Origin: a phage
Direction: 5' to 3' (one strand)
DNA: 64,000 nucleotides
Sequence record: PX667085.1
Shown: positions 1 through 64,000 of the stretch, piece after piece
How the letters are laid out: every line of letters starts with the position of its first letter
Position numbering within the stretch: the first letter of the stretch is position 1
Notes under the pieces: model-generated
Told to the model about the DNA's origin: nothing
Seen by the model: only the letters and a program-made list of their open reading frames with translations
Database searches by the model: none
Program-made: the position numbers and the translations under genes

Positions 1-1
1 A

Positions 2-283
2 CTTCAATGTTTTGATGATATTCCTCTTTTTGTTTTCCGTTTAATCTATGTGAAAGAAGAAGATTTGCGAATGGTTTGTAAATTGTGCAACTCTATTCTT
101 GCTTATGCAGACAAGCAAGGTATATCTTTTGAAGAAGCGAAAGCTGAAAAAGAAGCGATAGCTTTGTGCAGAGCTAAGAAAGATAAAGCATGGCTGAAGA
201 AGCGTAAAATAGAACCTGAAAGCACAGTAGCGAAACGCCGCAAACAAATAGTCAAAATCCTATTGCAGGAAATTGAAAGTTAG
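2..283 (+). CDS. hypothetical protein, 3' portion (reading frame open to window start)
   Basis: Frame has no stop between base 2 and 283; ORF table entry 50..283 starts at an internal GTG. Confidence 0.4.
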   Translation, partial: LQCFDDIPLFVFRLIYVKEEDLRMVCKLCNSILAYADKQGISFEEAKAEKEAIALCRAKKDKAWLKKRKIEPESTVAKRRKQIVKILLQEIES

Positions 284-319
284 TATAAGATAACTATACT
301 AAAAGAGAGAGGAGGTTTT

Positions 320-928
320 ATGCAGATAGTATGTGATTGGGATTTAGTTGTGGCTCCATTAGATGTTGCTTGGTTAGAATGGTTGAATAAGATTAGTGGA
401 CTTGGTGTTAAGATAGACACATTCACAAAAAATGCAGACTATGATCTTACCAACTACTTTCCTGGTTTCAGGGAGGAGTTCAATATAAATCCTTACGGAT
501 TTCTGGATAATCCTCATCTCTATGATACAATGGGTTTTGTTCCAGGTATGCCAGATTTCTTAAAGTATGTTTCAAGGAAAGGTAGCAATCTTTTGATCGC
601 AAGTGTGACAAAAGGTGGTCACTTAAGTTCTAAACATAAGCATGTTTTAAGAACATTAGATACGATTGATTTTAGCAAAGGATCTGGCAACGGCTTTTTT
701 GCTACGAAAGAAAAATACTTATTGCCTTGTGATATAGCAATAGATGACAGGGCTGATAACCTACTATATTTTCCAGATGAAGTGGTTAAAATATATTTTA
801 ATACGCCTTATAAAGATAACCATCTAGAAGAACTAAAGAAAAAACCAAATGTTGTGATCACAGGTTTAGAAGATCAGTGGCTAACATGTTTGGATGTTTT
901 TAACACTTTGAACAATTTTAAAAACTAA
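320..928 (+). CDS. HAD-superfamily hydrolase, putative 5'(3')-deoxyribonucleotidase
   Basis: N-terminal DWD (HAD motif I-like), C-terminal IDDRADN (motif IV-like); RBS GAGAGGAGG upstream. Confidence 0.5.
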   Translation: MQIVCDWDLVVAPLDVAWLEWLNKISGLGVKIDTFTKNADYDLTNYFPGFREEFNINPYGFLDNPHLYDTMGFVPGMPDFLKYVSRKGSNLLIASVTKGGHLSSKHKHVLRTLDTIDFSKGSGNGFFATKEKYLLPCDIAIDDRADNLLYFPDEVVKIYFNTPYKDNHLEELKKKPNVVITGLEDQWLTCLDVFNTLNNFKN

Positions 929-937
929 GGAGAAAAA

Positions 938-1936
938 ATGACAAAACAGATTTCGGCTAGTATTATTGCGCATTCCATCACTGAAGACGGAAAAGAGATT
1001 GTAACTTTTGAACTAGAATATCCACGTATTATTCATTCAGAATTGATGACTCACCGCCTGTTCAGTCGTAATGCTGCTTCTAGCCGTGCTATACCTGTTA
1101 AAACACTGATTGAAATGGTGCGAAATCAACCTGCTCGTCCTTATCGTTTTGGGGCTAACCAACCTGGTATGCAGGATAAAGGTGTTGATCACGATGCTCT
1201 TATTGATGCAGGTTATACTGCTCAAGAGTGGTGGGATCTTGCCGCGCTTAGTGCAGCACGTTTTGCAGAAGAATTCTCTTTGGCAGGGTACCACAAACAA
1301 GTTGCAAACCGTCTTCTGGAACCTTTCCAACGAATTAAAACAGTTCTGACAGCAACAGAATATGAAAATTTCTGGTGGCTACGTGATGACAAAGAAGCCG
1401 ATCCTACTATCGAAGCTTTGGCTAAAGAGATGCACAAAGAGTATGAAGGATCTACACCAGAAGTGCTGAAACCAGGGCAATGGCACACACCTTATGTAGA
1501 CCATTTCTATGATACTATTGGCACAGAAGGTGACGATCATTTTGTTTTTGGTGGATACTATGTTCAAGATGAATCTGGAGAAGTTGTTGTGCTTACTTTG
1601 GAAGAAGCCAAAGCTATTTCAGCTTCGTGTTGTGCACAGGTTAGTTATCGTCGTTTAAATGCAACTAAAGATAAAGCTTTAGATATCTATGGTCGCTTGC
1701 TGACTGGGCGCAAGGTTCATGCTTCTCCGTTTGAACATCAAGCCACTCCAATGCAAGAAACATACGAACAATATGGAGAGAACTGTTTTGAAGATTTGTT
1801 TATCAATGCTCCTTGGGATTTTAACTCTTGGGAACCAGGTATTACCCATGTAGATCGTAATGGTAAGTTTTGGTCTGGCAATTTCAAAGGTTGGATTCAA
1901 CATCGTCAACTTTTAACAAATCATACTAAATGGTGA
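938..1936 (+). CDS. thyX: flavin-dependent thymidylate synthase ThyX-like
   Basis: HRLFSRNAASSR resembles ThyX RHR-x7-8-S signature; sits immediately upstream of nrdA where T4 has td. Confidence 0.55.
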   Translation: MTKQISASIIAHSITEDGKEIVTFELEYPRIIHSELMTHRLFSRNAASSRAIPVKTLIEMVRNQPARPYRFGANQPGMQDKGVDHDALIDAGYTAQEWWDLAALSAARFAEEFSLAGYHKQVANRLLEPFQRIKTVLTATEYENFWWLRDDKEADPTIEALAKEMHKEYEGSTPEVLKPGQWHTPYVDHFYDTIGTEGDDHFVFGGYYVQDESGEVVVLTLEEAKAISASCCAQVSYRRLNATKDKALDIYGRLLTGRKVHASPFEHQATPMQETYEQYGENCFEDLFINAPWDFNSWEPGITHVDRNGKFWSGNFKGWIQHRQLLTNHTKW

Positions 1937-1952
1937 TCTGTTTAAATAGTTA

Positions 1953-1980
1953 TTGACTTTAGTATTAGTTTTAGTATAAT
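1953..1980 (+). promoter_or_regulatory. sigma70-type promoter TTGACT-16-TATAAT
   Basis: Near-consensus -35 and -10 hexamers read directly. Confidence 0.6.
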
Positions 1981-2034
1981 ATAGCACAATACTGGGAGGA
2001 GGTGAGTCCTCCCATTCAAAATGAAGGAGAAAAT

Positions 2035-2445
2035 ATGTCATTAGTAAATACTACAACTTGGGCTACCGTAAGCATGTCTACTGTAATGTCTACCCCTATC
2101 TGGAAACTAGAATCAAATAAACACAATGGCAATATCCCACACGAGAAACAAAATGCTGTTATTAGAGCGTCGCTTGTAATGCTGGGTATGGCTGAAGATT
2201 CACACTATTCTGTTGAGCGTAATGTGAATATCCGAAGCAATAACGATAAGCGAGTAGTGTTTGCAAATACAACGCTTTTCACTTTCCCTGTTTCACCTAA
2301 TTGTGGTTTTAAACGAATCTATCAAGAAAATGATATTTTTCATTTTGGTGATGAAGAATTTACAGGTTGGGGTGCGTCACATATTAAGATGGATGATTTC
2401 GGTAACTCTTATGATCCTGCGAAAGCAGATGATACTAATCAATGA
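2035..2445 (+). CDS. hypothetical protein
   Basis: ORF; ATG at 2035 preceded by GAAGGAG (table start 2002 is GTG). Confidence 0.5.
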   Translation: MSLVNTTTWATVSMSTVMSTPIWKLESNKHNGNIPHEKQNAVIRASLVMLGMAEDSHYSVERNVNIRSNNDKRVVFANTTLFTFPVSPNCGFKRIYQENDIFHFGDEEFTGWGASHIKMDDFGNSYDPAKADDTNQ

Positions 2446-2453
2446 GAGGGACA

Positions 2454-2696
2454 ATGACTGATAATAAATATGAAGGCTGTGAAATCGAAGTCTATTTTGA
2501 TGAAACTGTTGGTTGTAATGTAACTGTAATTCTAGACACTTCAAAACGTTTATCTCCTAAAAGACAAGAAGCAGACCGTCGAGCAAAAGCAAAAGGGTTT
2601 GATGACATAACTCATTTTGAAGGTTTTCTATATGCTAATGGACTTTTTAATGAAATGAAGTTCGGTTATGATGTAGATGTTTTGAATATGCATTAA
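2454..2696 (+). CDS. hypothetical protein
   Basis: ORF; second ATG has RBS GAGAGGGA. Confidence 0.45.
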   Translation: MTDNKYEGCEIEVYFDETVGCNVTVILDTSKRLSPKRQEADRRAKAKGFDDITHFEGFLYANGLFNEMKFGYDVDVLNMH

Positions 2697-2712
2697 TAAT
2701 AGGGAGGAGAAG

Positions 2713-4959
2713 TTGATTCGTTTTGTAACTAAATCTAACGGTAAGACAGAGGAGTTTAATCCAGAAAAACTTCGCAAGTGGTCTGAATTTGCAGCAGGTA
2801 AACTAAACTGGTCTGAAATTGAATTAGAAGCTGTGAAGCGGTGTTATGACGGTGTGTCTACACGTGATCTGCATAAAGCAATGATTGCAGCGTGTATTGA
2901 CAAGAAAACACAAGCTTACAGTGATATGGCAGGAAGACTTCTTCTGGGTATGATTTACAAACAGGCTCATGGGGGATACCACAGTATCCCTTCACTGAAT
3001 ACCTTTTATCATGATATGGTAGAACGTGGACATTGGGCTAAAATGGATTATACTGATGAAGAGATCAAAGAAATCGGTAAGATTGTAAAGCATAATAAAA
3101 ATCTAACTTATGGTTATTCTGTTTTACGTCAGATGGTAGATAAATATCTTATTCGAGATGCAGTAAACGATGTTGTGCATGAGTCTCCACAGTTTCTTTT
3201 CATTGGTATCGCAATGAAGGTTATGGAGATCCAACCAAAAGAACGCCGTATAGAAGATATTAAAAAACTTTATACTTATGTTAGCGATCTTAAGATTAAT
3301 CTGCCATCGCCGTATCTGACAACTCTACGAACTCCAATCAAAGGAAGTGCGTCTTGTTGTTTATTCCGTGCAGACGATACGGCAGAGTCTTTAGCCATTG
3401 CTAACTACTTAGCTCATGAGTATACGTTGAATAACGCAGGTATTGGTGTTAATCTTCAAACCCGTGCCACAGGTCAAGGTGTTAAGAATAATCGTATTAT
3501 TCATGGTGGTCTTCTTCCGTATCTGAAATGGATGGAAGATAGTGTTGGAGCTTCGAAGCAAGCAAGCCGTGGAGGTAGTGCTACAGTTACCTTTACCATA
3601 CTTGAACCAGATTTCGACGATCTGATTCGACTGAAGAATCCAACAACACCTATAGATAAACGAGTAGACAAACTGGATTATTCTATTGTTGTTAACCGTT
3701 CATTCTTGCGTCGAGCAGCAAAAAACGAAGATTGGATGTTAGTTAGTTGTGATGATGCTCCTGAACTTTATGAAGCTTTGTATAAAAGTGAAGAAGAGTT
3801 TGATGCAGTTTATGACAAAGTAAGCCGTCGTCGCATTAAGAAAAAATTTGTTAAGGCTCGTGATCTTCTGACAGAGATTATTGTTCAACGTGCAGAAACA
3901 GGACGTATTTACATGTTCTTTGCTGACAACGTTAACAACCATACACCTTTCCTGGATACGGTGTATCAATCAAACCTGTGTCAAGAGATTTTCTTACCGA
4001 CTAAAGCTTTCCACAATATGCCGGATCTCTTTACTGGTGAGAATACTGAAGATCAAGAATTGGCTTTATGTTTCTTATCTTCTATTGTTGCTGGTCGTGT
4101 ATTACCTGAAGAATATGAAGATGTTGCATACTACACTGTATTGACAATTGACAACGTTATTGAAACAATGGATTATCCATTTAAACATAACGAAATAACT
4201 GCTAAAGCACGTAGATCTATTGGTGTAGGCATTACAAACTTAGCGCATTACTTGGCAAGTAATTTTGTAAATTATTCAGATGCTTATGCTAAAAAATTAA
4301 TGCATGAACTTGCAGAACGTCATTACTTTTGGTTGGCAAAAGCCTCTCTGCGTCTGGCTAAGGAAAAAGGTAATGCGGAGTGGATCGATAAGACCAAATG
4401 GCCTCAAGGTTGGCTACCAATTGACACTTATGCTAAAACAGTAGATAGTATCGGTAATTTTGATCTTAAAATGGACTGGGAAGGCTTACGTGCTGAAATC
4501 ATTGAACAAGGTGGTATTCGTAACAGTGTCTTGGCTGCTATTGCACCTAATGAGTCCAGCAGTTTGGTAAGCAATACTACTAACTCTCTGTATCCTGTTC
4601 GTGATACCATTATGTATAAACAAAGTCAGAAAGGCAGTGTATTATTTATTGTTCCAGACTATGAAAAACTGAAAATGTTCTACCAATCTGCCTGGGATAC
4701 TCCGGCTAAAGATCTTGCAGAAATGTATGGTATTTTTACCAAGTTTACGGACCAAGGAATTTCTTGTGATTCTTGGTTAGATTATTCTAAATTGGTAGGG
4801 GGACGTTTATCAGTTAAAGAAGAGATGAAATTTATTTTGAACTTTGCTAGACTGGGTGGTAAGTCATTGTATTACCTTAATAGTAGAACAAAATCAGCAG
4901 ACTCTTTAGCACAAGAAGATAACCTGAAAGAGTCTGGATGTGAGGGTTGCAGCATGTAG
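2713..4959 (+). CDS. nrdA: ribonucleotide reductase class Ia large subunit
   Basis: 748 aa; N-terminal ATP-cone-like VTKSNGKTEEFNPEKL; C-terminal Cys pair CEGC; TTG start after GGGAGGAG. Confidence 0.9.
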   Translation: MIRFVTKSNGKTEEFNPEKLRKWSEFAAGKLNWSEIELEAVKRCYDGVSTRDLHKAMIAACIDKKTQAYSDMAGRLLLGMIYKQAHGGYHSIPSLNTFYHDMVERGHWAKMDYTDEEIKEIGKIVKHNKNLTYGYSVLRQMVDKYLIRDAVNDVVHESPQFLFIGIAMKVMEIQPKERRIEDIKKLYTYVSDLKINLPSPYLTTLRTPIKGSASCCLFRADDTAESLAIANYLAHEYTLNNAGIGVNLQTRATGQGVKNNRIIHGGLLPYLKWMEDSVGASKQASRGGSATVTFTILEPDFDDLIRLKNPTTPIDKRVDKLDYSIVVNRSFLRRAAKNEDWMLVSCDDAPELYEALYKSEEEFDAVYDKVSRRRIKKKFVKARDLLTEIIVQRAETGRIYMFFADNVNNHTPFLDTVYQSNLCQEIFLPTKAFHNMPDLFTGENTEDQELALCFLSSIVAGRVLPEEYEDVAYYTVLTIDNVIETMDYPFKHNEITAKARRSIGVGITNLAHYLASNFVNYSDAYAKKLMHELAERHYFWLAKASLRLAKEKGNAEWIDKTKWPQGWLPIDTYAKTVDSIGNFDLKMDWEGLRAEIIEQGGIRNSVLAAIAPNESSSLVSNTTNSLYPVRDTIMYKQSQKGSVLFIVPDYEKLKMFYQSAWDTPAKDLAEMYGIFTKFTDQGISCDSWLDYSKLVGGRLSVKEEMKFILNFARLGGKSLYYLNSRTKSADSLAQEDNLKESGCEGCSM

Positions 4960-5600
4960 GAGGTCAAATGCTCAAAGGTAAACGTGCAGTGACCGTTACT
5001 ACCGAAAGGGGAGAAATCCCCTTAGTAGTTGATGTAGAAAGACGATTATTTGTAGACGGGAAGCCCGACCCGTCTTACAAAGCTTGGAAAAACATGTTCG
5101 AAAGAGCCTATAAAATGGAACAAGCAAGACCTGGGTATACAGGTGTGACGGTTTGTGACGAGTGGTTTATGTTTTCAAACTTCGACATGTGGTATCAAGA
5201 AAACTTTGTAGCAAACTTTGTTCTGGACAAAGACCTTGTACTTGAAGGTAATACGGTCTATTGTCCAGCGTATTGTAGGTTTGTTCCAGCATATGTGAAT
5301 ACTCTGTTAAGTTACTCAAAAAGGACGGAAAGAAAATCCCTTTTAGGGGTAACTGTAAGAAAATCCGATGGTAAGATTTCTTCTAAATCATCTGGACACA
5401 AAGGAAAGCATTTAGGTTACTTCGCTACAGAGGAAGAGGCACACTTCGCTTGGCTAAAAGATAAAGCTAAGTCAATCAGGGAAACAGCGGATCGTTACAA
5501 AGAGGAAGAACATTTTTATCCAGAGGTGTACAACACTCTTGTAAACAAGGCGGATTTCTATTGGCACCTGGCGGAAACAAAAACAGTATTTCGAGGCTAA
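4947..5600 (+). CDS. homing endonuclease-like protein with AP2-type DNA-binding domain (mobE-like position)
   Basis: C-terminal GVTVRKSDGK...HLGYFATEEEAHFAW resembles AP2 domain; inserted between nrdA and nrdB as mobE is in T4. Confidence 0.5.
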   Translation: MQHVGGQMLKGKRAVTVTTERGEIPLVVDVERRLFVDGKPDPSYKAWKNMFERAYKMEQARPGYTGVTVCDEWFMFSNFDMWYQENFVANFVLDKDLVLEGNTVYCPAYCRFVPAYVNTLLSYSKRTERKSLLGVTVRKSDGKISSKSSGHKGKHLGYFATEEEAHFAWLKDKAKSIRETADRYKEEEHFYPEVYNTLVNKADFYWHLAETKTVFRG

Positions 5601-5604
5601 ATAT

Positions 5605-5626
5605 AAAGGGGCTTCGGCCCCCTTTT
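5605..5626 (+). terminator. intrinsic terminator
   Basis: AAAGGGGCTTCGGCCCCC hairpin followed by TTTTATT. Confidence 0.7.
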
Positions 5627-5643
5627 ATTAAGGAGAATTTTAA

Positions 5644-6729
5644 ATGGCAGCAATTAATTTACACAATGAAGTTTACAAAACAGGAAAATATCCAGTATTT
5701 TTGGGGGAGCAATTAGGGATCTTTGATTCTGTTAACGTAACTTATCCAGAAATGCACAAACTCTACAAACTTCAAAAAGCACAAGATTGGGATGAAAACG
5801 AAGTTAATCTGGATCAGACACGTAAAGATTTCGTAGCTTGTTCTAAAAACAACTATGATGTTATGATTAAAAACTTATCGTTCCAATGGGAAAATGATTC
5901 TCTTGCAAAATCAATCATCACTTTGTTCTCTCCATTCTTGAGTAACAATGAAGCCTGTGCTATGATGATGAAGCAGAGTGAAATGGAAGTTCTCCATGCG
6001 TTAACGTATTCTGAAATAATCCGTCAATGTACTCCAGATCCAATTGAAGTCATCAATCAGATTATGATTAATGATAAAATTTTCAATCGTATGGGTATCA
6101 TTGCTGATATCATGGGTCAGTTGGAAGAAGCTGGTCATAAGTATGCTCTAGGATTGATTGAAGCTAACGATGAACTTCGCTTGCTGATTCTTAAAGGGAT
6201 GGTAGCCCTGATTGGATTAGAAGGTATTCAGTTTATATCTTCCTTCTCTGCTACTTTTGCTATGGCAGAACAACAACTGTTTGTTGGGGCTTGTAAACTG
6301 ATCCAGAAAATTATGCTAGATGAAATCTTGCATGTTAAGATGGACTATGCTGTAATTGATGCATTGATGCATGACCCAATTTGGCGTAAAATTTACGAAG
6401 ATAATATTGAAGAGTTGACTTTGATCCTCGACACTGTTGTTGAACAAGAGGAACAGTGGTGTGACTACCTGTTTAGTGAAGGTCGTTTTATTGTAGGTCT
6501 TAACGCCGAATTGTCTAAACAGTGGGTTTATTTCAATGCTGCTCCTATTTATCGTCGATTGAAAATGAAAGCCAAGTTTAAAGCACCTAAACATAGTCCT
6601 TTAGCTTGGATGGAAAAATGGTTGAATCCTGATTTGATTCAGTCAGCAGCCCAAGAGATTCAGTTAACTAATTACAAATTGAATTCAGCTAACAAAGATC
6701 TCTCTGATGATGAGGAGCTTGACTTCTAA
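5644..6729 (+). CDS. nrdB: ribonucleotide reductase small subunit
   Basis: 361 aa, position after nrdA, size and context typical of class Ia beta subunit. Confidence 0.8.
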   Translation: MAAINLHNEVYKTGKYPVFLGEQLGIFDSVNVTYPEMHKLYKLQKAQDWDENEVNLDQTRKDFVACSKNNYDVMIKNLSFQWENDSLAKSIITLFSPFLSNNEACAMMMKQSEMEVLHALTYSEIIRQCTPDPIEVINQIMINDKIFNRMGIIADIMGQLEEAGHKYALGLIEANDELRLLILKGMVALIGLEGIQFISSFSATFAMAEQQLFVGACKLIQKIMLDEILHVKMDYAVIDALMHDPIWRKIYEDNIEELTLILDTVVEQEEQWCDYLFSEGRFIVGLNAELSKQWVYFNAAPIYRRLKMKAKFKAPKHSPLAWMEKWLNPDLIQSAAQEIQLTNYKLNSANKDLSDDEELDF

Positions 6730-6938
6730 TGATTTTGAGATGTGTTGGTATAATCGACACATTCAAAGACGTTTTTGACAAAGGGGCTTCTTATGAAGCC
6801 TCCGAAATGAAGAATGGTTTTTGTGATGTATTCGGTAAACGCCTGAAGAAAAACGGCGATCCTTGGCTAGGAGTTATGTCTTGTGGTCATATTATTGTAA
6901 ATGGTGTTGCCAAGTTTGAAATAATTAAGGAGGAATAA
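6729..6938 (+). CDS. hypothetical protein
   Basis: 69-aa ORF abutting nrdB stop. Confidence 0.45.
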   Translation: MILRCVGIIDTFKDVFDKGASYEASEMKNGFCDVFGKRLKKNGDPWLGVMSCGHIIVNGVAKFEIIKEE

Positions 6939-7090
6939 TGGCTGAAAAACTTATTTTTTGTCCTGTGTGTGGTGGGACTGGACAGATGGAAGTGGAAATT
7001 ATGGTAACATTTCCTTGCCTGAATTGTCATGGTGAAGGACGAGTAGTAGTCTTTGAAAAAGAAGGGTTGGAGGTAGAAGATGGAGAGTGA
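6938..7090 (+). CDS. small zinc-ribbon protein (50 aa)
   Basis: CPVCGG...CLNCHG; RBS AAGGAGGAA; below ORF-table size cutoff. Confidence 0.4.
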   Translation: MAEKLIFCPVCGGTGQMEVEIMVTFPCLNCHGEGRVVVFEKEGLEVEDGE

Positions 7091-7244
7091 AAAAGAGTAT
7101 GTCCGAATTCCACGAGAATTAACAGATCACATTGCAGAAGCAATAGCTTTCGAAGCTAGATGTTGTGGAGGCATTGCTTACGATATTTATGAAGCAATTA
7201 TTAAAGCTGCTCAAGAAGAGGAGGAGATGAAAAATGGGTATTGA
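7080..7244 (+). CDS. hypothetical small protein (54 aa)
   Basis: Short ORF in compact array, overlapping neighbours. Confidence 0.3.
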   Translation: MESEKEYVRIPRELTDHIAEAIAFEARCCGGIAYDIYEAIIKAAQEEEEMKNGY

Positions 7245-7560
7245 TATCGAATGGCGTATGTTACAGGGTGCACCTTTTAATAAGTGGGAAGAGGTTGTAG
7301 GAGAAGATCCTAGAATTGAAGAAGAATTTGATGGAGATTTTAACTGGTTCTTACAAGAAGGTCTTGACTTAAGTCGCATCTCTCCTTTCTACGATGCTGA
7401 TGAGTCTTATTGCATATATGGTATTTATTTAGAAGGCGGAGAAGGAAGCGTAGCTGTAGATCTTGAGCAAGTAAATGAGAATGCAAAAGAAGCCTATGCA
7501 GAGCTACTTGAAAAATATAACATTAAAACGGAAACTATTATTTCTCAACATGTCTGGTAA
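7234..7560 (+). CDS. hypothetical protein
   Basis: 108-aa acidic ORF. Confidence 0.5.
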   Translation: MGIDIEWRMLQGAPFNKWEEVVGEDPRIEEEFDGDFNWFLQEGLDLSRISPFYDADESYCIYGIYLEGGEGSVAVDLEQVNENAKEAYAELLEKYNIKTETIISQHVW

Positions 7561-7569
7561 GGAGAGAAA

Positions 7570-8136
7570 ATGAAAGTAGAAAAAACAAAAATTGAAGGTG
7601 CGGTAATTATCAAACCAGACGTTTATAAAGATGATCGTGGTTTCTTTTTAGAAACATACAATGAACAAAAATACGAAGATATCATTGGTAAACAAACTTT
7701 CGTTCAAGATAATATGTCTAAATCAAACTTCGGTGTTTTGCGAGGAATGCACTTTCAAACAAATAATCCGCAAGGTAAGCTTGTTCGTTGTGTAAGTGGA
7801 GAAGTATTGGATTTCGCTGTAGATTTACGTAAAGATAGTCCAACTTACGGTGCTTGGGACGGTGTTGTTCTTCGTGCACGACACCATACGCAGTTTTGGC
7901 TTCCCCCTGGTTTGGCACATGGTTTTATAGTTTTGAGTATGGACGCTATCTTTGAATACAAATGCACAACTCCATACGACCCTTCTAGCGAACAAAGTTT
8001 ACGTTGGGATGATCCTGACATAGGGATCGATTGGGGCTTCGATATGATTTTTGACGAAGGTTTTAAACCTATCTTATCAACAAAAGATGCAATGGCTAAA
8101 TCTTTTCAACAGTTGCGTAGTGAGGGTGTATGCTAA
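7570..8136 (+). CDS. rmlC: dTDP-4-dehydrorhamnose 3,5-epimerase
   Basis: DDRGFFLETY and RGMHFQ motifs typical of RmlC cupin. Confidence 0.8.
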   Translation: MKVEKTKIEGAVIIKPDVYKDDRGFFLETYNEQKYEDIIGKQTFVQDNMSKSNFGVLRGMHFQTNNPQGKLVRCVSGEVLDFAVDLRKDSPTYGAWDGVVLRARHHTQFWLPPGLAHGFIVLSMDAIFEYKCTTPYDPSSEQSLRWDDPDIGIDWGFDMIFDEGFKPILSTKDAMAKSFQQLRSEGVC

Positions 8137-8972
8137 CATATCTGGTATTGGGTGGTAATGGACAACTGGGACAAGCTTTACGTAAAGTGGTTCCTTCTAA
8201 TGTATCTTTAATTTATCCTAAAGAACGTGTAGATATTACAAATTTTGAAGCTGTGCGAAACGCTATTGTTGAAGATTATGTAGACGGTGTTATTAACTGC
8301 GCTGCTTATACGGCTGTAGATAAAGCAGAACATGATTTTGCTACTGCTTTGGCTGTTAATGCGTATGGACCTGCAAATATTGCAGCAGTGTGCAGCAAAC
8401 TTAAAATTGATTTTGTGCATATTTCTACAGACTATATTTTTAATTACTCTCACCCTATTTTTGAAGATACTACACCTAACCCAATAAACAATTATGGGTA
8501 TACGAAAGAACTTGGTGAAAAAATGGTGCGAGGAGTTAACCCAAATGCATATATTATTCGAACAGCCTCGGTATATAGCGAATTTGGAAATAACTTTCTA
8601 AAAACGATGTTGTCTCGCTATAATGATGGACAACGTGATTTTATTATTGTTGCTGATCAGTTCTCTTGTCCAACATATGCTCCAGATTTAGCAGAAGCTA
8701 TTTTTGAAGTATTAAAAACAGGTTGGTCAAGGTCTGTTAAGACTTACCATTTTGCAGGAAGCCATTTTATTTCTTGGGCGGAGTTTGCGGAAAAGATCTT
8801 GACACAGATGCCAGAACCTGTTAAGATATCGGCGGTATCAGCTTCAACCTATAATGCTCCAGCAGCACGTCCGGTGAAGTCACAACTAGTAACCAGTCAC
8901 TACCTTACAAAATCAGATTTAAATAAAGGTATTGAACAGTCTTTAGCAGTATTACTTAATAAGGAGAGGTAA
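8130..8972 (+). CDS. rmlD: dTDP-4-dehydrorhamnose reductase
   Basis: N-terminal Rossmann LVLGGNGQLGQAL; length 280 aa; follows rmlC. Confidence 0.75.
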   Translation: MLTYLVLGGNGQLGQALRKVVPSNVSLIYPKERVDITNFEAVRNAIVEDYVDGVINCAAYTAVDKAEHDFATALAVNAYGPANIAAVCSKLKIDFVHISTDYIFNYSHPIFEDTTPNPINNYGYTKELGEKMVRGVNPNAYIIRTASVYSEFGNNFLKTMLSRYNDGQRDFIIVADQFSCPTYAPDLAEAIFEVLKTGWSRSVKTYHFAGSHFISWAEFAEKILTQMPEPVKISAVSASTYNAPAARPVKSQLVTSHYLTKSDLNKGIEQSLAVLLNKER

Positions 8973-9232
8973 TGGAATTTGTAATTTTTGGTAAACCTAA
9001 CTGTCAATTTTGCGAAATGTCAAAACAACTATTAACCATGCGCAATAAACAGTTTGAATATTTAAGTCTTGATCAAGACTATGATTTAGAATCAATGACT
9101 AAAACAGTTGTTGATCTTACCGGAGTTCCTCCACGCACATTTCCACAAATTCTATCTGAAGTGAACGGGGAGGTAACATACGTAGGCGGTTTTACCGAAC
9201 TGCGTGATCTCATGGCTCAAATTGCGGAGTAA
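8972..9232 (+). CDS. glutaredoxin/thioredoxin-like protein (NrdC/NrdH-like)
   Basis: FGKPNCQFCEMSK CxxC active-site motif, 86 aa. Confidence 0.7.
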   Translation: MEFVIFGKPNCQFCEMSKQLLTMRNKQFEYLSLDQDYDLESMTKTVVDLTGVPPRTFPQILSEVNGEVTYVGGFTELRDLMAQIAE

Positions 9233-9237
9233 CAATT

Positions 9238-9387
9238 ATGAAAAGTAAACAGAAACGTAAGATCTTTTCTCGTGCTTTGGCAAATGAGCTGAAGTCCAAC
9301 ATAAAGAAAACGAAACCAAAACGTGAAACTTCTCCAGAACATCTGTTGTTTAACGAGTTGGATCACGGAGTAGGAGACGACGAATAG
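9238..9387 (+). CDS. hypothetical basic small protein (49 aa)
   Basis: Short ORF filling gap between glutaredoxin and endolysin. Confidence 0.35.
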   Translation: MKSKQKRKIFSRALANELKSNIKKTKPKRETSPEHLLFNELDHGVGDDE

Positions 9388-9394
9388 GAAGTAA

Positions 9395-9895
9395 ATGGCT
9401 AAAGTAGTAGATGAGTTTGATATGCTACGAGTCGATGAAGGACTGAAGCTTACTGTTTATCAAGACCATCTTGGTTATTGGACAGTCGGCATAGGACACC
9501 TTCTGACTAAAATAAAAGATAAAGCAAAGGCTATTCAAATCTTAGATAATCTTCTTGGTCGTAAGACTAATGGGGTTATCACAGAAAAAGAAGCCCGTCA
9601 AATCTTTGCTGATGATGTTGCAAAAGTGAAGAGAGACATAAAAAACAGTACTATCTTATCACCAATCTATGATAAGGTTAGTGATACTCGTAAATTGGGA
9701 ATAATCAACATGGTTTTCCAGTTGGGGTTAAAAGGTGCTGAAGGGTTTCAAAATAGCTTGACTTTAATCAGCAATGCATATTATACTCAAGCAGGTAAAA
9801 ACATGCGTAAAAGCCGATGGTATAGCCAGACGCCAAACCGTGCTGAACGAGTAATTAAAGTTCTGACTTCTGGAACTTTAGATGCTTACAACTAA
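9395..9895 (+). CDS. e: endolysin, T4 lysozyme family (muramidase)
   Basis: EMLRVDEGLKLTVYQD..YWTVGIGHLLTK...INMVFQ...KSRWYSQTPNRAERVI aligns by eye with T4 gene e lysozyme along its length. Confidence 0.9.
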   Translation: MAKVVDEFDMLRVDEGLKLTVYQDHLGYWTVGIGHLLTKIKDKAKAIQILDNLLGRKTNGVITEKEARQIFADDVAKVKRDIKNSTILSPIYDKVSDTRKLGIINMVFQLGLKGAEGFQNSLTLISNAYYTQAGKNMRKSRWYSQTPNRAERVIKVLTSGTLDAYN

Positions 9896-9896
9896 T

Positions 9897-9915
9897 AAAG
9901 GGGCTTCGGCCCCTT
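9897..9915 (+). terminator. intrinsic terminator
   Basis: AAAGGGGCTTCGGCCCCTT hairpin. Confidence 0.6.
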
Positions 9916-9932
9916 CTAAAAGGAGTGCTACT

Positions 9933-10691
9933 ATGGGAAATAAAACCGCAGCTAAAACACAACGGCAGAAACTGGCTAATTCAGCAAAGATTGAAAGCCG
10001 TTATGCAGCAAAAGCGGTAGGTAATGACGATTACCGTTTAGATGAATTTATGCCTGAAGGGGACCAAAATAAGATTGTTCAAAGCATGATTTGGAATGAT
10101 CTGACTGTTGTAAATGCTCCGGCAGGGACTGGTAAAACCTCTGTTGCTTTATGGAAAGCTTTGCAGATGCTTCGTTCAGGAGACTTCCGTAAACTACTTT
10201 TTATCAAGAACCCTACTGAAGTCGGAGATGATCAGATTGGTTTCTTGTCGGGGGATAAAACAGATAAACTAGCAGCACACTATGAATCTACAAAACGTAT
10301 TTTCCAGCAATTCATGACAGCCAACAAATTGGAAAACGATATTGGATCAGGTAAGATCGAATTGAATATTCCTAACTATTTGTTAGGGGCTACCCTGGAT
10401 AATACAATCGTCATTATTGACGAAGCACAACTTATGTCAACAGAAACACTTAAACTTCTTATTGAACGTGCAGGTATTAATACGCATGTTATTGTATTAG
10501 GCGATGTTCGCCAGACATATGCAATTAAAAAACGTAGCAATGGTCTGCATCAAATTTTAGAACTTTTATATCCAGAAAATGAAGAAGGTGTTCGTGAGCC
10601 AATTGTAGATTTTATTGGATACGTTGAACTGACAACGGACGATAATAAACGTGGACGTTTGTCTAAACTGATTACTGAAGTGTTTATTTAA
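9933..10691 (+). CDS. phoH: PhoH-like ATPase
   Basis: Walker A NAPAGTGKTSVAL; start moved to ATG after the terminator hairpin. Confidence 0.85.
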   Translation: MGNKTAAKTQRQKLANSAKIESRYAAKAVGNDDYRLDEFMPEGDQNKIVQSMIWNDLTVVNAPAGTGKTSVALWKALQMLRSGDFRKLLFIKNPTEVGDDQIGFLSGDKTDKLAAHYESTKRIFQQFMTANKLENDIGSGKIELNIPNYLLGATLDNTIVIIDEAQLMSTETLKLLIERAGINTHVIVLGDVRQTYAIKKRSNGLHQILELLYPENEEGVREPIVDFIGYVELTTDDNKRGRLSKLITEVFI

Positions 10692-10726
10692 TAACATGGC
10701 AGGGAAGCCATTTATAAGGAGGATTG

Positions 10727-11227
10727 ATGGGTGTAGCAACAATAGCTATCGGAAGAAGCGGTATAGATGAGTGCTATCAAACGGGACTCGTAAAACCTAA
10801 CGAATTTCGTCAAATTTGTGTAAACCATATTGAAAAAGAGATTGCTCTTACTTTAGAGAATATGACCCTCCGAGATAAACTGGAAATGTTTAAATGTTGG
10901 TGTCTAGGAGAAGATTGGCTTTTAAACCATTTTCAAGAACTTTCTGATAGTAAAGAAAGCTTGTTTGATTGTATAATAGGAATAGCTGGCTCCGATCCTA
11001 GCCTTCTGCACATAACAGAAGAAGAGGCGAAGTTACTGTTCTTAAGTAATTTGTTTAATAAGAAAGCACTGCTTGTTCGTGATTGCAGTGATCTTCTTAA
11101 TAACCCGCTCGCAACGTCTGATCAAATTTTTGTTGACAAAGAGACACTACGTGCGATAGAATACATCTGCAAATACGTGAATGGCGGGAAAGCGGTTCTT
11201 AAAACATTAACAGAGGAGGAAGAATAG
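10727..11227 (+). CDS. hypothetical protein
   Basis: ORF with RBS AAGGAGGA. Confidence 0.55.
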   Translation: MGVATIAIGRSGIDECYQTGLVKPNEFRQICVNHIEKEIALTLENMTLRDKLEMFKCWCLGEDWLLNHFQELSDSKESLFDCIIGIAGSDPSLLHITEEEAKLLFLSNLFNKKALLVRDCSDLLNNPLATSDQIFVDKETLRAIEYICKYVNGGKAVLKTLTEEEE

Positions 11228-11919
11228 TGACGACAATTATTGCAACCAAAAATAAGATTTTGAGTGACGGTAAGGTAACTTTTGGTGGACGTGTAGATTC
11301 TATTAATTTCAAAAAGGTCCGAAAAATTGGAGATTACCTTGTAGGTGGTGCTGGTCGTCTGACATCCGTGCTTTCTTTCTTTCAATGGTTTGAACAAAAT
11401 CTACAGTGCGAAGCAGCACGTGATGCTGTCCCTGGTTTGATGATTCACTCTGATCCAGATAAAGAAGATGAAGAGTTTATTGCACTTGTTGTTCATCCAG
11501 ACGGACGTATTTTCCTGCACGAAGGTAACAACCCAACACGTGCATATCCGATTGATGAAGAATATTATGCAGTAGGGAGTGGGTCAGATTTTGCTTTAGC
11601 TGCTCTTGATGCAGGGGCAACACCAGAACAGGCTATGGAAGTAGCTAAAAAGCGAGATGCTTTTTCTGGTGGTGAAACATTTATTGAAGAACAAGACGAG
11701 ATTATTGAATTAACAGATGATGATTTAGAAAACTTCTCCAAAGAAGAATTGATCAATCTTTTGAAATTCGGTAATCCCTACGGTGAAGAAGAACCTCGTA
11801 ACGTGGCAGGTAACGAGGCGGATACTGAAGAAAAATCTGTTGCAGAAAACAACTTGACTTCTAAATCTGAAAATATTAATCTCGTAAATGTGGCGGATTT
11901 CGAAGAAACCGCTATTTAA
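11227..11919 (+). CDS. HslV/proteasome-like Ntn-hydrolase with acidic C-terminal tail
   Basis: Begins M-TTIIATKN (Thr right after Met), GGAGR and YAVGSGSDFALAAL resemble HslV; GTG start after GGAGGAAGAA. Confidence 0.5.
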   Translation: MTTIIATKNKILSDGKVTFGGRVDSINFKKVRKIGDYLVGGAGRLTSVLSFFQWFEQNLQCEAARDAVPGLMIHSDPDKEDEEFIALVVHPDGRIFLHEGNNPTRAYPIDEEYYAVGSGSDFALAALDAGATPEQAMEVAKKRDAFSGGETFIEEQDEIIELTDDDLENFSKEELINLLKFGNPYGEEEPRNVAGNEADTEEKSVAENNLTSKSENINLVNVADFEETAI

Positions 11920-11925
11920 CAAACT

Positions 11926-11946
11926 GCCCCTTCGGGGGCATTTCTT
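11926..11946 (+). terminator. intrinsic terminator
   Basis: GCCCCTTCGGGGGC hairpin then ATTTCTT. Confidence 0.6.
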
Positions 11947-11964
11947 AAACATAGGAGATTAATA

Positions 11965-12399
11965 ATGTTACAAGTTCCTGCTAAGTTTGTTGAAGGCGCT
12001 ATCCACTCTTACCGTCAAACATGTAAGAGAGCAAGAAACTGTTTAGATGGTCTGGTGGCAAAAACCTATACTGTTGAAAAGAAAAAACGTTGGTTTGGCA
12101 AAGATGTTTACGAAGTTAATATTTTTGGTGAACATAAACTAAACCACGATACTCCTGAAAACATGTTAGAAATATTTCTAAGAGATGATAAAATATCTCC
12201 TATGGATTACCAACTTTTAAAATTTTATGATTCTTCTTTGGCTATTGATAAGTTTGTTGAAGATATTCTGTCTAGAAAAACAGATAAAAACACTTATCCT
12301 CTAGAGGCTGATCAAATAGGATTATTAAACGAGATTTCATCTTTTAAAGAGTTGGATAATATTACAAAAGAGGAGATTTTAGATGGCATTAGATTATGA
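11965..12399 (+). CDS. hypothetical protein
   Basis: 144-aa ORF. Confidence 0.55.
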   Translation: MLQVPAKFVEGAIHSYRQTCKRARNCLDGLVAKTYTVEKKKRWFGKDVYEVNIFGEHKLNHDTPENMLEIFLRDDKISPMDYQLLKFYDSSLAIDKFVEDILSRKTDKNTYPLEADQIGLLNEISSFKELDNITKEEILDGIRL

Positions 12400-12892
12400 T
12401 CGCCCAACGAGCGATTATTATCCGACACCGCAAAAAGCAATCAATAGTTTGTTTAGTGTTATAGATTTCAAAAATCTAAAGGAAGAAGGTTGGGTTTTTG
12501 CAGAACCTTGCAGAGGTGAAGCTGAAGCGATTTATCGCCATTTTCCTGAAGGTTCAGAATATTGCGAACTTGAAGAAGGTAAAGATTATTTTAGTCATGA
12601 ATGGGAAAATCGTCCCGACATTATAATTACAAACCCTCCATTTAAGTTAGCAATGGAGTTCTTGGAAAAGAGCTTAAAAGAGGCGGATGTTTGTATTTAT
12701 CTTCTTCGGTTGGGCTTCTTGGAGTCAAAGAAACGACGAGAGTTCCATCAAAAGAATCCACCAACAAACCTTATAGTCCTTTCAGAACGGCCTTCGTTTG
12801 TTGCAGGTGGAACAGATAAGACAGCATACGCTTGGTATGTATACGACCCAAAGAATCGTTTGGGCCTCTCTCAACCATTTTATTTTGTTTAA
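12383..12892 (+). CDS. putative DNA N6-adenine methyltransferase (small, NPPF motif)
   Basis: IIITNPPF catalytic motif IV of amino-methyltransferases. Confidence 0.55.
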   Translation: MALDYDRPTSDYYPTPQKAINSLFSVIDFKNLKEEGWVFAEPCRGEAEAIYRHFPEGSEYCELEEGKDYFSHEWENRPDIIITNPPFKLAMEFLEKSLKEADVCIYLLRLGFLESKKRREFHQKNPPTNLIVLSERPSFVAGGTDKTAYAWYVYDPKNRLGLSQPFYFV

Positions 12893-12904
12893 GGAGTGTG
12901 AACT

Positions 12905-13141
12905 ATGGGTAAACTAATTATGACAGTGGCTATTGATTTTGATGAAGTAGATGAAAGCCTCAACCTTTCACTTTCTACTGACGTAGATGGCGAAATGGAT
13001 AATATTGAAGCAGCTACTGCTCTTTTCTTCAAAAAAGCCATTGAAGTTTATGCCGAACATGCTGCAAATCAGGCAGTAGATTACGGTGGTATCGTGCGAG
13101 CTTTAGTTCACTCTACCGAGGGCAATGACTGGGAAGATTAA
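12905..13141 (+). CDS. hypothetical protein
   Basis: 78-aa acidic ORF. Confidence 0.45.
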   Translation: MGKLIMTVAIDFDEVDESLNLSLSTDVDGEMDNIEAATALFFKKAIEVYAEHAANQAVDYGGIVRALVHSTEGNDWED

Positions 13142-13344
13142 TGGCTTACAATTATTACTGCATTTATGCACATGAAAAGAAAAAAGGTGACACTGGGACT
13201 AACGTTTATGCGGAGTCCGAATCTCATGCAAAAGAGATTGGTGCTATCCTTTTATCACGCTGGACTGGAAATAATTACAGTGCAGAAGATATGTTTGCAG
13301 AAGTGGATTCTAGTATCCAAGAAGACAACATAACAACTACGTGA
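13141..13344 (+). CDS. hypothetical protein
   Basis: 67-aa ORF. Confidence 0.45.
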   Translation: MAYNYYCIYAHEKKKGDTGTNVYAESESHAKEIGAILLSRWTGNNYSAEDMFAEVDSSIQEDNITTT

Positions 13345-13353
13345 TATACTTAT

Positions 13354-13377
13354 ACTCCCTTTTCGGAGGGAGTATTT
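13354..13377 (+). terminator. intrinsic terminator
   Basis: ACTCCCTTTTCGGAGGGAGT hairpin then ATTTT. Confidence 0.65.
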
Positions 13378-13389
13378 TAAGGAGGGATT

Positions 13390-13584
13390 ATGCAGAGCGG
13401 AGAAGAACTTTTAGAGAAACAATTCTCAACGCGTCAACAAGCTTTAAGTTATATGGTTTTTCTAAGCAATCTTGATGTGAATGAGATACTTTTACGGCGC
13501 GAAGGTAATTTCTGGAGCGTTAAATATCATGCAACAAGGTCTGTAATCTACCTGGAAGAGGCGGAATTCTCTTTGGTAGAATGA
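13390..13584 (+). CDS. hypothetical protein
   Basis: 64-aa ORF, RBS AAGGAGGG. Confidence 0.5.
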   Translation: MQSGEELLEKQFSTRQQALSYMVFLSNLDVNEILLRREGNFWSVKYHATRSVIYLEEAEFSLVE

Positions 13585-13598
13585 TCCGAGGAGTAGTT

Positions 13599-14171
13599 AT
13601 GCGTTCAACTTTCACTGGCAAAATAAATGCTGGTTTGATTTTTACAGCAGTAAGCATTCTTAGCAAAAAGTTTAAAGTTGTTAACTTACCTGTGTGTGTC
13701 GATTTCGATCATGTTTTTGATCCTTCGAACCCCACTCGTTGCATAGTAAGGAGTAATGTTGAAAACCCAACAGAAAATCTTTTTTATGTAACAAAACCAT
13801 CTCAAAGCATACTTAACCAGGTTGAGGCGAAATTGATACCTAACGGTAAATATTACTCCTTTTTACCTTGTAAGTCGGTTGAAGTAGAGAATAGCAATAC
13901 TTTCGCTAATAACTTGTCTGTATTCGTTTTCTTTGTTTCACAGGAAGACGAAACAGATGAAATGGTAGCAACAGTGAGATCACTTTATGACTCTTTAGGG
14001 GTTGTTTATAGTCAACAAGTGTGCGAAAATAATAAAGCCTGTGTAGATTTCATTATCAACGGTATTTGTGTTTGTAGAGTAGAATCTTTTTGGCTGCACG
14101 ATACATATGTGACTGTAGCAGAGGTTATATCTGAACCAAGATTTAGTCATGCGGTTTCGTTAATAATTTGA
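13599..14171 (+). CDS. hypothetical protein
   Basis: ORF; internal ATG with RBS GAGGAG chosen. Confidence 0.5.
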   Translation: MRSTFTGKINAGLIFTAVSILSKKFKVVNLPVCVDFDHVFDPSNPTRCIVRSNVENPTENLFYVTKPSQSILNQVEAKLIPNGKYYSFLPCKSVEVENSNTFANNLSVFVFFVSQEDETDEMVATVRSLYDSLGVVYSQQVCENNKACVDFIINGICVCRVESFWLHDTYVTVAEVISEPRFSHAVSLII

Positions 14172-14181
14172 GGAGGAAGGA

Positions 14182-14511
14182 ATGGAAATTACTACAGAAC
14201 AAGCCCTTATCGACGAGGGTCGTAAAATCTTAGAAAAGTATTTAGGGGAGATTCATAAAACCCCTGGCTATTTGGGTTGGAGAATTGTTGAAGCTGTAGA
14301 TTTCCTTCCTCGTAACAGTAAAAACGTCGAAATGCGATCTCTTTTCTTATTAGTAAAGGTGGATGGGGATACACCTTTTAAAGATGCCGCAGAACATATT
14401 GAAAAAGTTGAAGAGAAAGCTTATGCAGAATTTGCCGATCTTGTTTTAGAACAAGAGATTGAAGGAAAGGTGAATATTTTTATTTTCTTAGATTTTGAGG
14501 AGGATAAGTGA
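14182..14511 (+). CDS. hypothetical protein
   Basis: 109-aa ORF, RBS GAGGAGGAAGG. Confidence 0.5.
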   Translation: MEITTEQALIDEGRKILEKYLGEIHKTPGYLGWRIVEAVDFLPRNSKNVEMRSLFLLVKVDGDTPFKDAAEHIEKVEEKAYAEFADLVLEQEIEGKVNIFIFLDFEEDK

Positions 14512-15251
14512 TCATACACAAAGAAATTACTGTTAAAAGCGATCAAGATCTTTTTATAATTGGAGATCTACACGGTTGTTATAATTTGTATGAAAAAGGA
14601 AAGGCAAAGTTAGGTATCCGAGATACAGATGTGGTTGTATCTCTAGGAGATCTTACTGACCGTGGAAAGCAAAACTTTCGTTGTGTTTTAGAATTTACTC
14701 GTAAACACAATCGCTACGCTATTCGTGGCAATCATGAAGACATGATGATTAAAGGTATGCTGGAAGGAGATCGTAGCTACTACGAGTGTTGGTATCAAAA
14801 TGGAGGATATACGGTCTTTGAAGAATGTGGTGAAGAAGGAGCTACAGCCTTAGCAATGATGACAGAAGATTTACCTGTTGTTCTCATTGTTAACTACAGA
14901 GGCATGAAACTTGCGTTTATTCATGGTGGGTATCCATCTTCTTTGGAATATCTCCCTGTAACAGATATTCCAGAATACATTTCGAAGATGACAAAAACAC
15001 AGGAAAACCGTTTTGCTGAAGCACTTATGTGGGACAGAGATATGGTAGACTGTGCTAAAGAGGGAATGAAACTTCCTGTTGTGATGGGTGTGGATTATGT
15101 GTTTCATGGACACTCTTATGTAAAAACACCTATTATCAATGCGAATCGTGTTTATATGGATACTGGATCTGTGTTCAATAATAACTTAACATTTGCTTAT
15201 TTCGATATGGACGGTGGTCTTCAATTTTATTCAACTCTTGAGGAGGATTAA
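14508..15251 (+). CDS. Ser/Thr protein phosphatase (calcineurin-like metallophosphoesterase)
   Basis: GDLHG, GDLTDRG and GNHE motifs in order. Confidence 0.85.
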   Translation: MIIHKEITVKSDQDLFIIGDLHGCYNLYEKGKAKLGIRDTDVVVSLGDLTDRGKQNFRCVLEFTRKHNRYAIRGNHEDMMIKGMLEGDRSYYECWYQNGGYTVFEECGEEGATALAMMTEDLPVVLIVNYRGMKLAFIHGGYPSSLEYLPVTDIPEYISKMTKTQENRFAEALMWDRDMVDCAKEGMKLPVVMGVDYVFHGHSYVKTPIINANRVYMDTGSVFNNNLTFAYFDMDGGLQFYSTLEED

Positions 15252-15559
15252 TGTATAAGATTACAATTATTCAAAGTGTAGGTAATATCCGTAAAGAAGT
15301 TATCTTAGAAACAGAAGATGTTAATCTTGTTCGTGAGATTGTTCTTAAGGAAGATAACCTGCAAGCTGTAGAATCAGATGCACCGAATCTTATGGTGGAT
15401 CAAGAATATTCTGAACTTCGTCGTATTTTTGAAGAGATTCAGAAGAAAGAAACACAACCGACCATAAAACCTTTTGGTCCTTATGATCCGAGCAATCCTA
15501 GCAGTCCTTGGATCATGAGAAATACGGAACCGTATACACCTTTTGAAATTACTTGTTGA
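15251..15559 (+). CDS. hypothetical protein
   Basis: 102-aa ORF. Confidence 0.5.
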   Translation: MYKITIIQSVGNIRKEVILETEDVNLVREIVLKEDNLQAVESDAPNLMVDQEYSELRRIFEEIQKKETQPTIKPFGPYDPSNPSSPWIMRNTEPYTPFEITC

Positions 15560-15566
15560 GGTGATT

Positions 15567-16148
15567 ATGGCAGAACTGTTCTACACGGGAGTTGGAAGTA
15601 GAGACATATCCGAAGAAGAGTGGGCTTTGATGGTAGGCATAGGGAAATGGCTTTCAAACCTTGGGTTTAAATTAAGGTCTGGGAAGGCAGAGGGTAGTGA
15701 TTCTGCTTTTGAAACAGGTGTCCAAGAGTCTGAAAATCCTACTAACAAGGAGATTTATGTTCCTTGGGAAAATTTCAAAGGTAATCAGATTCCAGGGGAT
15801 GTTATTGTTCTTGCAAAACCAGATACAATGAACTATGCTATCTCTGTGCAATGGATCAAAGATGTTCACCCAGCCTATGAAAAGCTTAAGCAGGGTGCTA
15901 GAAAATTGCACCAACGTAATGTGCATCAAGTGTTAGGTAGAGATTTGGAGAATCCTGCTCCATCATGTTTCTTGTTGGCTTGTGCTAATACTGATAAACA
16001 TGGAGATGCAAAAGGTGGAACAGCTACGGCTTGGAAGATAGCTAAAGCCAATAATGTTCCTTGTTTAAACATTCGTGGGAAAACAAAACAAGAGATTTAC
16101 GATTTTCTACGACCTTTGGTAATGAGGGCAATAACAAGTGATTCCTAA
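15567..16148 (+). CDS. DprA/Smf-like (SLOG Rossmann-fold) protein
   Basis: YTGVGSRDIS ... LRSGKAEGSDSAFETG pattern resembles DprA core; tentative. Confidence 0.4.
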   Translation: MAELFYTGVGSRDISEEEWALMVGIGKWLSNLGFKLRSGKAEGSDSAFETGVQESENPTNKEIYVPWENFKGNQIPGDVIVLAKPDTMNYAISVQWIKDVHPAYEKLKQGARKLHQRNVHQVLGRDLENPAPSCFLLACANTDKHGDAKGGTATAWKIAKANNVPCLNIRGKTKQEIYDFLRPLVMRAITSDS

Positions 16149-16650
16149 ACGTAAACGTGGTGAACAAAGAACAAACTTGGCAGAAATCTTAGATTACAAC
16201 ATGGTTAATGATGTGACAAAAGAAATTCTGCCTGTTGTAGAAGATATTCTTCAAAGAGGGTTACGATTCTGCTCGGATCGGGTGCATTTCATGTGGACAC
16301 ATAAAAGTGACTCCGCTTTGAATTTCTATCCTTTGGATTATACTCTAAACAATACAGAGATGAAAGATATCAACAAATACTTAATGGGATATAAAGATAT
16401 AACCGAAACCGTTCTTGGAGAATTGGCAGAAATCTTGGCTAACGATATCCTTAGAAATATTAATAAGGCTCTTGACAGAAGCCCAGCAGGAGTAGTAGTA
16501 TCTTTTGCTGTGCCAGATATGGTTAAATATGAGTCTACAATACCTAATAAAGCTTATGCCTTTCTTCGGAGAGACGTTCGTGGAAATGTGTTGGAGATGG
16601 AGTCAAACTACAAGATTGAGGAGGTTTTATGGCAGAGTTCGGATCAGTAA
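16138..16650 (+). CDS. hypothetical protein
   Basis: 170-aa ORF. Confidence 0.5.
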   Translation: MIPKRKRGEQRTNLAEILDYNMVNDVTKEILPVVEDILQRGLRFCSDRVHFMWTHKSDSALNFYPLDYTLNNTEMKDINKYLMGYKDITETVLGELAEILANDILRNINKALDRSPAGVVVSFAVPDMVKYESTIPNKAYAFLRRDVRGNVLEMESNYKIEEVLWQSSDQ

Positions 16651-16919
16651 CAAGTTTTGAAAGTAACTTCGTTACCGCTTGGGAAGCTTGGGATGAAATG
16701 GGTGTTGGGGAACTTTATTTTTACAATGTAACACTACGTCCAGAGTATGCTTACCTGGTACCAGAAGGAACAGTTCAAATTGGCATGTATTTGTCTTCTC
16801 AAGACGGTGTTGTTCAATTTGAGTTTTATTCTAACACAACGGACAACGAATTTACATATCGTGCATTTCATGTCAACATGTCTTTAGGAGAGGAGAAATT
16901 TTATGACGACCAAGTTTAA
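16629..16919 (+). CDS. hypothetical protein
   Basis: 96-aa ORF. Confidence 0.5.
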   Translation: MAEFGSVTSFESNFVTAWEAWDEMGVGELYFYNVTLRPEYAYLVPEGTVQIGMYLSSQDGVVQFEFYSNTTDNEFTYRAFHVNMSLGEEKFYDDQV

Positions 16920-17100
16920 AACAGTAGAAGAAGCCGTAAAAGCAGCTTATGAGGCTTTAGCGGAAGCAGAGCAGTTAGCAGATGAGACTGGTAAAGGTTT
17001 CCGTTTCTCCCCTGAATATGGGATGGGTGGCTATTATGATCCAGAAGATGAAAATGAGAATACTGGAACAAATTGGCATCCATCTTCTTTAAGTTGTTAA
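16903..17100 (+). CDS. small acidic protein, C-terminal NWHPSSLSC
   Basis: 65-aa ORF; member of WxSSSC C-terminal motif group. Confidence 0.5.
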   Translation: MTTKFKTVEEAVKAAYEALAEAEQLADETGKGFRFSPEYGMGGYYDPEDENENTGTNWHPSSLSC

Positions 17101-17111
17101 TAGGAGGTAAA

Positions 17112-17387
17112 GTGGGAATCGAAGATATCAAAGGTTATAAGGCGCATACTGACGATAAGATTGGCAAGGTTAACGCTATTAAAGATGCAGAAGAGCGTTT
17201 AGGTTTAATCTTCAAAGCTTTAGAGGAAGAGTATTGTGAAGCATATCATGGGTCTTTTGACGGCACAGAAAAAGAATTAGATCTTGCATACGAACGTATT
17301 GATCAAATCCGTTGTGCTATTAAACATTTAAAAGAAGCTAGTATGTGGGCTTGTCGTTCAGTTTTCCAACCAGAGGAGAAATACTAA
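17112..17387 (+). CDS. hypothetical protein
   Basis: ORF; GTG start after AGGAGGT chosen over table start. Confidence 0.4.
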   Translation: MGIEDIKGYKAHTDDKIGKVNAIKDAEERLGLIFKALEEEYCEAYHGSFDGTEKELDLAYERIDQIRCAIKHLKEASMWACRSVFQPEEKY

Positions 17388-17605
17388 TGAGTGATCGTAA
17401 TGTTGAAGAATTAACTGAAAAAGCCCAAGCTATTATGGCTTTAGTGGACGAACTTACAAAAGAAGCTGAAGATGCTGGTTTTGGTCTTAGTTTAGAAAAT
17501 GACGCAATCTGTTTTGAAGATTGGCAATCCTCTTCTTGTTATGGTGAAGGTGATGATGGTTTCGTCGTTAATTCTCAAGGCGTTTGGCACAGTAGTAGCT
17601 GTTAA
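17387..17605 (+). CDS. small acidic protein with WQSSSC and C-terminal WHSSSC
   Basis: ORF starting MSDRNVEEL; repeated WxSSSC motif. Confidence 0.5.
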   Translation: MSDRNVEELTEKAQAIMALVDELTKEAEDAGFGLSLENDAICFEDWQSSSCYGEGDDGFVVNSQGVWHSSSC

Positions 17606-17614
17606 GGAGAGATT

Positions 17615-17887
17615 GTGGAGTCTGAAGGCGAACTGCTGATAAAAAAGAAAGTTAAAGAGATGGAACAAGCACAAAGAAAGTTCCGTAAGGAGATTGAAGA
17701 ACTTTGTGAACAGTTTCAGGAACAAGCTTGGATAGGTGACTACGGTAACGGAGAAACTTATTACCCTACAGGAACGCCAGCCGCAGATCACTATATTGAT
17801 TTCATTTGTGAAGATTATGGTGTAGAGTTGGATGAAAATGGTTTAACCACAAGAGGTGTTTGGATCTCTTCTTCCTCAATGTGTTAG
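17615..17887 (+). CDS. small protein, C-terminal WISSSSMC
   Basis: 90-aa ORF, GTG start after AGGAGAG. Confidence 0.5.
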   Translation: MESEGELLIKKKVKEMEQAQRKFRKEIEELCEQFQEQAWIGDYGNGETYYPTGTPAADHYIDFICEDYGVELDENGLTTRGVWISSSSMC

Positions 17888-17895
17888 TAAATAAT

Positions 17896-17918
17896 AACCC
17901 GCTTCGGCGGGTTTTTTA
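17896..17918 (+). terminator. intrinsic terminator
   Basis: AACCCGCTTCGGCGGGTT hairpin plus TTTTTT. Confidence 0.75.
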
Positions 17919-17947
17919 TTGACAGGAATCTGGAAGCTTGATAAACT
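17919..17947 (+). promoter_or_regulatory. sigma70-type promoter TTGACA-17-TAAACT
   Basis: Hexamers read directly, immediately after terminator. Confidence 0.55.
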
Positions 17948-17977
17948 TAACCTATCAACCAATAGAGGAGAAATATT

Positions 17978-18919
17978 ATGGTGTTAATTGGTAGCCGTGC
18001 ATTGCAAATTCATGCTATGGACATGGGAAAAGACTTGTATCGCCCTTGTGTAGATTTAGATTACCTGTGTACAGAACAAGAGTGGGAAGAATTATCAAAA
18101 ATGTTCTCTCAAGAGGAGTTTGTTGAACTTGTAGAACGTAAAGGAAACAAAGGCCATGTCAAAATGATAGCTGGTGCACATTTGGAATACGATATTGCTT
18201 CTCAAGGAGATAGCACAGAAGCTTTGATTAGTTATTGTGAAGATTCTGATGATGTTCGTCGAACTTACGCTGGACATGTTGTTGCTCCTTTAGATGTGCT
18301 CTACCTTCTTAAAATGAGTCATCGTTTTAAAAAGGATAGTCCTCACTTCTTTAAAACTATGAAAGATATTCATTTCATGCGGTCACTGGGCGCAAAGATC
18401 CCAGAAAATCTTAAGAGTATTTATGAGTTGCGTGAGAAAGAAACATACACTTACTCTCATCCGAACTTAAACGTAAAAAGTAAAGACTTTTTTAAAGGTG
18501 ATGAGGTTCCGTATGTTTATGATCATGATTCTATCCATGAAGCAATCGCGGTAATGGATGCTCCGGCATATAAATCTTATATGAAAGATGGAAGTGAAGT
18601 TATGACCAGCAAAGAAAAGTTTTTTGCTCAACCAAAACATGTGCGCCTGTTAGGTGTTTATGAAGAAGCGTGTGTTTTGGCTTTGGAACGTTCACAAATT
18701 CCTTTCGGTGGAGAGATCGGAGGTCCAACCCCTAAGCAAAGTTTTATAATGGCTTTATCTAAAGTCTGCACATCCATCACTAGTGGTTGGTTTAGGGAAT
18801 ATGCTTGGGAAAACTTTTATGTTGTTATTAAGCTATATGAAAACATGGGCGAAAACGACTATGTTGAACGTTTTAAAGCTAATCAACATGTAGTAAAGCC
18901 TTTTGAAGGAGGTTATTAA
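17978..18919 (+). CDS. hypothetical protein (313 aa)
   Basis: Long ORF with RBS GAGGAG; no family recognised. Confidence 0.6.
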   Translation: MVLIGSRALQIHAMDMGKDLYRPCVDLDYLCTEQEWEELSKMFSQEEFVELVERKGNKGHVKMIAGAHLEYDIASQGDSTEALISYCEDSDDVRRTYAGHVVAPLDVLYLLKMSHRFKKDSPHFFKTMKDIHFMRSLGAKIPENLKSIYELREKETYTYSHPNLNVKSKDFFKGDEVPYVYDHDSIHEAIAVMDAPAYKSYMKDGSEVMTSKEKFFAQPKHVRLLGVYEEACVLALERSQIPFGGEIGGPTPKQSFIMALSKVCTSITSGWFREYAWENFYVVIKLYENMGENDYVERFKANQHVVKPFEGGY

Positions 18920-18920
18920 T

Positions 18921-19316
18921 ATGTGTGGATATCTTTCAGAAAGTTATTTCAAAGTGACGCATGAGGATTTAGAAAAAGCACGATTGAAACTGACAGCTAT
19001 TATTGAATACTCTAATACTGTTGATCACAGATTAAAGACTACTAAAGTATCTGTTCCTTGTTGGTTAGGTTTACGGCATAAAATAATGTCTCAACATGAC
19101 CATGTTGTTCGAGAGATGCATGGTTGGTGTTGGTTTCACGATGTGGCTCTGCATTTTGGTTATATTACAGAAGAAGAGCATAGATTCTGTGAACTAACAT
19201 ATCGTATTCCAACCCTTCACGATTTAGATTTGTGGAAGAAAGCAAACGAGATTTTTCTTACAGAAAGTGATTGGCGTAAAGTTATGGCTTGTCTTGAATG
19301 GAGGGGTAATGAGTAA
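18921..19316 (+). CDS. hypothetical protein
   Basis: ORF; ATG after AGGAGGT. Confidence 0.5.
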   Translation: MCGYLSESYFKVTHEDLEKARLKLTAIIEYSNTVDHRLKTTKVSVPCWLGLRHKIMSQHDHVVREMHGWCWFHDVALHFGYITEEEHRFCELTYRIPTLHDLDLWKKANEIFLTESDWRKVMACLEWRGNE

Positions 19317-19992
19317 AACAGTTTTGTCTATGTTTGACGGATCTGGAATCATGGTGTTACGTTATGCCGAAGCAGGTCACAAGTGTTTTTGTGTAAACGC
19401 TGATGAAGGGGATCACGGTAAATACGAGGTTAGGATGGAGCACCCAAACATAACCTATGTGAATGCCTGGATAGATTCTACATTCAACCCTGAAGATCAT
19501 GGGATACCTAAACCCGATATTATTTTTGGATTTCCACCTTGTACTATGTTAGCAGGTAGTGGTAGCAAACACGAACGTAGCACAGAGGAATTAGATGAAG
19601 CTTTAGCTAATATTCGTGTAGTGGAAGCTTTGGGTAACAAATATAATGTTCCTTGGATGATTGAAAACCCAGTAGGTAAACTTTCAACCTTATGGCGTAA
19701 ACCCGATTTTTACTTTGATCCTTATGAGTATGGTGGGTATTTGTTTGAAGAGGAAGGAAGCTTTCATCCTAAAATGCCTACCCGTGATGGGTATACAAAG
19801 AAAACTTGTATTTGGCACGGCAATGGTTTTGTTCAACCAGTGAAGAAACCAGTAGATCATATAGGCTGCTTCTGGGGTTGGAAAAGCTTAGGCGGAGCTA
19901 GTGCAAAAACAAAACAACTTAGATCCCTAACCGCACGTGGTTTTGCTCGTGCCGTGTTTTTGTCTAACAATCTTCTAGATAAGGAGAAATAA
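19309..19992 (+). CDS. compact DNA cytosine-5 methyltransferase-like protein
   Basis: FDGSG (motif I-like), GFPPCT (PC catalytic motif-like), ENPVG (ENV-like); shorter than typical C5-MTases. Confidence 0.45.
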   Translation: MSKTVLSMFDGSGIMVLRYAEAGHKCFCVNADEGDHGKYEVRMEHPNITYVNAWIDSTFNPEDHGIPKPDIIFGFPPCTMLAGSGSKHERSTEELDEALANIRVVEALGNKYNVPWMIENPVGKLSTLWRKPDFYFDPYEYGGYLFEEEGSFHPKMPTRDGYTKKTCIWHGNGFVQPVKKPVDHIGCFWGWKSLGGASAKTKQLRSLTARGFARAVFLSNNLLDKEK

Positions 19993-20645
19993 TGTCAAAT
20001 TCAAAACCAGTAGTTGCTTATCAAGTAGATCGTAATGATGGTGAAGGAAGTGTTGTTATTTTCAGTACACACGGTCTTGAGGCTCGTCGAAAAGGTGCAT
20101 ATCGTTTAGAATGTGAGTTTGAAGACTGCACAAGCCACCGTGTCAAACAATTCGATCAATATGCTGATAAAGGCTTCGTCCCTATCAAAGCCTTACTGGA
20201 AGATGGTTGGTGGGTATATTCTGCTTTTGATTACTCAAGACTGGAGGAGTCAGCCTCGTGCGCCTCCGAGATCGAATATGATGATTACTATGACACTCTC
20301 TACCTTCCAGAATGGCTTGTCTTTTCTCCTGATGAAAGAAGTGTCTGGAAAACGTGGGAAGAAATGGAGAGACATGCATATAGCATCAATGAAGCTTTAG
20401 ATCGTAAAGCTTGGTTTATTGAGGCAGTAAAGGCGGCATACCCCCAATTCTCATTTTGTGATTTCACTGGTGGCCCAGGATACATTACACATACAGCCTC
20501 TTTTGAGTTTCCTGGTTCACGTTATAAGGGTAATGTTTATTGGGACTGGGATGAAAATAAACAACCTTCGGCTCAAGACTTCCGTTGCTATGTTTGTCAA
20601 GGCGATCAAGAAGCCCTTGACAAATACCTACAAAGTCTGGTATAG
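19992..20645 (+). CDS. hypothetical protein
   Basis: 217-aa ORF. Confidence 0.55.
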   Translation: MSNSKPVVAYQVDRNDGEGSVVIFSTHGLEARRKGAYRLECEFEDCTSHRVKQFDQYADKGFVPIKALLEDGWWVYSAFDYSRLEESASCASEIEYDDYYDTLYLPEWLVFSPDERSVWKTWEEMERHAYSINEALDRKAWFIEAVKAAYPQFSFCDFTGGPGYITHTASFEFPGSRYKGNVYWDWDENKQPSAQDFRCYVCQGDQEALDKYLQSLV

Positions 20646-20661
20646 TGCCAGCATCTGAACA

Positions 20662-20692
20662 AAGCCTCCTGTTTCAGGGGGCTTTTCTTTTA
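20662..20692 (+). terminator. intrinsic terminator
   Basis: GCCTCC-TGTTTCA-GGGGGC hairpin then TTTTCTTTT. Confidence 0.6.
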
Positions 20693-20703
20693 TAGGAGGG
20701 AAT

Positions 20704-21189
20704 ATGTTTCAAGTAAATGTCAATGTGCATAATAGTTACTCTGATTGTGAAACGTGTGGCTATAATTCATCTAATGTTGTTCGTATTAGTGGCGATTTAG
20801 GAGAAGCTTCTTTTGGAGAAGAAGCAAGTTGCTTTAGTGGTATGGATGCAGAATGGAATGATATTGCACATTGGTTAGTGAGCAAACTAAAAGAAAAAGA
20901 GAAACCATTTCCTACTCTGCTTGATCGTTCTCTTGTGGAAGATGCAGGTAAAGCATATGCAGACTATGCGTATGCAGACGGGAAATATTTGGAAGATGAT
21001 AAGGCTAACCATTTGCTTTATGTTTACTATGAAGCTGAATCTGCCTACGATAATTATTACAGCATGTCTAACATCCTACGTCTGTTTGCAGAGTTTGATA
21101 TTTATTTCGAAGTAGAATTTTCAGAAGATGATACTTACGAGTACAATTCTTATGATCCATTTGAGGAGGAAGAATGCCAAGACGAGTGA
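20704..21189 (+). CDS. hypothetical acidic protein, translationally coupled to Sir2
   Basis: 161-aa ORF overlapping the Sir2 start by 16 bp. Confidence 0.55.
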   Translation: MFQVNVNVHNSYSDCETCGYNSSNVVRISGDLGEASFGEEASCFSGMDAEWNDIAHWLVSKLKEKEKPFPTLLDRSLVEDAGKAYADYAYADGKYLEDDKANHLLYVYYEAESAYDNYYSMSNILRLFAEFDIYFEVEFSEDDTYEYNSYDPFEEEECQDE

Positions 21190-21989
21190 TTTTTGTAAGC
21201 GGTGCAGGTTTAAGTGCAGACAGTGGGATTCGAACATTTAGAACAGACACAGATAGTGGTCGTGCTTTATGGGAAGAATATGATTTAGAAGAGGTCTGCG
21301 ATATTGGAGCTTTCCAAGCAGGTTATCGTGTTAGAACATCTCCAGATCTTCCAGTGGTCGGTGGTGTAGACGAGAACGGTATGGATTTGTATGCCAAAAC
21401 ACACGAATTTTATAACAAAAGACGTGTTGAGCTTAAAGATGTACAACCTAATGCTGCACATATTCAAATAGCAAAGTGGTTTAAGGAATATCCTAACCAA
21501 ATAGTAAACTTGACAACAAACGTTGATGATCTACTAGAGCGAGCAGGTGTAGACAGAGATTCTGTTATTCACGTACACGGCTATCTTCCTGAAGTAGTTT
21601 ACCGTATGCATCCTGGAGATTACAAAACACTGGTAGATATTGGTTACAATAGTATAAACATAGATGATTATAACTGGGTGAAGCCTAATGTTGTATTTTT
21701 TGGTGAGGCTGCACCTTTGTATGCAGATATGGCTCACTTGTTCGATACTTTGACCATGCAAGATTTGGTTGTAGTAGTAGGATGTTCAAACCAAGTTATC
21801 AATTTTAATTGGGAATTATTTCCTGCACTTAGTATGGGTACAAAAATGGTTGTAGTTAACCCTGGAGTTAATTACGAAGAAACACTTCTCTATGAAGATC
21901 GTGGAGTTTTTGTTTACCGAGAAAAAGCTGCAACAGCCTTCAGCAATGAAGGTTTCATTAAAATGGTCGAAGACCACTTAAACAAATAA
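21174..21989 (+). CDS. Sir2-family NAD-dependent deacylase/NADase-like protein
   Basis: GAGLSADSGIRTFR nucleotide-binding motif, TTNVDDL and HVHG motifs. Confidence 0.75.
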   Translation: MPRRVIFVSGAGLSADSGIRTFRTDTDSGRALWEEYDLEEVCDIGAFQAGYRVRTSPDLPVVGGVDENGMDLYAKTHEFYNKRRVELKDVQPNAAHIQIAKWFKEYPNQIVNLTTNVDDLLERAGVDRDSVIHVHGYLPEVVYRMHPGDYKTLVDIGYNSINIDDYNWVKPNVVFFGEAAPLYADMAHLFDTLTMQDLVVVVGCSNQVINFNWELFPALSMGTKMVVVNPGVNYEETLLYEDRGVFVYREKAATAFSNEGFIKMVEDHLNK

Positions 21990-21996
21990 ACCACTC

Positions 21997-22017
21997 AAGG
22001 GGCTTCGGCCCCTTTCT
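21997..22017 (+). terminator. intrinsic terminator
   Basis: AAGGGGCTTCGGCCCCTTT hairpin. Confidence 0.7.
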
Positions 22018-22032
22018 TATTAGGAGAATAAA

Positions 22033-22305
22033 ATGACTGAAGAAATCCGTGATTACTACCTTGCACATTACGTTTACTACTTTGCCAATGCTACACAAAA
22101 AGGGGAAGGTAATCTTTACTTGGCAACAGGACATGGAACAGGCGTTAGGAAATCAAATATTGATAATGCCTTGGCTCAAGTGGCTGCGGGGCTAGAAGAT
22201 AAACTTCAAACACCTGTAGTTGTAGTGATGCAAAATATAAGTTACTTAGCAAGTTGTACTGAAACCGAATTTAACGCGTCTGAGACGCAATCTAACGAAG
22301 AATAA
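22033..22305 (+). CDS. hypothetical protein
   Basis: 90-aa ORF, last plus-strand gene before strand switch. Confidence 0.5.
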   Translation: MTEEIRDYYLAHYVYYFANATQKGEGNLYLATGHGTGVRKSNIDNALAQVAAGLEDKLQTPVVVVMQNISYLASCTETEFNASETQSNEE

Positions 22306-22307
22306 AA

Positions 22308-22332
22308 CAAAGGCACCCAAGTGGGTGCCTTT
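22308..22332. terminator. bidirectional terminator between convergent genes
   Basis: AAAGGCACCCAAGTGGGTGCCTTTT, T/A tracts on both sides. Confidence 0.7.
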
Positions 22333-22374
22333 TCTATTTTAGAGCGTCTCTGTTCGATTTAGGTGGGTTCTAGC

Positions 22375-22605
22375 TTACTTGTGTAGTGCTCTCTCGTATA
22401 ACTCAATGATCAATTCATCCTCTACTGTAATACGCGCCATTTGATCCGTCTTAAGTATTGTTGGTTGGTAGTGGTGCATTTCACTATTGATACTACAATC
22501 CCATTCGTCATAACCTAAATACTCTCCTACATGGACCTTAACCATAAAGGGAAACGGGTTATCTACCAAAAATGCCATACAACCTTCTTCGATTTTATTT
22601 AACAC
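22375..22605 (-). CDS. hypothetical protein
   Basis: 76-aa ORF, start of minus-strand small-gene block. Confidence 0.5.
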   Translation of the reverse strand: MLNKIEEGCMAFLVDNPFPFMVKVHVGEYLGYDEWDCSINSEMHHYQPTILKTDQMARITVEDELIIELYERALHK

Positions 22606-22629
22606 ACGACCTCCTATTGCTACAGATAT

Positions 22630-22652
22630 GAAAAAACCCGCCGAAGCGGGTT
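22630..22652 (-). terminator. intrinsic terminator (minus strand)
   Basis: AACCCGCCGAAGCGGGTT hairpin with U-tract on minus strand. Confidence 0.6.
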
Positions 22653-22696
22653 CTATTGCTACGATAGGATCACTATCCTATAGTATTGTTTCTGTG

Positions 22697-22978
22697 TCAA
22701 GCCTTAGCGTAGAAAAACTTCTCATATTCAGATTTTGTTACGATTGTGGGGCAATCTTTTGTTCCATCCTCGATAACAGGGGCTTCTACCATTCTGGTGT
22801 TGAATAAGCAATAAGTTCCACGCATGTAAATACCCAGTTTTGTTTCTACGATGTGCTCTTTACTTACGCTTGAAAACTTAATCTCACCATCGGAGTCTCT
22901 TATAGCAATAAGCGCATGTTCGGGCCAATCTTTTCCTTTTGCTCCTAAAGCATTATACAATTCTTGAACGAGTTCCAT
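22697..22978 (-). CDS. hypothetical protein
   Basis: 93-aa ORF. Confidence 0.5.
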   Translation of the reverse strand: MELVQELYNALGAKGKDWPEHALIAIRDSDGEIKFSSVSKEHIVETKLGIYMRGTYCLFNTRMVEAPVIEDGTKDCPTIVTKSEYEKFFYAKA

Positions 22979-22990
22979 ATGACCTCCTTA

Positions 22991-23191
22991 TTAAATAACA
23001 AATTTTTCTTCTTCTGGCTTATCGTAATCTGGAGAATAAACATGTGCGGGATTAAAACCTTTAAAATTTCCGCGACCTTTACGTGGACAGTTGAATGTGC
23101 GAGCTTGATGATCCCCAAAAGATTTCCCACAATGCATACATTTAAAATCAGTGCGTTTAGTCATGCCATATCTCCTTTTAAAAGGCTGCAC
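22991..23191 (-). CDS. hypothetical small Cys-rich protein
   Basis: 66 aa, CMHCGKSF...H...CPRKG. Confidence 0.45.
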   Translation of the reverse strand: MQPFKRRYGMTKRTDFKCMHCGKSFGDHQARTFNCPRKGRGNFKGFNPAHVYSPDYDKPEEEKFVI

Positions 23192-23327
23192 CTATTGAAG
23201 ATGCAGCTTTGATAGATTATTTAGATGAGTCTAAAATGTCTTTTACTTTTGCCGTGATAACGTCTTGATATTTGTTAATAAGATAGCCTACAACTACACC
23301 TACGATAAATGAAACCATTATTTCTCC

Positions 23328-23936
23328 TTATTTAAGTGGTGAGAGAACAATCTCTCGGTTTTTTAAGAACCAAAGCACGTCATCTTGATCATAGTCTGAT
23401 CCCTCTGTAGTAGAATTTTTGATAGAATCAAAAAACCAACGAGGTATACCAAAACAACTTCCAGATGACTGCATGTCTTTCTGCGACATTTTAAATGTGA
23501 TTGGAAAATCACAATTATCAATCTCTCGGATATCTGCTGAAGATAAGATTGTAACTTCAACCAGTTCGTCGTTAGATGTAGTATCGTTGTCTTCCTGAAT
23601 AATGTCAAATGCTTTTTGCACATCTTTTGCATCTAATGTTAAACCTGTGGCTTTCTGAAAAGCCGAAACAAAAATTAGAGCTTCTTCAGAGCAAGGGGCT
23701 TCCAGCAAATGAGCCATAATAGGTGACAAGCAAATGTTAAGATCTTTGTCATACCAACGAACAATCCACACAGGCGTTGCTCCGTTTTGTTTGTCACGAG
23801 CCAAAATTGTAACGTGCTGACCTTCTTCTGGTATATGATACAAACCAGAAAAACCAGGACCTGTAGTAGATTTTTTGACACGCACTACGTGTCCAACTTC
23901 TAAAGGATCTTTACCATCCCAAATCTTCTCTTCCAT
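23328..23936 (-). CDS. hypothetical protein
   Basis: 202-aa ORF. Confidence 0.55.
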   Translation of the reverse strand: MEEKIWDGKDPLEVGHVVRVKKSTTGPGFSGLYHIPEEGQHVTILARDKQNGATPVWIVRWYDKDLNICLSPIMAHLLEAPCSEEALIFVSAFQKATGLTLDAKDVQKAFDIIQEDNDTTSNDELVEVTILSSADIREIDNCDFPITFKMSQKDMQSSGSCFGIPRWFFDSIKNSTTEGSDYDQDDVLWFLKNREIVLSPLK

Positions 23937-23944
23937 ATAACCTC

Positions 23945-24208
23945 CTAAATAACATCTTTGAAATAGTGAATCACTTCAATATTATGGTACAAAGTGCTTC
24001 GCTCTTTTGTGTACTCTGTTTTAGTAACAAACACTTTTGCAATACCGTACTTATGCACTGGTAGGCTTGGATTGGTTTGCATAATTTCTTTCACTACACT
24101 TATAGTTTCGTGCTCGGATTCCCAATAAGTGAAGTAACCCTCACTATCAACGATTAAAGACTCGTTTTCAAGATCTACAAAACAGAAAAATATTGACGGA
24201 TGGCTCAT
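23945..24208 (-). CDS. hypothetical protein
   Basis: 87-aa ORF. Confidence 0.5.
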   Translation of the reverse strand: MSHPSIFFCFVDLENESLIVDSEGYFTYWESEHETISVVKEIMQTNPSLPVHKYGIAKVFVTKTEYTKERSTLYHNIEVIHYFKDVI

Positions 24209-24368
24209 TCTTTTTCTTCAACCTTCCTCAAAGCTTTTTGATCGAATATGGCGTGTTGCAATTCCCCGTTTTCATCGAACCAAGTTACTTTACAAGATTC
24301 ACCATAACTTTCTATTACTGTCATTTGTTTGTTTGCACCTTTAAGGCAAACCACATCACCTACTTGCA

Positions 24369-24818
24369 TCATGATTGAGTTCCTTTTTGTTTTTCAATAG
24401 CTGCACGAATTTCTGCTAAAGGTTCTGCTACCAAGTCTTCAACTTCTTGGATTTGTTCATTCATCACATCACGAACCATTTGAATACGCTCTTCAAGGGA
24501 AACAGCAAGTTCATCTGCATAAGCCATATTAAGAACGTGGTAGAAATTTTCTTGTGCACTTAAAGCACCAGATAACAAATAATCCTGATCTTCCTCTGGT
24601 AAAAGCATGTGTTGCTCATATTCAGCAAAAGTGTTTTTGTTAATCTCAAGCAAAGCACCCATCATAACATCATACTGATAATCTTTATGACCAGGGTTGT
24701 TTAAAATAACATCTTCAAAGATATTAAGAAGAATCTTAGTAACAAAAGCATTGTTTTCGGCACCTTCCATCTGACGGATTACCGTGATTACTTCTTTTTC
24801 TTTAGCGTTTTGGCTCAT
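24369..24818 (-). CDS. hypothetical protein
   Basis: 149-aa acidic ORF. Confidence 0.55.
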   Translation of the reverse strand: MSQNAKEKEVITVIRQMEGAENNAFVTKILLNIFEDVILNNPGHKDYQYDVMMGALLEINKNTFAEYEQHMLLPEEDQDYLLSGALSAQENFYHVLNMAYADELAVSLEERIQMVRDVMNEQIQEVEDLVAEPLAEIRAAIEKQKGTQS

Positions 24819-25008
24819 AGTGTTTCTCCTCTGATTCTATTTGGATATAACCTGTGGTTTTGCACGGGTTACACTCGTAAATTTGACCTACGTCCGCCAT
24901 AACATATCCTGCACCACCACAATAGGGGCAAGGCATAGGAGGACAAGGTATGGACGTAGTGATTGTTACGACATTATCAATTTCCAACATTTTCGCCATT
25001 ACTACCAT
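24802..25008 (-). CDS. small zinc-ribbon protein
   Basis: CPYCGG...CNPCKTTG. Confidence 0.5.
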   Translation of the reverse strand: MVVMAKMLEIDNVVTITTSIPCPPMPCPYCGGAGYVMADVGQIYECNPCKTTGYIQIESEEKHYEPKR

Positions 25009-25250
25009 TCCGCTATTAACGTCAAACCAAGTGCATCGTTAAAACGCTCAACATTTGAGTATAGGTATGGAGGGGTTATTTGCTCTAAAATTTGTGCTGC
25101 TTCCACTTGGTGTTCTATGTTTTGAGAAGTTCGGGCATAAACTAAGACACCCATTTTATTCAAAATAAAAACAGAATCAGACCCATCCAGCTTATCAACG
25201 GCTGCATACATTTTAGTCATATCTTCTCCTGGATTACCATTCAGCAACAA
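25002..25250 (-). CDS. hypothetical protein
   Basis: 82-aa ORF. Confidence 0.5.
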   Translation of the reverse strand: MLLNGNPGEDMTKMYAAVDKLDGSDSVFILNKMGVLVYARTSQNIEHQVEAAQILEQITPPYLYSNVERFNDALGLTLIAEW

Positions 25251-25449
25251 GACTAGGATTCATAGCAAAAGCTTTGAAAGTTGTTATGTCATGACTAATA
25301 TTAAAACTAACACCTTTTACTTTCTCTAGTATTTGAACTTTTGTCTCTCCGTCCCACGGTAGTATGATAACACCATCTCCTGTGATCAACCACCAATGGT
25401 TCTCTCCATCTCGTGAATCTTTTGCTTTGTATAGAAAATTGGAACTCAT
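25234..25449 (-). CDS. hypothetical protein
   Basis: 71-aa ORF with RBS AGGAGGA. Confidence 0.5.
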   Translation of the reverse strand: MSSNFLYKAKDSRDGENHWWLITGDGVIILPWDGETKVQILEKVKGVSFNISHDITTFKAFAMNPSLVAEW

Positions 25450-25650
25450 TCTTCCTCCTGTTCGGTATTATTCACCTGTGAGACACAATGTAACACAAGC
25501 TTTGTGAGTTTGTCAAGGATCTAATTACATTCTACAGAAGAAGAGGGTTAATAACTATAGGAATAGTCTTACTATAGGTGCAATACTAGTTAAGACTTAG
25601 ATTGATAGGTAAGACTTATCTTAAACAGATAATTGATAGGTGAATCAGCA

Positions 25651-25679
25651 TTGACTTTTTCAAAAAAATATGGTACCCT
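25651..25679 (+). promoter_or_regulatory. promoter-like module TTGACT-17-TACCCT, copy 1 of a duplicated ~65-bp element
   Basis: Same element recurs at 63724-63752; followed by short palindrome and conserved CGAGCGATAGCGAGTA. Confidence 0.45.
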
Positions 25680-25809
25680 AAACATATGTTTACGAGCGAT
25701 AGCGAGTAGTAGATTTCTATATAATAATGTTTCATGTTACTCACGATAGTTAGGTATGAAACGTAAGTGAAGGTAGATAAACTATGATCATCTATCTACC
25801 ATCTATTAA

Positions 25810-26019
25810 TCAATATAGATCTAATGTTAGACTAACAGTTATCCAACAAACAATAGCAGTCCATATAACAAGTAATGATCTACAAACTACATCCCATTCA
25901 AATACATTGTATGTTAACCATTCTCCCATCACAACAGAAGAACCCAACCAACATCCAACAACAACTATAATCCAATAAAAGAATCCTACAGTAGAGTATA
26001 CAGCAAAAGCTTTTAACAT
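25810..26019 (-). CDS. small hydrophobic membrane protein
   Basis: 69 aa, mostly hydrophobic; RBS GGAGGAAAG. Confidence 0.5.
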   Translation of the reverse strand: MLKAFAVYSTVGFFYWIIVVVGCWLGSSVVMGEWLTYNVFEWDVVCRSLLVIWTAIVCWITVSLTLDLY

Positions 26020-26432
26020 CTTTCCTCCAGAAGTTGTTCAACAGTTTGACGAGTATGATTGTCCCAGTAAACCTTAGTGAAGTCAAGAGTTCCTTGTTCG
26101 TTTCTCTTAGTTTCGAAGAAGTATCCGCCTTCTCTTTCTACTCTGTCTCTAATGTGCTCTATAAGGTGCTTTTTACAAGATGCTGATAAACAATAGTCAT
26201 ACTCCCCACGAAGCAATGCTATAGCTGCAAGTCTGTTATCACCAACTTGAGATATTGTCCAAGAAAGCATACTACCTTCTATACCTAAAGGTGTTTGTCG
26301 AATGGAATATCCACCATGCCGACTGATAGAAATTATGGCAAGTGGTTCTCCTGTTAGGGATCTTCCTAATGCACCTTCTGTTGGACTTCCTTCAATAACA
26401 CGTTTGAAAAAAGCTTTGATCTTACCTAACAT
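26013..26432 (-). CDS. hypothetical protein
   Basis: 139-aa ORF. Confidence 0.5.
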   Translation of the reverse strand: MLGKIKAFFKRVIEGSPTEGALGRSLTGEPLAIISISRHGGYSIRQTPLGIEGSMLSWTISQVGDNRLAAIALLRGEYDYCLSASCKKHLIEHIRDRVEREGGYFFETKRNEQGTLDFTKVYWDNHTRQTVEQLLEERC

Positions 26433-26576
26433 AAGTCCCCCTTAAAAACTTACTTGTTTAAAGTATCTCTTACTTGTTCTGCTTGACGTTTAGTAATAAA
26501 AGTCCCAACCGAAACGTTAAATTCATTGACTACAGAGAACGATCCATCACGATTCTCACGAATATTAAACAATTTC

Positions 26577-26780
26577 TTACTCATTTCTACCTCCTTCGAT
26601 GCTTTGTGCCGTACCATCCCAAGCCATTAGAATATTTGCCAATAGTTCACGAGGCTCTTTAAACCAAACTTCCATTTCATCAAGAATCTCGTCCGTGTCG
26701 TAAGTATAACCTGGAACACCAAGTTCGCATTTCTTAAGATAGCTTTCTAACCAGCGGTGATAATTCTTAACCCCATTCAT
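26577..26780 (-). CDS. hypothetical protein
   Basis: 67-aa ORF. Confidence 0.4.
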   Translation of the reverse strand: MNGVKNYHRWLESYLKKCELGVPGYTYDTDEILDEMEVWFKEPRELLANILMAWDGTAQSIEGGRNE

Positions 26781-27107
26781 ACTGTGCTACCTTTTCTTTT
26801 ACCCAATCTACACGATCTTTATCATAATGTTGAGTGCCAAGGAAAAGACCATTGTGGAAACTTTCCTCACCGAAAGGATAAATTGGATCTAAACCATCTT
26901 CTTCAAACAACATTTTTAATCGATTTGATGTAGATTTCTTAGTTTCTGAGTTGTAGTTTGTGGTTATAAGCCAATCTTCCAAACAACGACACAAACCTTG
27001 ACGAGAATCCCAAGGAAAAACACAATCTCCGACAGGAGCTTGTTCCGCCCATTTCAACCAGCCTTTAAAAAAGTTATACAGTATATAGTCTTCAGTGTAA
27101 TACATTA
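26767..27107 (-). CDS. paralog-family protein A (GLC / PFx / WVKEK motifs)
   Basis: Shares FxxW...GLCxCL...YPF...DRVDWVKEKV with six other ORFs; start at ATG after AAGGAGGAG. Confidence 0.55.
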
Positions 27108-27156
27108 TCTCCTCCTTTACGTATACAATAACACCCCGAAGAACGGGGTGCAACTG

Positions 27157-27768
27157 TTATTTAATCTGTTTAAAAATTTCGTTTGGAACGGTACCGTTTA
27201 AAATACCTTCTACGATCTCTTGTGCAGACGTGTAAGAGAGTCCAAAAGAAGCTACGCCTAAAATTGCCTCCTTCAAAGGATCTGGCAGGGGTTCAAAATT
27301 ACCTGCAACAAAGCCACCTGCACAAGCAGCACCTTCATCATCCCAGAAAACAACTGCTACATCGTTACCATGCGAAGTTGTGCGATGTGCAATAACTTCA
27401 ACTTCGGTGCCTTCTTTAGGAACAGAATAAGAACTGTCCCAAGAATATCTTTCCAAGTCAGGAACAAAGATAACCTTTTCGCCTACTGGCGGCAGTTCAC
27501 AACGATAATACCAAGAATTTTTTTCGTTCATTGTTTTATTTTCCTCCGCGTCTTCAAAAGTAACGATCCAATCGTAGCCGTAAGAAAACGGATATTTTAG
27601 ATCTAAAGAATAAGTTTGACCTAGATCATCCTCAACAAGAACCATCCTGTCAAAGTTTGCGATGTTAGGATTATGTTTAATGATAGGGTATGTTTCCCCT
27701 ACAGTAAATTGTCCCAAATGGTAAAGTTCATCTCTCCAAGTAATTTGGATATGAGTGCATTGAATCAT
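27157..27768 (-). CDS. hypothetical protein
   Basis: 203-aa ORF. Confidence 0.55.
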   Translation of the reverse strand: MIQCTHIQITWRDELYHLGQFTVGETYPIIKHNPNIANFDRMVLVEDDLGQTYSLDLKYPFSYGYDWIVTFEDAEENKTMNEKNSWYYRCELPPVGEKVIFVPDLERYSWDSSYSVPKEGTEVEVIAHRTTSHGNDVAVVFWDDEGAACAGGFVAGNFEPLPDPLKEAILGVASFGLSYTSAQEIVEGILNGTVPNEIFKQIK

Positions 27769-27772
27769 AAAA

Positions 27773-28045
27773 TCACCCCCAAGAAATATTTATATATCTT
27801 ACAATGTTTGCACTGTCTAAAGCCATGTTTGCACCACACCCACGCTCGCGCCAGTAACTAACAATACCTTCACAGATGCTCTCTTGTATCTTCTTATCAC
27901 TTGGCATTTCTAGTATAAGACTTGGGTTGTGGATGTTTATGTTATAATATCCTTCCTCTGCGGCTTGAGCTACCAATTTACTTACTTTTTCAAAGTACGG
28001 GGAATTAGTGGCATCTGCCATTGTTTTTAAGGTTTGTCTATCCAT
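27773..28045 (-). CDS. hypothetical protein
   Basis: 90-aa ORF. Confidence 0.5.
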   Translation of the reverse strand: MDRQTLKTMADATNSPYFEKVSKLVAQAAEEGYYNINIHNPSLILEMPSDKKIQESICEGIVSYWRERGCGANMALDSANIVRYINISWG

Positions 28046-28410
28046 TATTCTGCCTCATCATAGAAGAAATCCAACTCTTGTTCCAGTTGTTTAACTCGAT
28101 CCTTAACCCACTGTACACGTTTTTCATTAAACATGCAACGTTTTTCCTTACACTCTTGCTCAAAAGATTTTGCTGTGTTAAATGGGAAAGTTGTATCTAA
28201 GCCAGCGTTTTCAAAACTGGCTAATTGCATACCATAAACAGAATATGCTAGAGAATGCTCTGCCCGAAATTCATCACTTATATACATACGCAGACCTCGG
28301 CATAAGCCAACATCAGCGTAACCACTTTCTCTTGGAAAGAGACGGAGGTGTTCTAACCAATTATTATAGAAATCTAAAAGAATCCTCTTACACTTCAAAT
28401 CGATTGTCAT
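28045..28410 (-). CDS. paralog-family protein B (GLC / PFN / WVKDR motifs)
   Basis: LLDFYNNWL...VGLCRGL...FPFN...KRVQWVKDRV; start at ATG after AGGAG. Confidence 0.55.
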   Translation of the reverse strand: MTIDLKCKRILLDFYNNWLEHLRLFPRESGYADVGLCRGLRMYISDEFRAEHSLAYSVYGMQLASFENAGLDTTFPFNTAKSFEQECKEKRCMFNEKRVQWVKDRVKQLEQELDFFYDEAE

Positions 28411-28810
28411 AAAAAGTTTCTCCTTCATCAAACAAGTTGGCAAGATTGTTCACGGCAATCTGGGTGGAAAGAAGACAACTGTTTGCAGACACATAAGCAC
28501 GAGCTATTTTGTAAACATAAACTTTCGTATTACAATTGTCTAGGATCGGAAGACTTTCGTCGATAGCATCTATAACACTAAACATCACATCTAAAACTTT
28601 AATGGTGAGTGTTGTATTTGTATCTTCGTAACCTTTTTCAATCAGACCTGAATAGAAGGTATAGTCCTCAACAGTTCGTCGTTTAAATTGGCGCATAAAA
28701 TCGGAACCATCTGTAGCAGAATTGAACAAATTTTCAAAAAATACGTCCCATCCTGCAAAAAGGGCTGATAGCATGATTAAGTGATCTATAGATTCATTTT
28801 CTTGTTTCAT
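28388..28810 (-). CDS. hypothetical protein
   Basis: 140-aa ORF. Confidence 0.5.
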   Translation of the reverse strand: MKQENESIDHLIMLSALFAGWDVFFENLFNSATDGSDFMRQFKRRTVEDYTFYSGLIEKGYEDTNTTLTIKVLDVMFSVIDAIDESLPILDNCNTKVYVYKIARAYVSANSCLLSTQIAVNNLANLFDEGETFYDNRFEV

Positions 28811-28818
28811 ATCCTCTC

Positions 28819-29490
28819 CTATTTAATGTTCAGTCTGGCACACAAACGAGAAACAGTCTTAGCATCCCATTTACCACCACGTGCTGTTGCTATTTTCTTA
28901 CTATTGAATTTTTCAGCAATAGTTTTGTAAGGTGTATTTAAATCTCTAAGGATCTCCAAACGTTCACGAAATGTCTCTGCAAAAGCGTCTGCTTTAACAG
29001 AGTTGTATTCCATTTTTCCTTTTCTACGTGCAGCGGCAGTTTTAGGATTAGCACTGCCTAATAAAACACCTTTGCTTTTTGCTACAGCAAGACCCTTTTT
29101 AATACGATCAGCAATACCTCTAACTTCTTGTTCAGCCAGAACAGATAGAAGCTGTATAACCATTTTATCTGCGTCTGGCATGATGGCTATCTTAACATCG
29201 ATCATCTCCAGAAGAGTTGCTACGGAGGCGTTGTTACGACCCAAGCGGTCAACTTTAGCTACCAATAAAGTTGCTCCGGTAGCTTTACACATTTCAACCG
29301 CTTTGACCAGTTCTTTACGTTGCTTCCAATCGCCCTTACCCGAATAGTATTCAGAAAATTGACCAATAACTTCAGCATCAGGCACAGAGTCTAAGAAGTA
29401 ACGGATATCGTTCTCTTGGCTCTCCATACCATATTGTGCCTCACCTTTTTTCTGTTTAGAAAGACGACTGTAAACAACAAACTTTTTCAT
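28819..29490 (-). CDS. small serine recombinase (resolvase/invertase family) with C-terminal HTH
   Basis: VYSRLSKQ (catalytic Ser region), LLVAKVDRLGRN, C-terminal basic HTH-like segment; ATG after GGAGTGG. Confidence 0.7.
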   Translation of the reverse strand: MKKFVVYSRLSKQKKGEAQYGMESQENDIRYFLDSVPDAEVIGQFSEYYSGKGDWKQRKELVKAVEMCKATGATLLVAKVDRLGRNNASVATLLEMIDVKIAIMPDADKMVIQLLSVLAEQEVRGIADRIKKGLAVAKSKGVLLGSANPKTAAARRKGKMEYNSVKADAFAETFRERLEILRDLNTPYKTIAEKFNSKKIATARGGKWDAKTVSRLCARLNIK

Positions 29491-29519
29491 AACCACTCCT
29501 AAACTATTACTGTATTCTC

Positions 29520-29548
29520 ACTTTACAAAACGAATAAACACTTGTCAA
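29520..29548 (-). promoter_or_regulatory. sigma70-type promoter TTGACA-17-TAAAGT for recombinase gene
   Basis: Hexamers read on minus strand; no hairpin cassette here. Confidence 0.5.
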
Positions 29549-29560
29549 GGTATTTATTAT

Positions 29561-29773
29561 TTACAGCCATTCTACTCTTAAGCAGTATTCCTCGACATGT
29601 TGTTTACGCTTGTTTTTGTCTATGTAAGTGTATTCAACAAATGTCCCAAGATAGTCCTTGTCTACATTGTGTGGGCTATTGATTGGACATTTAGTACGAC
29701 AAACCCGTTGCCACTGACGAAGAATTACGGCTTTGTTTTTAGGATCAAAGGGATGAGGGTAATGTGCCTTCAT
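29561..29773 (-). CDS. hypothetical protein
   Basis: 70-aa ORF. Confidence 0.45.
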   Translation of the reverse strand: MKAHYPHPFDPKNKAVILRQWQRVCRTKCPINSPHNVDKDYLGTFVEYTYIDKNKRKQHVEEYCLRVEWL

Positions 29774-30097
29774 TCACGACTCCTGTTTTAGTCGAAAAAT
29801 ATTTTGAATAACGAGAGATGTATAGTTATCACCTAGTCCCATAAGTTCTACTTCCAAGTTTCGAATATCTTCCACCGTAGGAGGATATGTTGGTAAAAAT
29901 GCTTGAGCGTTACCAGACCCCACCTCATTGCTGTAAGCAGTTGTAAAATTGTAAGATACAAAACATGAAACACCTTTTTGTCGGTACCCGATTAATCGAC
30001 GAATACACCAGATAAGAGCCAAACCTATGAGGACACCTCCTAAACCAGCTAACAAGAAGGATAAGTTCATAATAGCTTCGTTAACAACTGCTTGCAT
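29774..30097 (-). CDS. membrane protein (one predicted TM helix)
   Basis: LSFLLAGLGGVLIGLALIWCI hydrophobic segment. Confidence 0.5.
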   Translation of the reverse strand: MQAVVNEAIMNLSFLLAGLGGVLIGLALIWCIRRLIGYRQKGVSCFVSYNFTTAYSNEVGSGNAQAFLPTYPPTVEDIRNLEVELMGLGDNYTSLVIQNIFRLKQES

Positions 30098-30107
30098 TCT
30101 TTTCTCC

Positions 30108-30455
30108 TTAGTTATGTAAACCCAAATGTGCTACAACTTCTCTACGATAAGATAACTGCATAGCGATTTTATAGCCAGGATGAAAACCATTTACATCAAT
30201 GTCATCAAACCAAACCTCAAACGAACCGTGCTTAAGAGTCATTAAGTTGATATACCATTCAATAGTATAATGATCGTTAGCGATACCTTCGATGTAAAAT
30301 TCTCGACAACAGTGAGATAAATCTTCACTTGTTTCACGTTTCCAGTCTTTGATAGCACCCTTCTCTTTGGCTTTATTCAGAATGTGGATCAGGTCTTCAA
30401 CTTGCATATTCTCTCCTTTAGTTCCAACTAATAACGATGTGTTTGATAATCCCAA
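30108..30455 (-). CDS. hypothetical protein
   Basis: 115-aa ORF. Confidence 0.5.
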   Translation of the reverse strand: MGLSNTSLLVGTKGENMQVEDLIHILNKAKEKGAIKDWKRETSEDLSHCCREFYIEGIANDHYTIEWYINLMTLKHGSFEVWFDDIDVNGFHPGYKIAMQLSYRREVVAHLGLHN

Positions 30456-30972
30456 AAATACTGTGCTCTGCGGTTGCCAATGTTACATCCAAACCTTTTG
30501 CACGTAGTATTGTAGCTACAACATTTGCCCCTCTTTTCTGTTCACTTATCTGTTCATAAGAAGAAGGGTTATTGCACAAACCAAAACTGGAAGGTTCAAA
30601 GTATTTTTCAAACTTCCCTTGTTCCGCACAATCTTCAATCTCTAACAGAACGGCGTCTACCATTTCAGTAAAATGGGAATTTGCTTGCAGTGCTTTATTA
30701 CGCAGTTTATCACGTAAACTTCCCGTAGATTCTTCCTGCTCTTCTGTCTGTCCATCTTCACAGAAAGGATGAAGTTCAGCCCAATCCCAAGCATCTCCTT
30801 CTAAAGCAAATGGAGTGTTGTAATTGAAGAAAGTGCAGCGCGGATATTCCCCGTTGAAAGAATCTTTCAGCAGAATATATTTCTTACCGTTTGCATGGAA
30901 GAGTTCTCCTTTGATAACCTTACCTACAAGGATATCACTGTTAGTGGAACGGGTGCAAATAAACTTTTTCAT
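30418..30972 (-). CDS. hypothetical protein
   Basis: 184-aa ORF. Confidence 0.5.
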   Translation of the reverse strand: MKKFICTRSTNSDILVGKVIKGELFHANGKKYILLKDSFNGEYPRCTFFNYNTPFALEGDAWDWAELHPFCEDGQTEEQEESTGSLRDKLRNKALQANSHFTEMVDAVLLEIEDCAEQGKFEKYFEPSSFGLCNNPSSYEQISEQKRGANVVATILRAKGLDVTLATAEHSIFGIIKHIVISWN

Positions 30973-31026
30973 GATTTTCTCCTCTCTGTTTCGATGAGAT
31001 GATTATGACAAAGACAAATCCTTCTG

Positions 31027-31353
31027 TCAACCCATTATTTCTTCTGCTACACGTTCTTTTACCCAGTTCACACGATCCACATTCAAATGACAACGGCTTT
31101 TTTCCGCTTCTAAGGTGTACTTTCCAAAATTACTGTTGAAAGGCAACACCATAACCAAACCTTTGAGGTAGAACTGCTCATGCATTTCATCCAGTACAGG
31201 TTCGTATCGTTCGCTTTCTCCCATGTCGTAAAAATCATAGAGGTTCGTGCACAAACCTGTGCAACGGGTGAACGGTTCACCTTCAGGAGCACCAGCTTCC
31301 AACCATGCCAAATACGTGCGGTAAAATGTTAATAGTTCTTCGCTCATTTCCAC
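31027..31353 (-). CDS. paralog-family protein C
   Basis: FYRTYLAWL...GLCTNL...LPFN...CHLNVDRVNWVKERV. Confidence 0.6.
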   Translation of the reverse strand: MEMSEELLTFYRTYLAWLEAGAPEGEPFTRCTGLCTNLYDFYDMGESERYEPVLDEMHEQFYLKGLVMVLPFNSNFGKYTLEAEKSRCHLNVDRVNWVKERVAEEIMG

Positions 31354-31556
31354 TCTCCTTCGTGATAGTAAACCTCAAAAGAATAGTAAGTGAACATGCT
31401 CATTGTAACACCTGCCATTTCTGGATCAAAGGGGGTGTTGTTATACATGTCAACTACTGCCTGACCCGCTGCTTTGGCATGTGCTGCTGAATCACAGGCA
31501 CAAACATCTTTCTCCCACGGAAACTTGCCATCATACTTAAGACGGACAATCCACAT
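31344..31556 (-). CDS. hypothetical protein
   Basis: 70-aa ORF. Confidence 0.45.
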   Translation of the reverse strand: MWIVRLKYDGKFPWEKDVCACDSAAHAKAAGQAVVDMYNNTPFDPEMAGVTMSMFTYYSFEVYYHEGEWK

Positions 31557-31558
31557 GC

Positions 31559-31786
31559 TTATTCCTCCATCTCAAACCATTCAGGGAACACTTTATGGAA
31601 TACACGGGTTGTTTCCAAAAGGAATTCCAATTCTTTTTCCAGATTTGCGTTCCAATCGTGCACTTTAACATTGATTGCCAATGCACTTGCACGGCGACTT
31701 AATTCTTGACAGATTGGATCACGCAGAACTATTGAGTCGTAAAACTGACAAACAGCCTCAAGTTCATACCAGTTATAATCCGACAT
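31559..31786 (-). CDS. hypothetical protein
   Basis: 75-aa ORF. Confidence 0.45.
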   Translation of the reverse strand: MSDYNWYELEAVCQFYDSIVLRDPICQELSRRASALAINVKVHDWNANLEKELEFLLETTRVFHKVFPEWFEMEE

Positions 31787-32112
31787 TATTCATCCTCCTC
31801 TGCAATACGATCTCTTACCCAATTAATCCTGTCCACGTTCAGGTGACATACCTCTGCATCTGATTCTAAGACATATGCATCGTAGTTCTCATTGAAAGGG
31901 AGTTCTTGACTCAACCCTTTGTAGTAAAACTGTGAGTGCATTTCGTCTGACAAGGTTGTTATAAGGAGATTGTAGCCATCTGCGTGCACATAATCGAACA
32001 AGTTGGCACACAAACCGCAATCTCGCCGAAAAGGTTTACCATCAGGAGCACCAACATCAATCCATGCTAGATAAATTTTATAAAACTCCATCAACCCTGT
32101 GCTTGTTTTCAT
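31786..32112 (-). CDS. paralog-family protein D
   Basis: FYKIYLAWI...GLCANL...LPFN...CHLNVDRINWVRDRI; closest to C. Confidence 0.6.
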   Translation of the reverse strand: MKTSTGLMEFYKIYLAWIDVGAPDGKPFRRDCGLCANLFDYVHADGYNLLITTLSDEMHSQFYYKGLSQELPFNENYDAYVLESDAEVCHLNVDRINWVRDRIAEEDE

Positions 32113-32350
32113 TTAGCCACCTCGTTAGTTTTTCTTGCTCTTTGTTTGCGCGTTCTAAGCTTCTAAACTTTAAACAAAGGGAACGAGAATCCCTACCCAT
32201 GCACAAGCTTTCATCTAAGCTGTGCTCCCCAACCAACCAAAGAGAATATGTTTGAACATCTAACCCATAGTTTCTGTCTTTCCATAATCTCACCCCAAGA
32301 ACATCAAAAGGCGCTTCCGCGACTAAAGAAAGAAACCGATCTTTATTCAT
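32078..32350 (-). CDS. hypothetical protein
   Basis: 90-aa ORF. Confidence 0.45.
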   Translation of the reverse strand: MNKDRFLSLVAEAPFDVLGVRLWKDRNYGLDVQTYSLWLVGEHSLDESLCMGRDSRSLCLKFRSLERANKEQEKLTRWLNENKHRVDGVL

Positions 32351-32412
32351 ATTACACCACCTTGCTCACGTTGATAATGTATGTATACCATACATAAAAT
32401 AAATGTCAAGGC

Positions 32413-32613
32413 TTATCGACACAGATAGTTGTAACGATCTGCTTTATCCTCTGCTTCAGCAAAGTCAGCAATCAAGGAAGTTTTGAGTTCTTCCAACTCT
32501 TTCACCCAAGAGTCGTAATCGTCCTGTGTTTCTCCAATAGTTTGGAGAAAACAATCGTCGTAGCCAATAGACATGGCTAACTCGATAATACGTTCCAGTT
32601 TTTCTTCCATCAT
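32413..32613 (-). CDS. hypothetical protein
   Basis: 66-aa acidic ORF. Confidence 0.45.
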   Translation of the reverse strand: MMEEKLERIIELAMSIGYDDCFLQTIGETQDDYDSWVKELEELKTSLIADFAEAEDKADRYNYLCR

Positions 32614-32972
32614 TTCTCTCCTTCTACAGGCTTCTGTTTAACATAAAAGTAAGCACCACGAGCAAGATACAAATCATGTTCAATATCGCTCACAGGAAAA
32701 CCATCTGGATTTTTAAAACCATCTTCTACAGCCAAAATGAGAGATCGTAAACTGATAGCTAACAACTCCATTTGATCTTGTAGTTTTCTATTTTCTGCGT
32801 AAAGGTTTTTGCATTTTTGTTCTGCATTTTTCCATTGTTCTAATGCATGATCATAGCGGTGCATAAGAATAGCTTTTTCTTGTTCACGCTTAAAAGTTTC
32901 TTCGCAAATGAAACCTGTGCCTAAACCAGTTTCTTCGTCTTTGACAAACACTTCAACAAAATCTTTAGACAT
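32610..32972 (-). CDS. hypothetical protein
   Basis: ORF; internal ATG with RBS GGAGATAAT chosen, removing overlap with upstream gene. Confidence 0.45.
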   Translation of the reverse strand: MSKDFVEVFVKDEETGLGTGFICEETFKREQEKAILMHRYDHALEQWKNAEQKCKNLYAENRKLQDQMELLAISLRSLILAVEDGFKNPDGFPVSDIEHDLYLARGAYFYVKQKPVEGEK

Positions 32973-32973
32973 A

Positions 32974-33237
32974 TTATCTCCTATTTGCTTTCGGATACTC
33001 CCAACCCTCTGGGAGATCTTCTTTACACATCCACTCAAAAGGCCAGCGACAATAACTGTGCCACTTTCCATTGAGATACAAACAATCTTCATCTACTGGT
33101 CCACAAGGGTTGATAACTACAACACACCCTTTTGCTCGCCAATATTGAACTATTTCAGGGTAAAAACAAGAAACGTCGGTCCACTCCCAAATACGTTCAT
33201 CATTCAAACGGTATGCTGCTGGCAATGTCTCTTTCAT
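32974..33237 (-). CDS. hypothetical protein
   Basis: 87-aa ORF. Confidence 0.45.
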   Translation of the reverse strand: MKETLPAAYRLNDERIWEWTDVSCFYPEIVQYWRAKGCVVVINPCGPVDEDCLYLNGKWHSYCRWPFEWMCKEDLPEGWEYPKANRR

Positions 33238-33241
33238 ATTA

Positions 33242-33688
33242 TTAAACCTCTGTCAAAGAGAAACGCCAATCCTTACTACTACCTACGCCAAGGAAGATAT
33301 AGTCTCCGGTACTAACGGAAATACGCCAAGCGGGAATCCAATCAGGAATCTCTGGCTTATGGCTGTAACCATAACGATCACCATCCGAGTCTGTTGCAAT
33401 ATAATTAACAAATTCAGGAACATCTAAAGTTTCACCTTGATACTCTACACGCTTGAAGCCATCTTTCACTTCTTTCTCACCTTCTACCAGACAAGCAAGA
33501 AGTTTGATGTGAGGGCAAGTGAAATCTTGTCCTGGATAACGTGAACGGATATCAGTTAACAATGCGATCACAGCATCCGATAACTCTTTATAATCCTCAT
33601 ATCTTACAAATGTGCCTTCTGTCGGATCATCAGGACACAAACGCCAAGCATCGTTGCAGTTTACAGCATAATGTCGCACTTTAGTCAT
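33242..33688 (-). CDS. hypothetical protein
   Basis: 148-aa ORF. Confidence 0.5.
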   Translation of the reverse strand: MTKVRHYAVNCNDAWRLCPDDPTEGTFVRYEDYKELSDAVIALLTDIRSRYPGQDFTCPHIKLLACLVEGEKEVKDGFKRVEYQGETLDVPEFVNYIATDSDGDRYGYSHKPEIPDWIPAWRISVSTGDYIFLGVGSSKDWRFSLTEV

Positions 33689-33698
33689 AAATACCCCC

Positions 33699-34097
33699 TT
33701 ATCGTTGCGTACAATCGGCTTCTAGAGTAAGAACATTCGTTATTGTTTTATCATTTTTTAGAAATGCAAACCAAGCTAAAGTGTCTCGATACTCTGTGCG
33801 CATCATCACAACTTCAGTAGTGCCAATAAATTGTTGTGAACCGTACATAGCACTACCATCTTTACTTTTTTCTCCTGTGTGTTGCAGAATGCCACTCATC
33901 AAAGCACCACCTGAATTTTTAAGGATAAAGGAGTTATCTTTATTAATGACAACAGAAGCCATTTTCTTAGGACCAGAAATCACTTCACCTTTCAGATTTT
34001 TAACAACCACATCTGACACACACTCATAAACTTGAGACGCATTTGCTGTTCCAAGTGATGCAATGAGTAACAAGAAACCTACAATGATCTTTTTCAT
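33699..34097 (-). CDS. secreted/periplasmic protein (signal peptide)
   Basis: MKKIIVGFLLLIASLGTANA signal-peptide-like N-terminus. Confidence 0.55.
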   Translation of the reverse strand: MKKIIVGFLLLIASLGTANASQVYECVSDVVVKNLKGEVISGPKKMASVVINKDNSFILKNSGGALMSGILQHTGEKSKDGSAMYGSQQFIGTTEVVMMRTEYRDTLAWFAFLKNDKTITNVLTLEADCTQR

Positions 34098-34193
34098 ATA
34101 AACTCTCCTCTTTATTTACCCGACGCGCCCCCTGTTGGGCGGAAAGGGTTGTACGCAAAATTTTTAGCTCCAATCGTCGGGTGTCCCGACTCC

Positions 34194-34400
34194 TTACGCT
34201 TTTAATGTTTTAACAGAATGACAAGCTTTGCAAACCATAACCGGAACAAGTTCATCTCCATTATCCGCATAAATCACTGTTTTCTTCATTCTGCCACCAC
34301 ATGAACAATACTCTGTATGATCCACTGGAATATTAAATATTCCGTAATCACTTTCATACTGTTTCTTACATATGGACACTGCTTTTGTAAAACAAGACAT
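34194..34400 (-). CDS. small zinc-ribbon protein
   Basis: CKKQ...CSCGG...CKACH. Confidence 0.45.
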   Translation of the reverse strand: MSCFTKAVSICKKQYESDYGIFNIPVDHTEYCSCGGRMKKTVIYADNGDELVPVMVCKACHSVKTLKA

Positions 34401-34402
34401 AC

Positions 34403-34624
34403 CTACTCCGAAAGAACATTCACTTCATCAGAGAAAAATACGTAATCACAACCTTCCCAAACATCTTCTTCAAACCACTCCCATCCCTCAACTTTGGACA
34501 TTTCTTCTATCGTAACAAAGAATGTTGTCATGTCATCGCTAACAAGATGTGCTTCAACAACAAAAGGAATCTGAACATTCTCAAAACCAACATAACCCAA
34601 TACATCACAAACTCTAATTTTCAT
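34403..34624 (-). CDS. hypothetical protein
   Basis: 73-aa ORF. Confidence 0.45.
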   Translation of the reverse strand: MKIRVCDVLGYVGFENVQIPFVVEAHLVSDDMTTFFVTIEEMSKVEGWEWFEEDVWEGCDYVFFSDEVNVLSE

Positions 34625-34625
34625 A

Positions 34626-34826
34626 TTATGCTCCTTTGTAGATTATGTTGGTGCGTTCACACTCTGCTACCAGCAAGCGATTAGCGATGTTGTCCATAGG
34701 AACATCAATCTCTACGCTCCAGGCGTTGATATACACTTCTTCAATCTTTGCTCCAAGCGTTTGTGCGATCAGGGCAACAGCCCCAGCATATTCAAGTTTA
34801 ATCTCAATTACCATTTTGCACCTCAA
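34626..34826 (-). CDS. hypothetical protein
   Basis: 66-aa ORF. Confidence 0.45.
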   Translation of the reverse strand: MRCKMVIEIKLEYAGAVALIAQTLGAKIEEVYINAWSVEIDVPMDNIANRLLVAECERTNIIYKGA

Positions 34827-34828
34827 GG

Positions 34829-35029
34829 TTATTTATCTTGCTTGTATCTTACAAGACGATCACACTCTAGGTCAAGAAATTTCTCCGCATTTCGTTCATG
34901 TTTGAGCACAATACATTGTTCTTTCCAGTCTGTAGCTCTTTGCTGCGCTGCTCCTGGGTCAAAATCCCAAAGCCATGCCGCGAAAAGAACAACCATAACA
35001 ATTACTAAGAAACTAAACACTATTGGCAT
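34829..35029 (-). CDS. small membrane protein
   Basis: MPIVFSFLVIVMVVLFAAWLW; ATG after AGGAGGA. Confidence 0.45.
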   Translation of the reverse strand: MPIVFSFLVIVMVVLFAAWLWDFDPGAAQQRATDWKEQCIVLKHERNAEKFLDLECDRLVRYKQDK

Positions 35030-35334
35030 TGCACATCCTCCTGTGTAGCATGGTCTTTTACCCATTTTATACGGGCAGCATTCAAATGCAATAGCCCGTT
35101 TCTTTGTGCAAAATCATATTTAAACCAGTCTCCGTCATCAAACGGGTATTCTTCAGACAATCCTGCCTCACGGAATTGCATTTGCATTTCATAATTTAGA
35201 TCATCATAACCTCCAGTCCAAAGGTAGAGGCAACTACATAATCCTTTATCATGCCAGAAAGGATTATTATCTGGAGCACCAGCTAATAGCCAGTTATGAT
35301 ATGCCTGATAAAATTCTTTAAGTTCTTCTGACAT
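35020..35334 (-). CDS. paralog-family protein E
   Basis: FYQAYHNWL...GLCSCL...YPF...LHLNAARIKWVKDH. Confidence 0.55.
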   Translation of the reverse strand: MSEELKEFYQAYHNWLLAGAPDNNPFWHDKGLCSCLYLWTGGYDDLNYEMQMQFREAGLSEEYPFDDGDWFKYDFAQRNGLLHLNAARIKWVKDHATQEDVQCQ

Positions 35335-35511
35335 TTAACCTCCTGTATACAGTGTTGAAAGATACACAGCAAAAGCATTCTCGGCTGTTTTCACCTCCTC
35401 TTCAAGATCTTCACGCTCTGCTGGCGTTAATGCATTCCGCACAGCAGCGTCTGCTTCTCGGATTTTTCTTACTAAACGTGAAACATCTTTCAATTGTTGA
35501 AAAGTAGCCAT
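35335..35511 (-). CDS. hypothetical small protein (58 aa)
   Basis: Short ORF translated by hand; abuts paralog E start. Confidence 0.3.
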   Translation of the reverse strand: MATFQQLKDVSRLVRKIREADAAVRNALTPAEREDLEEEVKTAENAFAVYLSTLYTGG

Positions 35512-35526
35512 AATCTTTCTCCTGTT

Positions 35527-35886
35527 TTAGTTAGTGTCACGCCATTCGGCAATCTCTTCGGCTAAACGATCACAAGAATCGAAAGCCACTTTACCTTCAC
35601 TAGGGTAGTTCCAGAAGACACCCCGTGAATCTGTAATATTTATATGATACTTGTCCCACATCTCTTTTGCAAGTGGTCGATCAACATATCCTTCAAAATA
35701 TACTTCAGTTTCTGCTGAATACGGAGTGTAATCGCTTGCAGCAAAAACGTCCTGGAAGATGACCATCACGTTACGTGTTGTGCTTGGGTACATCAATTGG
35801 TGAAATTTCAACAACCTTCCGTTGATCCTAACAACATCTCCTTCAAACAAGGAGATATCTTTTACTTTACGAAATTCTCCGCTCAT
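35527..35886 (-). CDS. hypothetical protein
   Basis: 119-aa ORF. Confidence 0.5.
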   Translation of the reverse strand: MSGEFRKVKDISLFEGDVVRINGRLLKFHQLMYPSTTRNVMVIFQDVFAASDYTPYSAETEVYFEGYVDRPLAKEMWDKYHINITDSRGVFWNYPSEGKVAFDSCDRLAEEIAEWRDTN

Positions 35887-35895
35887 TTTACCCCC

Positions 35896-36087
35896 TTAAT
35901 ACACATCTCCTACAAACCAGATTTCTGGATCGCCATACTGATCCTTCTCGTAAGATTTATAGACACTACAGCAATATTTCAAAACACCATCGACAAGGAT
36001 TGTTGATCTTTCCTCTGGAATCTCTGTGATTTCACCTTTACGGGTTTCGAAGATGGTATCACCCTTTTCAATTAGTCTGATTTTCAT
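35896..36087 (-). CDS. hypothetical protein
   Basis: 63-aa ORF. Confidence 0.45.
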   Translation of the reverse strand: MKIRLIEKGDTIFETRKGEITEIPEERSTILVDGVLKYCCSVYKSYEKDQYGDPEIWFVGDVY

Positions 36088-36286
36088 ATCGTCCTTCCTT
36101 CAATGCGAGTAATGCATTCACCAGATTATCAACACCTTGATCATCCAGTGCAATAACATCAAAGTTAAACCCTGTATCAGTTGGGACTTTACGTTTTATA
36201 GTGTAATAGTCTCCTTCATGACGTTCAACATCCGCGTATGGGTAACTGCTGTTTGGATCATGTTTTACGCGAATAGATGTTTTCAT
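36068..36286 (-). CDS. hypothetical protein
   Basis: 72-aa ORF. Confidence 0.45.
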   Translation of the reverse strand: MKTSIRVKHDPNSSYPYADVERHEGDYYTIKRKVPTDTGFNFDVIALDDQGVDNLVNALLALKEGRYENQTN

Positions 36287-36756
36287 GTTTTGTTCTCCTC
36301 TTTAATTGCAACACGGAACTTATTAGCTTCTCTCACCTGGTGCATGAAGTCTTTCTTCTTCATAATCCCGATGGACATTTCATCCAGTTCTTCTGGGTGA
36401 ATCTGAAGATTACGGCGATCAGACAGGAACCAAGTTTTCTCCCACCAGAAGCGTTGATCCTCCTCTTCGTGATATTTATATGTCTCTTTTTCTTCTTCTG
36501 TGAGAAGTTTGAATCGGTTTTTCGCTTCGTACCTCATTGGGGTATGAAAAGGAATGCCATTATCACCATTATACACCGCAGACGTACCTAGACAATAACC
36601 AGTTTCTGCGTCGATCATTTGGTAGTGAAACTCACACTCCAGTTCAACATACTCTAAATCCCCATAAAAATCACTAATCAAGAAAGCAATGTAAGTTTCA
36701 CCGTGTTCGGGAACAAATTCTTGCTTTGTCAACATCTCCAGTTTCAAACCTGCCAT
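36283..36756 (-). CDS. hypothetical protein
   Basis: 157-aa ORF. Confidence 0.5.
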   Translation of the reverse strand: MAGLKLEMLTKQEFVPEHGETYIAFLISDFYGDLEYVELECEFHYQMIDAETGYCLGTSAVYNGDNGIPFHTPMRYEAKNRFKLLTEEEKETYKYHEEEDQRFWWEKTWFLSDRRNLQIHPEELDEMSIGIMKKKDFMHQVREANKFRVAIKEENKT

Positions 36757-36768
36757 TGCTTTCTCCTT

Positions 36769-37020
36769 TTAGTCAAACCAGTTGTATTCAGAAGGGTAAC
36801 GAGCGTAGTTTGGCTTGTACCCCAGCCTTTTCATCTTGACAGACATACGAGTGAAGCCAAAGGTTGTTTTGCCCTTAGACATAAACTTCTTCCCACTCTT
36901 CATTGGCTTCTTAGGGTCTTTGATCGTCTGGTGTAACGCTCGCGCAAGCCATAAAGTGTATGCGCTCGGCACTTGATTAACTTTCATCTTGTTACCTTTC
37001 ATCATTTCACCTCGGACCAA
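36769..37020 (-). CDS. hypothetical basic protein
   Basis: 83 aa, Lys-rich. Confidence 0.45.
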   Translation of the reverse strand: MVRGEMMKGNKMKVNQVPSAYTLWLARALHQTIKDPKKPMKSGKKFMSKGKTTFGFTRMSVKMKRLGYKPNYARYPSEYNWFD

Positions 37021-37301
37021 TCAATAGTGATCCACTCGTATGCCCCGTTCAGATCCATTTCTTTATAAACAACAAGCCCACGCTCACGAAGAATTGCTAC
37101 TGCTTCATCCATCCATTTCACCTGATTGTAGATTTCCCCTGGGTGAGTAGGAGAATTATCCAAACCAAAATCAGATGGTGTGAAATTTCTTGAAGAGTTC
37201 CCCGCTCGTGCTTCAGCAAAACATGTCTCGATCACTTCTTCAACAGGGAAGTTGAAGGAAGCTTCTTTTGCAATACGGCGTAACTGTTCAGTCAGATTCA
37301 T
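37002..37301 (-). CDS. hypothetical protein
   Basis: 99-aa ORF. Confidence 0.5.
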   Translation of the reverse strand: MNLTEQLRRIAKEASFNFPVEEVIETCFAEARAGNSSRNFTPSDFGLDNSPTHPGEIYNQVKWMDEAVAILRERGLVVYKEMDLNGAYEWITIDWSEVK

Positions 37302-37328
37302 CTTATTCTCCTTTCGTTGTGTGAAACA

Positions 37329-37766
37329 TTACAGCAGATCTAATGCTTTCAACTCTTCTTTCAATGATTCAGGCAGGTCACATTCAATGTCAATCAGAGA
37401 TAACAAGTGACCAACAATGCCTTCCAGATGTTGATACTCACTATAACTTATAAATTCAGAATTGTAAACAGAAACATCCTTAGTTTCTTTCACAACTTCC
37501 CCCGCAGACACGCACATAAAAAAGTTACGCTCTCCGCGAGCTAACAATATCTCCCAACTCCTGAACGGATACTGTCCAGCTTCAATAATATCCCCGCTGT
37601 CCAATAAAGTCAATGAGCAAACAGACCCTGATTCACTAACATCTTCGACGCGGAAACAAGACCCTTCAATCAAAGCTGCCATTTTGAAATTTTCATCAGA
37701 GATCATAGAGAAAGCTTCACATGCAGCTTTACTTTTGAAACAGTAAACAGCATTAACTTTAAACAT
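37329..37766 (-). CDS. MFK-paralog 1
   Basis: Starts MFKVNAVYCFKS; related N-terminus to next two ORFs. Confidence 0.5.
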   Translation of the reverse strand: MFKVNAVYCFKSKAACEAFSMISDENFKMAALIEGSCFRVEDVSESGSVCSLTLLDSGDIIEAGQYPFRSWEILLARGERNFFMCVSAGEVVKETKDVSVYNSEFISYSEYQHLEGIVGHLLSLIDIECDLPESLKEELKALDLL

Positions 37767-37778
37767 AACATTCCCCTT

Positions 37779-38234
37779 TTAAACAAAAGATACGCCGATG
37801 GTAGCAACAACCAAACGTTTATAAACTTCAACCTCTTCTGTAGGATTAGCCATTTTATGCTCTGCTGCTTCTTTCAAAGCTTCTTCATAACTTTCAAATC
37901 CAGAAATACAGGTGTCATCAGTCATTACAACATACCACTCTTCTTTTGTTGTATCAACAGGTTCTTCTTGGGGTTTTCCACGACCACCACGAATACCACC
38001 GTCAACAAAATAATCTATATGAGCAGAATTGATTATGTAACGATCCCCATCACTAGCAGTGATAACACCGTCTCTCCCTATCACAACAATTGACAAGATA
38101 TTACCATTTGCATCAGTGCTCAACACCTCGAAAAAATTCTCTCCAATGATAGAAGCAATACTGTTATCAAAGGTAGAATATAGTCGCATATAATCTTCAT
38201 CCTGGAAACGGTAGACATGACCTTCTTTGAACAT
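37779..38234 (-). CDS. MFK-paralog 2
   Basis: MFKEGHVYRF...IGENFFEV...W.VV...VE.Y.R.VVA shared with 38240..38695. Confidence 0.55.
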   Translation of the reverse strand: MFKEGHVYRFQDEDYMRLYSTFDNSIASIIGENFFEVLSTDANGNILSIVVIGRDGVITASDGDRYIINSAHIDYFVDGGIRGGRGKPQEEPVDTTKEEWYVVMTDDTCISGFESYEEALKEAAEHKMANPTEEVEVYKRLVVATIGVSFV

Positions 38235-38239
38235 TGGCT

Positions 38240-38695
38240 TTACTCCTTATCAATAGTGATTGTGGCGTTTGCTACTGCAACACGAGCGTAAATCTCAACC
38301 GTCTTCGACGGATAATCCTTCTTAGCTTTTGTAGCGACTTCAGAAGCTTTTTCAAAACTAGAACAAACATCTACACACTCTGATCCTACGATCACAACAT
38401 GCCATTGTGGTTCTGCTTTACCCATTGTTTCCTCCTTTACTTCTTCAAAATATTTAAATTCTTCGTTATCAATCAAATAAGTATATGAATTAAACCCTGG
38501 GGTAACACCTGCTGTATAAAGGGTACCATTGATATAAAACTCAAGAACATGACCATACTTATCATCTGTATTCATAACTTTGAAAACTTCGTTTCCAATC
38601 GCTTGGCAAACAGCAATATTTGCTTTGTCATGTGTTGCCATATCTCCTTGGTCAGCAACGCTTTTGAATTTATAAGTAAACCCTACTTTAAACAT
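38240..38695 (-). CDS. MFK-paralog 3
   Basis: MFKVGFTYKF...IGNEVFKV...; start at ATG after AAGGAG. Confidence 0.55.
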   Translation of the reverse strand: MFKVGFTYKFKSVADQGDMATHDKANIAVCQAIGNEVFKVMNTDDKYGHVLEFYINGTLYTAGVTPGFNSYTYLIDNEEFKYFEEVKEETMGKAEPQWHVVIVGSECVDVCSSFEKASEVATKAKKDYPSKTVEIYARVAVANATITIDKE

Positions 38696-38882
38696 GATGT
38701 GCTCCTTCTTGTTCAAGAGTAAAAGGAATGATCTCACCATAGCTGTATTGCATGGCATCCACTTCTGCTTCTGCACGTTGTGCTAGTTCTAATGTTGCAC
38801 AGATCTTGTAAGGAACAGTGCTGCATTGGCTCCAACCTGGGGTGTTCTTAGTCACTAAATATACAGTAGTTCCTTTATTCAT
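38688..38882 (-). CDS. hypothetical protein
   Basis: 64-aa ORF. Confidence 0.4.
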   Translation of the reverse strand: MNKGTTVYLVTKNTPGWSQCSTVPYKICATLELAQRAEAEVDAMQYSYGEIIPFTLEQEGAHHV

Positions 38883-39336
38883 AACTTTCTCCTCCTAGTT
38901 CATCATACCATTTCAAAGCGTCTTTTGGAAGCATACCAAAATCTTCTTTCAGTTCTTTTTCAATCTCTTCTTGCATTTCCATTAGCATTTTCAATTGACG
39001 GACTTTTTTGTGCATAGCCACATTCCTTTCATTAAGGTTTGTCACTACATTATTTGCACGACTCGGTGGAAATGACAAAGGTTTCACGGGAAGATAATCT
39101 TCGATATTATCTAATGCGTTACGAAAATTATGATCCAAGAAACGCACATCTACACGATTGTAATCGGCAGCTACAACAGTGAACACTTTAAACGGCACGT
39201 TGGATAAAGTATGTTGCACACAGACAGTACCCATATTACCTTCAATTTTACTGGTAACTTCCAGCAAACCTGTATGAGCACTAACATAATCGTGAACACA
39301 TTGCACATAAGCTGCCAGTATAGTGAATTGTCTCAT
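38875..39336 (-). CDS. hypothetical protein
   Basis: 153-aa ORF. Confidence 0.5.
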   Translation of the reverse strand: MRQFTILAAYVQCVHDYVSAHTGLLEVTSKIEGNMGTVCVQHTLSNVPFKVFTVVAADYNRVDVRFLDHNFRNALDNIEDYLPVKPLSFPPSRANNVVTNLNERNVAMHKKVRQLKMLMEMQEEIEKELKEDFGMLPKDALKWYDELGGESYE

Positions 39337-39572
39337 TTTCTACCTCCCCATAATGCTAACATTTTATTGAAAATAGAAACGCGTCGTGCGCGAGATGCTA
39401 ATGTTATATTATCTTCCTCGGCACGTTGCAAGTAGCGATCACACTTAATCAAAGCTTGCGTCTTCTCTTTTAGAGTTTGCGTGTTCATCCACTCTGTCTC
39501 AGAGTAGTGATTGTAGAAGTATTCTGTATCCAGAACATTCATAGCTATCTCATTATCTACTGGAAGGATCAT
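39333..39572 (-). CDS. hypothetical protein
   Basis: 79-aa ORF. Confidence 0.45.
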   Translation of the reverse strand: MILPVDNEIAMNVLDTEYFYNHYSETEWMNTQTLKEKTQALIKCDRYLQRAEEDNITLASRARRVSIFNKMLALWGGRK

Positions 39573-39790
39573 TGTACCTGCTCCGCATCCTTCAAGTTTT
39601 TAATGAAGTAACGACCAACCGGATTCCCTCGGAAGTATTCGTTAATGAAATCGATAACACACGTTTCACTGCCTGTCACAACGGACGGCTTAAAGTTTTG
39701 GAATTCTACAGCTACACGGCTGGCTTTAGCCAGTGCTTGCACACGTGTAGGATCAGTCAAGAACATTGTGACAGTTTTCAAATTCTTCAT
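39569..39790 (-). CDS. hypothetical protein
   Basis: 73-aa ORF. Confidence 0.45.
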   Translation of the reverse strand: MKNLKTVTMFLTDPTRVQALAKASRVAVEFQNFKPSVVTGSETCVIDFINEYFRGNPVGRYFIKNLKDAEQVQ

Positions 39791-39834
39791 CTCCTCATTG
39801 GCTATCTGTTATGCCATCCATTATACAGACATTT

Positions 39835-40203
39835 TTATTCAATGCAAGCATTATTTGCATCTTCAATTCTGTCTTTCACCCACTGAAGACGTAACGTGTT
39901 GGTATGACACGCCAAGTTTATACACTCTGAAAGGTAATCCATGCAATCCGCATTGAACGGAAGATTATAGTCCAGCCCTGCACATGTAAATTGTTTCCTC
40001 ATTTCATATTTCAAACGGTCCAACAAACTATCCCGCCATCTTCTATCTTCTTCTCTAGTTGTCTCACCAACAAAATCATTTACATAATCTACCAGACAAC
40101 CACATAAGCCACTCGTTGTGCGATTCATTGCAGGATAGTTGGCAATCCATGCTTTATAGAAGCGAAGCAATGTTGCACTGCTCAACGGAATACTATTTGT
40201 CAT
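39835..40203 (-). CDS. paralog-family protein F
   Basis: FYKAWIANY...SGLCGCL...LPFN...CH...LRLQWVKDRI. Confidence 0.6.
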   Translation of the reverse strand: MTNSIPLSSATLLRFYKAWIANYPAMNRTTSGLCGCLVDYVNDFVGETTREEDRRWRDSLLDRLKYEMRKQFTCAGLDYNLPFNADCMDYLSECINLACHTNTLRLQWVKDRIEDANNACIE

Positions 40204-40537
40204 TTTTCTCTCCTTCGTAATCCTGAATTCTATCTAGCACCCATTGTATACGATGTTTGTTTTTATGGCAAATAAGTTTTTTATGTTCGAAGGTGTATTC
40301 TTCATAACCACCTTCATTGAACGGGAAATTGTAATCTAATCCTGCACCAATAAACTGGGATTTCATCTCTTGTTGTAGACGAGGTAACAGTTCATCAGGG
40401 TATGTTCCCTCTACATACTTAATCAAACATATGCACAAACCACTCGTTGTGTGACCTTCTACCTCACCAGCAAACCAAGCTTTGTAAAACTTCATTAGAC
40501 GTAAGCTACTCAAGGGAACATTTTTACTCTCTTGCAT
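40193..40537 (-). CDS. paralog-family protein G
   Basis: FYKAWFAGE...SGLCICL...FPFN...CH...HRIQWVLDRI; tandem with F. Confidence 0.6.
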   Translation of the reverse strand: MQESKNVPLSSLRLMKFYKAWFAGEVEGHTTSGLCICLIKYVEGTYPDELLPRLQQEMKSQFIGAGLDYNFPFNEGGYEEYTFEHKKLICHKNKHRIQWVLDRIQDYEGEKNDK

Positions 40538-40559
40538 GACAATCTCCTCTCATCGTTAG

Positions 40560-42030
40560 CCATCTTTCATGGCAATCATCAATCACCAACATCATACGAT
40601 CAATCTTCGGCAATTACAATCGAATTATCATAGGGGATTCCTATCAATTATCCTATATATACCGATTATTTTTGACACCCCATTCTTGTATAAAAAGTAA
40701 CCCAAAATATCTACGGGGAGAGATTATTTCGACACACCCTGTTTCATGGCAATCACGGCAAGAATATCTAATAGAATCAATATGATATGGCAAAAATCAT
40801 GGCGTATACGTAAGAAGTGCTTAACGCGAATTTTCGGGCCGTCAGGTCCACGCAGCGACAATTCCCAAATATCATGCGAATGAGAATAATTATCATTCGT
40901 ATTCAATGACTTATGCAAGGCTCATGCCAACGTAGCGACAAGGTGGGCCACTCGATTATAAATCACACAAACACTTATTTATCAATGGCTTGGCAACTTC
41001 ATCATATGACGGAACAATGTCAACTAATCCCGCTCATGACAAGCAGACTATTATTTATATGAGAATGATTATTATTTAAACGTTTATTAACATAAAAACT
41101 AAAATAAATCAAGATTATTCTGATTTTATTTACGTTTAAGAGAAGATGCTCAACATCCTACCGGATCGCCGTTGGCAATCCTCGGATATTTACGCCCCCA
41201 TGATTAAGGTTTATCTCTTTCTTAGTGCTCAACATTCCCGCCCGTGGCGGTAACATTTCGCCCCCAAAATTATTGACTTTTATTCTATTATGTGCATAGT
41301 GTGCAATGTATCGGAATGATGATAATCATCCTCCCATTGCCCCCAATAATTATTGCCATGCTAATGATTTCATATTGTAACCATTACAATGATTATTGTT
41401 ATTGCGCTAATGTTATGATCTTGGTAATTACATATAATGCTAATAATAAGCCAGCGCAATAAGTGTAAGCGTCATTACGCTTGCAATTATTGCAAGCTAC
41501 GCAGTAACAAGAAATAACCATCACCGATGGTTATGATTGTTGGGGTGTAGTTGGCTTATTATTAGCTCGCTATGTGTCCGGCATAGCGTGCTAATGATGA
41601 TCCTGGGAATGATTCGTTTTGTAATGATTTCATTCAGTCACTATTATGGCAATAGTTATTATTTTAATGGTTTCGTTTGTTATTGTTCGTTAGTTGGTTG
41701 TTTTGTCGTGTTATCGTTATCTTGCTTAGTATTCATCATGGTTTGATTGTTTGTCGTTATCAATCATCTTGCTATTATTCCTTTGATTATGATTAGTTTG
41801 CTTATTGTTTTAGGTTGTTGGTTAGTTAGTTGTTGCGAACTGTTATCAACATTATAGTTATGCGCTTATATTGCATATATAATCATGTATAGATGATAAT
41901 GGTTATCATTGCACTAGAAAGGAGGTAAAAGGGTGTTTTTGATGGTTTGTTGTTGGTTGTTGATCGATTTTAACCGCTATAAATGGCTCTCTAACAGCCT
42001 GTTACCCTGGGAGGTATGGTTATTCGTTTA
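40560..42030. repeat. 1.4-kb non-coding palindrome- and repeat-rich region (candidate origin/regulatory hub)
   Basis: No convincing ORF; GAGAATrATTATyATT at 40882 and 41061, ATGATAATCAT-type palindromes, T/G-rich short repeats. Confidence 0.5.
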
Positions 42031-42111
42031 ATGGTTGATTAGCTCGATACCGCGATTTATTCAATTTTGTTCTGTGTCGGTTTTTCATAGGGGAAAGCTA
42101 TCAACATTGTT

Positions 42112-42154
42112 CGGGCAAAAAGAAAGGGCGCTTGGTGCGCCCCTTGTTTTGTTG
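42112..42154. terminator. bidirectional intrinsic terminator
   Basis: GGGCGCTTGGTGCGCCCC hairpin flanked by A- and T-tracts. Confidence 0.65.
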
Positions 42155-42158
42155 TCAA

Positions 42159-42578
42159 TTATAACGCTTCATAGATTGAGTAGATCCGGTTTGCCAGGTC
42201 ATTACGAAAGCGGAATTTTTCATCACGTTTGATCATCAGATCCTTAAAACCGCATTCTTTCAGTGCTTCATTAACTTTATGGCGGCAAACGTTCATATTA
42301 TCCTGCGCGTCACCAATAAACTTATTGCTGTGATGCATTGCTTTGATCTCTTCCTCTAATACCAGGGCAACTACACGGATCGGATCAAGCTGATATGCGG
42401 TAACATCCATGCGGCATTGTAAACGGCTTTTAACATCGTTTACCGGATATACTGCAACCTCTTCCCCGTCAACGTTCACGATAACCAATTTACCATCGAT
42501 TTCGAAGCCTTTGGCGGCGCTACCGTGACAAAAAGCGTTATCGAAGGAGTAAGCTGGATTATTTGATTTAATGTTCAT
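42159..42578 (-). CDS. hypothetical protein
   Basis: 139-aa ORF; promoter TTGACA within CCCCTATTGACAGGGG upstream. Confidence 0.55.
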   Translation of the reverse strand: MNIKSNNPAYSFDNAFCHGSAAKGFEIDGKLVIVNVDGEEVAVYPVNDVKSRLQCRMDVTAYQLDPIRVVALVLEEEIKAMHHSNKFIGDAQDNMNVCRHKVNEALKECGFKDLMIKRDEKFRFRNDLANRIYSIYEAL

Positions 42579-42688
42579 GGTGTTGTCCTTTGTTTCGTTT
42601 CGTTGTTTGCTGCCAGTGAGTTAAATATAATATAACGCCGATCCCCTGTCAATAGGGGATAGCGCATTATTTACATTTCTTTACGTTA

Positions 42689-42709
42689 AAGGGCGCTTGG
42701 TGCGCCCTT
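42689..42709 (-). terminator. terminator-like hairpin
   Basis: AAGGGCGCTTGGTGCGCCCTT, same hairpin as 42126-42143. Confidence 0.45.
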
Positions 42710-42717
42710 GTATAATC

Positions 42718-43086
42718 TTACTTTGTGCTGTTGTAAACGTTATCGCGTTCAACCATCACGGCAAGGCGGATCAGTTGATCAGTTGTATCGCGTAAATTGT
42801 CGGGCCATGTTTTACTGTTCCAGCTATCCAGGTTTGACTGTATATAGGTTTCAATGGCTTGATCCATATTATCAAACAAGTTTTCCTCCAGGCTCTCGGC
42901 TGTTTCACACTGGAAAGCATTAGCGACACTATTAATCAATAAGCAAGCCAGTAAATCAGCATTACGCCAATTTTTACGGATAGTTTCATCTGTCAAATAA
43001 CCAACGAGATTAACCTTTGCGCCAGTGGTTGACGTTGCGATCACTTCTTGTGCTTTTTCAAGTGCTTTAATTGCTGATTTGCTCAT
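42718..43086 (-). CDS. hypothetical protein
   Basis: ORF; start at internal ATG (MSKSAIK) after AGAGGAAAAG. Confidence 0.5.
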   Translation of the reverse strand: MSKSAIKALEKAQEVIATSTTGAKVNLVGYLTDETIRKNWRNADLLACLLINSVANAFQCETAESLEENLFDNMDQAIETYIQSNLDSWNSKTWPDNLRDTTDQLIRLAVMVERDNVYNSTK

Positions 43087-43164
43087 CTTCTTTTCCTCTT
43101 TGTGGGCTTGCTGTATTGCTCGCCCTACGCAATAACTATAAATTAACAGGAGAAACAAAGCAAG

Positions 43165-43398
43165 CTATTTTTTATAAAATTTTTCTGCTGTGATATTCTT
43201 CCCAGTAGGCTTAACCACTTGCAAGATCTTATCATGTGCCGAACGTCCAAAAGAGTAAGATCCGTACACGGTAAACCAATAATCCCCGTTCGGTTGAACG
43301 GTTACGGCGGCGTACGGTGTACCTCTTTCATTATCCCCGATAAAGTGAGAAACATTACCGTTAACATTTGGTTTAGTGCTTTTAATTTGTTCGATCAT
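43165..43398 (-). CDS. hypothetical protein
   Basis: 77-aa ORF preceded by PeSL-like cassette. Confidence 0.5.
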   Translation of the reverse strand: MIEQIKSTKPNVNGNVSHFIGDNERGTPYAAVTVQPNGDYWFTVYGSYSFGRSAHDKILQVVKPTGKNITAEKFYKK

Positions 43399-43416
43399 GA
43401 TATGACTCCTAAATCA

Positions 43417-43475
43417 GGCGGGAAACATTCCCGCCCTACGTGATAAATGATAATGTAAGCGTGATCCGGTGTCAA
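43417..43475 (-). promoter_or_regulatory. PeSL-like cassette: TTGACA-17-TATCAT promoter plus 5' stem-loop GGCGGGAA-ACA-TTCCCGCC
   Basis: -35 at 43470-43475, -10 at 43447-43452, hairpin at 43417-43435, RBS and ATG at 43398. Confidence 0.6.
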
Positions 43476-43787
43476 TAGGTAGGATTGTAAAGATTTGATA
43501 GTTTATCTCTTTGATGTTTTGTTGTTTGATAGATGTTAGCTATCAATATATAGCGGGGTCGTCCGGTGATTATCTTCCCCTGCTCCCAGGTGCCGCCCGT
43601 TCAATAAGTATAACAAAAAACAGGACAAAAACAAGCCCTGTTTATTTATCTTAAAACCAGTTGCCAACCGTTTCCAATAGGTCACTGACTACCAGGACAA
43701 CATTAATCAGCACATATTCGACCAGGAAGGGAATAAGCGCCAGCGTTGCTACTACGATCCCCATTGTGATGATTACCTTTCTCATGG

Positions 43788-44072
43788 TTAGCGGCTTACG
43801 TAAGCTTTACCGTTTACGGTCATCGGTATGGCCTCAAGGTCTGGATCTTCCTTAAGGTCGCGTGCAAGCTCACCGCAGCGGATACCCTCGAATCCGTAGT
43901 ACTCTGTTGTGCCGTCCTGGAAAGTTTTAGCGGCAAGGCATAGGCGATAATTAACGCCGATCCGGTTTATTGCGTTGATATCGGTTAACGTGATGGATTC
44001 AGGCAAATCATTAGCCATTACAGGCGTGTTAATACCAACAACCAGGGCAACTACTGCGATCATCTTTTTCAT
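43788..44072 (-). CDS. secreted/periplasmic protein (signal peptide)
   Basis: MKKMIAVVALVVGINTPVMA N-terminus. Confidence 0.5.
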   Translation of the reverse strand: MKKMIAVVALVVGINTPVMANDLPESITLTDINAINRIGVNYRLCLAAKTFQDGTTEYYGFEGIRCGELARDLKEDPDLEAIPMTVNGKAYVSR

Positions 44073-44127
44073 GTGTCTATCCTCTTCCTATTGCGTTTAA
44101 TGGGGGCGTTACCGCCCTGCTTATGGT

Positions 44128-44364
44128 TTATTGATTGATGTTATAATGAAAATTATTTTCTTCAATAGCTTTTAAAATAAAAGCCGTGATCGCTTTCGTG
44201 TCTACTTGTTCGAACGTATCAGAATAGCACCAATAATAATCATCCCCTACTTTCGGCGGGTAAACCTGGACAAGGAGATCGCCACCTGGTTGATCTATAA
44301 GCTCAACATGCAAGCCGGATGATTCAGCGGTTTTAACGGCGTTTAATACTGTTGCAATACTCAT
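44128..44364 (-). CDS. hypothetical protein
   Basis: 78-aa ORF; hairpin GGGGCG-TTG-CCGCCCC upstream. Confidence 0.5.
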   Translation of the reverse strand: MSIATVLNAVKTAESSGLHVELIDQPGGDLLVQVYPPKVGDDYYWCYSDTFEQVDTKAITAFILKAIEENNFHYNINQ

Positions 44365-44408
44365 AATCTTTCCCTTTCTGATGTGGGGCGTTGCCGCCCC
44401 TTTGTTGA

Positions 44409-44708
44409 TTAGATCGCTGTTTCCAGTAGTTCGGCTAACGTCTTACCGCCTGATAGTTGGTCTAACGTTTGCTCTTCTGGCAAGAAATTAGCTGATATCA
44501 AACCGACTTGATTCCCTTTGTGCCAATTAGCTTGACGGATGATTCCATCCTTTAAGGATTTTACCGCCATTGTGCAACCGTCGCCAAATGATTCATTTTT
44601 ATGATCCATCACTTCGTAAGCGCCCAGTTTGCTGCTGTTAGGCACCATTAACGCGAATACATCACCAACAACCAGTTTTTCTACGGTAACAATAGCGATA
44701 GTTTCCAT
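44409..44708 (-). CDS. hypothetical protein
   Basis: 99-aa ORF preceded by PeSL-like cassette. Confidence 0.5.
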   Translation of the reverse strand: METIAIVTVEKLVVGDVFALMVPNSSKLGAYEVMDHKNESFGDGCTMAVKSLKDGIIRQANWHKGNQVGLISANFLPEEQTLDQLSGGKTLAELLETAI

Positions 44709-44726
44709 TTTACTTTCCTCATTATT

Positions 44727-44783
44727 GGCGGCACCATTGCCGCCCTACGTGGTAAATATTAGCACACTGGCGATCTGTGTCAA
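44727..44783 (-). promoter_or_regulatory. PeSL-like cassette (TTGACA-16-TAATAT, hairpin GGCGGCA-CCAT-TGCCGCC)
   Basis: Hairpin at 44727-44744, -35 at 44778-44783. Confidence 0.6.
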
Positions 44784-44789
44784 TACTTT

Positions 44790-45176
44790 TTATTCAATAT
44801 AAATCAAATTATCTTCACCAATGTAAGCCGACACGTTCGGCATAAACTTAGCTGCATTGGTTAGGCGGTTGGCTGTGTTAGTGGTGTATATTTCAGGGCG
44901 ATCCCAAAAGCCTACGCCGTGACCGTTACGGGTAAAATGTAAATCATTCCCGATCTGGTTGGCTGTTGCGCCGTCGCTCATTGCCTCAGAGATAGCGGCA
45001 AGATTAGCATTAATAAAGGCTGTTACATCCTGGGCGATCCGTTCGTCCGCGCTAGGAGAAAAATCATAATCGTCTAAGTTATCAATAAAATTACCTTCAT
45101 GATCCCTTGCTGATTCAGCAAAAATAAAGGCTTCTTTATAGCCGTTGATGATTTCAATAATGATTTCTGTTTTCAT
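44790..45176 (-). CDS. hypothetical protein
   Basis: 128-aa ORF. Confidence 0.5.
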   Translation of the reverse strand: MKTEIIIEIINGYKEAFIFAESARDHEGNFIDNLDDYDFSPSADERIAQDVTAFINANLAAISEAMSDGATANQIGNDLHFTRNGHGVGFWDRPEIYTTNTANRLTNAAKFMPNVSAYIGEDNLIYIE

Positions 45177-45397
45177 GCTGTACGCTCGACAATAATAATA
45201 GTTTGCGGGATCTCGTTTTCTACTACTAACAAGGCTTTTTTCTGTGTGATAGATATTTTAACACGTTGTAAAGTAGCGGTAAAATCTTTCATTTCATTAT
45301 GCGCGGATTTAGTACAATGCCAGATCTCAGGCTTACCAACTTGTAAGCCGCGTAAAAATTCCGTTTTGCCTGTTTTGTTCGTGATCATTTGTTTCAC
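45173..45397 (-). CDS. hypothetical protein
   Basis: 74-aa ORF. Confidence 0.45.
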   Translation of the reverse strand: MKQMITNKTGKTEFLRGLQVGKPEIWHCTKSAHNEMKDFTATLQRVKISITQKKALLVVENEIPQTIIIVERTA

Positions 45398-45768
45398 CTT
45401 AACCGATACCGTGGGAAGATAGGATCATATTAGCCATAGTTGCAACTACTCCAACCGATAACGCCAGGCCAACCACTGCAACCGTGAAAATTTTCTCTAA
45501 CATGATTCTACCCTCATTAATGGGCGTTGCACCATTGCCCCGCCCTACGTAATACACTTTACTAGATAACAAATTATTGTCAAGCTTTATTTTACTTCCC
45601 AAACGGAAAATTCGCTGCCTGTTGGGATCATTTTTTTAATCTTGTTTGCTGCCGCTACCAGGTCAACGGCTTGTACTGTAATAATATAACCAATTGTCGA
45701 GGCTGTTGCGTTGAAAGTTTTCATTATATTGCCCTTTAATACAGGCGGGATTAATCCCGCCTTTTTGA

Positions 45769-45939
45769 TTACTCTTCATTATCGCCGTTATAGTATTCAA
45801 TGCCGTTTTCATCGGTTACGGTGATGTTAACGCCACCGATAGCAACACGATCACGGGCAAACGTCATAGCTTCATTTAAATCTTCAGACCAAAAAATATT
45901 GTGACCTTTGCGCGATACATAAAACATAGTCGGGATCAT
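45769..45939 (-). CDS. hypothetical small protein (57 aa)
   Basis: Table ORF 45769..46023 trimmed to ATG downstream of hairpin 45963-45983. Confidence 0.45.
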   Translation of the reverse strand: MIPTMFYVSRKGHNIFWSEDLNEAMTFARDRVAIGGVNITVTDENGIEYYNGDNEE

Positions 45940-46024
45940 GATTTGTTTCTCTTCTGTTATGAGCGGTGGACCATTCCGCCGCCCTATGTGGTAAACTTTA
46001 CTACGTTGTTTGCCTGCTGTCAAA

Positions 46025-46309
46025 CTATTTTTTAATGTTTTGCCCTACAAAATCGATCACTTCCTTAAGCTGTCTCTCTGTCATGATCGTACCTGGTAAC
46101 TCTTCTTTAATTTCTTCCGGTAAATAGATATTACCGCGCCAGGTTAACAAACAACCGTTTTGATCTTCGCAGATAGAATAAGAAAACATCCACTCGCAAT
46201 CATTTTCAAGCTCCCAAAAACACAAAAAGTCTTCTTTCCCTAAGTTTTCAACGGTTAAACATAATCCGCGACGTGCTGCATAATTAGTTAGGCTTTTTGT
46301 GATTTTCAT
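46025..46309 (-). CDS. hypothetical protein
   Basis: Table ORF trimmed to MKITKSL start below hairpin at 46331-46346. Confidence 0.5.
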   Translation of the reverse strand: MKITKSLTNYAARRGLCLTVENLGKEDFLCFWELENDCEWMFSYSICEDQNGCLLTWRGNIYLPEEIKEELPGTIMTERQLKEVIDFVGQNIKK

Positions 46310-46507
46310 GATTTTTCTCTCTTCTTGTGAGCGGCACCATTGCCGCCCTACAAGATACATATTACCAGATTAAGCGGACTTGTCAAACTATTTTTTCTTT
46401 TTCTTTGCTTTCAATCGTCTAAGGTTACGGCTGGACTTATTGCGCAAGGCGCTTAGATCGTCGTACCCTTTCCATGCTTGCATATCTTTCGGATTCATGT
46501 TATCCCC

Positions 46508-46669
46508 TTACTTGTTAGCCGGATCATATACCAGGACCGCGCCGCTTGCTTTCACGCTTTCCGCTTCATAGTTGCGCAGATCGTTTTCTGTAAGATTGAG
46601 CGCGATCACTTCCTCGATCTCAACGCCAGCGGCAAGGGCGATCTCTTTGATAATATCTGTTGTTTTCAT
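46508..46669 (-). CDS. hypothetical small protein
   Basis: ATG (MKTTDII) after AAGGTG; table start lies in upstream gene. Confidence 0.4.
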   Translation of the reverse strand: MKTTDIIKEIALAAGVEIEEVIALNLTENDLRNYEAESVKASGAVLVYDPANK

Positions 46670-46897
46670 GGTGTGCACCTTATAAGATGATTGATAAGAT
46701 AGTGACAACGAAAGCGATTATACTGATGGCAAATGTCATCTTTTTACCTTCGGATACTGCCGGATTTTCTACCGTGTATTCTACTGTGTACTTGCTCATC
46801 GTGTAATCCTCTCGTTTGCTTTGGGAACTATTCCCGCCGCCCTATGAATTAAATATACACTATCTCAAAATGATTGCAAGCCTTTTTCTAAATTACT

Positions 46898-47182
46898 TTA
46901 TTCAGTAAACAAACCATCATTTACAACGGCGGCGATGATCTCCCGTGCCATTGATTCAGGGAAAGGGGCGCTATAGTCCTGGCTTGTCTCATCGGTATCG
47001 GTGATCCAATGATAAGCTAACGAGTAAAAGCCTTTACTAACTGTTTTCAGTGAGATGATGATCACTCGGTCAAGCTTATTGGTGAATGTTGCCGTTAATG
47101 TGTTACCCTCCTGCGTCATGTTGGACAAGTAAGCGAGATCATTAATCAGGGAAAACATTAGCACGGTGTTAGCTTTACTCAT
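46898..47182 (-). CDS. hypothetical protein
   Basis: Trimmed to MSKANTV start below hairpin 47203-47218. Confidence 0.5.
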   Translation of the reverse strand: MSKANTVLMFSLINDLAYLSNMTQEGNTLTATFTNKLDRVIIISLKTVSKGFYSLAYHWITDTDETSQDYSAPFPESMAREIIAAVVNDGLFTE

Positions 47183-47253
47183 GATTGCATCCTCAAAGGG
47201 GCGCGGCACTATTGCCGCCCTACACGATAACTATAACACAATGTAAAACAGGG

Positions 47254-47460
47254 TCAACCTTTATTTTTCCACGGTGTCAGCTTGTTAATCATTGGTGATA
47301 AATAGCGTTTACCAACGTAAAACAGTACGCCAACTGATGCAACGGCGGCGACCTCATGCATAGCCGACGGGAAACGGGTATCATAATAAGATCCAATAAT
47401 AGCAATAGCGGCAACGGCTGCAACGTCGATAATGATTTTCTCTTGTTTTGCGGTGATCAT
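47254..47460 (-). CDS. small membrane protein
   Basis: IIIDVAAVAAIAIIGSYY hydrophobic segment; hairpin 47483-47497 upstream. Confidence 0.5.
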   Translation of the reverse strand: MITAKQEKIIIDVAAVAAIAIIGSYYDTRFPSAMHEVAAVASVGVLFYVGKRYLSPMINKLTPWKNKG

Positions 47461-47545
47461 AGTATTTACCTTTTTGTATGGTGGGGAACTATTCCCCGCC
47501 TGATGTAATACAGTTTAACAGGTCCGGTTATGGTGTCAACCACTT

Positions 47546-47731
47546 TTAAAGATATTTTATGCTAATGACGTTTTCAGGTTTTACCTTGTTATGATGTGCA
47601 TCAACATAGATCAAACCATCGTCAGAAAAGCCCAGGATCACGCCCTGCGCGATAAAACCGTACTCGTCACGGTAACGCACGGCTATTTTTAATGTTGCGT
47701 TGTAGGCTGTTTTAAGCTCGTTTAAAGTCAT
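47546..47731 (-). CDS. hypothetical protein
   Basis: 61-aa ORF. Confidence 0.45.
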   Translation of the reverse strand: MTLNELKTAYNATLKIAVRYRDEYGFIAQGVILGFSDDGLIYVDAHHNKVKPENVISIKYL

Positions 47732-47758
47732 TTTTGTTTATCCTCTACATGTAAAAAG

Positions 47759-47781
47759 AAAGGGCGCTTGATGCGCCCTTG
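47759..47781 (-). terminator. intrinsic terminator (minus strand)
   Basis: AAGGGCGCATCAAGCGCCCTT hairpin followed by TTTCTTTTT on minus strand. Confidence 0.55.
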
Positions 47782-48012
47782 TTATGTTAATCCTCTAAAT
47801 CCATCCAATTATATTTGTCACTCTTCCCGCGCTTTGTTTTATTACGCTTGTCACCTTTGCGGATCACTTCCTCGTTCCAGGCCTTGCGGATCTTGGAAGA
47901 TTGAATTTTTTCTGCGCGATTAGATGTATTCATTTTGTTTCCTCTTTATATGAGCGGCACCATTGCCGCTATATTGTTAATTTAAACTGTTTTGTAAAAT
48001 TGTCAAGGTTTA

Positions 48013-48366
48013 TCATTCATAAGAGCAAGCAAGGATCACGCCTGCAATATAAAGCCAATAATTTTCCCTTTCTCGTTGGATTTTATCATCGCTGCTATTC
48101 TCTTTAATGTATCCCCAGGATGTTAACAAGCGATCAATTTCCCAATATTCGAAAGCTATATTAATATCTGATGGCAAACCTTGTAACCATGATGCAAGTG
48201 CTTTAACAATACTATAATTAAAACGTGATTGATTATCAGGGTACCAGTACTCGGAATTAAAACGGCGCATCAATTCCGCGATCTTCTCTTTTTCGGTTGT
48301 AATACCGTAATCATTAAAATCGATAGCGGCAAGGATGTACTCTTTAATTGCATTTTGTGCTTTCAT
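48013..48366 (-). CDS. hypothetical protein
   Basis: 117-aa ORF; hairpin 48385-48401 upstream. Confidence 0.5.
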   Translation of the reverse strand: MKAQNAIKEYILAAIDFNDYGITTEKEKIAELMRRFNSEYWYPDNQSRFNYSIVKALASWLQGLPSDINIAFEYWEIDRLLTSWGYIKENSSDDKIQRERENYWLYIAGVILACSYE

Positions 48367-48444
48367 GGTCTTTCTCTCTTTTTAGCGGGAACTATTCCCG
48401 CCCTACGTGTAACAGTTTACTGAAAATTAAATCCGTGTCAAGCT

Positions 48445-48666
48445 TTATTTTGTTACTACCATTTGGTACCCTGTTTCAATGTTAGTAAATACTGTTATCC
48501 CGTCCTGGCGTTCACTCATTAGCATACAAGGCGCTAACATCCTTTCTACTGCCTTGCACTCATTGTAAACGGCGGTTATGTCTCCTGCGGCCTTGTCTTC
48601 TGTGGTGAATGTATCGTTTATGTAAACTTGACTAGCGACAACGGCGACAATAGCGAAAGTGATCAT
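48445..48666 (-). CDS. hypothetical protein
   Basis: 73-aa ORF. Confidence 0.45.
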   Translation of the reverse strand: MITFAIVAVVASQVYINDTFTTEDKAAGDITAVYNECKAVERMLAPCMLMSERQDGITVFTNIETGYQMVVTK

Positions 48667-48739
48667 GATATTTTTCTCTTTATGTGTTTCTATTAGTTGA
48701 TATTACAGCAATTCGCAGATTATTTTTTAGCAATTCGTG

Positions 48740-48958
48740 CTATTTACTCATAACAGTATCGAAAACAAATTTTTCTTTGTTGTCAAAGCTCACGTATCCG
48801 ATTCTACCACGCAAGCCGCAAGTAGTGCCGTATTCGTAACCGTCAAGACCTTTAACCTTCCAATCCACGCCCATTAAAACCGCATTATATTTCTGACCAA
48901 CTACAAACGCGCCACCAGTTGATTCAATGCAAACAACTTTAATTTTACGGATTGCCAT
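48740..48958 (-). CDS. hypothetical protein
   Basis: 72-aa ORF. Confidence 0.45.
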   Translation of the reverse strand: MAIRKIKVVCIESTGGAFVVGQKYNAVLMGVDWKVKGLDGYEYGTTCGLRGRIGYVSFDNKEKFVFDTVMSK

Positions 48959-49296
48959 TTTCTTTCTCTCTTTCTGGTGATTGGTTTCTCTTCTCTATAG
49001 CGCCCATTGTAAGGCGCTATAACGAAAAGTCAACGATTATTTTTTAAGGCTTAAAGTACCTAACTTGTCAGCATGACGCAGACCAGGGAAGATCCATTTG
49101 CCTGACTCATCTTTCACCGGGGCTTTAAGCGTAGCGCCCAGGTTGGCGGCGTTAACTTTACGTGCAACGTTGCGAGCGGCTTCACGGGTAGCGAAAGTGA
49201 TCATGGTGTTTTCCTCTTCTCTTTGTTAGGCGGTGGACCATTCCGCCGCCTTGATGTAATACAGTTTACTTTATTTTATTAAGATTGCAAGCGGTT

Positions 49297-49512
49297 TTAT
49301 GAAATAATTGTCAAAGTAAAATCATAAGACTGATTTAATTTATATTGTACTTTATTGCCGTAGTAGTCACCTTTACGTAAAGATCCGCGAATACCTATCA
49401 CATCCTTTACATCTTTAAGATTTTTTACGCCTGTAATGTCTTTATTGAAATACTCGTCATCTGAAAATAAAACTTGACTTGCATTTTTTAACAGTGTACG
49501 GATATTAGCCAT
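49297..49512 (-). CDS. hypothetical protein
   Basis: 71-aa ORF preceded by PeSL-like cassette. Confidence 0.5.
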   Translation of the reverse strand: MANIRTLLKNASQVLFSDDEYFNKDITGVKNLKDVKDVIGIRGSLRKGDYYGNKVQYKLNQSYDFTLTIIS

Positions 49513-49537
49513 CGTGATAATCTCTCTTCTGTTGTGA

Positions 49538-49593
49538 GCGGCACTATTGCCGCCCTACGTAATACAGTTTACTCTTTTTCTTTCCGGTGTCAA
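49538..49593 (-). promoter_or_regulatory. PeSL-like cassette (TTGACA-16-TAAACT, hairpin GCGGCA-CTAT-TGCCGC)
   Basis: Hairpin 49538-49553, -35 at 49588-49593. Confidence 0.6.
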
Positions 49594-49602
49594 CAATCTT
49601 TT

Positions 49603-49830
49603 TCAGATTAATTCATCCAGGCATAACAGGCGATCAACGTTGAGATCGGTTAGGCTGATGGTTGGCACCTGGTAGGATTCGATGTACTCAACGCTTGTAT
49701 ATTCCCCAAAATTAGCAATAGCCCATTTATTCAAGATCTCACATACATCATTAATCTTTTTGTTTGTTACAACTGCAATGACCTGGGAACTGCCAACGGT
49801 GCCGGATACGCGAACAATATTGATAGCCAT
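49603..49830 (-). CDS. hypothetical protein
   Basis: 75-aa ORF; hairpin 49852-49872 upstream. Confidence 0.5.
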   Translation of the reverse strand: MAINIVRVSGTVGSSQVIAVVTNKKINDVCEILNKWAIANFGEYTSVEYIESYQVPTISLTDLNVDRLLCLDELI

Positions 49831-49920
49831 AATCTTTAATCTCTCTGTTTTGGCGGGAAACCACTTCCCGCCCTATGTGATACATCTTACACTAATTTTA
49901 AACGTTGTCAACTGTTTTTA

Positions 49921-50160
49921 TTACATTCCAACCATCGCGGCACGGATCGCAGTAGTGCTATATTTGAAACCGTCTGGCGTTTTATCTTGTCCAGTTTGTT
50001 CCAGAAAAAGCATCATATCCCGCGCCGCATCATTACGATTAGCATTAGCGTTAATAAAATCTTGGGCCAACCGGTATAACGATTCATCGTTATTAATCCA
50101 AAGGCTTACATTCCAATGAGTTTTGTTTTTGTGACCGTTGTACATTTTAGATTTAGCCAT
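49921..50160 (-). CDS. hypothetical protein
   Basis: 79-aa ORF; hairpin 50185-50201 upstream. Confidence 0.5.
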   Translation of the reverse strand: MAKSKMYNGHKNKTHWNVSLWINNDESLYRLAQDFINANANRNDAARDMMLFLEQTGQDKTPDGFKYSTTAIRAAMVGM

Positions 50161-50249
50161 GATTTTTCTCTCTTTTTCAGTGAGGCGGGAAGTGTTCCCG
50201 CTCTCTATGTAATACAGTTTACTCTTTTTATTCGTGCTGTCAATGCTTT

Positions 50250-50615
50250 TTATAAATCTTTTTTACGTTTTACATCGCTCGCATGACTGTATACAGTGAT
50301 CCCATTGTCACGGCAAAAACGGGAAAGATACGCGCCGCGTGAAAACTCTTTACCTTCCATATTAATAACCTTGCTAAATTCTTCCAGGGCGACGGTATCA
50401 AAATGATCACCATAGCCATATTGAAACGGAACGTTAACCACCTCGATCAGTTTACCGCCGATCTCAACGTCAACCATTAAAGAAAAATATGTGTTACCGT
50501 AGGACTGTTGAAACCAGCGACGGGCGCTAATGTGCACCGCTTCAATGCTGGATAATTCAATTTTAGCCGTGTTAGCCAGGGTAGCATAAGCGGAAACATT
50601 GATATTAATAGCCAT
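50250..50615 (-). CDS. hypothetical protein
   Basis: 121-aa ORF; hairpin 50643-50655 upstream. Confidence 0.5.
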   Translation of the reverse strand: MAININVSAYATLANTAKIELSSIEAVHISARRWFQQSYGNTYFSLMVDVEIGGKLIEVVNVPFQYGYGDHFDTVALEEFSKVINMEGKEFSRGAYLSRFCRDNGITVYSHASDVKRKKDL

Positions 50616-50912
50616 GATGATAATCTCTCTTTTTGGTTAGTGGGAAGTATTCCCGATAAAAGTTATTATGCTTATACTATCACTCATTGTCAATAGTATA
50701 AGACTAAAACTTTTAACGATAATCGTTATAGGCTTTATTGACCTGGCGAATGTAACATTCGAAAGCAAGATCAATGTATTCGTATTCACGCACATAATCA
50801 CCATAGGTCACTACATACATTTTTAAAGTTTCCTCATAAGCCAGGAGGATCGAATCTAAACCTATAATCTCAGTTTTTGCAATGATAGCCATGATGTTAA
50901 CCTTTTATTGTT

Positions 50913-50969
50913 GGCGGCACCATTGCCGCCCTACGTGATAAACTATACCAGAAGTTTAAACAGTGTCAA
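50913..50969 (-). promoter_or_regulatory. PeSL-like cassette (hairpin GGCGGCA-CCAT-TGCCGCC, -35 TTGACA)
   Basis: Hairpin 50913-50930, -35 at 50964-50969; precedes short ORF about 50700-50893. Confidence 0.55.
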
Positions 50970-50975
50970 CCGTTT

Positions 50976-51338
50976 TTATTCGTAAATTTTACCGCTTTCG
51001 GCCCATACCATAACGCGGCGCATACTATCCCAAGTGTTTTGATCCAGGTTTAATCCGTGCAATTCTTCGGTACTTCCCAGACCAGGTACCGCCTTGTTGT
51101 AAGTTGCATATAAGCGCCCTTGATACTCATACGCCAGGGTGAGATCCGTTTGAATCATCTTTTTAAGCATAGCATTAAGCATCATATTAGCGGCATGTTG
51201 ATCACGTTTTAGCGGTAACATATCAATAAGGGCGCGATAAGCTGAAACATGAATATCAACCGTTTCACGTGGTAAATTTTTCATCTCATCGCGGAAAGAT
51301 ACCAGATTAAACATGATAGTATTGATTTGCTTGCTCAT
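50976..51338 (-). CDS. hypothetical protein
   Basis: 120-aa ORF; hairpin 51360-51381 upstream. Confidence 0.5.
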   Translation of the reverse strand: MSKQINTIMFNLVSFRDEMKNLPRETVDIHVSAYRALIDMLPLKRDQHAANMMLNAMLKKMIQTDLTLAYEYQGRLYATYNKAVPGLGSTEELHGLNLDQNTWDSMRRVMVWAESGKIYE

Positions 51339-51607
51339 TGTGTTACCCTTTTTTGTTTTGGCGGGGAAGTATTCCGCCGCCCTATGTGATACATCTTATC
51401 AGATTAAAAAACGTTGTCAAGAATATTTTTTAGAAAATAATAGCCGCTACTACAACCCAAAATGGAACGGCGAAAATGAGAGCGTTAATCGTTCCAACCG
51501 TCAAGCTATTTTCTTTATTAATCATTGTAAGCCTCTTGCATAATTTCACTATGAGCGGCACCATTGCCGCCCTACGTGGTAAATATTATGCCAGTGGCGG
51601 CGATATG

Positions 51608-52174
51608 TCAAAGACTATTTTCAAAGTTTTCTAGTGCGATCCTTTTTTCTTCCTCTGTCGGCTGATAATCAGGAAAAGCATCAACACACAACAACGGCGG
51701 GATCTCTTCGTACTCTTCCTCTTCCGTTGTCTCCTCGTCTTCCTCCTGGGCTATGGCTGCAATTTTGGCTAATTTTCTTTCGGCTTGAATCAATTTACCA
51801 TCAAGTACGTTTTTTGCCATGTTGTAAGCGGTCCAGGTGATGCGCTTACTTTCCAGGGCCTGATCGAGCGCCGCTATCTTGCTGGGGTATTCATCCAGGA
51901 CACGAAAAGCCGGATCAATTTTGTACAAAGGATTATCTTTCGCGCCGTCGCTCGCATCTTCCGCACTGGATAAATCAGCGTTACCATTTGCCAGCCAGCC
52001 AGGGCGCACATAACGCGCTTTTACGTTGCCGTTACTACGTGCTAACCTGTTACCTATTTGCTCACCGCTATATCCCGTGGATTCATCGATAAGATGATCG
52101 GGAATGATGCGCGGATCATCTGCTTCATGTTTTACCCAAGACTGGATCACATATTCGCGGCCCATATTAACCAC
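51608..52174 (-). CDS. hypothetical protein with acidic C-terminal region
   Basis: 188-aa ORF. Confidence 0.55.
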   Translation of the reverse strand: MVNMGREYVIQSWVKHEADDPRIIPDHLIDESTGYSGEQIGNRLARSNGNVKARYVRPGWLANGNADLSSAEDASDGAKDNPLYKIDPAFRVLDEYPSKIAALDQALESKRITWTAYNMAKNVLDGKLIQAERKLAKIAAIAQEEDEETTEEEEYEEIPPLLCVDAFPDYQPTEEEKRIALENFENSL

Positions 52175-52424
52175 CTTTTTTCAACAATTGGCATACTTTG
52201 AAAAGACTTGCTGAATCCTTGCAAGGGTAGAAAGATGTACGATAATCACGTACGCCAACCTTGCGGATCTCGATGTTTTCGCATGTTGTTTGATCAAAGA
52301 TATTTATTTCATCACGCCCCCTTATATAAACATAGTGGGGATGTATTAACGCATATTTTGCTAATCTGTAAAAAGCGTTATCTTTGAACGCGATCACGTG
52401 ACCTTTTAATTTGATGTAAAACAT
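52167..52424 (-). CDS. hypothetical protein
   Basis: 85-aa ORF; hairpin 52443-52459 upstream. Confidence 0.5.
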   Translation of the reverse strand: MFYIKLKGHVIAFKDNAFYRLAKYALIHPHYVYIRGRDEINIFDQTTCENIEIRKVGVRDYRTSFYPCKDSASLFKVCQLLKKGG

Positions 52425-52500
52425 TCTACCACCTTACAAATAGCGGGAACTATTCCCGCTTTATGTAACATATTAACAAATTATTCGTTAATGTCAAGCT

Positions 52501-52773
52501 TTAAAGCAAAAACGCTACATCTTGCGCTTTTAGTGTAGTATCAACCATTTTTGGGCTTTTATAATCAACAAAGCGCGCGGTTTTTTCAATAGCAAAACCG
52601 AGATAATCTTGTTTATTGAATTTACATTCTTTCTTAAATGTTTCCCGCGCCACGGTGATCGCTGCGTCCAGGGATAAACGCCCGTCAATGTTGATATTTG
52701 CGAAAGATCCGCCACCGCTCATAGGTTTACCAGTGGTGCCAGCTACGATCATTGTTGCGCTATATGATGCCAT
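52501..52773 (-). CDS. hypothetical protein
   Basis: Table ORF trimmed to MASYSAT start below hairpin. Confidence 0.5.
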   Translation of the reverse strand: MASYSATMIVAGTTGKPMSGGGSFANINIDGRLSLDAAITVARETFKKECKFNKQDYLGFAIEKTARFVDYKSPKMVDTTLKAQDVAFLL

Positions 52774-52795
52774 GATGATAATCTCTCTGTTGTGA

Positions 52796-52856
52796 GCGGC
52801 TGGACCATTCCGCCGCCCTATGTGGTACATCTTATCAGGTTGTTGTTTGTTGTCAA
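52796..52856 (-). promoter_or_regulatory. PeSL-like cassette (hairpin GCGGCTGGA-CCA-TTCCGCCGC, -35 TTGACA)
   Basis: Hairpin 52796-52816, -35 at 52851-52856. Confidence 0.55.
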
Positions 52857-52862
52857 TACTTT

Positions 52863-53060
52863 TTATTCTATTCCTGCAATTTGATTAACGCGCTTGCATT
52901 TTGTAGCGTGCTGGTCTTCTGTAATGACTCCCATTTCTAACAGGGAATCAATGAAAGATAAAACCGTTTCATGATCATCCTGGGGATGACTGAACTCAGT
53001 AAAACCGTTTACTATTACGTTGATTTGTCCAGCTTTCGCCACAATATGCAATGTTGCCAT
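52863..53060 (-). CDS. hypothetical protein
   Basis: 65-aa ORF, last gene of the array. Confidence 0.5.
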   Translation of the reverse strand: MATLHIVAKAGQINVIVNGFTEFSHPQDDHETVLSFIDSLLEMGVITEDQHATKCKRVNQIAGIE

Positions 53061-53195
53061 GATCTTAACTCCAGGTGATAAATGATGTTTTTTGTTGGTG
53101 GACGGTGGATTATGGAGATCCTCACCTTTGCCCGTCCTGCATTGCGCCCTCCTGTTGTTTATTGTCGTTGTGCCGCGCCCCCCTCGACAAGATGA

Positions 53196-53224
53196 ATACT
53201 ACGCTACCAGGTGAGGAACGTCAA
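53196..53224 (-). promoter_or_regulatory. sigma70-type promoter TTGACG-17-TAGTAT (minus strand)
   Basis: Divergent from the plus-strand promoter at 53258. Confidence 0.45.
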
Positions 53225-53257
53225 CCACTTTTTCAATCTTTTTTATTTTCTTTTTGC

Positions 53258-53286
53258 TTGCTATATATAAAGGAAAGGGCTATCAT
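53258..53286 (+). promoter_or_regulatory. sigma70-type promoter TTGCTA-17-TATCAT
   Basis: Followed by GCGCC-AACCAG-GGCGC leader hairpin and RBS. Confidence 0.5.
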
Positions 53287-53333
53287 CTTTCTACCGCGCC
53301 AACCAGGGCGCACAACAAAGAAAGGGCGACACC

Positions 53334-53501
53334 ATGACAAATACTACATTACACCTTATGCACTCATTGGGCTGGCAAGGCGGCACGGTGCACCAGGTAG
53401 CAAGCGCAACGGGCTTAAAGGTTGAAACAGTTCTCAACCTGGGCGATCATAAGGTGGAAGAGATAGATCATTTTGATACGTTCGCAAATGGTTATCTATA
53501 G
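53334..53501 (+). CDS. small helix-turn-helix DNA-binding protein (55 aa, Cro/XRE-like)
   Basis: TVHQVASATGLKVETVLNL HTH-like segment; own promoter; below ORF-table cutoff. Confidence 0.5.
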   Translation: MTNTTLHLMHSLGWQGGTVHQVASATGLKVETVLNLGDHKVEEIDHFDTFANGYL

Positions 53502-53602
53502 GCTTGCAGTGGCGGCGGGGAAAGCAAGATACCACCAGGGGCGCGGGGCGATATGTATTTTTGGTTAGGTGTCCTATCCTGGCAAGAAAACAAAAAATAA
53601 TC

Positions 53603-53631
53603 TTGACAAGCCCAGGGATCGGGCTTATACT
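53603..53631 (+). promoter_or_regulatory. near-consensus sigma70 promoter TTGACA-17-TATACT with no downstream ORF
   Basis: Hexamers read directly; next 750 bp have no convincing plus-strand ORF. Confidence 0.55.
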
Positions 53632-53850
53632 GTTTTACATACAGAAGAGGAAGCGCCACCCCACGGCGTAAAGGCGGGGCTAACATACCAGGGGCACTGG
53701 TTGGAAGGTTGATCGCCGGTAGGCTGGGCGCTATATATTTGTAAAGAAATGTAAAGATAAAATAATCGCTTGCTTTCCTGGCTGGATCTGTTATTCTTAT
53801 TACATGGCGAGGGGACACGGGAGCGCGAGACAAACACCACCCCTGCGCGT

Positions 53851-53964
53851 CATTCTCTAAATGAGAATGATTATCATTTACCTTATTGAATAAGAATCAA
53901 TCTCATTTATAAACTTAAATGCGAATCATTCTCATTTGCATTTCCACATGAGAACTCTTCTCAT
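53851..53964. promoter_or_regulatory. cluster of operator-like palindromes (Fur-box-like)
   Basis: CATTCTC-TAAAT-GAGAATG, GAGAATGATTATCATT, AATGCGAATCATTCTCATTTGCATT, ATGAGAA-CTC-TTCTCAT. Confidence 0.45.
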
Positions 53965-53980
53965 CCCCACCTGCATAAAT

Positions 53981-54188
53981 TTTTGTAAACTTTAAATTTT
54001 GCTTTTGTACTTTCATTTTTGTAAAAGCAAAAAAACTTTAAATACTGTGGGCGCGCAAAATTTTTAAAATTTTCCTTGACTTTTGAGTTTTGTTTTGTAT
54101 CTAACATTTTAAGATAATTTTCCTAAACTTTAAATTTTGGTTTTCAACTTTCACTTTTGTAAATTCTTAAAAAGTTTAAATAATTTGA
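53981..54188. repeat. two ~65-bp AT-rich direct repeats
   Basis: AAACTTTAAATTTTGsTTTT..ACTTTCAyTTTTGTAAA occurs at about 53981 and 54122. Confidence 0.5.
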
Positions 54189-54405
54189 GGGATTTTTGAG
54201 ATAATAGGTAGTGGAAATTTGAGATAACCTTTAATCTTATTGGTAGACCTTCAGGAACTCACCTAAATCGAATCCTAGTGATGCAAACTGAAAAAGATAA
54301 GTGTTTGTATAAGACAAAATAACAGGCTCTCTACGGTGCTGTAGGAGCCTTATTTCTGTGCTACAAAGTGACACCTTTGTTCTAAAAATGAAAAAAGTTA
54401 AAATA

Positions 54406-54948
54406 TCACAAATATCGTCTTTGCGGTATTTTGTCTGGGAAAAGTATTTCGATCAGTTTGTTATGATATTTGCCTAAAAGATTCTGCCCTTTCCAGGTGG
54501 CAGGGTTTAGCACCCCTGGTTCATACATCCCCATTCCAATTCCGTAAACCTTATCGTAGGGGCTTGCTTCAACAAACGTTTTGTATTGGTAAAGGTGTAA
54601 GTCTGCATACAAATCTGGATTCTGTACATATTTCAAGCATAAACCTCGCATAACAATACGCTCACGGTTCTCTTCCCATACGTTGTTATCAAAATCCGAC
54701 ACTGCCCTACCCATACGTTTGTAATAAGCTTGGATCTTCTCATCTTTCCGTATCAAACTATGAGTCAGAATAGCCTGTGCAGTGTTGTGGTCATTAAAAA
54801 GCAAAGCTTTACGCCACATCATGTATTGTTCGACACAATTAAATGTTTGATTGTAACCTGGTTCGGTTTCTGTAAAGGGTGCAATATACCAATTACTAAA
54901 CACATCTTTATGTGAAAAGAAGAATACATAATCATCAGTTATTCGCAT
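54406..54948 (-). CDS. NADAR-family (YbiA-like, DUF1768) protein
   Basis: VFFFSHKDVFSNWY, EQYMMWRKALLF and YGIGMG motifs. Confidence 0.7.
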   Translation of the reverse strand: MRITDDYVFFFSHKDVFSNWYIAPFTETEPGYNQTFNCVEQYMMWRKALLFNDHNTAQAILTHSLIRKDEKIQAYYKRMGRAVSDFDNNVWEENRERIVMRGLCLKYVQNPDLYADLHLYQYKTFVEASPYDKVYGIGMGMYEPGVLNPATWKGQNLLGKYHNKLIEILFPDKIPQRRYL

Positions 54949-55159
54949 TTTTCATACTCTCCAAAATTTCACGTTGCCCTTGCTGATAGGCTTTCATCAG
55001 AACTACTTTAAGGTTTGTCTCCAAGAGGTCTTCATTGTAATTATACCGCTCCACAACATATGTCAATTCATCATAAAGATCAAGAACGGGGTAGAATACA
55101 GGGTTATCTGCTAAACGTGCCATAGTTTCTCCTTTGTTAATCCATCCACCAGTAGCCAT
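54935..55159 (-). CDS. hypothetical protein
   Basis: 74-aa ORF. Confidence 0.45.
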   Translation of the reverse strand: MATGGWINKGETMARLADNPVFYPVLDLYDELTYVVERYNYNEDLLETNLKVVLMKAYQQGQREILESMKNANN

Positions 55160-55502
55160 AAACTGCGTCTGCGTCGATGAGTTTGTGTTTGTTGTTCCGC
55201 ATGTAGTCTAAGATAAGTAGACGTTTATTGTATCTGGAGAGATTATGACCCTCTTTTCCGCCATAGTCAAAATATTTTGCAAGATCTTTGCACTCAAACA
55301 AAATTAGTTCAGGAGTTTCTTCACACTGGTCTGTCTGGTACACTTGACGAATGATCATGTATACATCGTCGTCTTCCGCTAAATGCTCTACTGGTCCACA
55401 TCCAGCAGGAACAAATTCATAGTCCCATCGAATCAGATGTTTCTCTACTGCTTCAAAGAAATCCATCCTTTCGTTGCGCATAATTTGAACGTCAACTAAC
55501 AT
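55137..55502 (-). CDS. hypothetical protein
   Basis: 121-aa ORF. Confidence 0.5.
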   Translation of the reverse strand: MLVDVQIMRNERMDFFEAVEKHLIRWDYEFVPAGCGPVEHLAEDDDVYMIIRQVYQTDQCEETPELILFECKDLAKYFDYGGKEGHNLSRYNKRLLILDYMRNNKHKLIDADAVYGYWWMD

Positions 55503-56698
55503 GTTTCCTCCTGTAATGTTCCACCATAAAGTTTATAAATGTTTTGTATTGAGGCCATGCAAGATAACTCTACTGTTTCTGTGTAGCCATCTGGCATAGC
55601 ATATTTGCTCACTGCTTCCGTGTGAAGGACACGCTTACAACGCTTCTCTGCATCTTTGCATTGCTTCACAGTAGGGAAGTGCCACACTTGGACCTGTTTC
55701 ATAGTAAACACATTACGACTATTTTGTTTTTTGATACGGCGATCACTATTATTGGCAATTCCAAATTTCAAAGCACAGAGAATACCTTGTTCATCATGAA
55801 TGTGGTTAATGTAACATTGTTGTTGTGTCTGGTTAGCACATTGCGGACAACCAGTGCCATGATTTAACAAACCACTGGCACGTCCTATTTGTACCCCATG
55901 TTTCTTACATCCATATTTAAACTTACCTAATCTTACAGACGGTTTCCCGATCCAACCTACCCAGATATACCCTTTCCTTTCTACTGCCTTTTTTACCCTA
56001 TAGGTAATCTGTGCTTCTGTGTAATGACAGTTAGTTGCACAACGGCAAGGAATCTTCCCTTGTTTAAGGTCATTCCCTGCGACATAAAACTTACCATCAC
56101 ACACCCCAGCTTGCACATACTCATCGTGAGAGCAGGCAGGACACTCTACACACCATAAAGAATCGCGGCCTCGTTTTTTATCTGTTTTAGTGAAGATTGT
56201 ACCCTCTTTAAACTTTCCTGTATTAATGAAGTCTTGTATGTGCTGATCGTCTGGAAGTATTTTAGAATTCCTAGATCTTTTGTTACCGCATTTAGGACAA
56301 CCACTACCACCCTTAAGATTATGAAATGTTAATGTTCGCCATTCCCCGTGCTCAGGACAAAGGTTGATCATCTTTGTATGTACACCTATAAACTCTCCAT
56401 TAATGCCTAAAATCTTGATTCCCTTAGCTTCAGCAATAGGTTTACATTCCGAAAGGTAATAATCTAGGTTTTTACTGTTGTCTTGTCTTGCTTTCTCATT
56501 TTTGCACCTAGGGCAACCAGACTTACCACGTTTAAAATTGGCAAATGTGGATGTTCTCCACTCCCCATGATTAGGGCAGAAGTTGATCATCTTCGTGTGC
56601 ACACCTTTAAATGGCTCTACAATCCCTATAATCTCATATCCTTTAGCTTCCGCTATTGGTTTACATTCTCCTATATACTGTTCTAACGTCTTCGCCAT
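55496..56698 (-). CDS. zinc-ribbon repeat protein with T5orf172/GIY-YIG-like C-terminal module
   Basis: Repeated CPxHGEWRT...GCPxC units; C-terminal GIANNSDRRIKKQ and PDGYTET shared with ORF 61484..62470. Confidence 0.45.
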   Translation of the reverse strand: MAKTLEQYIGECKPIAEAKGYEIIGIVEPFKGVHTKMINFCPNHGEWRTSTFANFKRGKSGCPRCKNEKARQDNSKNLDYYLSECKPIAEAKGIKILGINGEFIGVHTKMINLCPEHGEWRTLTFHNLKGGSGCPKCGNKRSRNSKILPDDQHIQDFINTGKFKEGTIFTKTDKKRGRDSLWCVECPACSHDEYVQAGVCDGKFYVAGNDLKQGKIPCRCATNCHYTEAQITYRVKKAVERKGYIWVGWIGKPSVRLGKFKYGCKKHGVQIGRASGLLNHGTGCPQCANQTQQQCYINHIHDEQGILCALKFGIANNSDRRIKKQNSRNVFTMKQVQVWHFPTVKQCKDAEKRCKRVLHTEAVSKYAMPDGYTETVELSCMASIQNIYKLYGGTLQEETC

Positions 56699-56743
56699 CT
56701 TTATCTATCCTCTCTCCCTATAAGTCTGAAGTCAATATAACAA

Positions 56744-56761
56744 AACCCGCCGAAGCGGGTT
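56744..56761 (-). terminator. intrinsic terminator (minus strand)
   Basis: AACCCGCTTCGGCGGGTT with U-tract on minus strand. Confidence 0.6.
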
Positions 56762-56778
56762 TAGTTATTTGTGCTGTA

Positions 56779-57918
56779 TCAGAACACGCTACCCAGTGTA
56801 GTGGAACGTTGTGTTACAGGCTCCAGCACCACTCGCAGAGTGTTTCCTGGTGTAGTGCTCATCACCAGAATCTTACCACCTTCAATCAGATCACAAGTTA
56901 GACCATCAGCAGTTGCACACAGATCAATATGTGGATCGCCATCTTCATCCAGGATAACATAACTGTTGGTTTCCATTGCTTCCACTTCATCATCTTTCAA
57001 ACTTTGTAGATAGATGTTCAGGGAACAAGCACCCGACAAAAACTTAGTAGGGGTGAAGTCGTGCCAGTTATTGATCCAATTCACCTTCAAGGTTTTGCCA
57101 TTAGCTACGATAGAAGCCACATTCCATTTAGCATCGTTCCCTAAAGAAATACCCATCATTTCAAGACATTCTTTAAAAGTCATTTTTGGATAGAAATTCA
57201 ATTCTTCTACAATGCCTTGAATAACATCGAAAGACAACTCTGTGCTAACATCCCATAAACGTTGGAAGTTATCTACGTGCTTTTTATTTACCAAGTTCTT
57301 ATCCAAGTAATCTAACATAGTTTCACTAGATAGTTTATCGTAATTGAAACTGTAGTAGATACGACTAGGACGGTTTACAAAATATTCCGAGATATAGCCA
57401 CTATTTTTAGTGAGGATGTAAAGTTTATTCCCACTTCCTGTTCCATCCAACAAGGTCAACAGTGCTTCCTGATCTTCTTTCTTAGCGTACACTTTATCAA
57501 ATTCGTCAAATAAAACAACAGCACGATCTGTAATTTTACTCATAAATTCTAAGAAGCCAGCATCTGTGTAAGGCTGTGTAACCAAAATGGTTGGAATACC
57601 TAAACCTTCTGTGGACATTAGAGACATGCTAATCAGTTTAGCTAACATCGTCTTACCACTGCCCTTTGTCCCTGTCAGTAACACCCCAGTATTTTTACCT
57701 TCTTTACTACGACGAGCAAATGTTTTAATAACATGTGCGGCGCGGTCTTTAGTTTCCCCATAAAGAGTGTTCGGAAGAGAGAAACTTTCGCCACGCACTA
57801 AAGAGTAGTTACCGTGCGGATCGCAGTTGACAACCCAAACTCCAGCAGGAAGTTTATTAGCTTCAACACCATATTCCTTATTTACAACAGCCACATCTCC
57901 AAAAATAGTGTATTTCAT
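56779..57918 (-). CDS. AAA+ family ATPase
   Basis: Walker A GTKGSGKT, Walker B VVLFDEFD. Confidence 0.65.
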   Translation of the reverse strand: MKYTIFGDVAVVNKEYGVEANKLPAGVWVVNCDPHGNYSLVRGESFSLPNTLYGETKDRAAHVIKTFARRSKEGKNTGVLLTGTKGSGKTMLAKLISMSLMSTEGLGIPTILVTQPYTDAGFLEFMSKITDRAVVLFDEFDKVYAKKEDQEALLTLLDGTGSGNKLYILTKNSGYISEYFVNRPSRIYYSFNYDKLSSETMLDYLDKNLVNKKHVDNFQRLWDVSTELSFDVIQGIVEELNFYPKMTFKECLEMMGISLGNDAKWNVASIVANGKTLKVNWINNWHDFTPTKFLSGACSLNIYLQSLKDDEVEAMETNSYVILDEDGDPHIDLCATADGLTCDLIEGGKILVMSTTPGNTLRVVLEPVTQRSTTLGSVF

Positions 57919-58274
57919 TAGAACGTTTCTCCTTTTAAAATAATTACTGTAAACTTTGCAGTTTTTTCACTCTTAATATTCTTGACTAATAAGTACTCTC
58001 CTCCAGGGGCATCTTTGTATTGTTTAATAGCTACTATTTCATTTTTGCAAGTAGCTATAATCGAATAAAAATGACGTTCCGTGTTATCTTCTTTTCCTGT
58101 ATATGCCTCAACATCTTGGCACTCTTCCAGAACACCATTTCCAGGTGTATAGTAAAATTTGTTGCCTGTGATCACAACATCTTTACCAATATCTGTTTTA
58201 ACTGCTACAAATTTTTGAGCGTAAGTGGTGAAGCTTACGGTAGCCAGCAATGTGGCTAAGATTAGTTTTTTCAT
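57918..58274 (-). CDS. secreted/periplasmic protein (signal peptide)
   Basis: MKKLILATLLATVSFTTYA; start at ATG after AGGAGGG. Confidence 0.5.
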   Translation of the reverse strand: MKKLILATLLATVSFTTYAQKFVAVKTDIGKDVVITGNKFYYTPGNGVLEECQDVEAYTGKEDNTERHFYSIIATCKNEIVAIKQYKDAPGGEYLLVKNIKSEKTAKFTVIILKGETF

Positions 58275-58459
58275 AAACTTCCCTCCTATTCCCACAACAT
58301 ACAAATCGCAGCGATAAACATATTAGCAATAGCCGCACCAAGAACTATAAACATCGCCAGTTCTGAACAATATTCACCAACCAGAGGAGATACTATTGCA
58401 CAAAGTAGTCCCAATGTCAAACACAAATTGATGATGAAGTTTAAAATCATATTCTCTCC

Positions 58460-58651
58460 TTACAACCAACCCTTTGCCTGGTAGCCTTTAGAAAATCCAT
58501 TTTCCCATTCTTCGAATTCCTTTTTGTGTGTCATTGGACAGTATGGATTTACTTTATTAAACATACCAAACTTGAACCCTGCGGTATACCCTTTCTTAAA
58601 AGCTATTGATTCTAAAGAGATCATATTCTTTCTCCTCTTAGAACTCGACAA
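58460..58651 (-). CDS. hypothetical protein
   Basis: 63-aa ORF. Confidence 0.45.
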   Translation of the reverse strand: MSSSKRRKNMISLESIAFKKGYTAGFKFGMFNKVNPYCPMTHKKEFEEWENGFSKGYQAKGWL

Positions 58652-58889
58652 TGATTTTGTCTAAGTGTTCTGCTTCAACTTGGGATAATGTTAACACCTG
58701 CACCAAACCTCTGTCAATGCCTAATTTGATCACTTGCAAATAATCACCGAAAAGATCAGAGATTTCAATCTGGTGTTCAGTAACCACCACGACCTCGTTA
58801 CCCTTGGTATACTCTCTCCAGATTCGTCCACACTTGTAAATGAAATCTTTCTGGTCTTCACTGATCATCTTAGGCTTAACGCTTAACAT
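58638..58889 (-). CDS. hypothetical protein
   Basis: 83-aa ORF. Confidence 0.45.
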   Translation of the reverse strand: MLSVKPKMISEDQKDFIYKCGRIWREYTKGNEVVVVTEHQIEISDLFGDYLQVIKLGIDRGLVQVLTLSQVEAEHLDKIIVEF

Positions 58890-59245
58890 TACATACTCCC
58901 GTATTCTGGTTCAATATTATGTTTACGACAAATGGTATCCCAACGTTCATTACCAAAACTTCTTCCATGTAGAGCGTTAAATGCGAAATGCTCTGCCAAC
59001 CACAATACTACATCATCAGGATCTGTGTCAAGAGGAATTCTAAACTCTCGATCATAACGCATACGCAGAATAAAATCCTTATCATCTTCAAGGAGATACA
59101 TGTGACTTTTAGCCCGTGATGCCAAATCAAAGAAAGGAGGCTCATCTTTCCAAACGTGACGCTCAACTTCAACACCATGATCAACTACCAGAGTAGCGAT
59201 TACCTCTCTCATTTCTTTACTAAACATATTACCTCCATTAACCAA
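58889..59245 (-). CDS. hypothetical protein
   Basis: 118-aa ORF. Confidence 0.5.
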   Translation of the reverse strand: MVNGGNMFSKEMREVIATLVVDHGVEVERHVWKDEPPFFDLASRAKSHMYLLEDDKDFILRMRYDREFRIPLDTDPDDVVLWLAEHFAFNALHGRSFGNERWDTICRKHNIEPEYGSM

Positions 59246-59426
59246 TTAGTTCAACCGATTTGCAAATGTAAATCCAAACTGGAGTGAGCATAAGAGCTAT
59301 ACCGAATACACAATTCCACTTAATTCCCATTTCCTCTATTAGAGACATGATTAAGCCAACAGCACTAATAATCAGATAGATCCCTAAGAAAGCCATTGTG
59401 AAGAATTCAGACATATTTAGCTCCAA
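59238..59426 (-). CDS. small membrane protein
   Basis: Two hydrophobic segments in 62 aa. Confidence 0.45.
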   Translation of the reverse strand: MELNMSEFFTMAFLGIYLIISAVGLIMSLIEEMGIKWNCVFGIALMLTPVWIYICKSVELIG

Positions 59427-59773
59427 AGATTATCAAAATAACTAGCGAATAAAAGACGGCCCTCTAATCGTGCCTTCCTTTGATCTTCAGCATACACGAT
59501 TTCTGGATTACCACTATCAATAAAAGCATTCTCCATCTTTTCTAAAATATTTAACCACTCTCTTCTACCTGTCTCCTCTTCTTCATCTGTATACGGCGCA
59601 CTTCTATTTGGATACAAAACACGCATCAGTTTAGTGGGGATCATGACAAACGTGCTATTGTTTGCCTTCTCACGGAAGGCTTTAATTCCTGCATAGATTA
59701 CCTTCCCCAAAGCTGCATCCAAATCCATCAGGTCACTTTCTTCTATTTGAATTTCATCGTGTACAATTTTCAT
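59417..59773 (-). CDS. hypothetical protein
   Basis: 118-aa ORF. Confidence 0.5.
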   Translation of the reverse strand: MKIVHDEIQIEESDLMDLDAALGKVIYAGIKAFREKANNSTFVMIPTKLMRVLYPNRSAPYTDEEEETGRREWLNILEKMENAFIDSGNPEIVYAEDQRKARLEGRLLFASYFDNLWS

Positions 59774-60057
59774 CGTGCCTTCTCCCGATCTGCATCTAAT
59801 TTCAACAAGAAAGCTGTATACTCTTCCGAACCTTGGTGTAAAAACATGCGATAAGAGCTTACCAGTTTCTTGGTCGTTGTATAACGTTCCATTTCCCCAA
59901 CAACACCTCCACCTAGTGTGTAGAGCACAATACCTTCAACTCCAACATGGGTTACTACTTCAACCAAGTCTGTGTTATCCCAATGATAGTTAGGTGACAC
60001 AATAAGATCGCCAACTGCCAGTTTAATGTTTGCTACTTCATTTTGTGAATAATACAT
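59770..60057 (-). CDS. hypothetical protein
   Basis: Trimmed to ATG (MYYSQNE) after GAGAGGAGAA. Confidence 0.45.
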   Translation of the reverse strand: MYYSQNEVANIKLAVGDLIVSPNYHWDNTDLVEVVTHVGVEGIVLYTLGGGVVGEMERYTTTKKLVSSYRMFLHQGSEEYTAFLLKLDADREKAR

Positions 60058-60094
60058 TTGGTTCTCCTCTCTTAATTGATGGAAGTAGTATACC

Positions 60095-60586
60095 TTACCA
60101 CATAATCTCGCGCAACTCTTTTTCTTCTTTGAAATTACGTAAGTTTTCCAGTGCACGATTTAGGTCTTCTTCCGTCTCTGCTTTCTGGACTTTTTCCATC
60201 ATTTTCGCAACAATATTTTTCTTAACTTGCAAATCTGGAACAGGCATACGTTTTTCCATTTCATAAGCTTCTCGTTTATGACGTTCCTCCATCTCTGCTT
60301 TTTCTTTCACCCAATCCGCCTCGTCCATTGCACCTTTGCAGACACAAGTGTAACCTTTAATAGTATAATCACCATGTTCAATACCAGGTTGAAGAGCTAA
60401 AGCTTCATTACCACAATACGCGCACAACGGACGACCTGGCATTTTCAAAGTTTTGGTAGCCTTAGCGCCACATTGACTATCCCAGCTTGTTTTATAACTG
60501 GAACCGTTGTCTCCGTGAGAACGACCAACCAAGAAGTTACGGAAGAAACCCATAGCACGTTCGTCAATGTAATCAGGGTAAGCCAT
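60095..60586 (-). CDS. hypothetical protein
   Basis: 163-aa ORF. Confidence 0.5.
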   Translation of the reverse strand: MAYPDYIDERAMGFFRNFLVGRSHGDNGSSYKTSWDSQCGAKATKTLKMPGRPLCAYCGNEALALQPGIEHGDYTIKGYTCVCKGAMDEADWVKEKAEMEERHKREAYEMEKRMPVPDLQVKKNIVAKMMEKVQKAETEEDLNRALENLRNFKEEKELREIMW

Positions 60587-60598
60587 TATATTCTCCTT

Positions 60599-60892
60599 TC
60601 ACATTAAGACACGTTTTGTGTCGATGGGTGCATTATCAAACATGTTAAGAACATTGTCAAGCAGTTTTACTAATTCATTTGTAATTTGTTCTTTTGAACG
60701 GGAGGAAGTGAGCACTTTGCTTTCACCAACGATATGCATAACTTTTATAGGAGCGTCTAAAATGATGTTGTGTTGACGATCCTCTTCAAAAGAAGCCAAC
60801 CATTTCTCATTGTTACCGTGCAAGGCTACAATCACACCAAAACCGTTAATTGTTTCAGAAATATTCTTAGTTGCTAAAGTAATGTTCATCAT
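60599..60892 (-). CDS. hypothetical protein
   Basis: 97-aa ORF, first gene of minus block. Confidence 0.5.
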   Translation of the reverse strand: MMNITLATKNISETINGFGVIVALHGNNEKWLASFEEDRQHNIILDAPIKVMHIVGESKVLTSSRSKEQITNELVKLLDNVLNMFDNAPIDTKRVLM

Positions 60893-60948
60893 CTACCTCT
60901 CTTGTTAATGTTTATACATGATACCTGAAAATAATTTCAGATCAAGTG

Positions 60949-60976
60949 TTGACATGCTTTTTAGTCCTGTTAAGAT
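60949..60976 (+). promoter_or_regulatory. sigma70-type promoter TTGACA-16-TAAGAT
   Basis: In divergent intergenic region before 61007. Confidence 0.5.
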
Positions 60977-61006
60977 CAACTCATACAAAACGAGAGGAGA
61001 AAACAA

Positions 61007-61432
61007 ATGCAAAACATGACTTGGACCGAAGCTAAAGAAGCGATGCAGAATGGCAAACGTGTGAAGCACGAATACTTCTGTAGTGATGAGTGGTTTGAGA
61101 TGCAATACGGTGTTATTCTGGATGAGCATGGCTACAATATGTCAAACTGGTTCAGAGGGGAAGCTTGGCAGGAAGAGGGTTGGTCTGTAATTGAAAAAGA
61201 AGACAGTAAGGAAGAAGGCGTGTTGTCTAATGTAGAACGCGAGATGAGGGAAACAAAGATACCTGCTTTGGATTTTGTATACCTGGAAGAACTTGTGGCA
61301 GCCTCTTTTGTAGCAGGGAATCTTTGGAAGACGCCTGTTAGCCGACTGGAGAATCAAAATAACCCGTCTGCTCGTAATCACAAGCTTTATAAGGGCAAAA
61401 ACCACAACAAACTAAAGAAAAGGAAGAAATAA
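61007..61432 (+). CDS. hypothetical protein
   Basis: 141-aa ORF with basic C-terminus. Confidence 0.5.
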   Translation: MQNMTWTEAKEAMQNGKRVKHEYFCSDEWFEMQYGVILDEHGYNMSNWFRGEAWQEEGWSVIEKEDSKEEGVLSNVEREMRETKIPALDFVYLEELVAASFVAGNLWKTPVSRLENQNNPSARNHKLYKGKNHNKLKKRKK

Positions 61433-61483
61433 TCCATCCTTGTATTAGTGCCATAGAGCGTGATTACATCAAGGAGATTTTTA

Positions 61484-62470
61484 ATGATTAATGAAGAACA
61501 ATTTGTAAAAGTTCCTATGTGGATTCTAAAAATAAGCCAAGTAAACGGGCATAAATTTACAGATAGTGCTAAAAACCTTTACTGCTATTTGAGAGGGTTT
61601 GATCGTGCATTTCCCTCTTACGCTAAGATAGGCGATGTTTTTGGCATAACACCAAGAGCAGCAGAAGAAAGGGTTAAGAAATTGCTCGAAATGGGATTAA
61701 TTATAAAAGATGCACGACCAGGAAGCTCTAACCTTTATCGAGTGCTTGATATTCCAAAAGGAGAATCATCACTACCTGATCCTTCTGAGAAAGAAGAAGC
61801 TATTGTTAAAGCTGTTCAGGAACAGCTTCCCCTTATGGAATGGAAGAACTTTAAAAAATGGTACTCACCATCTGGTAATGAATACACCGCTACACTGCCA
61901 GCCGTTGAAATCTATAGCTATATAGCTGGATTCAATGAACAAGGGCAAGAATGTTACGCTACTCAAAAAACATTAGCTAATATTGGAATGGTTAGTGATC
62001 GTCAGGTACGCAATATTATAAATATGTTTGTTGATATGGGAGTTCTTTCTGTAGAGGCACGCCACGGTCAAACATCACTCTATAAAACCTTACCCTTTAC
62101 AGAGATGAATGTTAAAAAGCAAAAAAGAGTAAAAGAGATTCCGTACACTGAAAACCAACAATCAGATTGGTGTTTTTATATACAAAAATTGGTTTCTCCC
62201 TTTTATACCTGCCTGAAAGCAGGGATTACGGTAAACATTGATCGTAGAATCAAAGAGCAAAGTAAAAACAGCATGTTTAAACATTATCTACTTGACAGTT
62301 TTAGTGGAGATTATGCTACTATTTTCTCTTTGGAGAAAGAAGTTAAAAAAGGTTTTAACCGCTCTTTATGCTTAAAAGAGTGGCTGCCAGATGGTTATAC
62401 CGAAACATATAATCTAGAAGACTATGAAAGTATAAAAAATTTTGTTAGTGAGAAATTGATTAAGGAGTAA
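61484..62470 (+). CDS. winged-HTH repeat protein with T5orf172/GIY-YIG-like C-terminal module
   Basis: Two HTH-like segments; C-terminal GITVNIDRRIKEQ and PDGYTET. Confidence 0.45.
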   Translation: MINEEQFVKVPMWILKISQVNGHKFTDSAKNLYCYLRGFDRAFPSYAKIGDVFGITPRAAEERVKKLLEMGLIIKDARPGSSNLYRVLDIPKGESSLPDPSEKEEAIVKAVQEQLPLMEWKNFKKWYSPSGNEYTATLPAVEIYSYIAGFNEQGQECYATQKTLANIGMVSDRQVRNIINMFVDMGVLSVEARHGQTSLYKTLPFTEMNVKKQKRVKEIPYTENQQSDWCFYIQKLVSPFYTCLKAGITVNIDRRIKEQSKNSMFKHYLLDSFSGDYATIFSLEKEVKKGFNRSLCLKEWLPDGYTETYNLEDYESIKNFVSEKLIKE

Positions 62471-62472
62471 AC

Positions 62473-62622
62473 ATGATTATCTACAAAAACAAGTTCACTG
62501 GTTGTCTCCGTAAATTTATCGATAAGAAAGGGTATGTTTCTCTTGACAACGGGGTTACATGGACAGAGAATGGCACTTCAGAACAGCTGATCAAAGCTTT
62601 GCCTTACTACGAGGAGGTTTAA
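62473..62622 (+). CDS. hypothetical small protein (49 aa)
   Basis: Short ORF tightly packed after previous stop. Confidence 0.35.
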   Translation: MIIYKNKFTGCLRKFIDKKGYVSLDNGVTWTENGTSEQLIKALPYYEEV

Positions 62623-62946
62623 ATGTCAAACAGCCTGTTTAGCGTGTCAATTGCACCACGTGTCAACATCCGTTGTCAGTTTGTTACTTTACCTGGTGTA
62701 ACGCATATCACATTAGAATACGATCCTCGCTCACGAGACAACCCAATCACAGGGAAAATTGATTGTGCTTATGGAGACTTTGTTATGGATCACCAAACCC
62801 TCTTATGCTGTGTGCAACGCTTACAGGCAGGATCTTTATACATCTTTAAGAAAACAGTGTTCCAAGAGATTGCTCAAGCAGTTGAAAGCGGTATGGAGAC
62901 TCTTAACGTTATGATTGAAGCAGCCAACCAGAAGGAGGTTTTATGA
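62623..62946 (+). CDS. hypothetical protein
   Basis: 107-aa ORF. Confidence 0.5.
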   Translation: MSNSLFSVSIAPRVNIRCQFVTLPGVTHITLEYDPRSRDNPITGKIDCAYGDFVMDHQTLLCCVQRLQAGSLYIFKKTVFQEIAQAVESGMETLNVMIEAANQKEVL

Positions 62947-63200
62947 CACTTTATCACGTAACCACTGAAGGCGATACCGAAGGTCGTACTACGAAAGATT
63001 TAGGGTATGTTGAAGCAGATTCCCCTGAACACGCAATTAAGTATTTGCATTCCATCGGTAAATATGCGACTTATGAATATACTATCTACAAGGTTGAAGT
63101 TAGCCCTATACAAGTGGCAACTCCTATGGCAGAGTTGAAACATCTTAAGGCAAAAGTAAGACCTGGTATAGTGTCCGATTACAAAGGGGAAGTAAAGTGA
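62943..63200 (+). CDS. hypothetical protein
   Basis: 85-aa ORF. Confidence 0.5.
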   Translation: MTLYHVTTEGDTEGRTTKDLGYVEADSPEHAIKYLHSIGKYATYEYTIYKVEVSPIQVATPMAELKHLKAKVRPGIVSDYKGEVK

Positions 63201-63409
63201 GTGGATGGATTAAAGTATCTGGTACCGAGGATGTTCCTATCGGAGAATGGCTCGTAATCATGGCAAACGGCAAGAAGGGATTCTGTGAAGTTAACAAAAC
63301 ACGCAATGGCACGATAGCTGTTATCAATGGTCATTTTTATTTTGACTTGGCACCTGTGATCGCATACCATGCACTACCAACATATGAAGAGGAGATTAAC
63401 AATGGCTAA
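63197..63409 (+). CDS. hypothetical protein
   Basis: 70-aa ORF, GTG start. Confidence 0.45.
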   Translation: MSGWIKVSGTEDVPIGEWLVIMANGKKGFCEVNKTRNGTIAVINGHFYFDLAPVIAYHALPTYEEEINNG

Positions 63410-63719
63410 CAAAGAACCACATGTATATACTGCACTGGTAAAGCACTTGAACAAAGAACGTAACAGGATCATTGCAGATTATCGTAAATTTAAACGTAGT
63501 AGTCTAAATCGTAAATACATGCCACATGCAGCTTTTGACGCTACACGTGCAGTATTTCGTGCAAAGATTGCGGAAATGGATAATCTGCTTAAGCTTGCAC
63601 GATTATCTATTCATGCATCCAAAGTAACAGGAGTCACTCACTTCTTTGACTTCGATACTAAAGCACTATATGCACCAGAAGCAGGTGAACAATTGATTTA
63701 TCTACTTACCAAAAAATAA
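63402..63719 (+). CDS. hypothetical protein
   Basis: ATG (MANKEP) after GAGGAG. Confidence 0.5.
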   Translation: MANKEPHVYTALVKHLNKERNRIIADYRKFKRSSLNRKYMPHAAFDATRAVFRAKIAEMDNLLKLARLSIHASKVTGVTHFFDFDTKALYAPEAGEQLIYLLTKK

Positions 63720-63723
63720 GTGT

Positions 63724-63752
63724 TGACTTTTTTCAAAAAATATGCTACCCTA
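63724..63752 (+). promoter_or_regulatory. promoter-like module TTGACT-17-TACCCT, copy 2 of duplicated element
   Basis: Near-identical to 25651-25679; followed by CCC-GAA-GGG hairpin and CGAGCGATAGCGAGTA. Confidence 0.5.
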
Positions 63753-63895
63753 ACCCCGAAGGGTCGAGCGATAGCGAGTATAGATTATGTAATAGATTAA
63801 TCTCTATCGTTAGATGTTCGAAGAACAGAGATTTAAGTACTTGTTCTTATCGGTAGATGATCGTAAGATCAAGAACAATAATAGGAGAGTGTGTT

Positions 63896-64000
63896 ATGTT
63901 AGTCAGTGAAATACTACCTGACTCTAATGGTAATCAGATCACTATTGATTGGTTTCCTGGTACTGGTACACTAGATCTAACTGCTGAATGGTCTGGTGAT
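63896..64000 (+). CDS. hypothetical protein, 5' portion (continues past window end)
   Basis: ATG after AGGAGAG; frame open to window end. Confidence 0.4.
   Translation, partial: MLVSEILPDSNGNQITIDWFPGTGTLDLTAEWSGD

Follow-up and report, generated by a model that had tools for sequence, protein, structure and literature searches.

Phage lambda OOP RNA, like the sar RNA of P22, is a short antisense RNA whose gene has a promoter of its own and lies within an operon of the opposite orientation; OOP overlaps cII and acts in an RNase III-dependent manner. At the 5' ends of E. coli mRNAs, terminal stem-loops of the ompA type confer stability on the transcripts that carry them. Composite elements that join a promoter to a hairpin are known from T4-type phages, in which the PeSL elements are present in tens of copies and contain G/C-rich, terminating stem-loops (PMC2839356, PMC4122927). 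A further class of small hairpins operates in DNA: the mini-hairpin motif GCGNAGC or GCGNNAGC (Hirao) is found at the primase sites of G4 and St-1 and in the virion-polymerase promoters of N4, CCGAAGG is the mini-hairpin of RSF1010 ssiA, and the RNA versions of such mini-hairpins are much less stable (PMC13037366).

Here we describe a duplicated phage module that shares features with each of these systems and differs from all of them. The sequence analysed (record PX667085.1), referred to below as the window, is a stretch of 64,000 nucleotides; within it, nucleotides 24500-27000 share 99.8% identity with Escherichia phage Mt1B1_P17 and 95% or more with about 65 phAPEC8-like genomes, which belong to the genus Phapecoctavirus of the subfamily Stephanstirmvirinae and measure ~150 kb (~151 kb for the genome of the window). 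phAPEC8-like and related phages have been widely isolated for therapy against pathogenic E. coli. Our literature search returned no transcriptome and no detailed promoter study for Phapecoctavirus, Justusliebigvirus or Stephanstirmvirinae, and no description of the twin promoter-hairpin module reported here.

Results

A promoter-hairpin module occurs exactly twice in the genome

Inspection of the window reveals a module of ~65 bp that is present in two copies, both on the plus strand and 38,072 bp apart (Table 1). A preliminary description of this DNA had reported the duplication and the common orientation, both of which are real; its start for copy 1 is exact, but that for copy 2 (63724) is displaced by one nucleotide. 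The 31-nt promoter part of the module, searched with up to three mismatches, is found at these two places only (0.00 expected by chance), and the 16-nt block CGAGCGATAGCGAGTA has exactly two exact occurrences (0.08 expected by chance). The copies remain identical as far as the end of TAGATT, apart from an indel of 1 nt; beyond it the resemblance dwindles. No third copy was detected with up to eight mismatches across the whole genome (the window together with nucleotides 1-130000 of Mt1B1_P17). Since there are exactly two copies genome-wide, the module is not a promoter class, and the earlier proposal of a middle or late class must be abandoned.

Table 1. Positions of the features of the two module copies and their surroundings in the window.
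Feature	Position	Strand	Sequence or description
Minus-strand sigma-70-like promoter (predicted)	25487-25516	-	TTGACA-N18-TACATT, TG before -10
Direct and inverted repeat cluster	25554-25641	+	between two divergent promoters
Repeat, two copies	25554, 25571		ACTATAGG
Repeat, two copies	25587, 25606		TAG(T/G)TAAGACTTA
Repeat, two copies	25601, 25632		ATTGATAGGT
Module, copy 1	25651-25716	+	
Predicted promoter, copy 1	25651-25679	+	-35 TTGACT (25651-25656); 17-nt T-tract/A-tract spacer; TG (25671-25672); -10 TACCCT (25674-25679)
Perfect 14-nt palindrome, copy 1	25679-25692	+	TAAACATATGTTTA, about -7 to +7 of predicted start
Predicted start site, copy 1	about 25686	+	
Hairpin H1, copy 1	25690-25709	+	UUA-CGAGC-GAUA-GCGAG-UAG, tandem G·A pairs
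Hairpin H2 (predicted fold)	25727-25764	+	GTTTCATG ... TATGAAAC, loop with ATGTTACTCAC
Hairpin H3 (predicted fold)	25772-25800	+	GGTAGATA-13 nt-TATCTACC
Module, copy 2	63723-63787	+	
Predicted promoter, copy 2	63723-63751	+	TTGACT; 17-nt spacer; TG; -10 TACCCT (63746-63751)
Small inverted repeat, copy 2	63753-63764	+	ACCC-CGAA-GGGT; includes the mini-hairpin sequence CCGAAGG
Predicted start site, copy 2	about 63758	+	
Block hairpin, copy 2	63765-63778	+	CGAGC-GAUA-GCGAG
Structured 5' leader, copy 2	63779-63898	+	followed by AGGAG (63883-63887) and ATG (63896)
Leader inverted repeat	63816-63826		GTTC-GAA-GAAC
Leader inverted repeat	63841-63878		TTGTTCTT/AAGAACAA
Leader inverted repeat	63859-63870		GATC-GTAA-GATC

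The two copies differ in their setting. Small minus-strand genes of unknown function form a long leftward array, and copy 1 occupies a 360-bp gap in it, between the minus-strand genes 25234-25449 and 25810-26019; the gap bears no annotation in the two annotated records that were read, Mt1B1_P17 and ESCO13. It had been said to point into the 3' end of the minus-strand gene block: copy 1 does face a convergent gene (25810-26019), but it sits some 3.3 kb (10 genes) inside the distal part of the block rather than at its end. The weak plus-strand open reading frame noted downstream of it (25784-25978) exists, as the shadow of a minus-strand gene that matches PHROG 24123 (E=4e-46). Copy 2, as described previously, precedes a plus-strand gene with a ribosome-binding site and start codon (Table 1), the product of which is a 65-aa protein of unknown function (PHROG 25113).

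Both copies have the sequence of an extended -10 promoter

Both copies read TTGACT-N17-TGnTACCCT, by sequence a sigma-70 extended -10 promoter. TTGACT agrees with TTGACA at 5/6 positions and is followed in each copy by a 17-bp spacer, and TGG-TACCCT and TGC-TACCCT both fit TAnnnT preceded by TG. The module is not called by a generic promoter scan, because the -10 box TACCCT fits the consensus at only 3/6 positions. Thirty-two distinct homologues keep the promoter elements at fixed spacing (consensus gtaTTGACTTTt..taaaAAacATGCTACCCTAA), with TTGAC or TTTAC at the same distance as the -35; TGnTACCCTAA was required by the pattern with which homologues were collected, so that the invariance of the -10 box and of TG among them is by construction. 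These features agree with the promoter reading proposed earlier, and from them we infer promoter activity and start sites 7 nt past the -10 box.

Upstream of copy 1, a predicted minus-strand promoter that matches 10/12 consensus positions is followed by an AGGAGG ribosome-binding site and an ATG and heads gene 25234-25449, which makes copy 1 one half of a putative divergent promoter pair. The repeat cluster between the two promoters is, judged from its sequence, a candidate regulator-binding region. The short direct repeats mentioned at this place in the preliminary description are real, and a promoter-proximal ATTGATAGG-like motif recurs upstream of copy-1-type modules in other genera (phiWec179, Tr1, Justusliebigvirus and the contigs of a set termed group A).

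Module homologues are of two types, one of which lacks a gene

Phage records, IMG/VR and metagenomes were searched by BLAST and with sequence patterns; with only those matches kept that had the full TGnTACCCTAA context, this yielded 45 true instances (37 unique) in other Stephanstirmvirinae and uncultured relatives. Loose pattern matches from IMG/VR and the metagenomes were set aside, being mostly chance matches or unrelated REP-like repeats with GAGCGAAGCGAG. All instances comprise TGnTACCCTAA with a TTGAC/TTTAC-like -35 upstream, a variable segment of 9-16 nt, and a block of the form (C/A)CGAGCGA(T/A/-)AGCGAG(G/T). Six sequences of genome length, from five lineages, were examined, namely the genome record of Tr1 and five contigs; every one of them has exactly one module of the copy-1 type and one of the copy-2 type.

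In every case, the copy-2 type is continued by a structured leader of 100-150 nt and then by a ribosome-binding site and an ATG. The gene that follows varies: Justusliebigvirus, Citrobacter phage Tr1 and related contigs have one for a membrane protein of 88 aa, and Phapecoctavirus has one for an unrelated 65-aa protein; the 88-aa membrane protein is absent from the window genome. The copy-1 type consists of the module and 115-200 nt that contain no open reading frame of more than 27 codons in any lineage, and related units of this kind occur in at least four lineages besides that of the window. Copy 1 is opposed to its neighbouring genes in the window, phiWec179, Tr1, a Justusliebigvirus contig and contig IMG441 (in the group A contigs, orientation was read only against the downstream convergent gene), and the genes that flank it are not homologous between lineages. 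In one lineage, termed group B, another promoter comes after the copy-1 unit, together with a gene of 82 aa that the window genome does not have.

The conserved block forms a hairpin close to the predicted 5' end

About 13 nt downstream of the promoter lies an invariant block, CGAGC-GA(T)A-GCGAG, which had been noted as a conserved CGAGCG block and overlooked as a structure. The block is nevertheless a better-supported structure than the small palindrome discussed below. Its halves form an imperfect hairpin, H1, with the pairs C-G, G·A, A·G, G-C and C-G and a loop of GAUA, GAA or GAAA. The flanking pair covaries, being C-G in 10/19 and A-U in 7/19 distinct sequences, and the next pair outward is mostly U·G or U-A; paired cells make up 89.5%, a share that drops to 29-48% if the partner is slid, and the observed covariation score was reached by 0/500 shuffles. 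Neither the U·G wobbles nor the tandem G·A pairs would be possible on both strands, so the strand that folds is the plus strand. A minus-strand terminator was rejected as a reading of these elements: the hairpins stand at least 10 nt from the T-run, and each G·A pair would be C·T on that strand.

Two observations temper this picture. Most homologues were gathered with a pattern that demanded the block, and its apparent invariance is therefore partly an artefact; copy 2 of Tr1, which was found by BLAST, has GCGAATGC instead. In copy 2 of the window, the flanking pair is U×U and thus unpaired, and the single-sequence fold pairs the block with 63803-63813 instead.

In both predicted transcripts the hairpin would begin ~4-8 nt from the 5' end, a position reminiscent of ompA-type stem-loops and one that also characterizes the early promoters of this phage, at least 12 of which, at 43-53 kb, carry an TAGGGCGG..CCGCC hairpin ~10 nt after the -10 box; a promoter plus a 5' hairpin is therefore a habit of the phage. 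Unlike the ompA-type structures, the stem in the module is short, contains tandem G·A pairs and is nearly invariant in sequence, which suggests specific recognition over generic protection.

A small palindrome spans each predicted start

The short palindromes attributed to the two copies, TAAACATATGTTTA and ACCC-CGAA-GGGT, are present as described, with stem lengths attained by fractions of 0.028 and 0.015, respectively, of composition-matched shuffles. The accompanying claim, that structure is kept at this place while sequence differs, holds in part: several lineages have differing short inverted repeats here (AAAC/GTTT, AACC/GGTT, ACCC/GGGT, ACCT/AGGT, TAATA/TATTA), but the repeat is convincing, in that it beats composition-matched shuffles (fraction <0.05), in 6/17 variants only, and one large group has none at that position. 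With the start at the usual 7 nt past the -10 box, the repeat would extend from about -6 to +7 and its left arm would lie upstream of +1, so that it could not be a complete 5' RNA hairpin. It is unexplained by a model of a promoter and a small RNA.

The copy-1 unit is conserved as a non-coding element

Alignment of the copy-1 unit (25594-25800) with phiWec179 gives 79% identity; the homologous gene beside it reaches 49%, and on the opposite flank the two sequences have nothing in common. This non-coding unit, being more conserved than neighbouring coding DNA, is thus under selection of its own. The tiny open reading frames in units of the copy-1 type lack a ribosome-binding site, and one of them is shortened to 5 codons in sequence L296, compared with its close relative L280. 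The suggestion in the preliminary description that copy 1 may give an antisense or non-coding RNA is consistent with such an ORF-less, opposed unit that is better conserved than the coding sequence beside it.

Two predicted hairpins follow H1. H2 is common to the copy-1 units of most lineages (five), and compensatory changes preserve its stem in phiWec179, group A, Justusliebigvirus and IMG753, one position being U-A, C-G or G-C, with G·U pairs besides; the arms of H2 were picked by eye, which makes its covariation evidence weaker. Structural comparison of the whole RNA across groups was confined to H1 and H2, because the 3' parts of the copy-1 units are too divergent. As single sequences, the folds are not unusually stable (z-scores -1.0 and -1.4).

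H3 coincides with the point, 25800, at which nucleotide similarity to phiWec179 stops, and, as modelled, it is likely the 3' boundary of the copy-1 unit, the terminator of the convergent gene 25810-26019, or both. It has no clean U-tract on either strand, the plus-strand tail being AUCUAUUAAUC, and a scan for intrinsic terminators found none on the plus strand after copy 1.

Searches for a known identity were empty. Rfam gave no match in the whole window at gathering thresholds, and permissive thresholds gave, for 25450-25900, only two chance snoRNA matches (E≈9), so a known RNA family was rejected; no tRNA or tmRNA was found. The unit has no similarity to any complete E. coli genome, which disposes of host mimicry. 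Complementarity to a trans target in the phage genome reaches 13 nt at most, the value also obtained with shuffled queries. A type I toxin-antitoxin arrangement, with a small membrane protein and a convergent RNA, was also rejected, since conservation of the convergent gene does not extend from one lineage to another.

Among described systems, it is short antisense RNAs such as lambda OOP that the copy-1 unit would, by analogy, most resemble in function. It has a sigma-70-type promoter of its own in a gap of the array, is opposed to that array, and presents ~115-125 nt of hairpin-rich, ORF-less sequence ahead of the 3' end of the convergent gene. Unlike OOP, to which it has no sequence relationship, it lacks a clean intrinsic terminator, and a second copy of its promoter and 5' end stands at the leader of an mRNA in another part of the genome. 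The predicted RNA, if ended at H3, would also stop 10 nt before the stop codon at 25810; reading through H3, it would overlap gene 25810-26019.

Discussion

The reading that we favour, with a probability of roughly one half, is that the copies form a pair of paralogous cassettes at which host RNA polymerase starts transcription, copy 2 heading an mRNA and copy 1 a short RNA without an open reading frame. On the sequence evidence, copy 1 is most likely a gene for a small non-coding RNA, or for a cis-antisense RNA, of ~115-125 nt. Four other readings bear on this choice.

The strongest rival, though in our estimation an unlikely one, is that copy 1 is the orphaned duplicate of a mobile promoter cassette: a copy-2-like unit would have been copied into the leftward array in the manner of a PeSL element, the gene that it carried would have decayed, and the RNA would be functionless, contributing transcriptional interference or insulation at most. 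Resemblances between the two types speak for such a history. The copy-1 loop ATGTTACTCAC is similar to the start-codon region of copy 2, ATGTTAGTCAGTG in the window and GGATGTTACTACAC in PHB05, which suggests an origin by duplication, and in Tr1 the copy-1 sequence AGTGTGTTATG resembles GGAGAGTGTGTTATG of copy 2 in the window. Group B still has a gene downstream of its copy 1, the 82-aa gene missing from the window genome; the copy-2 cassette has been joined to different genes in different genera; and gene shuffling by PeSL elements, in which a promoter is combined with a stem-loop, has been documented (PMC2839356, PMC4122927). Like those elements, the module is a composite of conserved promoter and hairpin, ~65-100 bp in size and set among small ORFs, and the replacement of one gene by another behind copy 2 is as expected for them. 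PeSL elements number in the tens, however, whereas the module has two copies in ~151 kb, and its hairpins, of 4-8 pairs, lie downstream of the -10 box without a U-tract and are not terminating stem-loops; the at least 12 early promoters with the TAGGGCGG..CCGCC hairpin are the closer analogue. Gene-less copy-1 units moreover persist in several diverged lineages, each with a different gene neighbourhood, and their conservation above that of adjacent coding DNA, together with the compensatory changes in the hairpin stems, argues against a decaying, functionless remnant.

Less probable still is that the module acts as DNA, as a signal for the initiation or priming of replication. The promoter would open the duplex and yield a purine-rich transcript, and the displaced plus strand would fold into two successive, extremely stable mini-hairpins (CCGAAGG, GCG-N(N)-AGC) that stabilize an R-loop, mark a priming site, or recruit a primase or helicase loader, in likeness to the transcript-primed T4 origins (oriF, oriG, oriE) or to the primase signals of G4 and RSF1010. 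In the window the block core reads GCGATAGC, whereas relatives have GCGAAGC or GCGAAAGC, and 19 of 19 distinct block variants have one of these cores and fit the mini-hairpin rule, a fit that arises by construction, the search pattern having fixed all positions save an optional loop base; copy 2 contains CCGAAGG in addition. GAUA is not a GNRA loop, and the RNA forms of such motifs are much less stable, so that the rule fits DNA better than RNA; motifs of this kind have been reported at phage and plasmid priming sites and in the N4 promoter hairpins (PMC13037366). An inverted repeat across +1 is likewise easier to explain in DNA than in RNA. Copy 1 is gene-less, with iteron-like repeats before it and AT-rich DNA after it, and a role in replication would account for a gene-less copy beside such repeats.

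Several observations weaken the case for this DNA-level role. There is no inflection of GC skew at 25.6 kb, where the skew simply tracks gene orientation, and the AT-richness downstream reaches only an unremarkable 92nd-96th percentile; composition thus speaks neither for an origin nor against one. Published mini-hairpins act in single-stranded DNA, whereas the motif of the module lies in double-stranded phage DNA just past a promoter, and may therefore act simply as an RNA hairpin. Copy 2 of Tr1 (GCGAATGC) violates the rule. Finally, C-GAA-G and GNRA-type loops occur throughout the mRNA leader of copy 2, indicating that these loops are equally an RNA habit of the phage.

We regard it as very improbable that the module is a protein-binding DNA site (operator, recombination or packaging) that merely resembles a promoter. 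Conservation of the spacer and discriminator far beyond the needs of sigma-70, a weak -10 box and short palindromes over +1 would all suit such a site, but 32 variants retain, as a set, the -35, a spacing of 17 nt, the TG and positions T/A/T of the -10 box, copy 2 is placed exactly where its gene needs a promoter, and U·G wobbles and tandem G·A pairs show folding to be specific to one strand. Very improbable, finally, is a micro-peptide translated from an ATG inside H2 (in the window, MLLTIVRYET, 25735-25767): an ATG is found at that position in every lineage, and group B has a conserved 16-codon frame, MSVNVSDLTYLSQS(I/V/L)P, the changes in which look synonymous, but the ATG lies within a hairpin stem and has no ribosome-binding site, the frames range from 5 to 27 codons with unrelated sequences between groups, and codon 6 is a stop in L296, whereas the frame continues in its close relative L280.

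In the paired-cassette model that we prefer, host RNA polymerase would use both extended -10 promoters, and the hairpin CGAGC-GA(U)A-GCGAG would sit a few nucleotides into each transcript. Copy 2 would give an mRNA with a structured leader of ~135 nt. Copy 1 would give an RNA that extends from roughly 25686 to 25800-25810 and contains H1, H2 and H3, its transcription running from the regulatory gap against the long leftward array of early genes. Being complementary to any leftward transcript that crosses the gap, this RNA could serve as a cis-antisense RNA on read-through, and copy 1 as a head-on transcription barrier between genes 25810-26019 and 25234-25449. Beyond H3, an untranslated and C-rich RNA would be a natural substrate for Rho. 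Alternatively, the copy-1 RNA might act through its conserved 5' hairpin and the H2 loop. The hairpin common to both transcripts would confer the same 5'-end property on each, either protection from 5'-dependent decay or recognition by one factor; with this hairpin and a mimic of the copy-2 start codon, the copy-1 RNA may be a decoy that titrates a common RNA-binding regulator.

As it stands, the module is a well-delimited element of an ordinary kind, a phage promoter cassette with a predicted small RNA. If its role proved instead to be at the level of DNA, it would locate the replication origins of these phages. For the Stephanstirmvirinae, the locus provides the first candidate for a non-coding RNA gene, located by exact coordinates, and two putative start sites under common regulation. 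It also provides a conserved hairpin of 20 nt, containing tandem G·A pairs, for which recognition by a specific factor is probable.

Gene annotation around the module

In phage PHB05 (NC_052652.1), the annotated 41-aa CDS JR317_gp201 begins at the TTG of the -35 box of the module, the 65-bp predicted promoter and hairpin cassette, and is probably spurious. The real gene downstream of the PHB05 module is missing from the annotation; it encodes an 88-aa membrane protein (MDVTTLRF...) and is preceded by a good ribosome-binding site.

Inspection of group B, one lineage of module-bearing relatives, revealed that units of the copy 1 type (L258, L306, L261, L244, L273 and L303) carry a conserved 16-codon ORF, MSVNVSDLTYLSQSIP and variants, which lies ~105 nt past the module and has no ribosome-binding site. 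A second promoter follows ~200 nt downstream, and then an 82-aa acidic protein (MPNMSYCMFENTSND...) that is absent from the genome of the window.

Table. Locations of features in the window and at the PHB05 locus (L004)
Feature	Location	Strand
65-aa CDS (gp203 in Mt1B1_P17)	window ~24802-25008	
First AT-rich stretch	window 41041-41449	
Early promoter-hairpin family	window 43400-52900	minus
Second AT-rich stretch	window 53974-54423	
Small hairpins in the copy 2 leader	window 63816-63878	
JR317_gp201 of PHB05	L004:2505-2630	
88-aa membrane protein gene of PHB05	L004:2640-2906	

Public records and pattern-scan background

The 65-aa CDS gp203 of the Escherichia phage Mt1B1_P17 is annotated in RefSeq as 'DNA ligase', and is far below ligase length; gp264, elsewhere in that genome, is annotated as a full-length ATP-dependent ligase. 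Phage records labelled Campylobacter, Acinetobacter and Pseudomonas match the searched stretches of this E. coli phage or its Justusliebigvirus relatives (one Pseudomonas-labelled record at 84% identity, the others listed at 99-100%), and these host labels look doubtful. The motif GAGCGAAGCGAG also occurs inside unrelated REP-like inverted repeats on environmental metagenome contigs, GTCATCCCGAGCGAAGCGAGGGATC being an example, and such loci (including L259, L275, L284, L300, L238 and L288) swamped the pattern scans.

Hairpin-rich and AT-rich regions of the window

The leader of copy 2, beyond which the window extends another 100 nt, is densely packed with small hairpins that are closed by C-G pairs and have GAA or GTAA loops; among them, GTTC-GAA-GAAC and GATC-GTAA-GATC are enclosed by an 8-bp stem, TTGTTCTT/AAGAACAA.

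Two stretches have the highest AT content in the window, with maxima of 85-90% over 40 bp. The first roughly matches the ends of the linear Mt1B1_P17 record, which are free of genes, and may therefore represent either the terminus of the genome or some other control region.

A separate family comprises at least 12 early promoters of the form TTGACA-N16/17-TAAnaT, or ~20 by a looser count. A conserved hairpin of the form TAGGGCGG(C)..(G)CCGCC lies ~10 nt past each promoter, and one small ORF stands downstream of each promoter-hairpin unit, an arrangement that resembles the promoter-early stem-loop (PeSL) cassettes of T4-type phages.

Follow-up and report, generated by a model that had tools for sequence, protein, structure and literature searches.

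The analyzed window, a stretch of 64,000 nt (record PX667085.1), belongs to a Phapecoctavirus (phAPEC8 group, E. coli phage) and is 98.5% identical to phage Mt1B1_P17. Its minus strand contains all seven ORFs of a family of small proteins that had been noted from the sequence, and they encode proteins of 104–122 aa (Table 1). The originally predicted coordinates were exact for B, D, E, F, and G. For A, the start at 26767 was correct, but the end at 27107 was 2 nt out of frame, the true end being at 27105. For C, the ORF 31027–31353 is present, but its start codon is most likely the ATG at 31347 (106 aa) and not the GTG at 31353, because the Shine-Dalgarno (SD) sequence GAAGGAGA abuts the GTG and the public annotation has the ATG. 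Good SD sequences were found upstream of all seven genes, and the pN/pS values of the orthologs are well below 1; therefore, the seven ORFs are real genes.

Table 1. Genes of the family and the adjoining non-coding region in the window.
Feature	Coordinates	Strand	Length	PHROG 2510 E-value	Ortholog pN/pS	Remarks
Paralog A	26767..27105	-	112 aa	6e-27	0.08	ORF; SD AAGGAGG
Paralog B	28045..28410	-	121 aa	2e-26	0.03	ORF
Paralog C	31027..31353	-	108 aa	3e-31	0.58	Length from GTG
Paralog D	31786..32112	-	108 aa	5e-31	0.34	ORF
Paralog E	35020..35334	-	104 aa	8e-29	0.01	ORF
Paralog F	39835..40203	-	122 aa	1.5e-25	0.10	ORF
Paralog G	40193..40537	-	114 aa	8e-25	0.08	ORF
Non-coding region	40538..42122	-	about 1.6 kb			Upstream of G; no coding-strand ORF of at least 60 aa; repeats

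Paralog G opens the minus-strand block and adjoins the non-coding region, which is bounded by a terminator hairpin at 42123–42145. Paralog F is the downstream member of the tandem pair G-F; the two genes share 11 nt, the first of F and the last of G. Near window positions 41080–41150, four public linear records have one of their ends. The non-coding region likely holds the promoter or the genome terminus, and the block, presumably with the family, would be read from it. The block contains 57 sigma-70-like promoters versus 47 ± 6 expected, an enrichment that is not significant. Another small gene family (27773–28045, 30418–30972, and 37002–37301) adjoins B and C; as a conserved partner gene it was rejected, because no member of it lies next to the homologs in N4, JWAlpha, RSB1, and Bas79.

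The homology of the seven proteins was confirmed far beyond chance. When each was compared by BLASTP with the 674 six-frame ORFs of the window, the other six were matched with E-values of 1e-39 to 4e-5, the sole weaker pair being A-F (E 0.03), and no other window ORF matched any of the seven with E <0.05. An HMM built from the seven proteins gave exactly seven matches, and an independent profile, PHROG 2510, matched all seven over profile positions of about 4–113 (E 8e-25 to 3e-31). Together with the common fold predicted for D and A (see below), these results bear out the claim of a seven-member paralogous family with one architecture. The view that C/D and F/G are close and that A and B are divergent was also correct, with BLASTP identities of 51–52% for C/D, 46% for F/G, and 23–33% for A and B versus the rest. 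Paralog A has diverged most and is 23–31% identical to the other six. Of the motifs thought to be shared, G-L-C-x-x-L, P-F, and R-x-x-W-V are invariant in all seven copies, but E-M-x-x-Q is missing in A and B. The Cys-His pair, which had been described as usual, is complete in only four of the seven copies (C, D, F, and G). In B, Met replaces the His, while F and G have a C-x-C in addition to the C-H and thus four potential ligands.

The family had not been recognized from the sequence alone, but its match, PHROG 2510, includes coliphage N4 gp3, phAPEC8_0044, JWAlpha JJJB_0008, JG068 gp5, and RSB1 ORF5. The PHROG 2510 proteins, N4 gp3 among them, have the length, the G-L-C, P-F, and R-x-x-W-V motifs, and the five-helix prediction in common with the seven, and earlier annotators had already linked phAPEC8_0044 to N4 gp3 and JG068 gp5. 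A profile of 119 diverse family representatives, mostly 32–51% identical to D, matched N4 gp3 (YP_950481) with an E-value of 8e-22. PHROGs 6418, 27059, and 2176 (function unknown) gave weaker but significant matches, with E-values as low as 3e-18, to several of the seven; their profiles are longer (140–231 positions), and they probably represent sister subfamilies of the domain or multi-domain forms of it. The family is indeed uncharacterized: PHROG 2510 is annotated as function unknown, and a literature search found no functional study of any member and no data on expression, interactions, or phenotypes. When scanned against Pfam and NCBIfam, the seven proteins matched no family, and in a Pfam scan of the 119 members each weak match occurred in one member only and none was recurrent. 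None of the seven matched the defense systems of PADLOC-DB at E-values up to 1.

At 50% identity, the family comprises 1,939 clusters. It spans N4-like, T7-like, and T1-like phages as well as large myoviruses of Proteobacteria, and all family-bearing contigs that were checked are phage-sized. The family was found in 244 phage records versus one plasmid, the gene content of which resembles a phage-plasmid. A contig scan with this phage-plasmid homolog matched only its C-terminal extension, on two short MAG contigs. A second, word-indexed homolog search with the alignment of the 119 sequences retrieved 16 proteins, and a degenerate DNA pattern for C-H-L-N-x-x-R-I-x-W-V was found at 6 IMG/VR loci. 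Phages outside the genus mostly have one copy or one tandem-fused gene; of the 150 top-ranking representatives, at least 20 are fusions of two or three domains.

Within ortholog groups, the proteins are under purifying selection, and a recent arms-race signal is absent, because the pooled pN/pS of the seven (0.11) equals that of neighboring genes (0.10). The values for A, B, E, F, and G are 0.01–0.10, and for E 37 synonymous changes were found versus 1 non-synonymous change; only C (few changes) and D appear relaxed. The A orthologs are 94–100% identical in about 65 phage records, and the B orthologs are at least 97.5% identical in 65 records. In contrast, even the closest paralog pairs are only about 50% identical, and the divergence of the seven copies is ancient. 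The proposal of repeated duplication under diversifying pressure is therefore not supported on a recent time scale.

The structures of a typical copy, D, which also served as the reference for residue numbering, and of the divergent copy A were modeled with AlphaFold2. For D, the model shows one domain of about 105 aa that comprises five helices (residues 5–19, 34–42, 50–64, 77–85, and 93–107; pLDDT 95.1, pTM 0.88), and the model of A has five helices in the same order and spacing (pLDDT 94.8). The typical and the most divergent copy are thus confidently predicted to share a five-helix bundle fold. Foldseek matched 19 phage proteins of BFVD at E-values of at most 1e-3, with query-normalized TM-scores of 0.71–0.87. 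In the PDB (up to April 2026), neither a sequence match by profile nor a fold match to the family model was found. The seven proteins are small and acidic (pI 4.5–6.1, net charge -2 to -11), and neither signal peptides nor transmembrane segments were detected in them.

In the left-end region of N4, gp3 is flanked by gp2 and the RNAPII genes; this end is injected first, and the virion RNA polymerase transcribes its early genes (PMC4496689). In the N4-like phage JWAlpha, homologs lie 2–3 kb from the left end, and in the T7-like phage RSB1, the homolog precedes a gp0.7-like kinase gene by 0.5 kb, with one small ORF in between. In the phiKMV-like phage JG068, the homolog is gp5 (PMC3765740). By position, the family thus appears to sit in early-gene regions of unrelated phages, and the closeness of the seven genes to the presumed genome end suggests early expression in the window phage as well.

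Tentatively, and with somewhat less than even confidence, we propose that the seven proteins share a scaffold for the manipulation of the host, possibly oligomeric, on which each paralog has binding surfaces of its own. They would be present in the cytoplasm early in infection and act stoichiometrically in host takeover or counter-defense. The rigid scaffold would be maintained by about 30 conserved residues, namely, hydrophobic helix faces and a semi-buried polar network around Cys35, Glu57, Gln61, His90, Asn92, and Arg95; the seven paralogs are 71% identical at 30 core positions versus 15% at 62 variable positions. The latter, presumably mostly exposed, differ nearly totally between paralogs and are constant within each ortholog group, which would argue that each copy binds its own partner (subfunctionalization). 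The domains probably act as homo- or hetero-oligomers, as the two- or three-copy fusions elsewhere and the overlap of G and F hint, and G and F may be translationally coupled. Early expression in the window phage, the binding mode, the oligomerization, and the identity of any target are the steps that we infer. The earlier idea of host-takeover or anti-defense effectors fits the early-region position in unrelated phages, but an arms-race signature is absent from the orthologs.

The conservation of the six polar residues exceeds the usual need of a pure scaffold, and a catalytic or ligand site fits this pattern equally well. In the 119 representatives, Cys35, Pro72, Phe73, and Arg95 are invariant, Asn92 is conserved in 95%, and Gln61, Glu57, and His90 are conserved in 85–89%. 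The domain might be a small enzyme that depends on a thiol, or a module for the binding of a cofactor or ligand, with a site formed by Cys35 together with Arg95, Asn92, His90, Glu57, and Gln61, and the paralogs would act on different substrates or ligands, e.g., macromolecules of the host, immune signals derived from nucleotides, or metabolites. We regard this as a real but rather unlikely option. It is in line with the presence of the whole residue set in every repeat of the tandem fusions and with the JWAlpha homolog, in which the Cys is gone from position 35 and present at position 37, so that a thiol is retained nearby. In the model of D, helix 2 has Cys35 in its first turn, at the N-terminal end; a helix dipole lowers the pKa of a thiol, and this could apply to Cys35. 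However, the domain of only about 105 aa has no nucleotide-, metal-, or cofactor-binding motif, and seven enzymes with one site would be unusual in a single genome. Furthermore, a helical wheel places Cys35, Glu57, Gln61, and Arg95 within or at the edge of hydrophobic faces, suggesting a buried structural network, and in 15% of the members, including B, His90 is replaced by Tyr, Phe, Met, Trp, Pro, or Val. This last result also bears on the “invariant Cys and His” that had been taken as a hint of a small metal-binding or redox fold: the Cys is invariant, but the His is not. Such a zinc or disulfide fold is very improbable, although the invariant Cys35, the four potential ligands in F and G, and a very weak Pfam match of G to SufE (E 0.14) would agree with it. 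Cys89, adjacent to His90, is conserved in only 44% of the 119 members. Of four candidate ligands, 62 of the 119 members have two and 7 have one, so that no more than two are present in 69 members, and neither Cys37 nor Cys89 makes up for the absence of the other (Fisher p = 0.79). Ligand counting thus led us to reject a classical metal site as a family-wide feature. In addition, the family has no CxxC motif, the proteins are cytoplasmic and acidic, and the listed fold matches included no identified metal-binding or redox protein; an inter-subunit site is conceivable.

The proteins could also serve the early program of the phage itself (e.g., as accessory factors in transcription, replication start, or genome internalization) and not target the host, with the paralogs as adaptors for different phage proteins. 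Within the genus, the orthologs behave like stable core genes and are highly conserved, and the early neighbors of N4 gp3, gp1 and gp2, are transcription cofactors (PMC4496689), as would be expected for such a role. Nevertheless, we consider it decidedly unlikely: the family occurs in phages of wholly different transcription and replication strategies, which makes a common phage-internal partner unlikely, and in some plaque-forming close relatives, copies have been lost or merged. A more far-reaching version of the host-directed function, which we also judge unlikely, would be that the N4 gp3-like domain is an unseen fold with a functional site built on the invariant Cys/Arg pair, i.e., an enzyme or a pocket recognizing a ligand or protein, directed by many virulent phages of Proteobacteria against a conserved component of host immunity or housekeeping, and that the six to seven paralogs, alone or in mixed oligomers, provide combinatorial specificities. 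If so, the domain would represent a new class of counter-defense or host-takeover module.

For host manipulation by an early scaffold, known phage proteins offer partial parallels. The class I early proteins of T7-like phages, e.g., Ocr (gp0.3), are encoded within a few kb of the left genome end. They are small, acidic, and cytoplasmic like the seven proteins, and they occupy the same genomic slot as the RSB1 homolog. However, Ocr lacks the conserved Cys/Arg core of the family, and no structure of Ocr, ArdA, or another DNA mimic was seen among the listed PDB fold matches. Solved counter-defense proteins (anti-CRISPRs, Tad1/Tad2, Acb2, and Gad1) are similar to the family in size class and phage-restricted distribution, and counter-defense proteins are likewise expected among early or accessory genes; the characterized ones with solved structures in the PDB (up to April 2026) have no sequence or fold similarity to the family. 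The sole anti-defense gene reported for Phapecoctavirus, Atd1, encodes a MazG-like enzyme and is unrelated to the seven.

The family is among the larger uncharacterized phage-only families, and its predicted fold matches nothing solved. The classic coliphage N4, whose only copy is gp3, provides a model system for genetic tests of the function. If a counter-defense or takeover role were true, thousands of “hypothetical” early genes would be annotated, and the choice of therapeutic coliphages would be affected, because Phapecoctavirus isolates are commonly proposed for therapy. If the proteins were ordinary accessory proteins, they would be a tidy case of ancient duplication followed by purifying selection. 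The seven-copy set of Phapecoctavirus offers a natural panel of surfaces on a shared scaffold. The genomes of this genus have 6–7 dispersed copies each; the gene for paralog C is absent from phage vB_EcoM_REC, and G/F chimeras are found in public data.

BLASTP searches against the 674 six-frame ORFs of the window showed that the seven minus-strand genes A to G code for a real family of paralogous proteins (104–122 aa), as the original prediction had claimed. Each protein recovered the other six with E values from 1e-39 to 4e-5, with the exception of A and F (E 0.03), which are linked via other copies, and no further ORF among the 674 matched the family below E 0.05. A profile built from the seven copies had exactly seven matches in the window, and the independent profile PHROG 2510 matched all seven (E 8e-25 to 3e-31). 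AlphaFold2 models of D, a typical copy, and of A, the most divergent one, were confident and alike, each with five helices (pLDDT 95.1 and 94.8, respectively, pTM 0.88 for both). The predicted closeness of C/D (51–52% identity) and F/G (46%) and the divergence of A and B (only 23–33% to the rest) held as well. The family is by far the largest paralog set in the window; the other sets are pairs. It is already catalogued (PHROG 2510, N4 gp3-like) and functionally unknown, and its predicted fold appears to have no solved relative. The predicted coordinates were correct except for the end of A, which was out of frame by 2 nt, and the start of C, which was probably misplaced. All seven genes are preceded by a good Shine-Dalgarno sequence.

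Positions of the seven family genes in the window and of the G/F chimera data
Feature	Position	Strand	Remark
A	26767-27105	minus	family member
B	28045-28410	minus	family member
C	31027-31353	minus	family member, start more likely 31347
D	31786-32112	minus	family member
E	35020-35334	minus	family member
F	39835-40203	minus	family member
G	40193-40537	minus	family member
G/F chimera data	window 39835-40537; L006 15599-15946; L009 15565-15948		public relatives

The genes lie in a densely packed block of about 50 small minus-strand genes (22.3–40.5 kb of the window), which shares 98.5% identity with Escherichia phage Mt1B1_P17 (Stephanstirmvirinae, Phapecoctavirus) and matches 127 phage records. 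The seven were called 'hypothetical protein' throughout the annotated public records inspected. The plus strand upstream of the block encodes thymidylate synthase, both ribonucleotide reductase subunits, a PhoH-like protein and a Sir2-like protein. The gene of the latter, a member of the NAD-dependent deacetylase family (21174–21989, plus; PHROG 2162, E 3e-104), closes this nucleotide-metabolism module immediately ahead of the orphan genes. In a Pfam scan of ten larger block proteins, a serine recombinase was the sole confident match (28819–29490, minus; Resolvase, E 5e-18). It is very strongly conserved (pN/pS 0.01), lies inside the orphan-gene block of a phage whose group has been isolated as lytic, and is labelled 'methionine ABC transporter ATP-binding protein', 'DNA invertase' or 'resolvase' in public records. 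A terminator-like hairpin of 8 bp with 6 G-C pairs (27131–27151, minus) precedes the start of A by about 25 nt, and A may therefore be transcribed separately or via read-through.

Smaller paralog sets were also noticed on the minus strand. In a second family (27773–28045, 30418–30972 and 37002–37301), the 184-aa and 99-aa proteins matched with E 4e-10, and the 90-aa third member was marginal (E 0.02–0.03) and has the common C-terminal pattern [IL]R(E/A)(R/K)G...I.(I/W)SW. Two of its three genes lie directly downstream of B and C; it was absent beside the homologs in N4, JWAlpha, RSB1 and Bas79. A tandem pair (37779–38234 and 38240–38758) encodes proteins of about 150–170 aa that begin with MFK(E/V)G, and a gene upstream of it, possibly 37329–37766, is similar by eye.

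Next, the distribution of the family was analyzed. When 1.84 billion representative proteins were scanned in full with HMMER, 1,939 clusters matched at E ≤1e-3 and 1,031 at E ≤1e-10; at least 20 of the best 150 representatives contain the domain in two or three tandem copies, and all contigs looked up were phage-sized (≤264 kb). With D as tblastn query, 244 phage records were found, including Stephanstirmvirinae, N4-like phages, T7/phiKMV-like phages (RSB1, RHEph08), the 47–48 kb coliphages Sf12 and Bas79, which we take to be T1-like, and phages of Achromobacter, Rhizobium, Ralstonia, Erwinia, Klebsiella, Pseudomonas and Delftia; BFVD structure matches added Burkholderia and Pectobacterium phages. 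Only one plasmid record matched, and the genes around the match (Phd/Doc, DUF968, a PAPS-reductase-family protein) point to a phage-plasmid. When its homolog was compared with genome contigs, the match was confined to its C-terminal extension and to two short MAG contigs. Small phages carry a single copy or a single gene of fused tandem copies, and large Stephanstirmvirinae carry several copies. The Bas79 homolog (PQ850629.1, 4890–5291, plus; profile E 1.5e-32) is missing from the annotation; in its place the record has an antisense ORF, Bas79_0090, on the same DNA. N4 gp3 (NC_008720, 1214–1528) matches the family profile with E 8e-22 and has G-L-C, P-F-N and C-H-L-N-x-x-R-I-x-W; the JWAlpha record itself remarks that JJJB_0008 is similar to phAPEC8_0044 and N4 gp3. 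A literature search found no functional characterisation of N4 gp3 or any other member.

The diversifying pressure of the original prediction was not visible on the recent time scale, as pooled pN/pS was 0.11 for the family versus 0.10 for 34 neighbouring genes. Against five close relatives, values were 0.08 for A, 0.03 for B, 0.01 for E, 0.10 for F and 0.08 for G, and C (0.58, few changes) and D (0.34) were the only ones that looked relaxed. Conservation within each ortholog group is tight: orthologs of A and B are 94–100% identical over about 65 records. Among the seven copies, identity is 71% at 30 core positions versus 15% at 62 variable positions. With 41–44% identity, D is as close to the homologs of the 47–48 kb coliphages as to its paralogs E and G, and A and B are more distant from it; the duplications, or acquisitions, are therefore much older than the genus. 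Copy number nevertheless continues to change: all seven genes are present in Mt1B1_P17 and ETEC-TG, C is missing from REC, and in BI-EHEC and Ro121lw a single gene replaces G and F. Two public proteins are clean G/F chimeras with one breakpoint each: P0007 consists of G residues 1–7 followed by F, and in P0008 the first two thirds come from G and the last third from F. Such chimeras would be the expected product of unequal recombination within the tandem pair.

Homologs of the family are found in early regions. The N4 gene gp3 is located between gp2 and gp15/16, the RNAPII genes, in the left-end region; this region enters the cell first, and its early genes are transcribed by the virion RNA polymerase (PMC4496689). 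In JWAlpha, 2.4 kb separate the homolog from the left end. ORF5, the homolog in T7-like RSB1, lies 0.5 kb upstream of a gp0.7-like kinase gene, and a single small ORF intervenes. The homolog in phiKMV-like JG068, gp5, belongs to the class I region at the left end (PMC3765740). In the window, a non-coding stretch of 1.6 kb (40538–42122) is followed first by G and F. Four linear public records start or terminate near 41080–41150, roughly 600 bp upstream of G, and the region 40538–42145 may therefore hold the physical genome end; direct terminal repeats have been reported for Stephanstirmvirinae genomes (PMC12695924). The stretch is A+C-rich on the minus strand. An 18-nt repeat (ATGAGAATGATTATTATT-like) occurs in it four times, together with several inverted repeats, and a strong, bidirectional terminator hairpin (42123–42145) forms its boundary. 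A sigma-70 consensus scan of the block yielded no significant enrichment. From the genome location of the homologs and of G and F, we infer early expression in this phage.

We tentatively propose that the family quite possibly represents an early host-manipulation factor, with one rigid scaffold and a distinct, individually conserved surface for each paralog. This reading is based on the early-region position in four phage lineages, on the small, acidic, cytoplasmic proteins, on the restriction to phages, on the conserved core and divergent surfaces, with each surface under purifying selection, and on the recurrence of tandem fusion. The tandem fusions, together with the 11-nt overlap of the G and F genes, suggest that the proteins form oligomers, possibly mixed ones. 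A role in the early programme of the phage itself is unlikely, as the carrier phages have very different life-styles.

The main alternative, that an invariant Cys/Arg cluster forms a catalytic or ligand-binding site, is somewhat doubtful. Over 119 representatives, mostly 32–51% identical to D (D numbering), Cys35, Pro72, Phe73 and Arg95 were invariant, Leu7, Phe10, Tyr11, Trp17, Gly33, Leu34, Phe62, Leu67, Asn92, Trp98 and Val99 were at least 90% conserved, and Ser4, Arg30, Glu57, Gln61, Tyr80, Glu83 and His90 were 70–90% conserved. JWAlpha has Ser at position 35 and Cys at position 37. Helical wheels place the conserved residues of each helix, including Cys35, Glu57, Gln61 and Arg95, on the hydrophobic face or along its edge, as judged from conservation; this fits a buried polar network and is also compatible with a pocket. 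The original prediction of an invariant Cys and His stood for Cys35, but not for His90. A metal-binding or redox fold, to which these residues had seemed to point, is highly improbable: the adjacent Cys89 was only 44% conserved, 69 of the 119 members had at most two of the four candidate metal ligands, and no compensation between the ligand positions was seen across the 119, showing that a classical metal site is not a family feature. The family is a sound lead for experiments, and N4 gp3 offers a tractable way into them.

Two observations were made at the level of the whole window. The proteins at 55496–56698 (minus) and 61484–62470 (plus) have a C-terminal HNH-type endonuclease region (PHROG 681) in common, and the latter has N-terminal replication-initiator-like matches as well. 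No tRNA genes were found across the 64-kb window (1–64000); more than 10 tRNAs have been reported for Stephanstirmvirinae genomes (PMC12695924), and the tRNA cluster must be located elsewhere in the genome.

Follow-up and report, generated by a model that had tools for sequence, protein, structure and literature searches.

What does a site-specific recombinase do for a lytic phage? The question is raised by an open reading frame in the window, as we call the whole stretch of 64,000 nucleotides of phage DNA analysed here (sequence record PX667085.1). The enzyme type is ordinary, and the recombinase is a member of a very large branch of serine recombinases; it is the setting, a lytic subfamily that keeps such a gene, that lacks a ready explanation. 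Over this region, identity to 68 GenBank phage records of Phapecoctavirus, among them phAPEC8, ESCO5, ESCO13, Schickermooser and Mt1B1_P17, amounts to 96-99%. Phapecoctavirus belongs to the subfamily Stephanstirmvirinae; its members are lytic myoviruses that infect E. coli and have genomes of about 150 kb ending in short terminal repeats. The gene and its two predicted domains are located as follows:

28819-29490, minus strand: serine recombinase CDS, 223 aa plus stop codon (ORF list, sequence, Pfam PF00239 at E = 5e-18, identical protein in 60+ phage records)
29050-29490, minus strand: predicted catalytic domain and alpha-E helix, residues 1-147 (44-sequence alignment, AF2 model, Foldseek)
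28822-29049, minus strand: predicted C-terminal helical DNA-binding domain, residues 148-223 (PF07508 similarity, domain-wise divergence)

The frame runs on the minus strand from an ATG at 29490 to a stop codon at 28821-28819 and gives a product of 223 aa. The two motifs by which the initial annotation had recognised a serine recombinase are present in the translation at residues 6-13 (VYSRLSKQ) and 77-86 (VAKVDRLGRN). HMM classification agrees with this assignment: the Pfam Resolvase profile PF00239 matches residues 5-142 over profile positions 2-144 of 145 at E = 5.2e-18 (66 bits versus a cut-off of 23.3), and PHROG 125 'DNA invertase' is matched at E = 2.6e-32. The catalytic Ser/Arg constellation is present on alignment, with Y7, R9, S11, Q25, R58, D81, R82 and R85 unchanged throughout 44 homologues, of which the most distant have 30% identity. 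Residues Y7, R9, S11, R58, D81, R82 and R85 correspond to Y6, R8, S10, R45, D67, R68 and R71 of gamma-delta resolvase when the two proteins are aligned; the catalytic roles of these gamma-delta residues follow PMC2794168 and general background on the family. The AlphaFold2 model (pLDDT 88) has an alpha/beta catalytic core followed by a long helix at residues 109-139, the equivalent of alpha-E, and Foldseek compares it with the Sin, gamma-delta, TP901-1, Bxb1, phiC31 and SPbeta recombinases at a probability of 1.0. The claim of a catalytically intact small serine recombinase is thus fully supported by the Pfam match, the invariant residues, the AF2 model and Foldseek. As predicted from its sequence and modelled fold, the ORF is a full-length small serine recombinase with a complete catalytic constellation, and the enzyme is apparently active. 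With Tn3/gamma-delta and Sin it shares the catalytic fold, all catalytic residues, the long alpha-E helix and a length of about 200 aa. By sequence, however, the classical enzymes are distant: the similarity to Tn3 and gamma-delta is weak (E about 1e-6) and covers residues 45-146 only, and the match to Gin is at merely E = 0.006.

Which kind of DNA-binding domain follows the catalytic one? The ORF had been described as being of the resolvase/invertase type with a basic, HTH-like C-terminal tail. The catalytic class holds, and the tail is indeed basic, and the AlphaFold2 model shows it to be helical, placing five helices in residues 149-219, but the search did not bear out a C-terminal domain of the Hin/gamma-delta type: HTH_7 gave no match to the protein at E <= 1, and the sole C-terminal match is a weak one to PF07508 'Recombinase', in which residues 187-216 cover profile positions 19-48 of 102 at E = 0.003, below the cut-off. 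Matches to PDB sequences end at residue 146-156. Among the 44 family members, 23 match PF07508 and two match HTH_62 'Recombinase-like HTH'. Judged from these profile matches, the C-terminal domain is not the HTH of Hin or gamma-delta and looks like the start of the 'recombinase domain' of large serine recombinases. It is multi-helical and about 75 aa long, whereas that of Tn3/gamma-delta is a 40-aa HTH_7. The large serine integrases (Bxb1, phiC31, SPbeta, TP901-1) are closer in this respect, with the C-terminal helices of the window protein matching the beginning of PF07508; they also provide the longest Foldseek alignments, of about 250 columns (Bxb1, SPbeta), which extend beyond the catalytic domain. 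Nevertheless, the window protein has 223 aa versus 450-600 in these integrases, and the rest of the recombinase domain, the zinc ribbon and the coiled-coil are missing.

This layout is shared by many other proteins. When 1.84 billion cluster representatives were searched, 6,026 were matched at E <= 1e-3 and 2,542 at E <= 1e-10, and among the matches listed most were 215-250 aa long and collinear with query residues 1-220. The hallmark in the alignment consensus is a catalytic domain combined with a conserved C-terminal RG..W....V..L motif, and the window protein fits this pattern. [quoted passage not shown] No NCBIfam model reaches its cut-off with the protein, and we know of no characterised member of, and no curated model for, this subfamily of 215-250-aa enzymes with an RD-like C-terminus.

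The next question is how the gene is expressed. Its neighbours are small early genes, most of them unnamed, that form a long array on the minus strand, and two signals precede the recombinase:

29496-29500, minus strand: predicted ribosome-binding site AGGAG, 5 nt from the ATG (sequence reading)
29520-29548, minus strand: predicted sigma70-type early promoter of the recombinase (promoter scan and conservation in relatives)

The scan placed the promoter TTGACA-17-TAAAGT exactly where it had initially been annotated, with TTGACA at 29548-29543, a 17-nt spacer, TAAAGT at 29525-29520 and an A/T-rich stretch upstream, amounting to 10/12 to consensus. The spacer upstream of the recombinase is 70 bp long and is filled by this promoter, and the downstream gene begins 8 bp past the stop codon. 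Promoter-like matches are not enriched in the region (62 found versus 52.5 expected), and the promoter is credited because of its conservation in relatives. In phiWec181, AATAAATTCCTTGACA...TAAAAT is found in the equivalent position, within the end of the upstream ORF, and separate TTGACA-type promoters precede the homologues of phi92, Klebsiella phi1_175008, ICP1 and Vibrio 1.170.O, so that an own sigma70-like promoter is seen in six phage lineages including the window. Upstream of the recombinase of Tr1 there is no obvious promoter, and in 05F01 the -35 box alone is clear. The hairpin GGGCGGCAATGGTGCCGCC, which lies just downstream of the early promoters at 43-53 kb, is missing from the recombinase promoter, and the initial annotation was correct in noting no stem-loop cassette. 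To judge from these signals, the recombinase is transcribed early from its own host-type (sigma70) promoter.

Is the gene an occasional passenger or a regular part of these genomes? Homologues were found by tblastn in 163 phage records, 63 of them at an amino acid identity of at least 99% and two at 80-90%; the phi92-like Justusliebigvirus records stand at about 57% and the Klebsiella members at 55%, and, farther off, copies are found in Vibrio phages about 130 kb in size, in a few ICP1 isolates and in Bacteroides and Parabacteroides phages. A neighbouring core gene (DprA-like) is present in 65 records at an identity of at least 95% and in 69 at 60-80%, and the Phapecoctavirus counts of the two genes agree, with 65 records each (recombinase at >=80% amino acid identity, DprA-like at >=95%). 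For Stephanstirmvirinae outside Phapecoctavirus, where presence was judged from match counts, the numbers are consistent with universal presence, and the recombinase would be a single-copy core gene of the subfamily, in about 134 genomes. Within the genus there are three alleles, which differ by 0 non-synonymous versus 11-15 synonymous changes and thus indicate strong purifying selection. Such conservation shows that the recombinase is of use to the lytic phage. The proposal that the gene could be a remnant of a mobile element is contradicted by its presence throughout the subfamily and by this selection, though the unit of promoter and ORF changed its locus between genera.

The two domains differ in their divergence. 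Between the proteins of the window and phiWec181, identity amounts to 95% over residues 1-147 and to 36% over residues 148-223; synonymous divergence is alike in the two parts (pS 0.58 in the catalytic and 0.53 in the C-terminal one), whereas pN is 0.044 in the catalytic domain and 0.45 in the DNA-binding domain, a difference of about ten-fold. In Klebsiella 05F01, the catalytic domain is Gin-like (PDB Gin at E = 3e-21, versus 6e-3 for the window protein) and has only 33-35% identity to those of the other orthologues, and the C-terminal 90 residues are 56-59% identical to those of phi92 and Klebsiella phi1, which have the gene at the same locus. The C-terminal end ..DAKTVSRLCARLNIK is common to the window, phi92, Klebsiella phi1 and 05F01, and is not found in phiWec181 and Tr1. 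The two domains evolve as separate modules, and the 05F01 protein is, by its alignments, a natural catalytic-domain swap. What has been kept, given the domain combination of 05F01, is serine-recombinase chemistry together with the C-terminal DNA-binding domain; we read this as probable selection for such chemistry aimed at a particular DNA target, with the target changing occasionally.

These data lead to the central question: on which DNA does the enzyme act, and with what outcome? Of the roles that the initial annotation had proposed, we tentatively put the resolving of replication or recombination intermediates first, in the form of a deletion or resolution reaction carried out on phage DNA at an early stage of infection. 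This ranking follows from three considerations, namely that inversion and integration are disfavoured, that those relatives whose context can be interpreted are resolvase-like, and that the gene is expressed early. Full-length relatives with 33-40% identity were found on 109 plasmids. The listed genes of one 5.8-kb plasmid are RepA, a ParA-like protein, hypotheticals and the recombinase, those of a second 5.8-kb plasmid are an HTH protein, hypotheticals and the recombinase, and in both the recombinase gene is preceded by about 650 bp without coding sequence. From this context, the relatives on the 5.8-kb plasmids look like multimer resolvases; the plasmid layout is typical of multimer-resolution genes, a further likeness to the Tn3/gamma-delta and Sin systems. 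The surroundings of other relatives are different: tail genes of a P. aeruginosa prophage, with the first host gene 4 kb away, in one case, and the border of a P4-like primase/DUF3987/GP3_package element in another. With plasmid, prophage-edge and P4-like-element settings the subfamily is therefore not confined to one job.

In a resolvase-type reaction, a dimer would bind a dyad-symmetric site via the C-terminal domain, and two occupied sites would synapse to form a tetramer; following the chemistry of the family, Ser11 would then cleave all four strands, the subunits would rotate by 180 degrees and the ends would be religated. If the sites were directly repeated on phage DNA, which we suppose with low confidence, the outcome would be resolution or deletion and not inversion or integration, for example, early in infection, the closing of the incoming, terminally repeated genome into a circle or the reduction of multimers formed in replication. 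Cre/loxP of phage P1 can cyclise the terminally redundant infecting genome and resolve multimers. The parallel is a functional analogy only, as Cre belongs to the tyrosine recombinases and to a temperate phage whose prophage is a plasmid, and no lox-like site was seen here. Virion DNA of Schickermooser is reported to have direct terminal repeats of 328 bp (PMC6563267), so that the infecting genome has a directly repeated pair at hand.

Does the phage DNA contain sites suited to such a reaction? Many records begin or end near window position 40900-41150, and from these record ends we infer terminal repeats at about 40823-41150 and place the physical genome end in a non-coding stretch of 1.6 kb, at a distance of about 12 kb from the gene. 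Within the terminal repeat, at 41106-41126, lies the dyad AAATCAAGATTATTCTGATTT, which Justusliebigvirus Paula shares and phiWec181 has in a slightly changed form; it is a candidate site, inseparable from a terminase recognition site. The dyad GCTTGCAATAATTGCAAGC at 41479-41497 was rejected as a recombinase site, its arms being identical in phiWec181 despite the diverged DNA-binding domain, and two dyads neighbouring it show compensatory base changes between phages, which point to hairpins and not protein sites; the terminal non-coding dyads gave no Rfam match. Beside the gene lies the imperfect dyad AATAAATACCTTGACAAGTGTTTATT (29533-29558), which might have been an operator or a crossover site but was discarded: it is single-copy in the window and overlaps the -35 box, its left arm is the A/T-rich upstream element of all early promoters, and its right arm is unconserved in phiWec181. 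No conserved cognate site (res, hix, gix) adjoins the gene, and no recombination site was found in the phage; unlike Tn3/gamma-delta, the window gene has no res-like array beside it, the upstream spacer being only 70 bp. Inverted repeats were also sought beside the P. aeruginosa prophage relative, with nothing convincing found.

Several of these observations count against resolution on phage DNA, namely that no recombination site was found, that the terminal dyads look like hairpins, that the plasmid relatives are taken for resolvases from their context and that relatives occur at the edges of prophages and P4-like elements, where an integrase would be expected. To our knowledge, phages whose DNA has short terminal repeats and is packaged from concatemers have no need of site-specific recombination, and concatemers resolved to monomer circles could hinder packaging, which counts against this reading as well.

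The main rival explanation is that the enzyme rearranges or cuts a specific site in foreign DNA (host chromosome, prophages, satellites, plasmids or a co-infecting relative) and serves takeover, anti-defence or competition; we regard it as possible, though unlikely. Early sigma70 expression amid small early genes would suit such a task, as would a phage genome in which no partner site was detected and a DNA-binding domain that diverges about ten-fold faster than the catalytic one between the window and phiWec181. The ICP1 homologue points in the same direction, as it is present in some isolates only, between gp30 and gp41, among genes outside the ICP1 numbering. However, we know of no candidate host target, PADLOC gave no match, and within each genus the gene is universal and nearly invariant though the isolates come from many hosts.

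In contrast to resolution of phage DNA or attack on foreign DNA, a third reading lets the gene work for itself, and it is here that the change of locus between genera has to be considered. The interval that holds the recombinase in several relatives is found in the window at the following position:

13345-13389, plus strand: gp54-gp52 interval, recombinase locus of phi92, Klebsiella phi1_175008 and 05F01 (tblastn synteny, sequence, ORFs)

In the window, this interval is a 45-bp spacer with the hairpin ATACTCCC-TTTTCG-GGGAGTAT, flanked by the homologues of gp54 (13141-13344) and gp52 (13390-13584). Local tblastn synteny showed the phi92 block (lysozyme, PhoH, gp59, HslV, gp57, methyltransferase, gp55, gp54, the recombinase gp53, gp52, gp51, gp50, phosphatase, gp48, DprA, gp46 and gp45) to be collinear with window positions 9395-16895, the recombinase excepted. 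The phi92 order recurs in Klebsiella phi1_175008 and in 05F01, which is more divergent. In the other three, the window, phiWec181 and Citrobacter Tr1, the recombinase lies in the small-gene array, which in the window is about 15.5 kb from the gp54/gp52 site and on the opposite strand. The unit that differs consists of promoter, 5' leader and ORF, and nothing else. A self-mobile cassette, now or recently, would be a free-standing recombinase with a promoter that spreads among lytic phages and is kept for itself. Besides the two locations, homologues scattered across unrelated large virulent Vibrio phages and some ICP1 isolates would agree with this, and so would the domain shuffling. We nevertheless hold it to be quite improbable: the gene is single-copy, occurs in every genome of each genus at a locus fixed within the genus and is under strong purifying selection there, and neither terminal repeats nor target duplications were found at the borders of the promoter-plus-ORF unit. 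Moreover, the catalytic domain is N-terminal, the reverse of the order in IS607 transposases (MerR-like HTH first), and an IS607 search with the query gave no match.

The function that existing names imply is that of a DNA invertase flipping a phage segment, for example a tail-fibre or promoter switch. Hin, Gin, Cin and Pin (Mu, P1, e14) are likewise phage-encoded small serine recombinases, and the name has been applied to the phi92 orthologue; PHROG 125 and GenBank annotations ('DNA invertase', 'gin'), a weak NCBIfam match to Mpi-type master invertases (22.6 bits, far under the cut-off of 272) and the Gin-like catalytic domain of the 05F01 orthologue could be taken in the same sense. The genomes do not support the inversion switch that the initial annotation had considered. 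The 25 kb around the gene are collinear in 138 records, additional 'places' being record ends or repeats, and the 12-kb tail-fibre region was found in 132 places in 129 records, with one place in every record listed; neither region shows an inversion polymorphism. In a composite genome of 150,872 bp made of the window and Mt1B1_P17, there are eight inverted matches of at least 20 bp, none of them a crossover pair and all of them terminator hairpins, palindromes or, in two cases, chance RBS matches. The recommended genome-wide check for inverted repeats of the hix/gix type, run on the same composite, gave matches at chance level, not above shuffled controls. A 22-bp perfect inverted repeat at 17896-17917 and 22631-22652, with a 4.7-kb segment between the arms, was set aside, as it is a terminator hairpin present on both strands (AACCCGC-TTCG-GCGGGTT), of which a third copy lies near 56742. 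The repeat search around the gene also agreed with the earlier remark that flanking inverted repeats are absent. In contrast to the Hin/Gin systems, there is here no adjacent invertible segment, inverted-repeat pair, hix/gix-like site or orientation polymorphism, the phage is strictly lytic and the C-terminal domain is not Hin/Gin-like. The invertase reading is therefore largely refuted and very doubtful.

An integrase permitting an unrecognised lysogenic or carrier state, which the distant relatives by P. aeruginosa prophage tail genes and at the primase/DUF3987/GP3_package border might suggest, is likewise largely refuted and extremely unlikely, since none of 5,426 complete E. coli genomes matched the phage region, 72,556 plasmids contained no close copy (best match below 40% identity), no sign of integration was seen here, in contrast to the large serine integrases, and papers on these phages report neither a repressor nor another lysogeny module (PMC5374246, PMC10269720).

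Resolution of phage DNA and action on foreign DNA have in common an early enzyme directed at a specific site. It is conceivable, if rather unlikely, that this lytic lineage depends on an early site-specific serine recombinase, either for Cre/lox-like processing of its own genome or for cutting or rearranging host or competitor DNA, and that the DNA-binding module is the selected part; the latter would follow from the retention of this module across the 05F01 catalytic swap and from its fast divergence in phiWec181 and Tr1. If true, a serine recombinase would have a role beyond the three of the textbooks, which are inversion, integration and the resolving of plasmid multimers or transposition cointegrates. 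In the literature on phAPEC8, phi92, Phapecoctavirus and ICP1, we found no functional study of the recombinase.

The gene also bears on the use of these phages. The phages phAPEC8, ESCO5/13, phi92 and their relatives have repeatedly been proposed for therapy as having "no integrases or specific recombinases" (PMC5374246, PMC10269720). Contrary to this statement, the therapy-candidate phages do carry a specific recombinase; no sign of lysogeny was found for it, which is reassuring for such use. Given a target site, a compact 223-aa enzyme with natural domain swaps may also interest recombinase engineers. The existence of the gene is already known from GenBank annotation, and what is added here is that it is a core gene, that it changed its locus and that its domains are mosaic, with a catalytic swap, besides the negative inversion and lysogeny tests. 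The names in GenBank are diverse: 'DNA invertase' (phi92 gp053), resolvase, serine recombinase and gin are all in use, and many records give 'hypothetical' or, wrongly, 'methionine ABC transporter ATP-binding protein'.

The physical genome end lies in a non-coding region that also holds a group of dyads:

window 40540-42150: 1.6-kb non-coding region with the physical genome end
window 41475-41598: three conserved dyads, closely spaced

The records of close relatives start or end at window ~40897-41150, which would place the 328-bp direct terminal repeat, reported for Schickermooser of the same genus (PMC6563267), at window ~40823-41150. Identity to the related phage phiWec181 is 89% over window ~41330-42230, versus 69% in the adjoining part of the same non-coding region. 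The arms of the first dyad, GCTTGCAATAATTGCAAGC (window 41479-41497), are unchanged in all three phages compared (the window phage, phiWec181 and Justusliebigvirus Paula). The dyad ATAACCATC..GATGGTTAT shows a compensatory double change to ATAACTATC..GATAGTTAT in phiWec181, and GCTATG..CATAGC is compensated both in phiWec181 (GCTACG..CGTAGC) and in Paula (CCTATG..CATAGG). An Rfam search returned no match for the dyads at window 41475-41598. Because two of them carry compensatory double changes, the sequence comparison points to conserved hairpins, which may represent either a structured RNA or, at a packaging site or an origin, single-stranded DNA.

Iterated ATGAGAATGATTATTATT-like boxes and GGGGGC...ATGTTGAGCA repeats also occur within the 1.6-kb region, and both borders of the terminal repeat bear similar motifs.

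Hairpins also occur near the recombinase gene in other phages. phi92, Klebsiella phi1_175008, Klebsiella 05F01 and Vibrio 1.170.O each have a short one in the interval from TTGACA to the recombinase start codon, at the following positions of the comparison loci:

L003 3960-3997: short hairpin
L005 3950-3997: short hairpin
L018 3450-3494: short hairpin
L019 (Klebsiella phage 05F01) 3430-3461: short hairpin

In phi92, 05F01 and Vibrio 1.170.O, the hairpin is located in the 5' leader and contains or abuts the ribosome-binding site, with arms at this site such as CTCCTTA..TAAGGAG and TCCTGT..ACAGGA, while in Klebsiella phi1 the dyad covers the promoter spacer and the -10 box instead. These leaders suggest that recombinase translation in the three former phages may be under hairpin control; the leader of the window recombinase gene itself contains no such hairpin. 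The 05F01 orthologue (L019 3462-4133), which occupies the same locus as the phi92 gene, is a natural chimera of a Gin-like catalytic domain and a Stephanstirmvirinae-type C-terminal DNA-binding domain.

Paralogs of a small-protein family (~108-130 aa; motifs ..Y..WL......G.C..L and LPFN...RVNWVKERV) are scattered around the recombinase gene, with further copies in the comparison loci L009 and L010:

window 26767-27153, minus strand: family copy
window 28045-28443, minus strand: family copy
window 31027-31353, minus strand: family copy
window 31786-32112, minus strand: family copy

Copy number is at least four in the window, at least five in phiWec181 and at least eight in Citrobacter phage Tr1.

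Two further kinds of hairpin are repeated in the window:

window 43400-53000, minus strand: ~20 early promoters
window 17896-17917, 22631-22652 and ~56742-56761, both strands: terminator hairpin AACCCGC-TTCG-GCGGGTT with a T-run

In each early promoter, TTGACA is preceded by an A-rich stretch and separated by 17 nt from a -10 box of the TAAnnT type; a GC-rich hairpin, GGGCGGCAATGGTGCCGCC or a variant of it, comes directly after the promoter. The small early genes are set apart by these promoter-plus-stem-loop cassettes, which recall the promoter-early stem-loop cassettes of T4. Reuse of the terminator on both strands creates a perfect 22-bp "inverted repeat" with copies 4.7 kb apart (17896-17917 and 22631-22652); as a candidate pair of recombination sites it is misleading, being one terminator hairpin repeated.

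These phages are described in two papers as lacking recombinase genes (PMC5374246, PMC10269720). Among GenBank records matching window 28819-29490, several (e.g., Mt1B1_P17 and 3A1_SA_NWU) label the recombinase "methionine ABC transporter ATP-binding protein", which is a propagated mis-annotation, and most others "hypothetical protein". The records of Campylobacter phages A150, A110a and B15, Pseudomonas phage PsgM04F and Acinetobacter phage ABPW7 show 81-99% identity to these E. coli phages, ranging from close relatives to near-identical phages, and their host labels may be unreliable.
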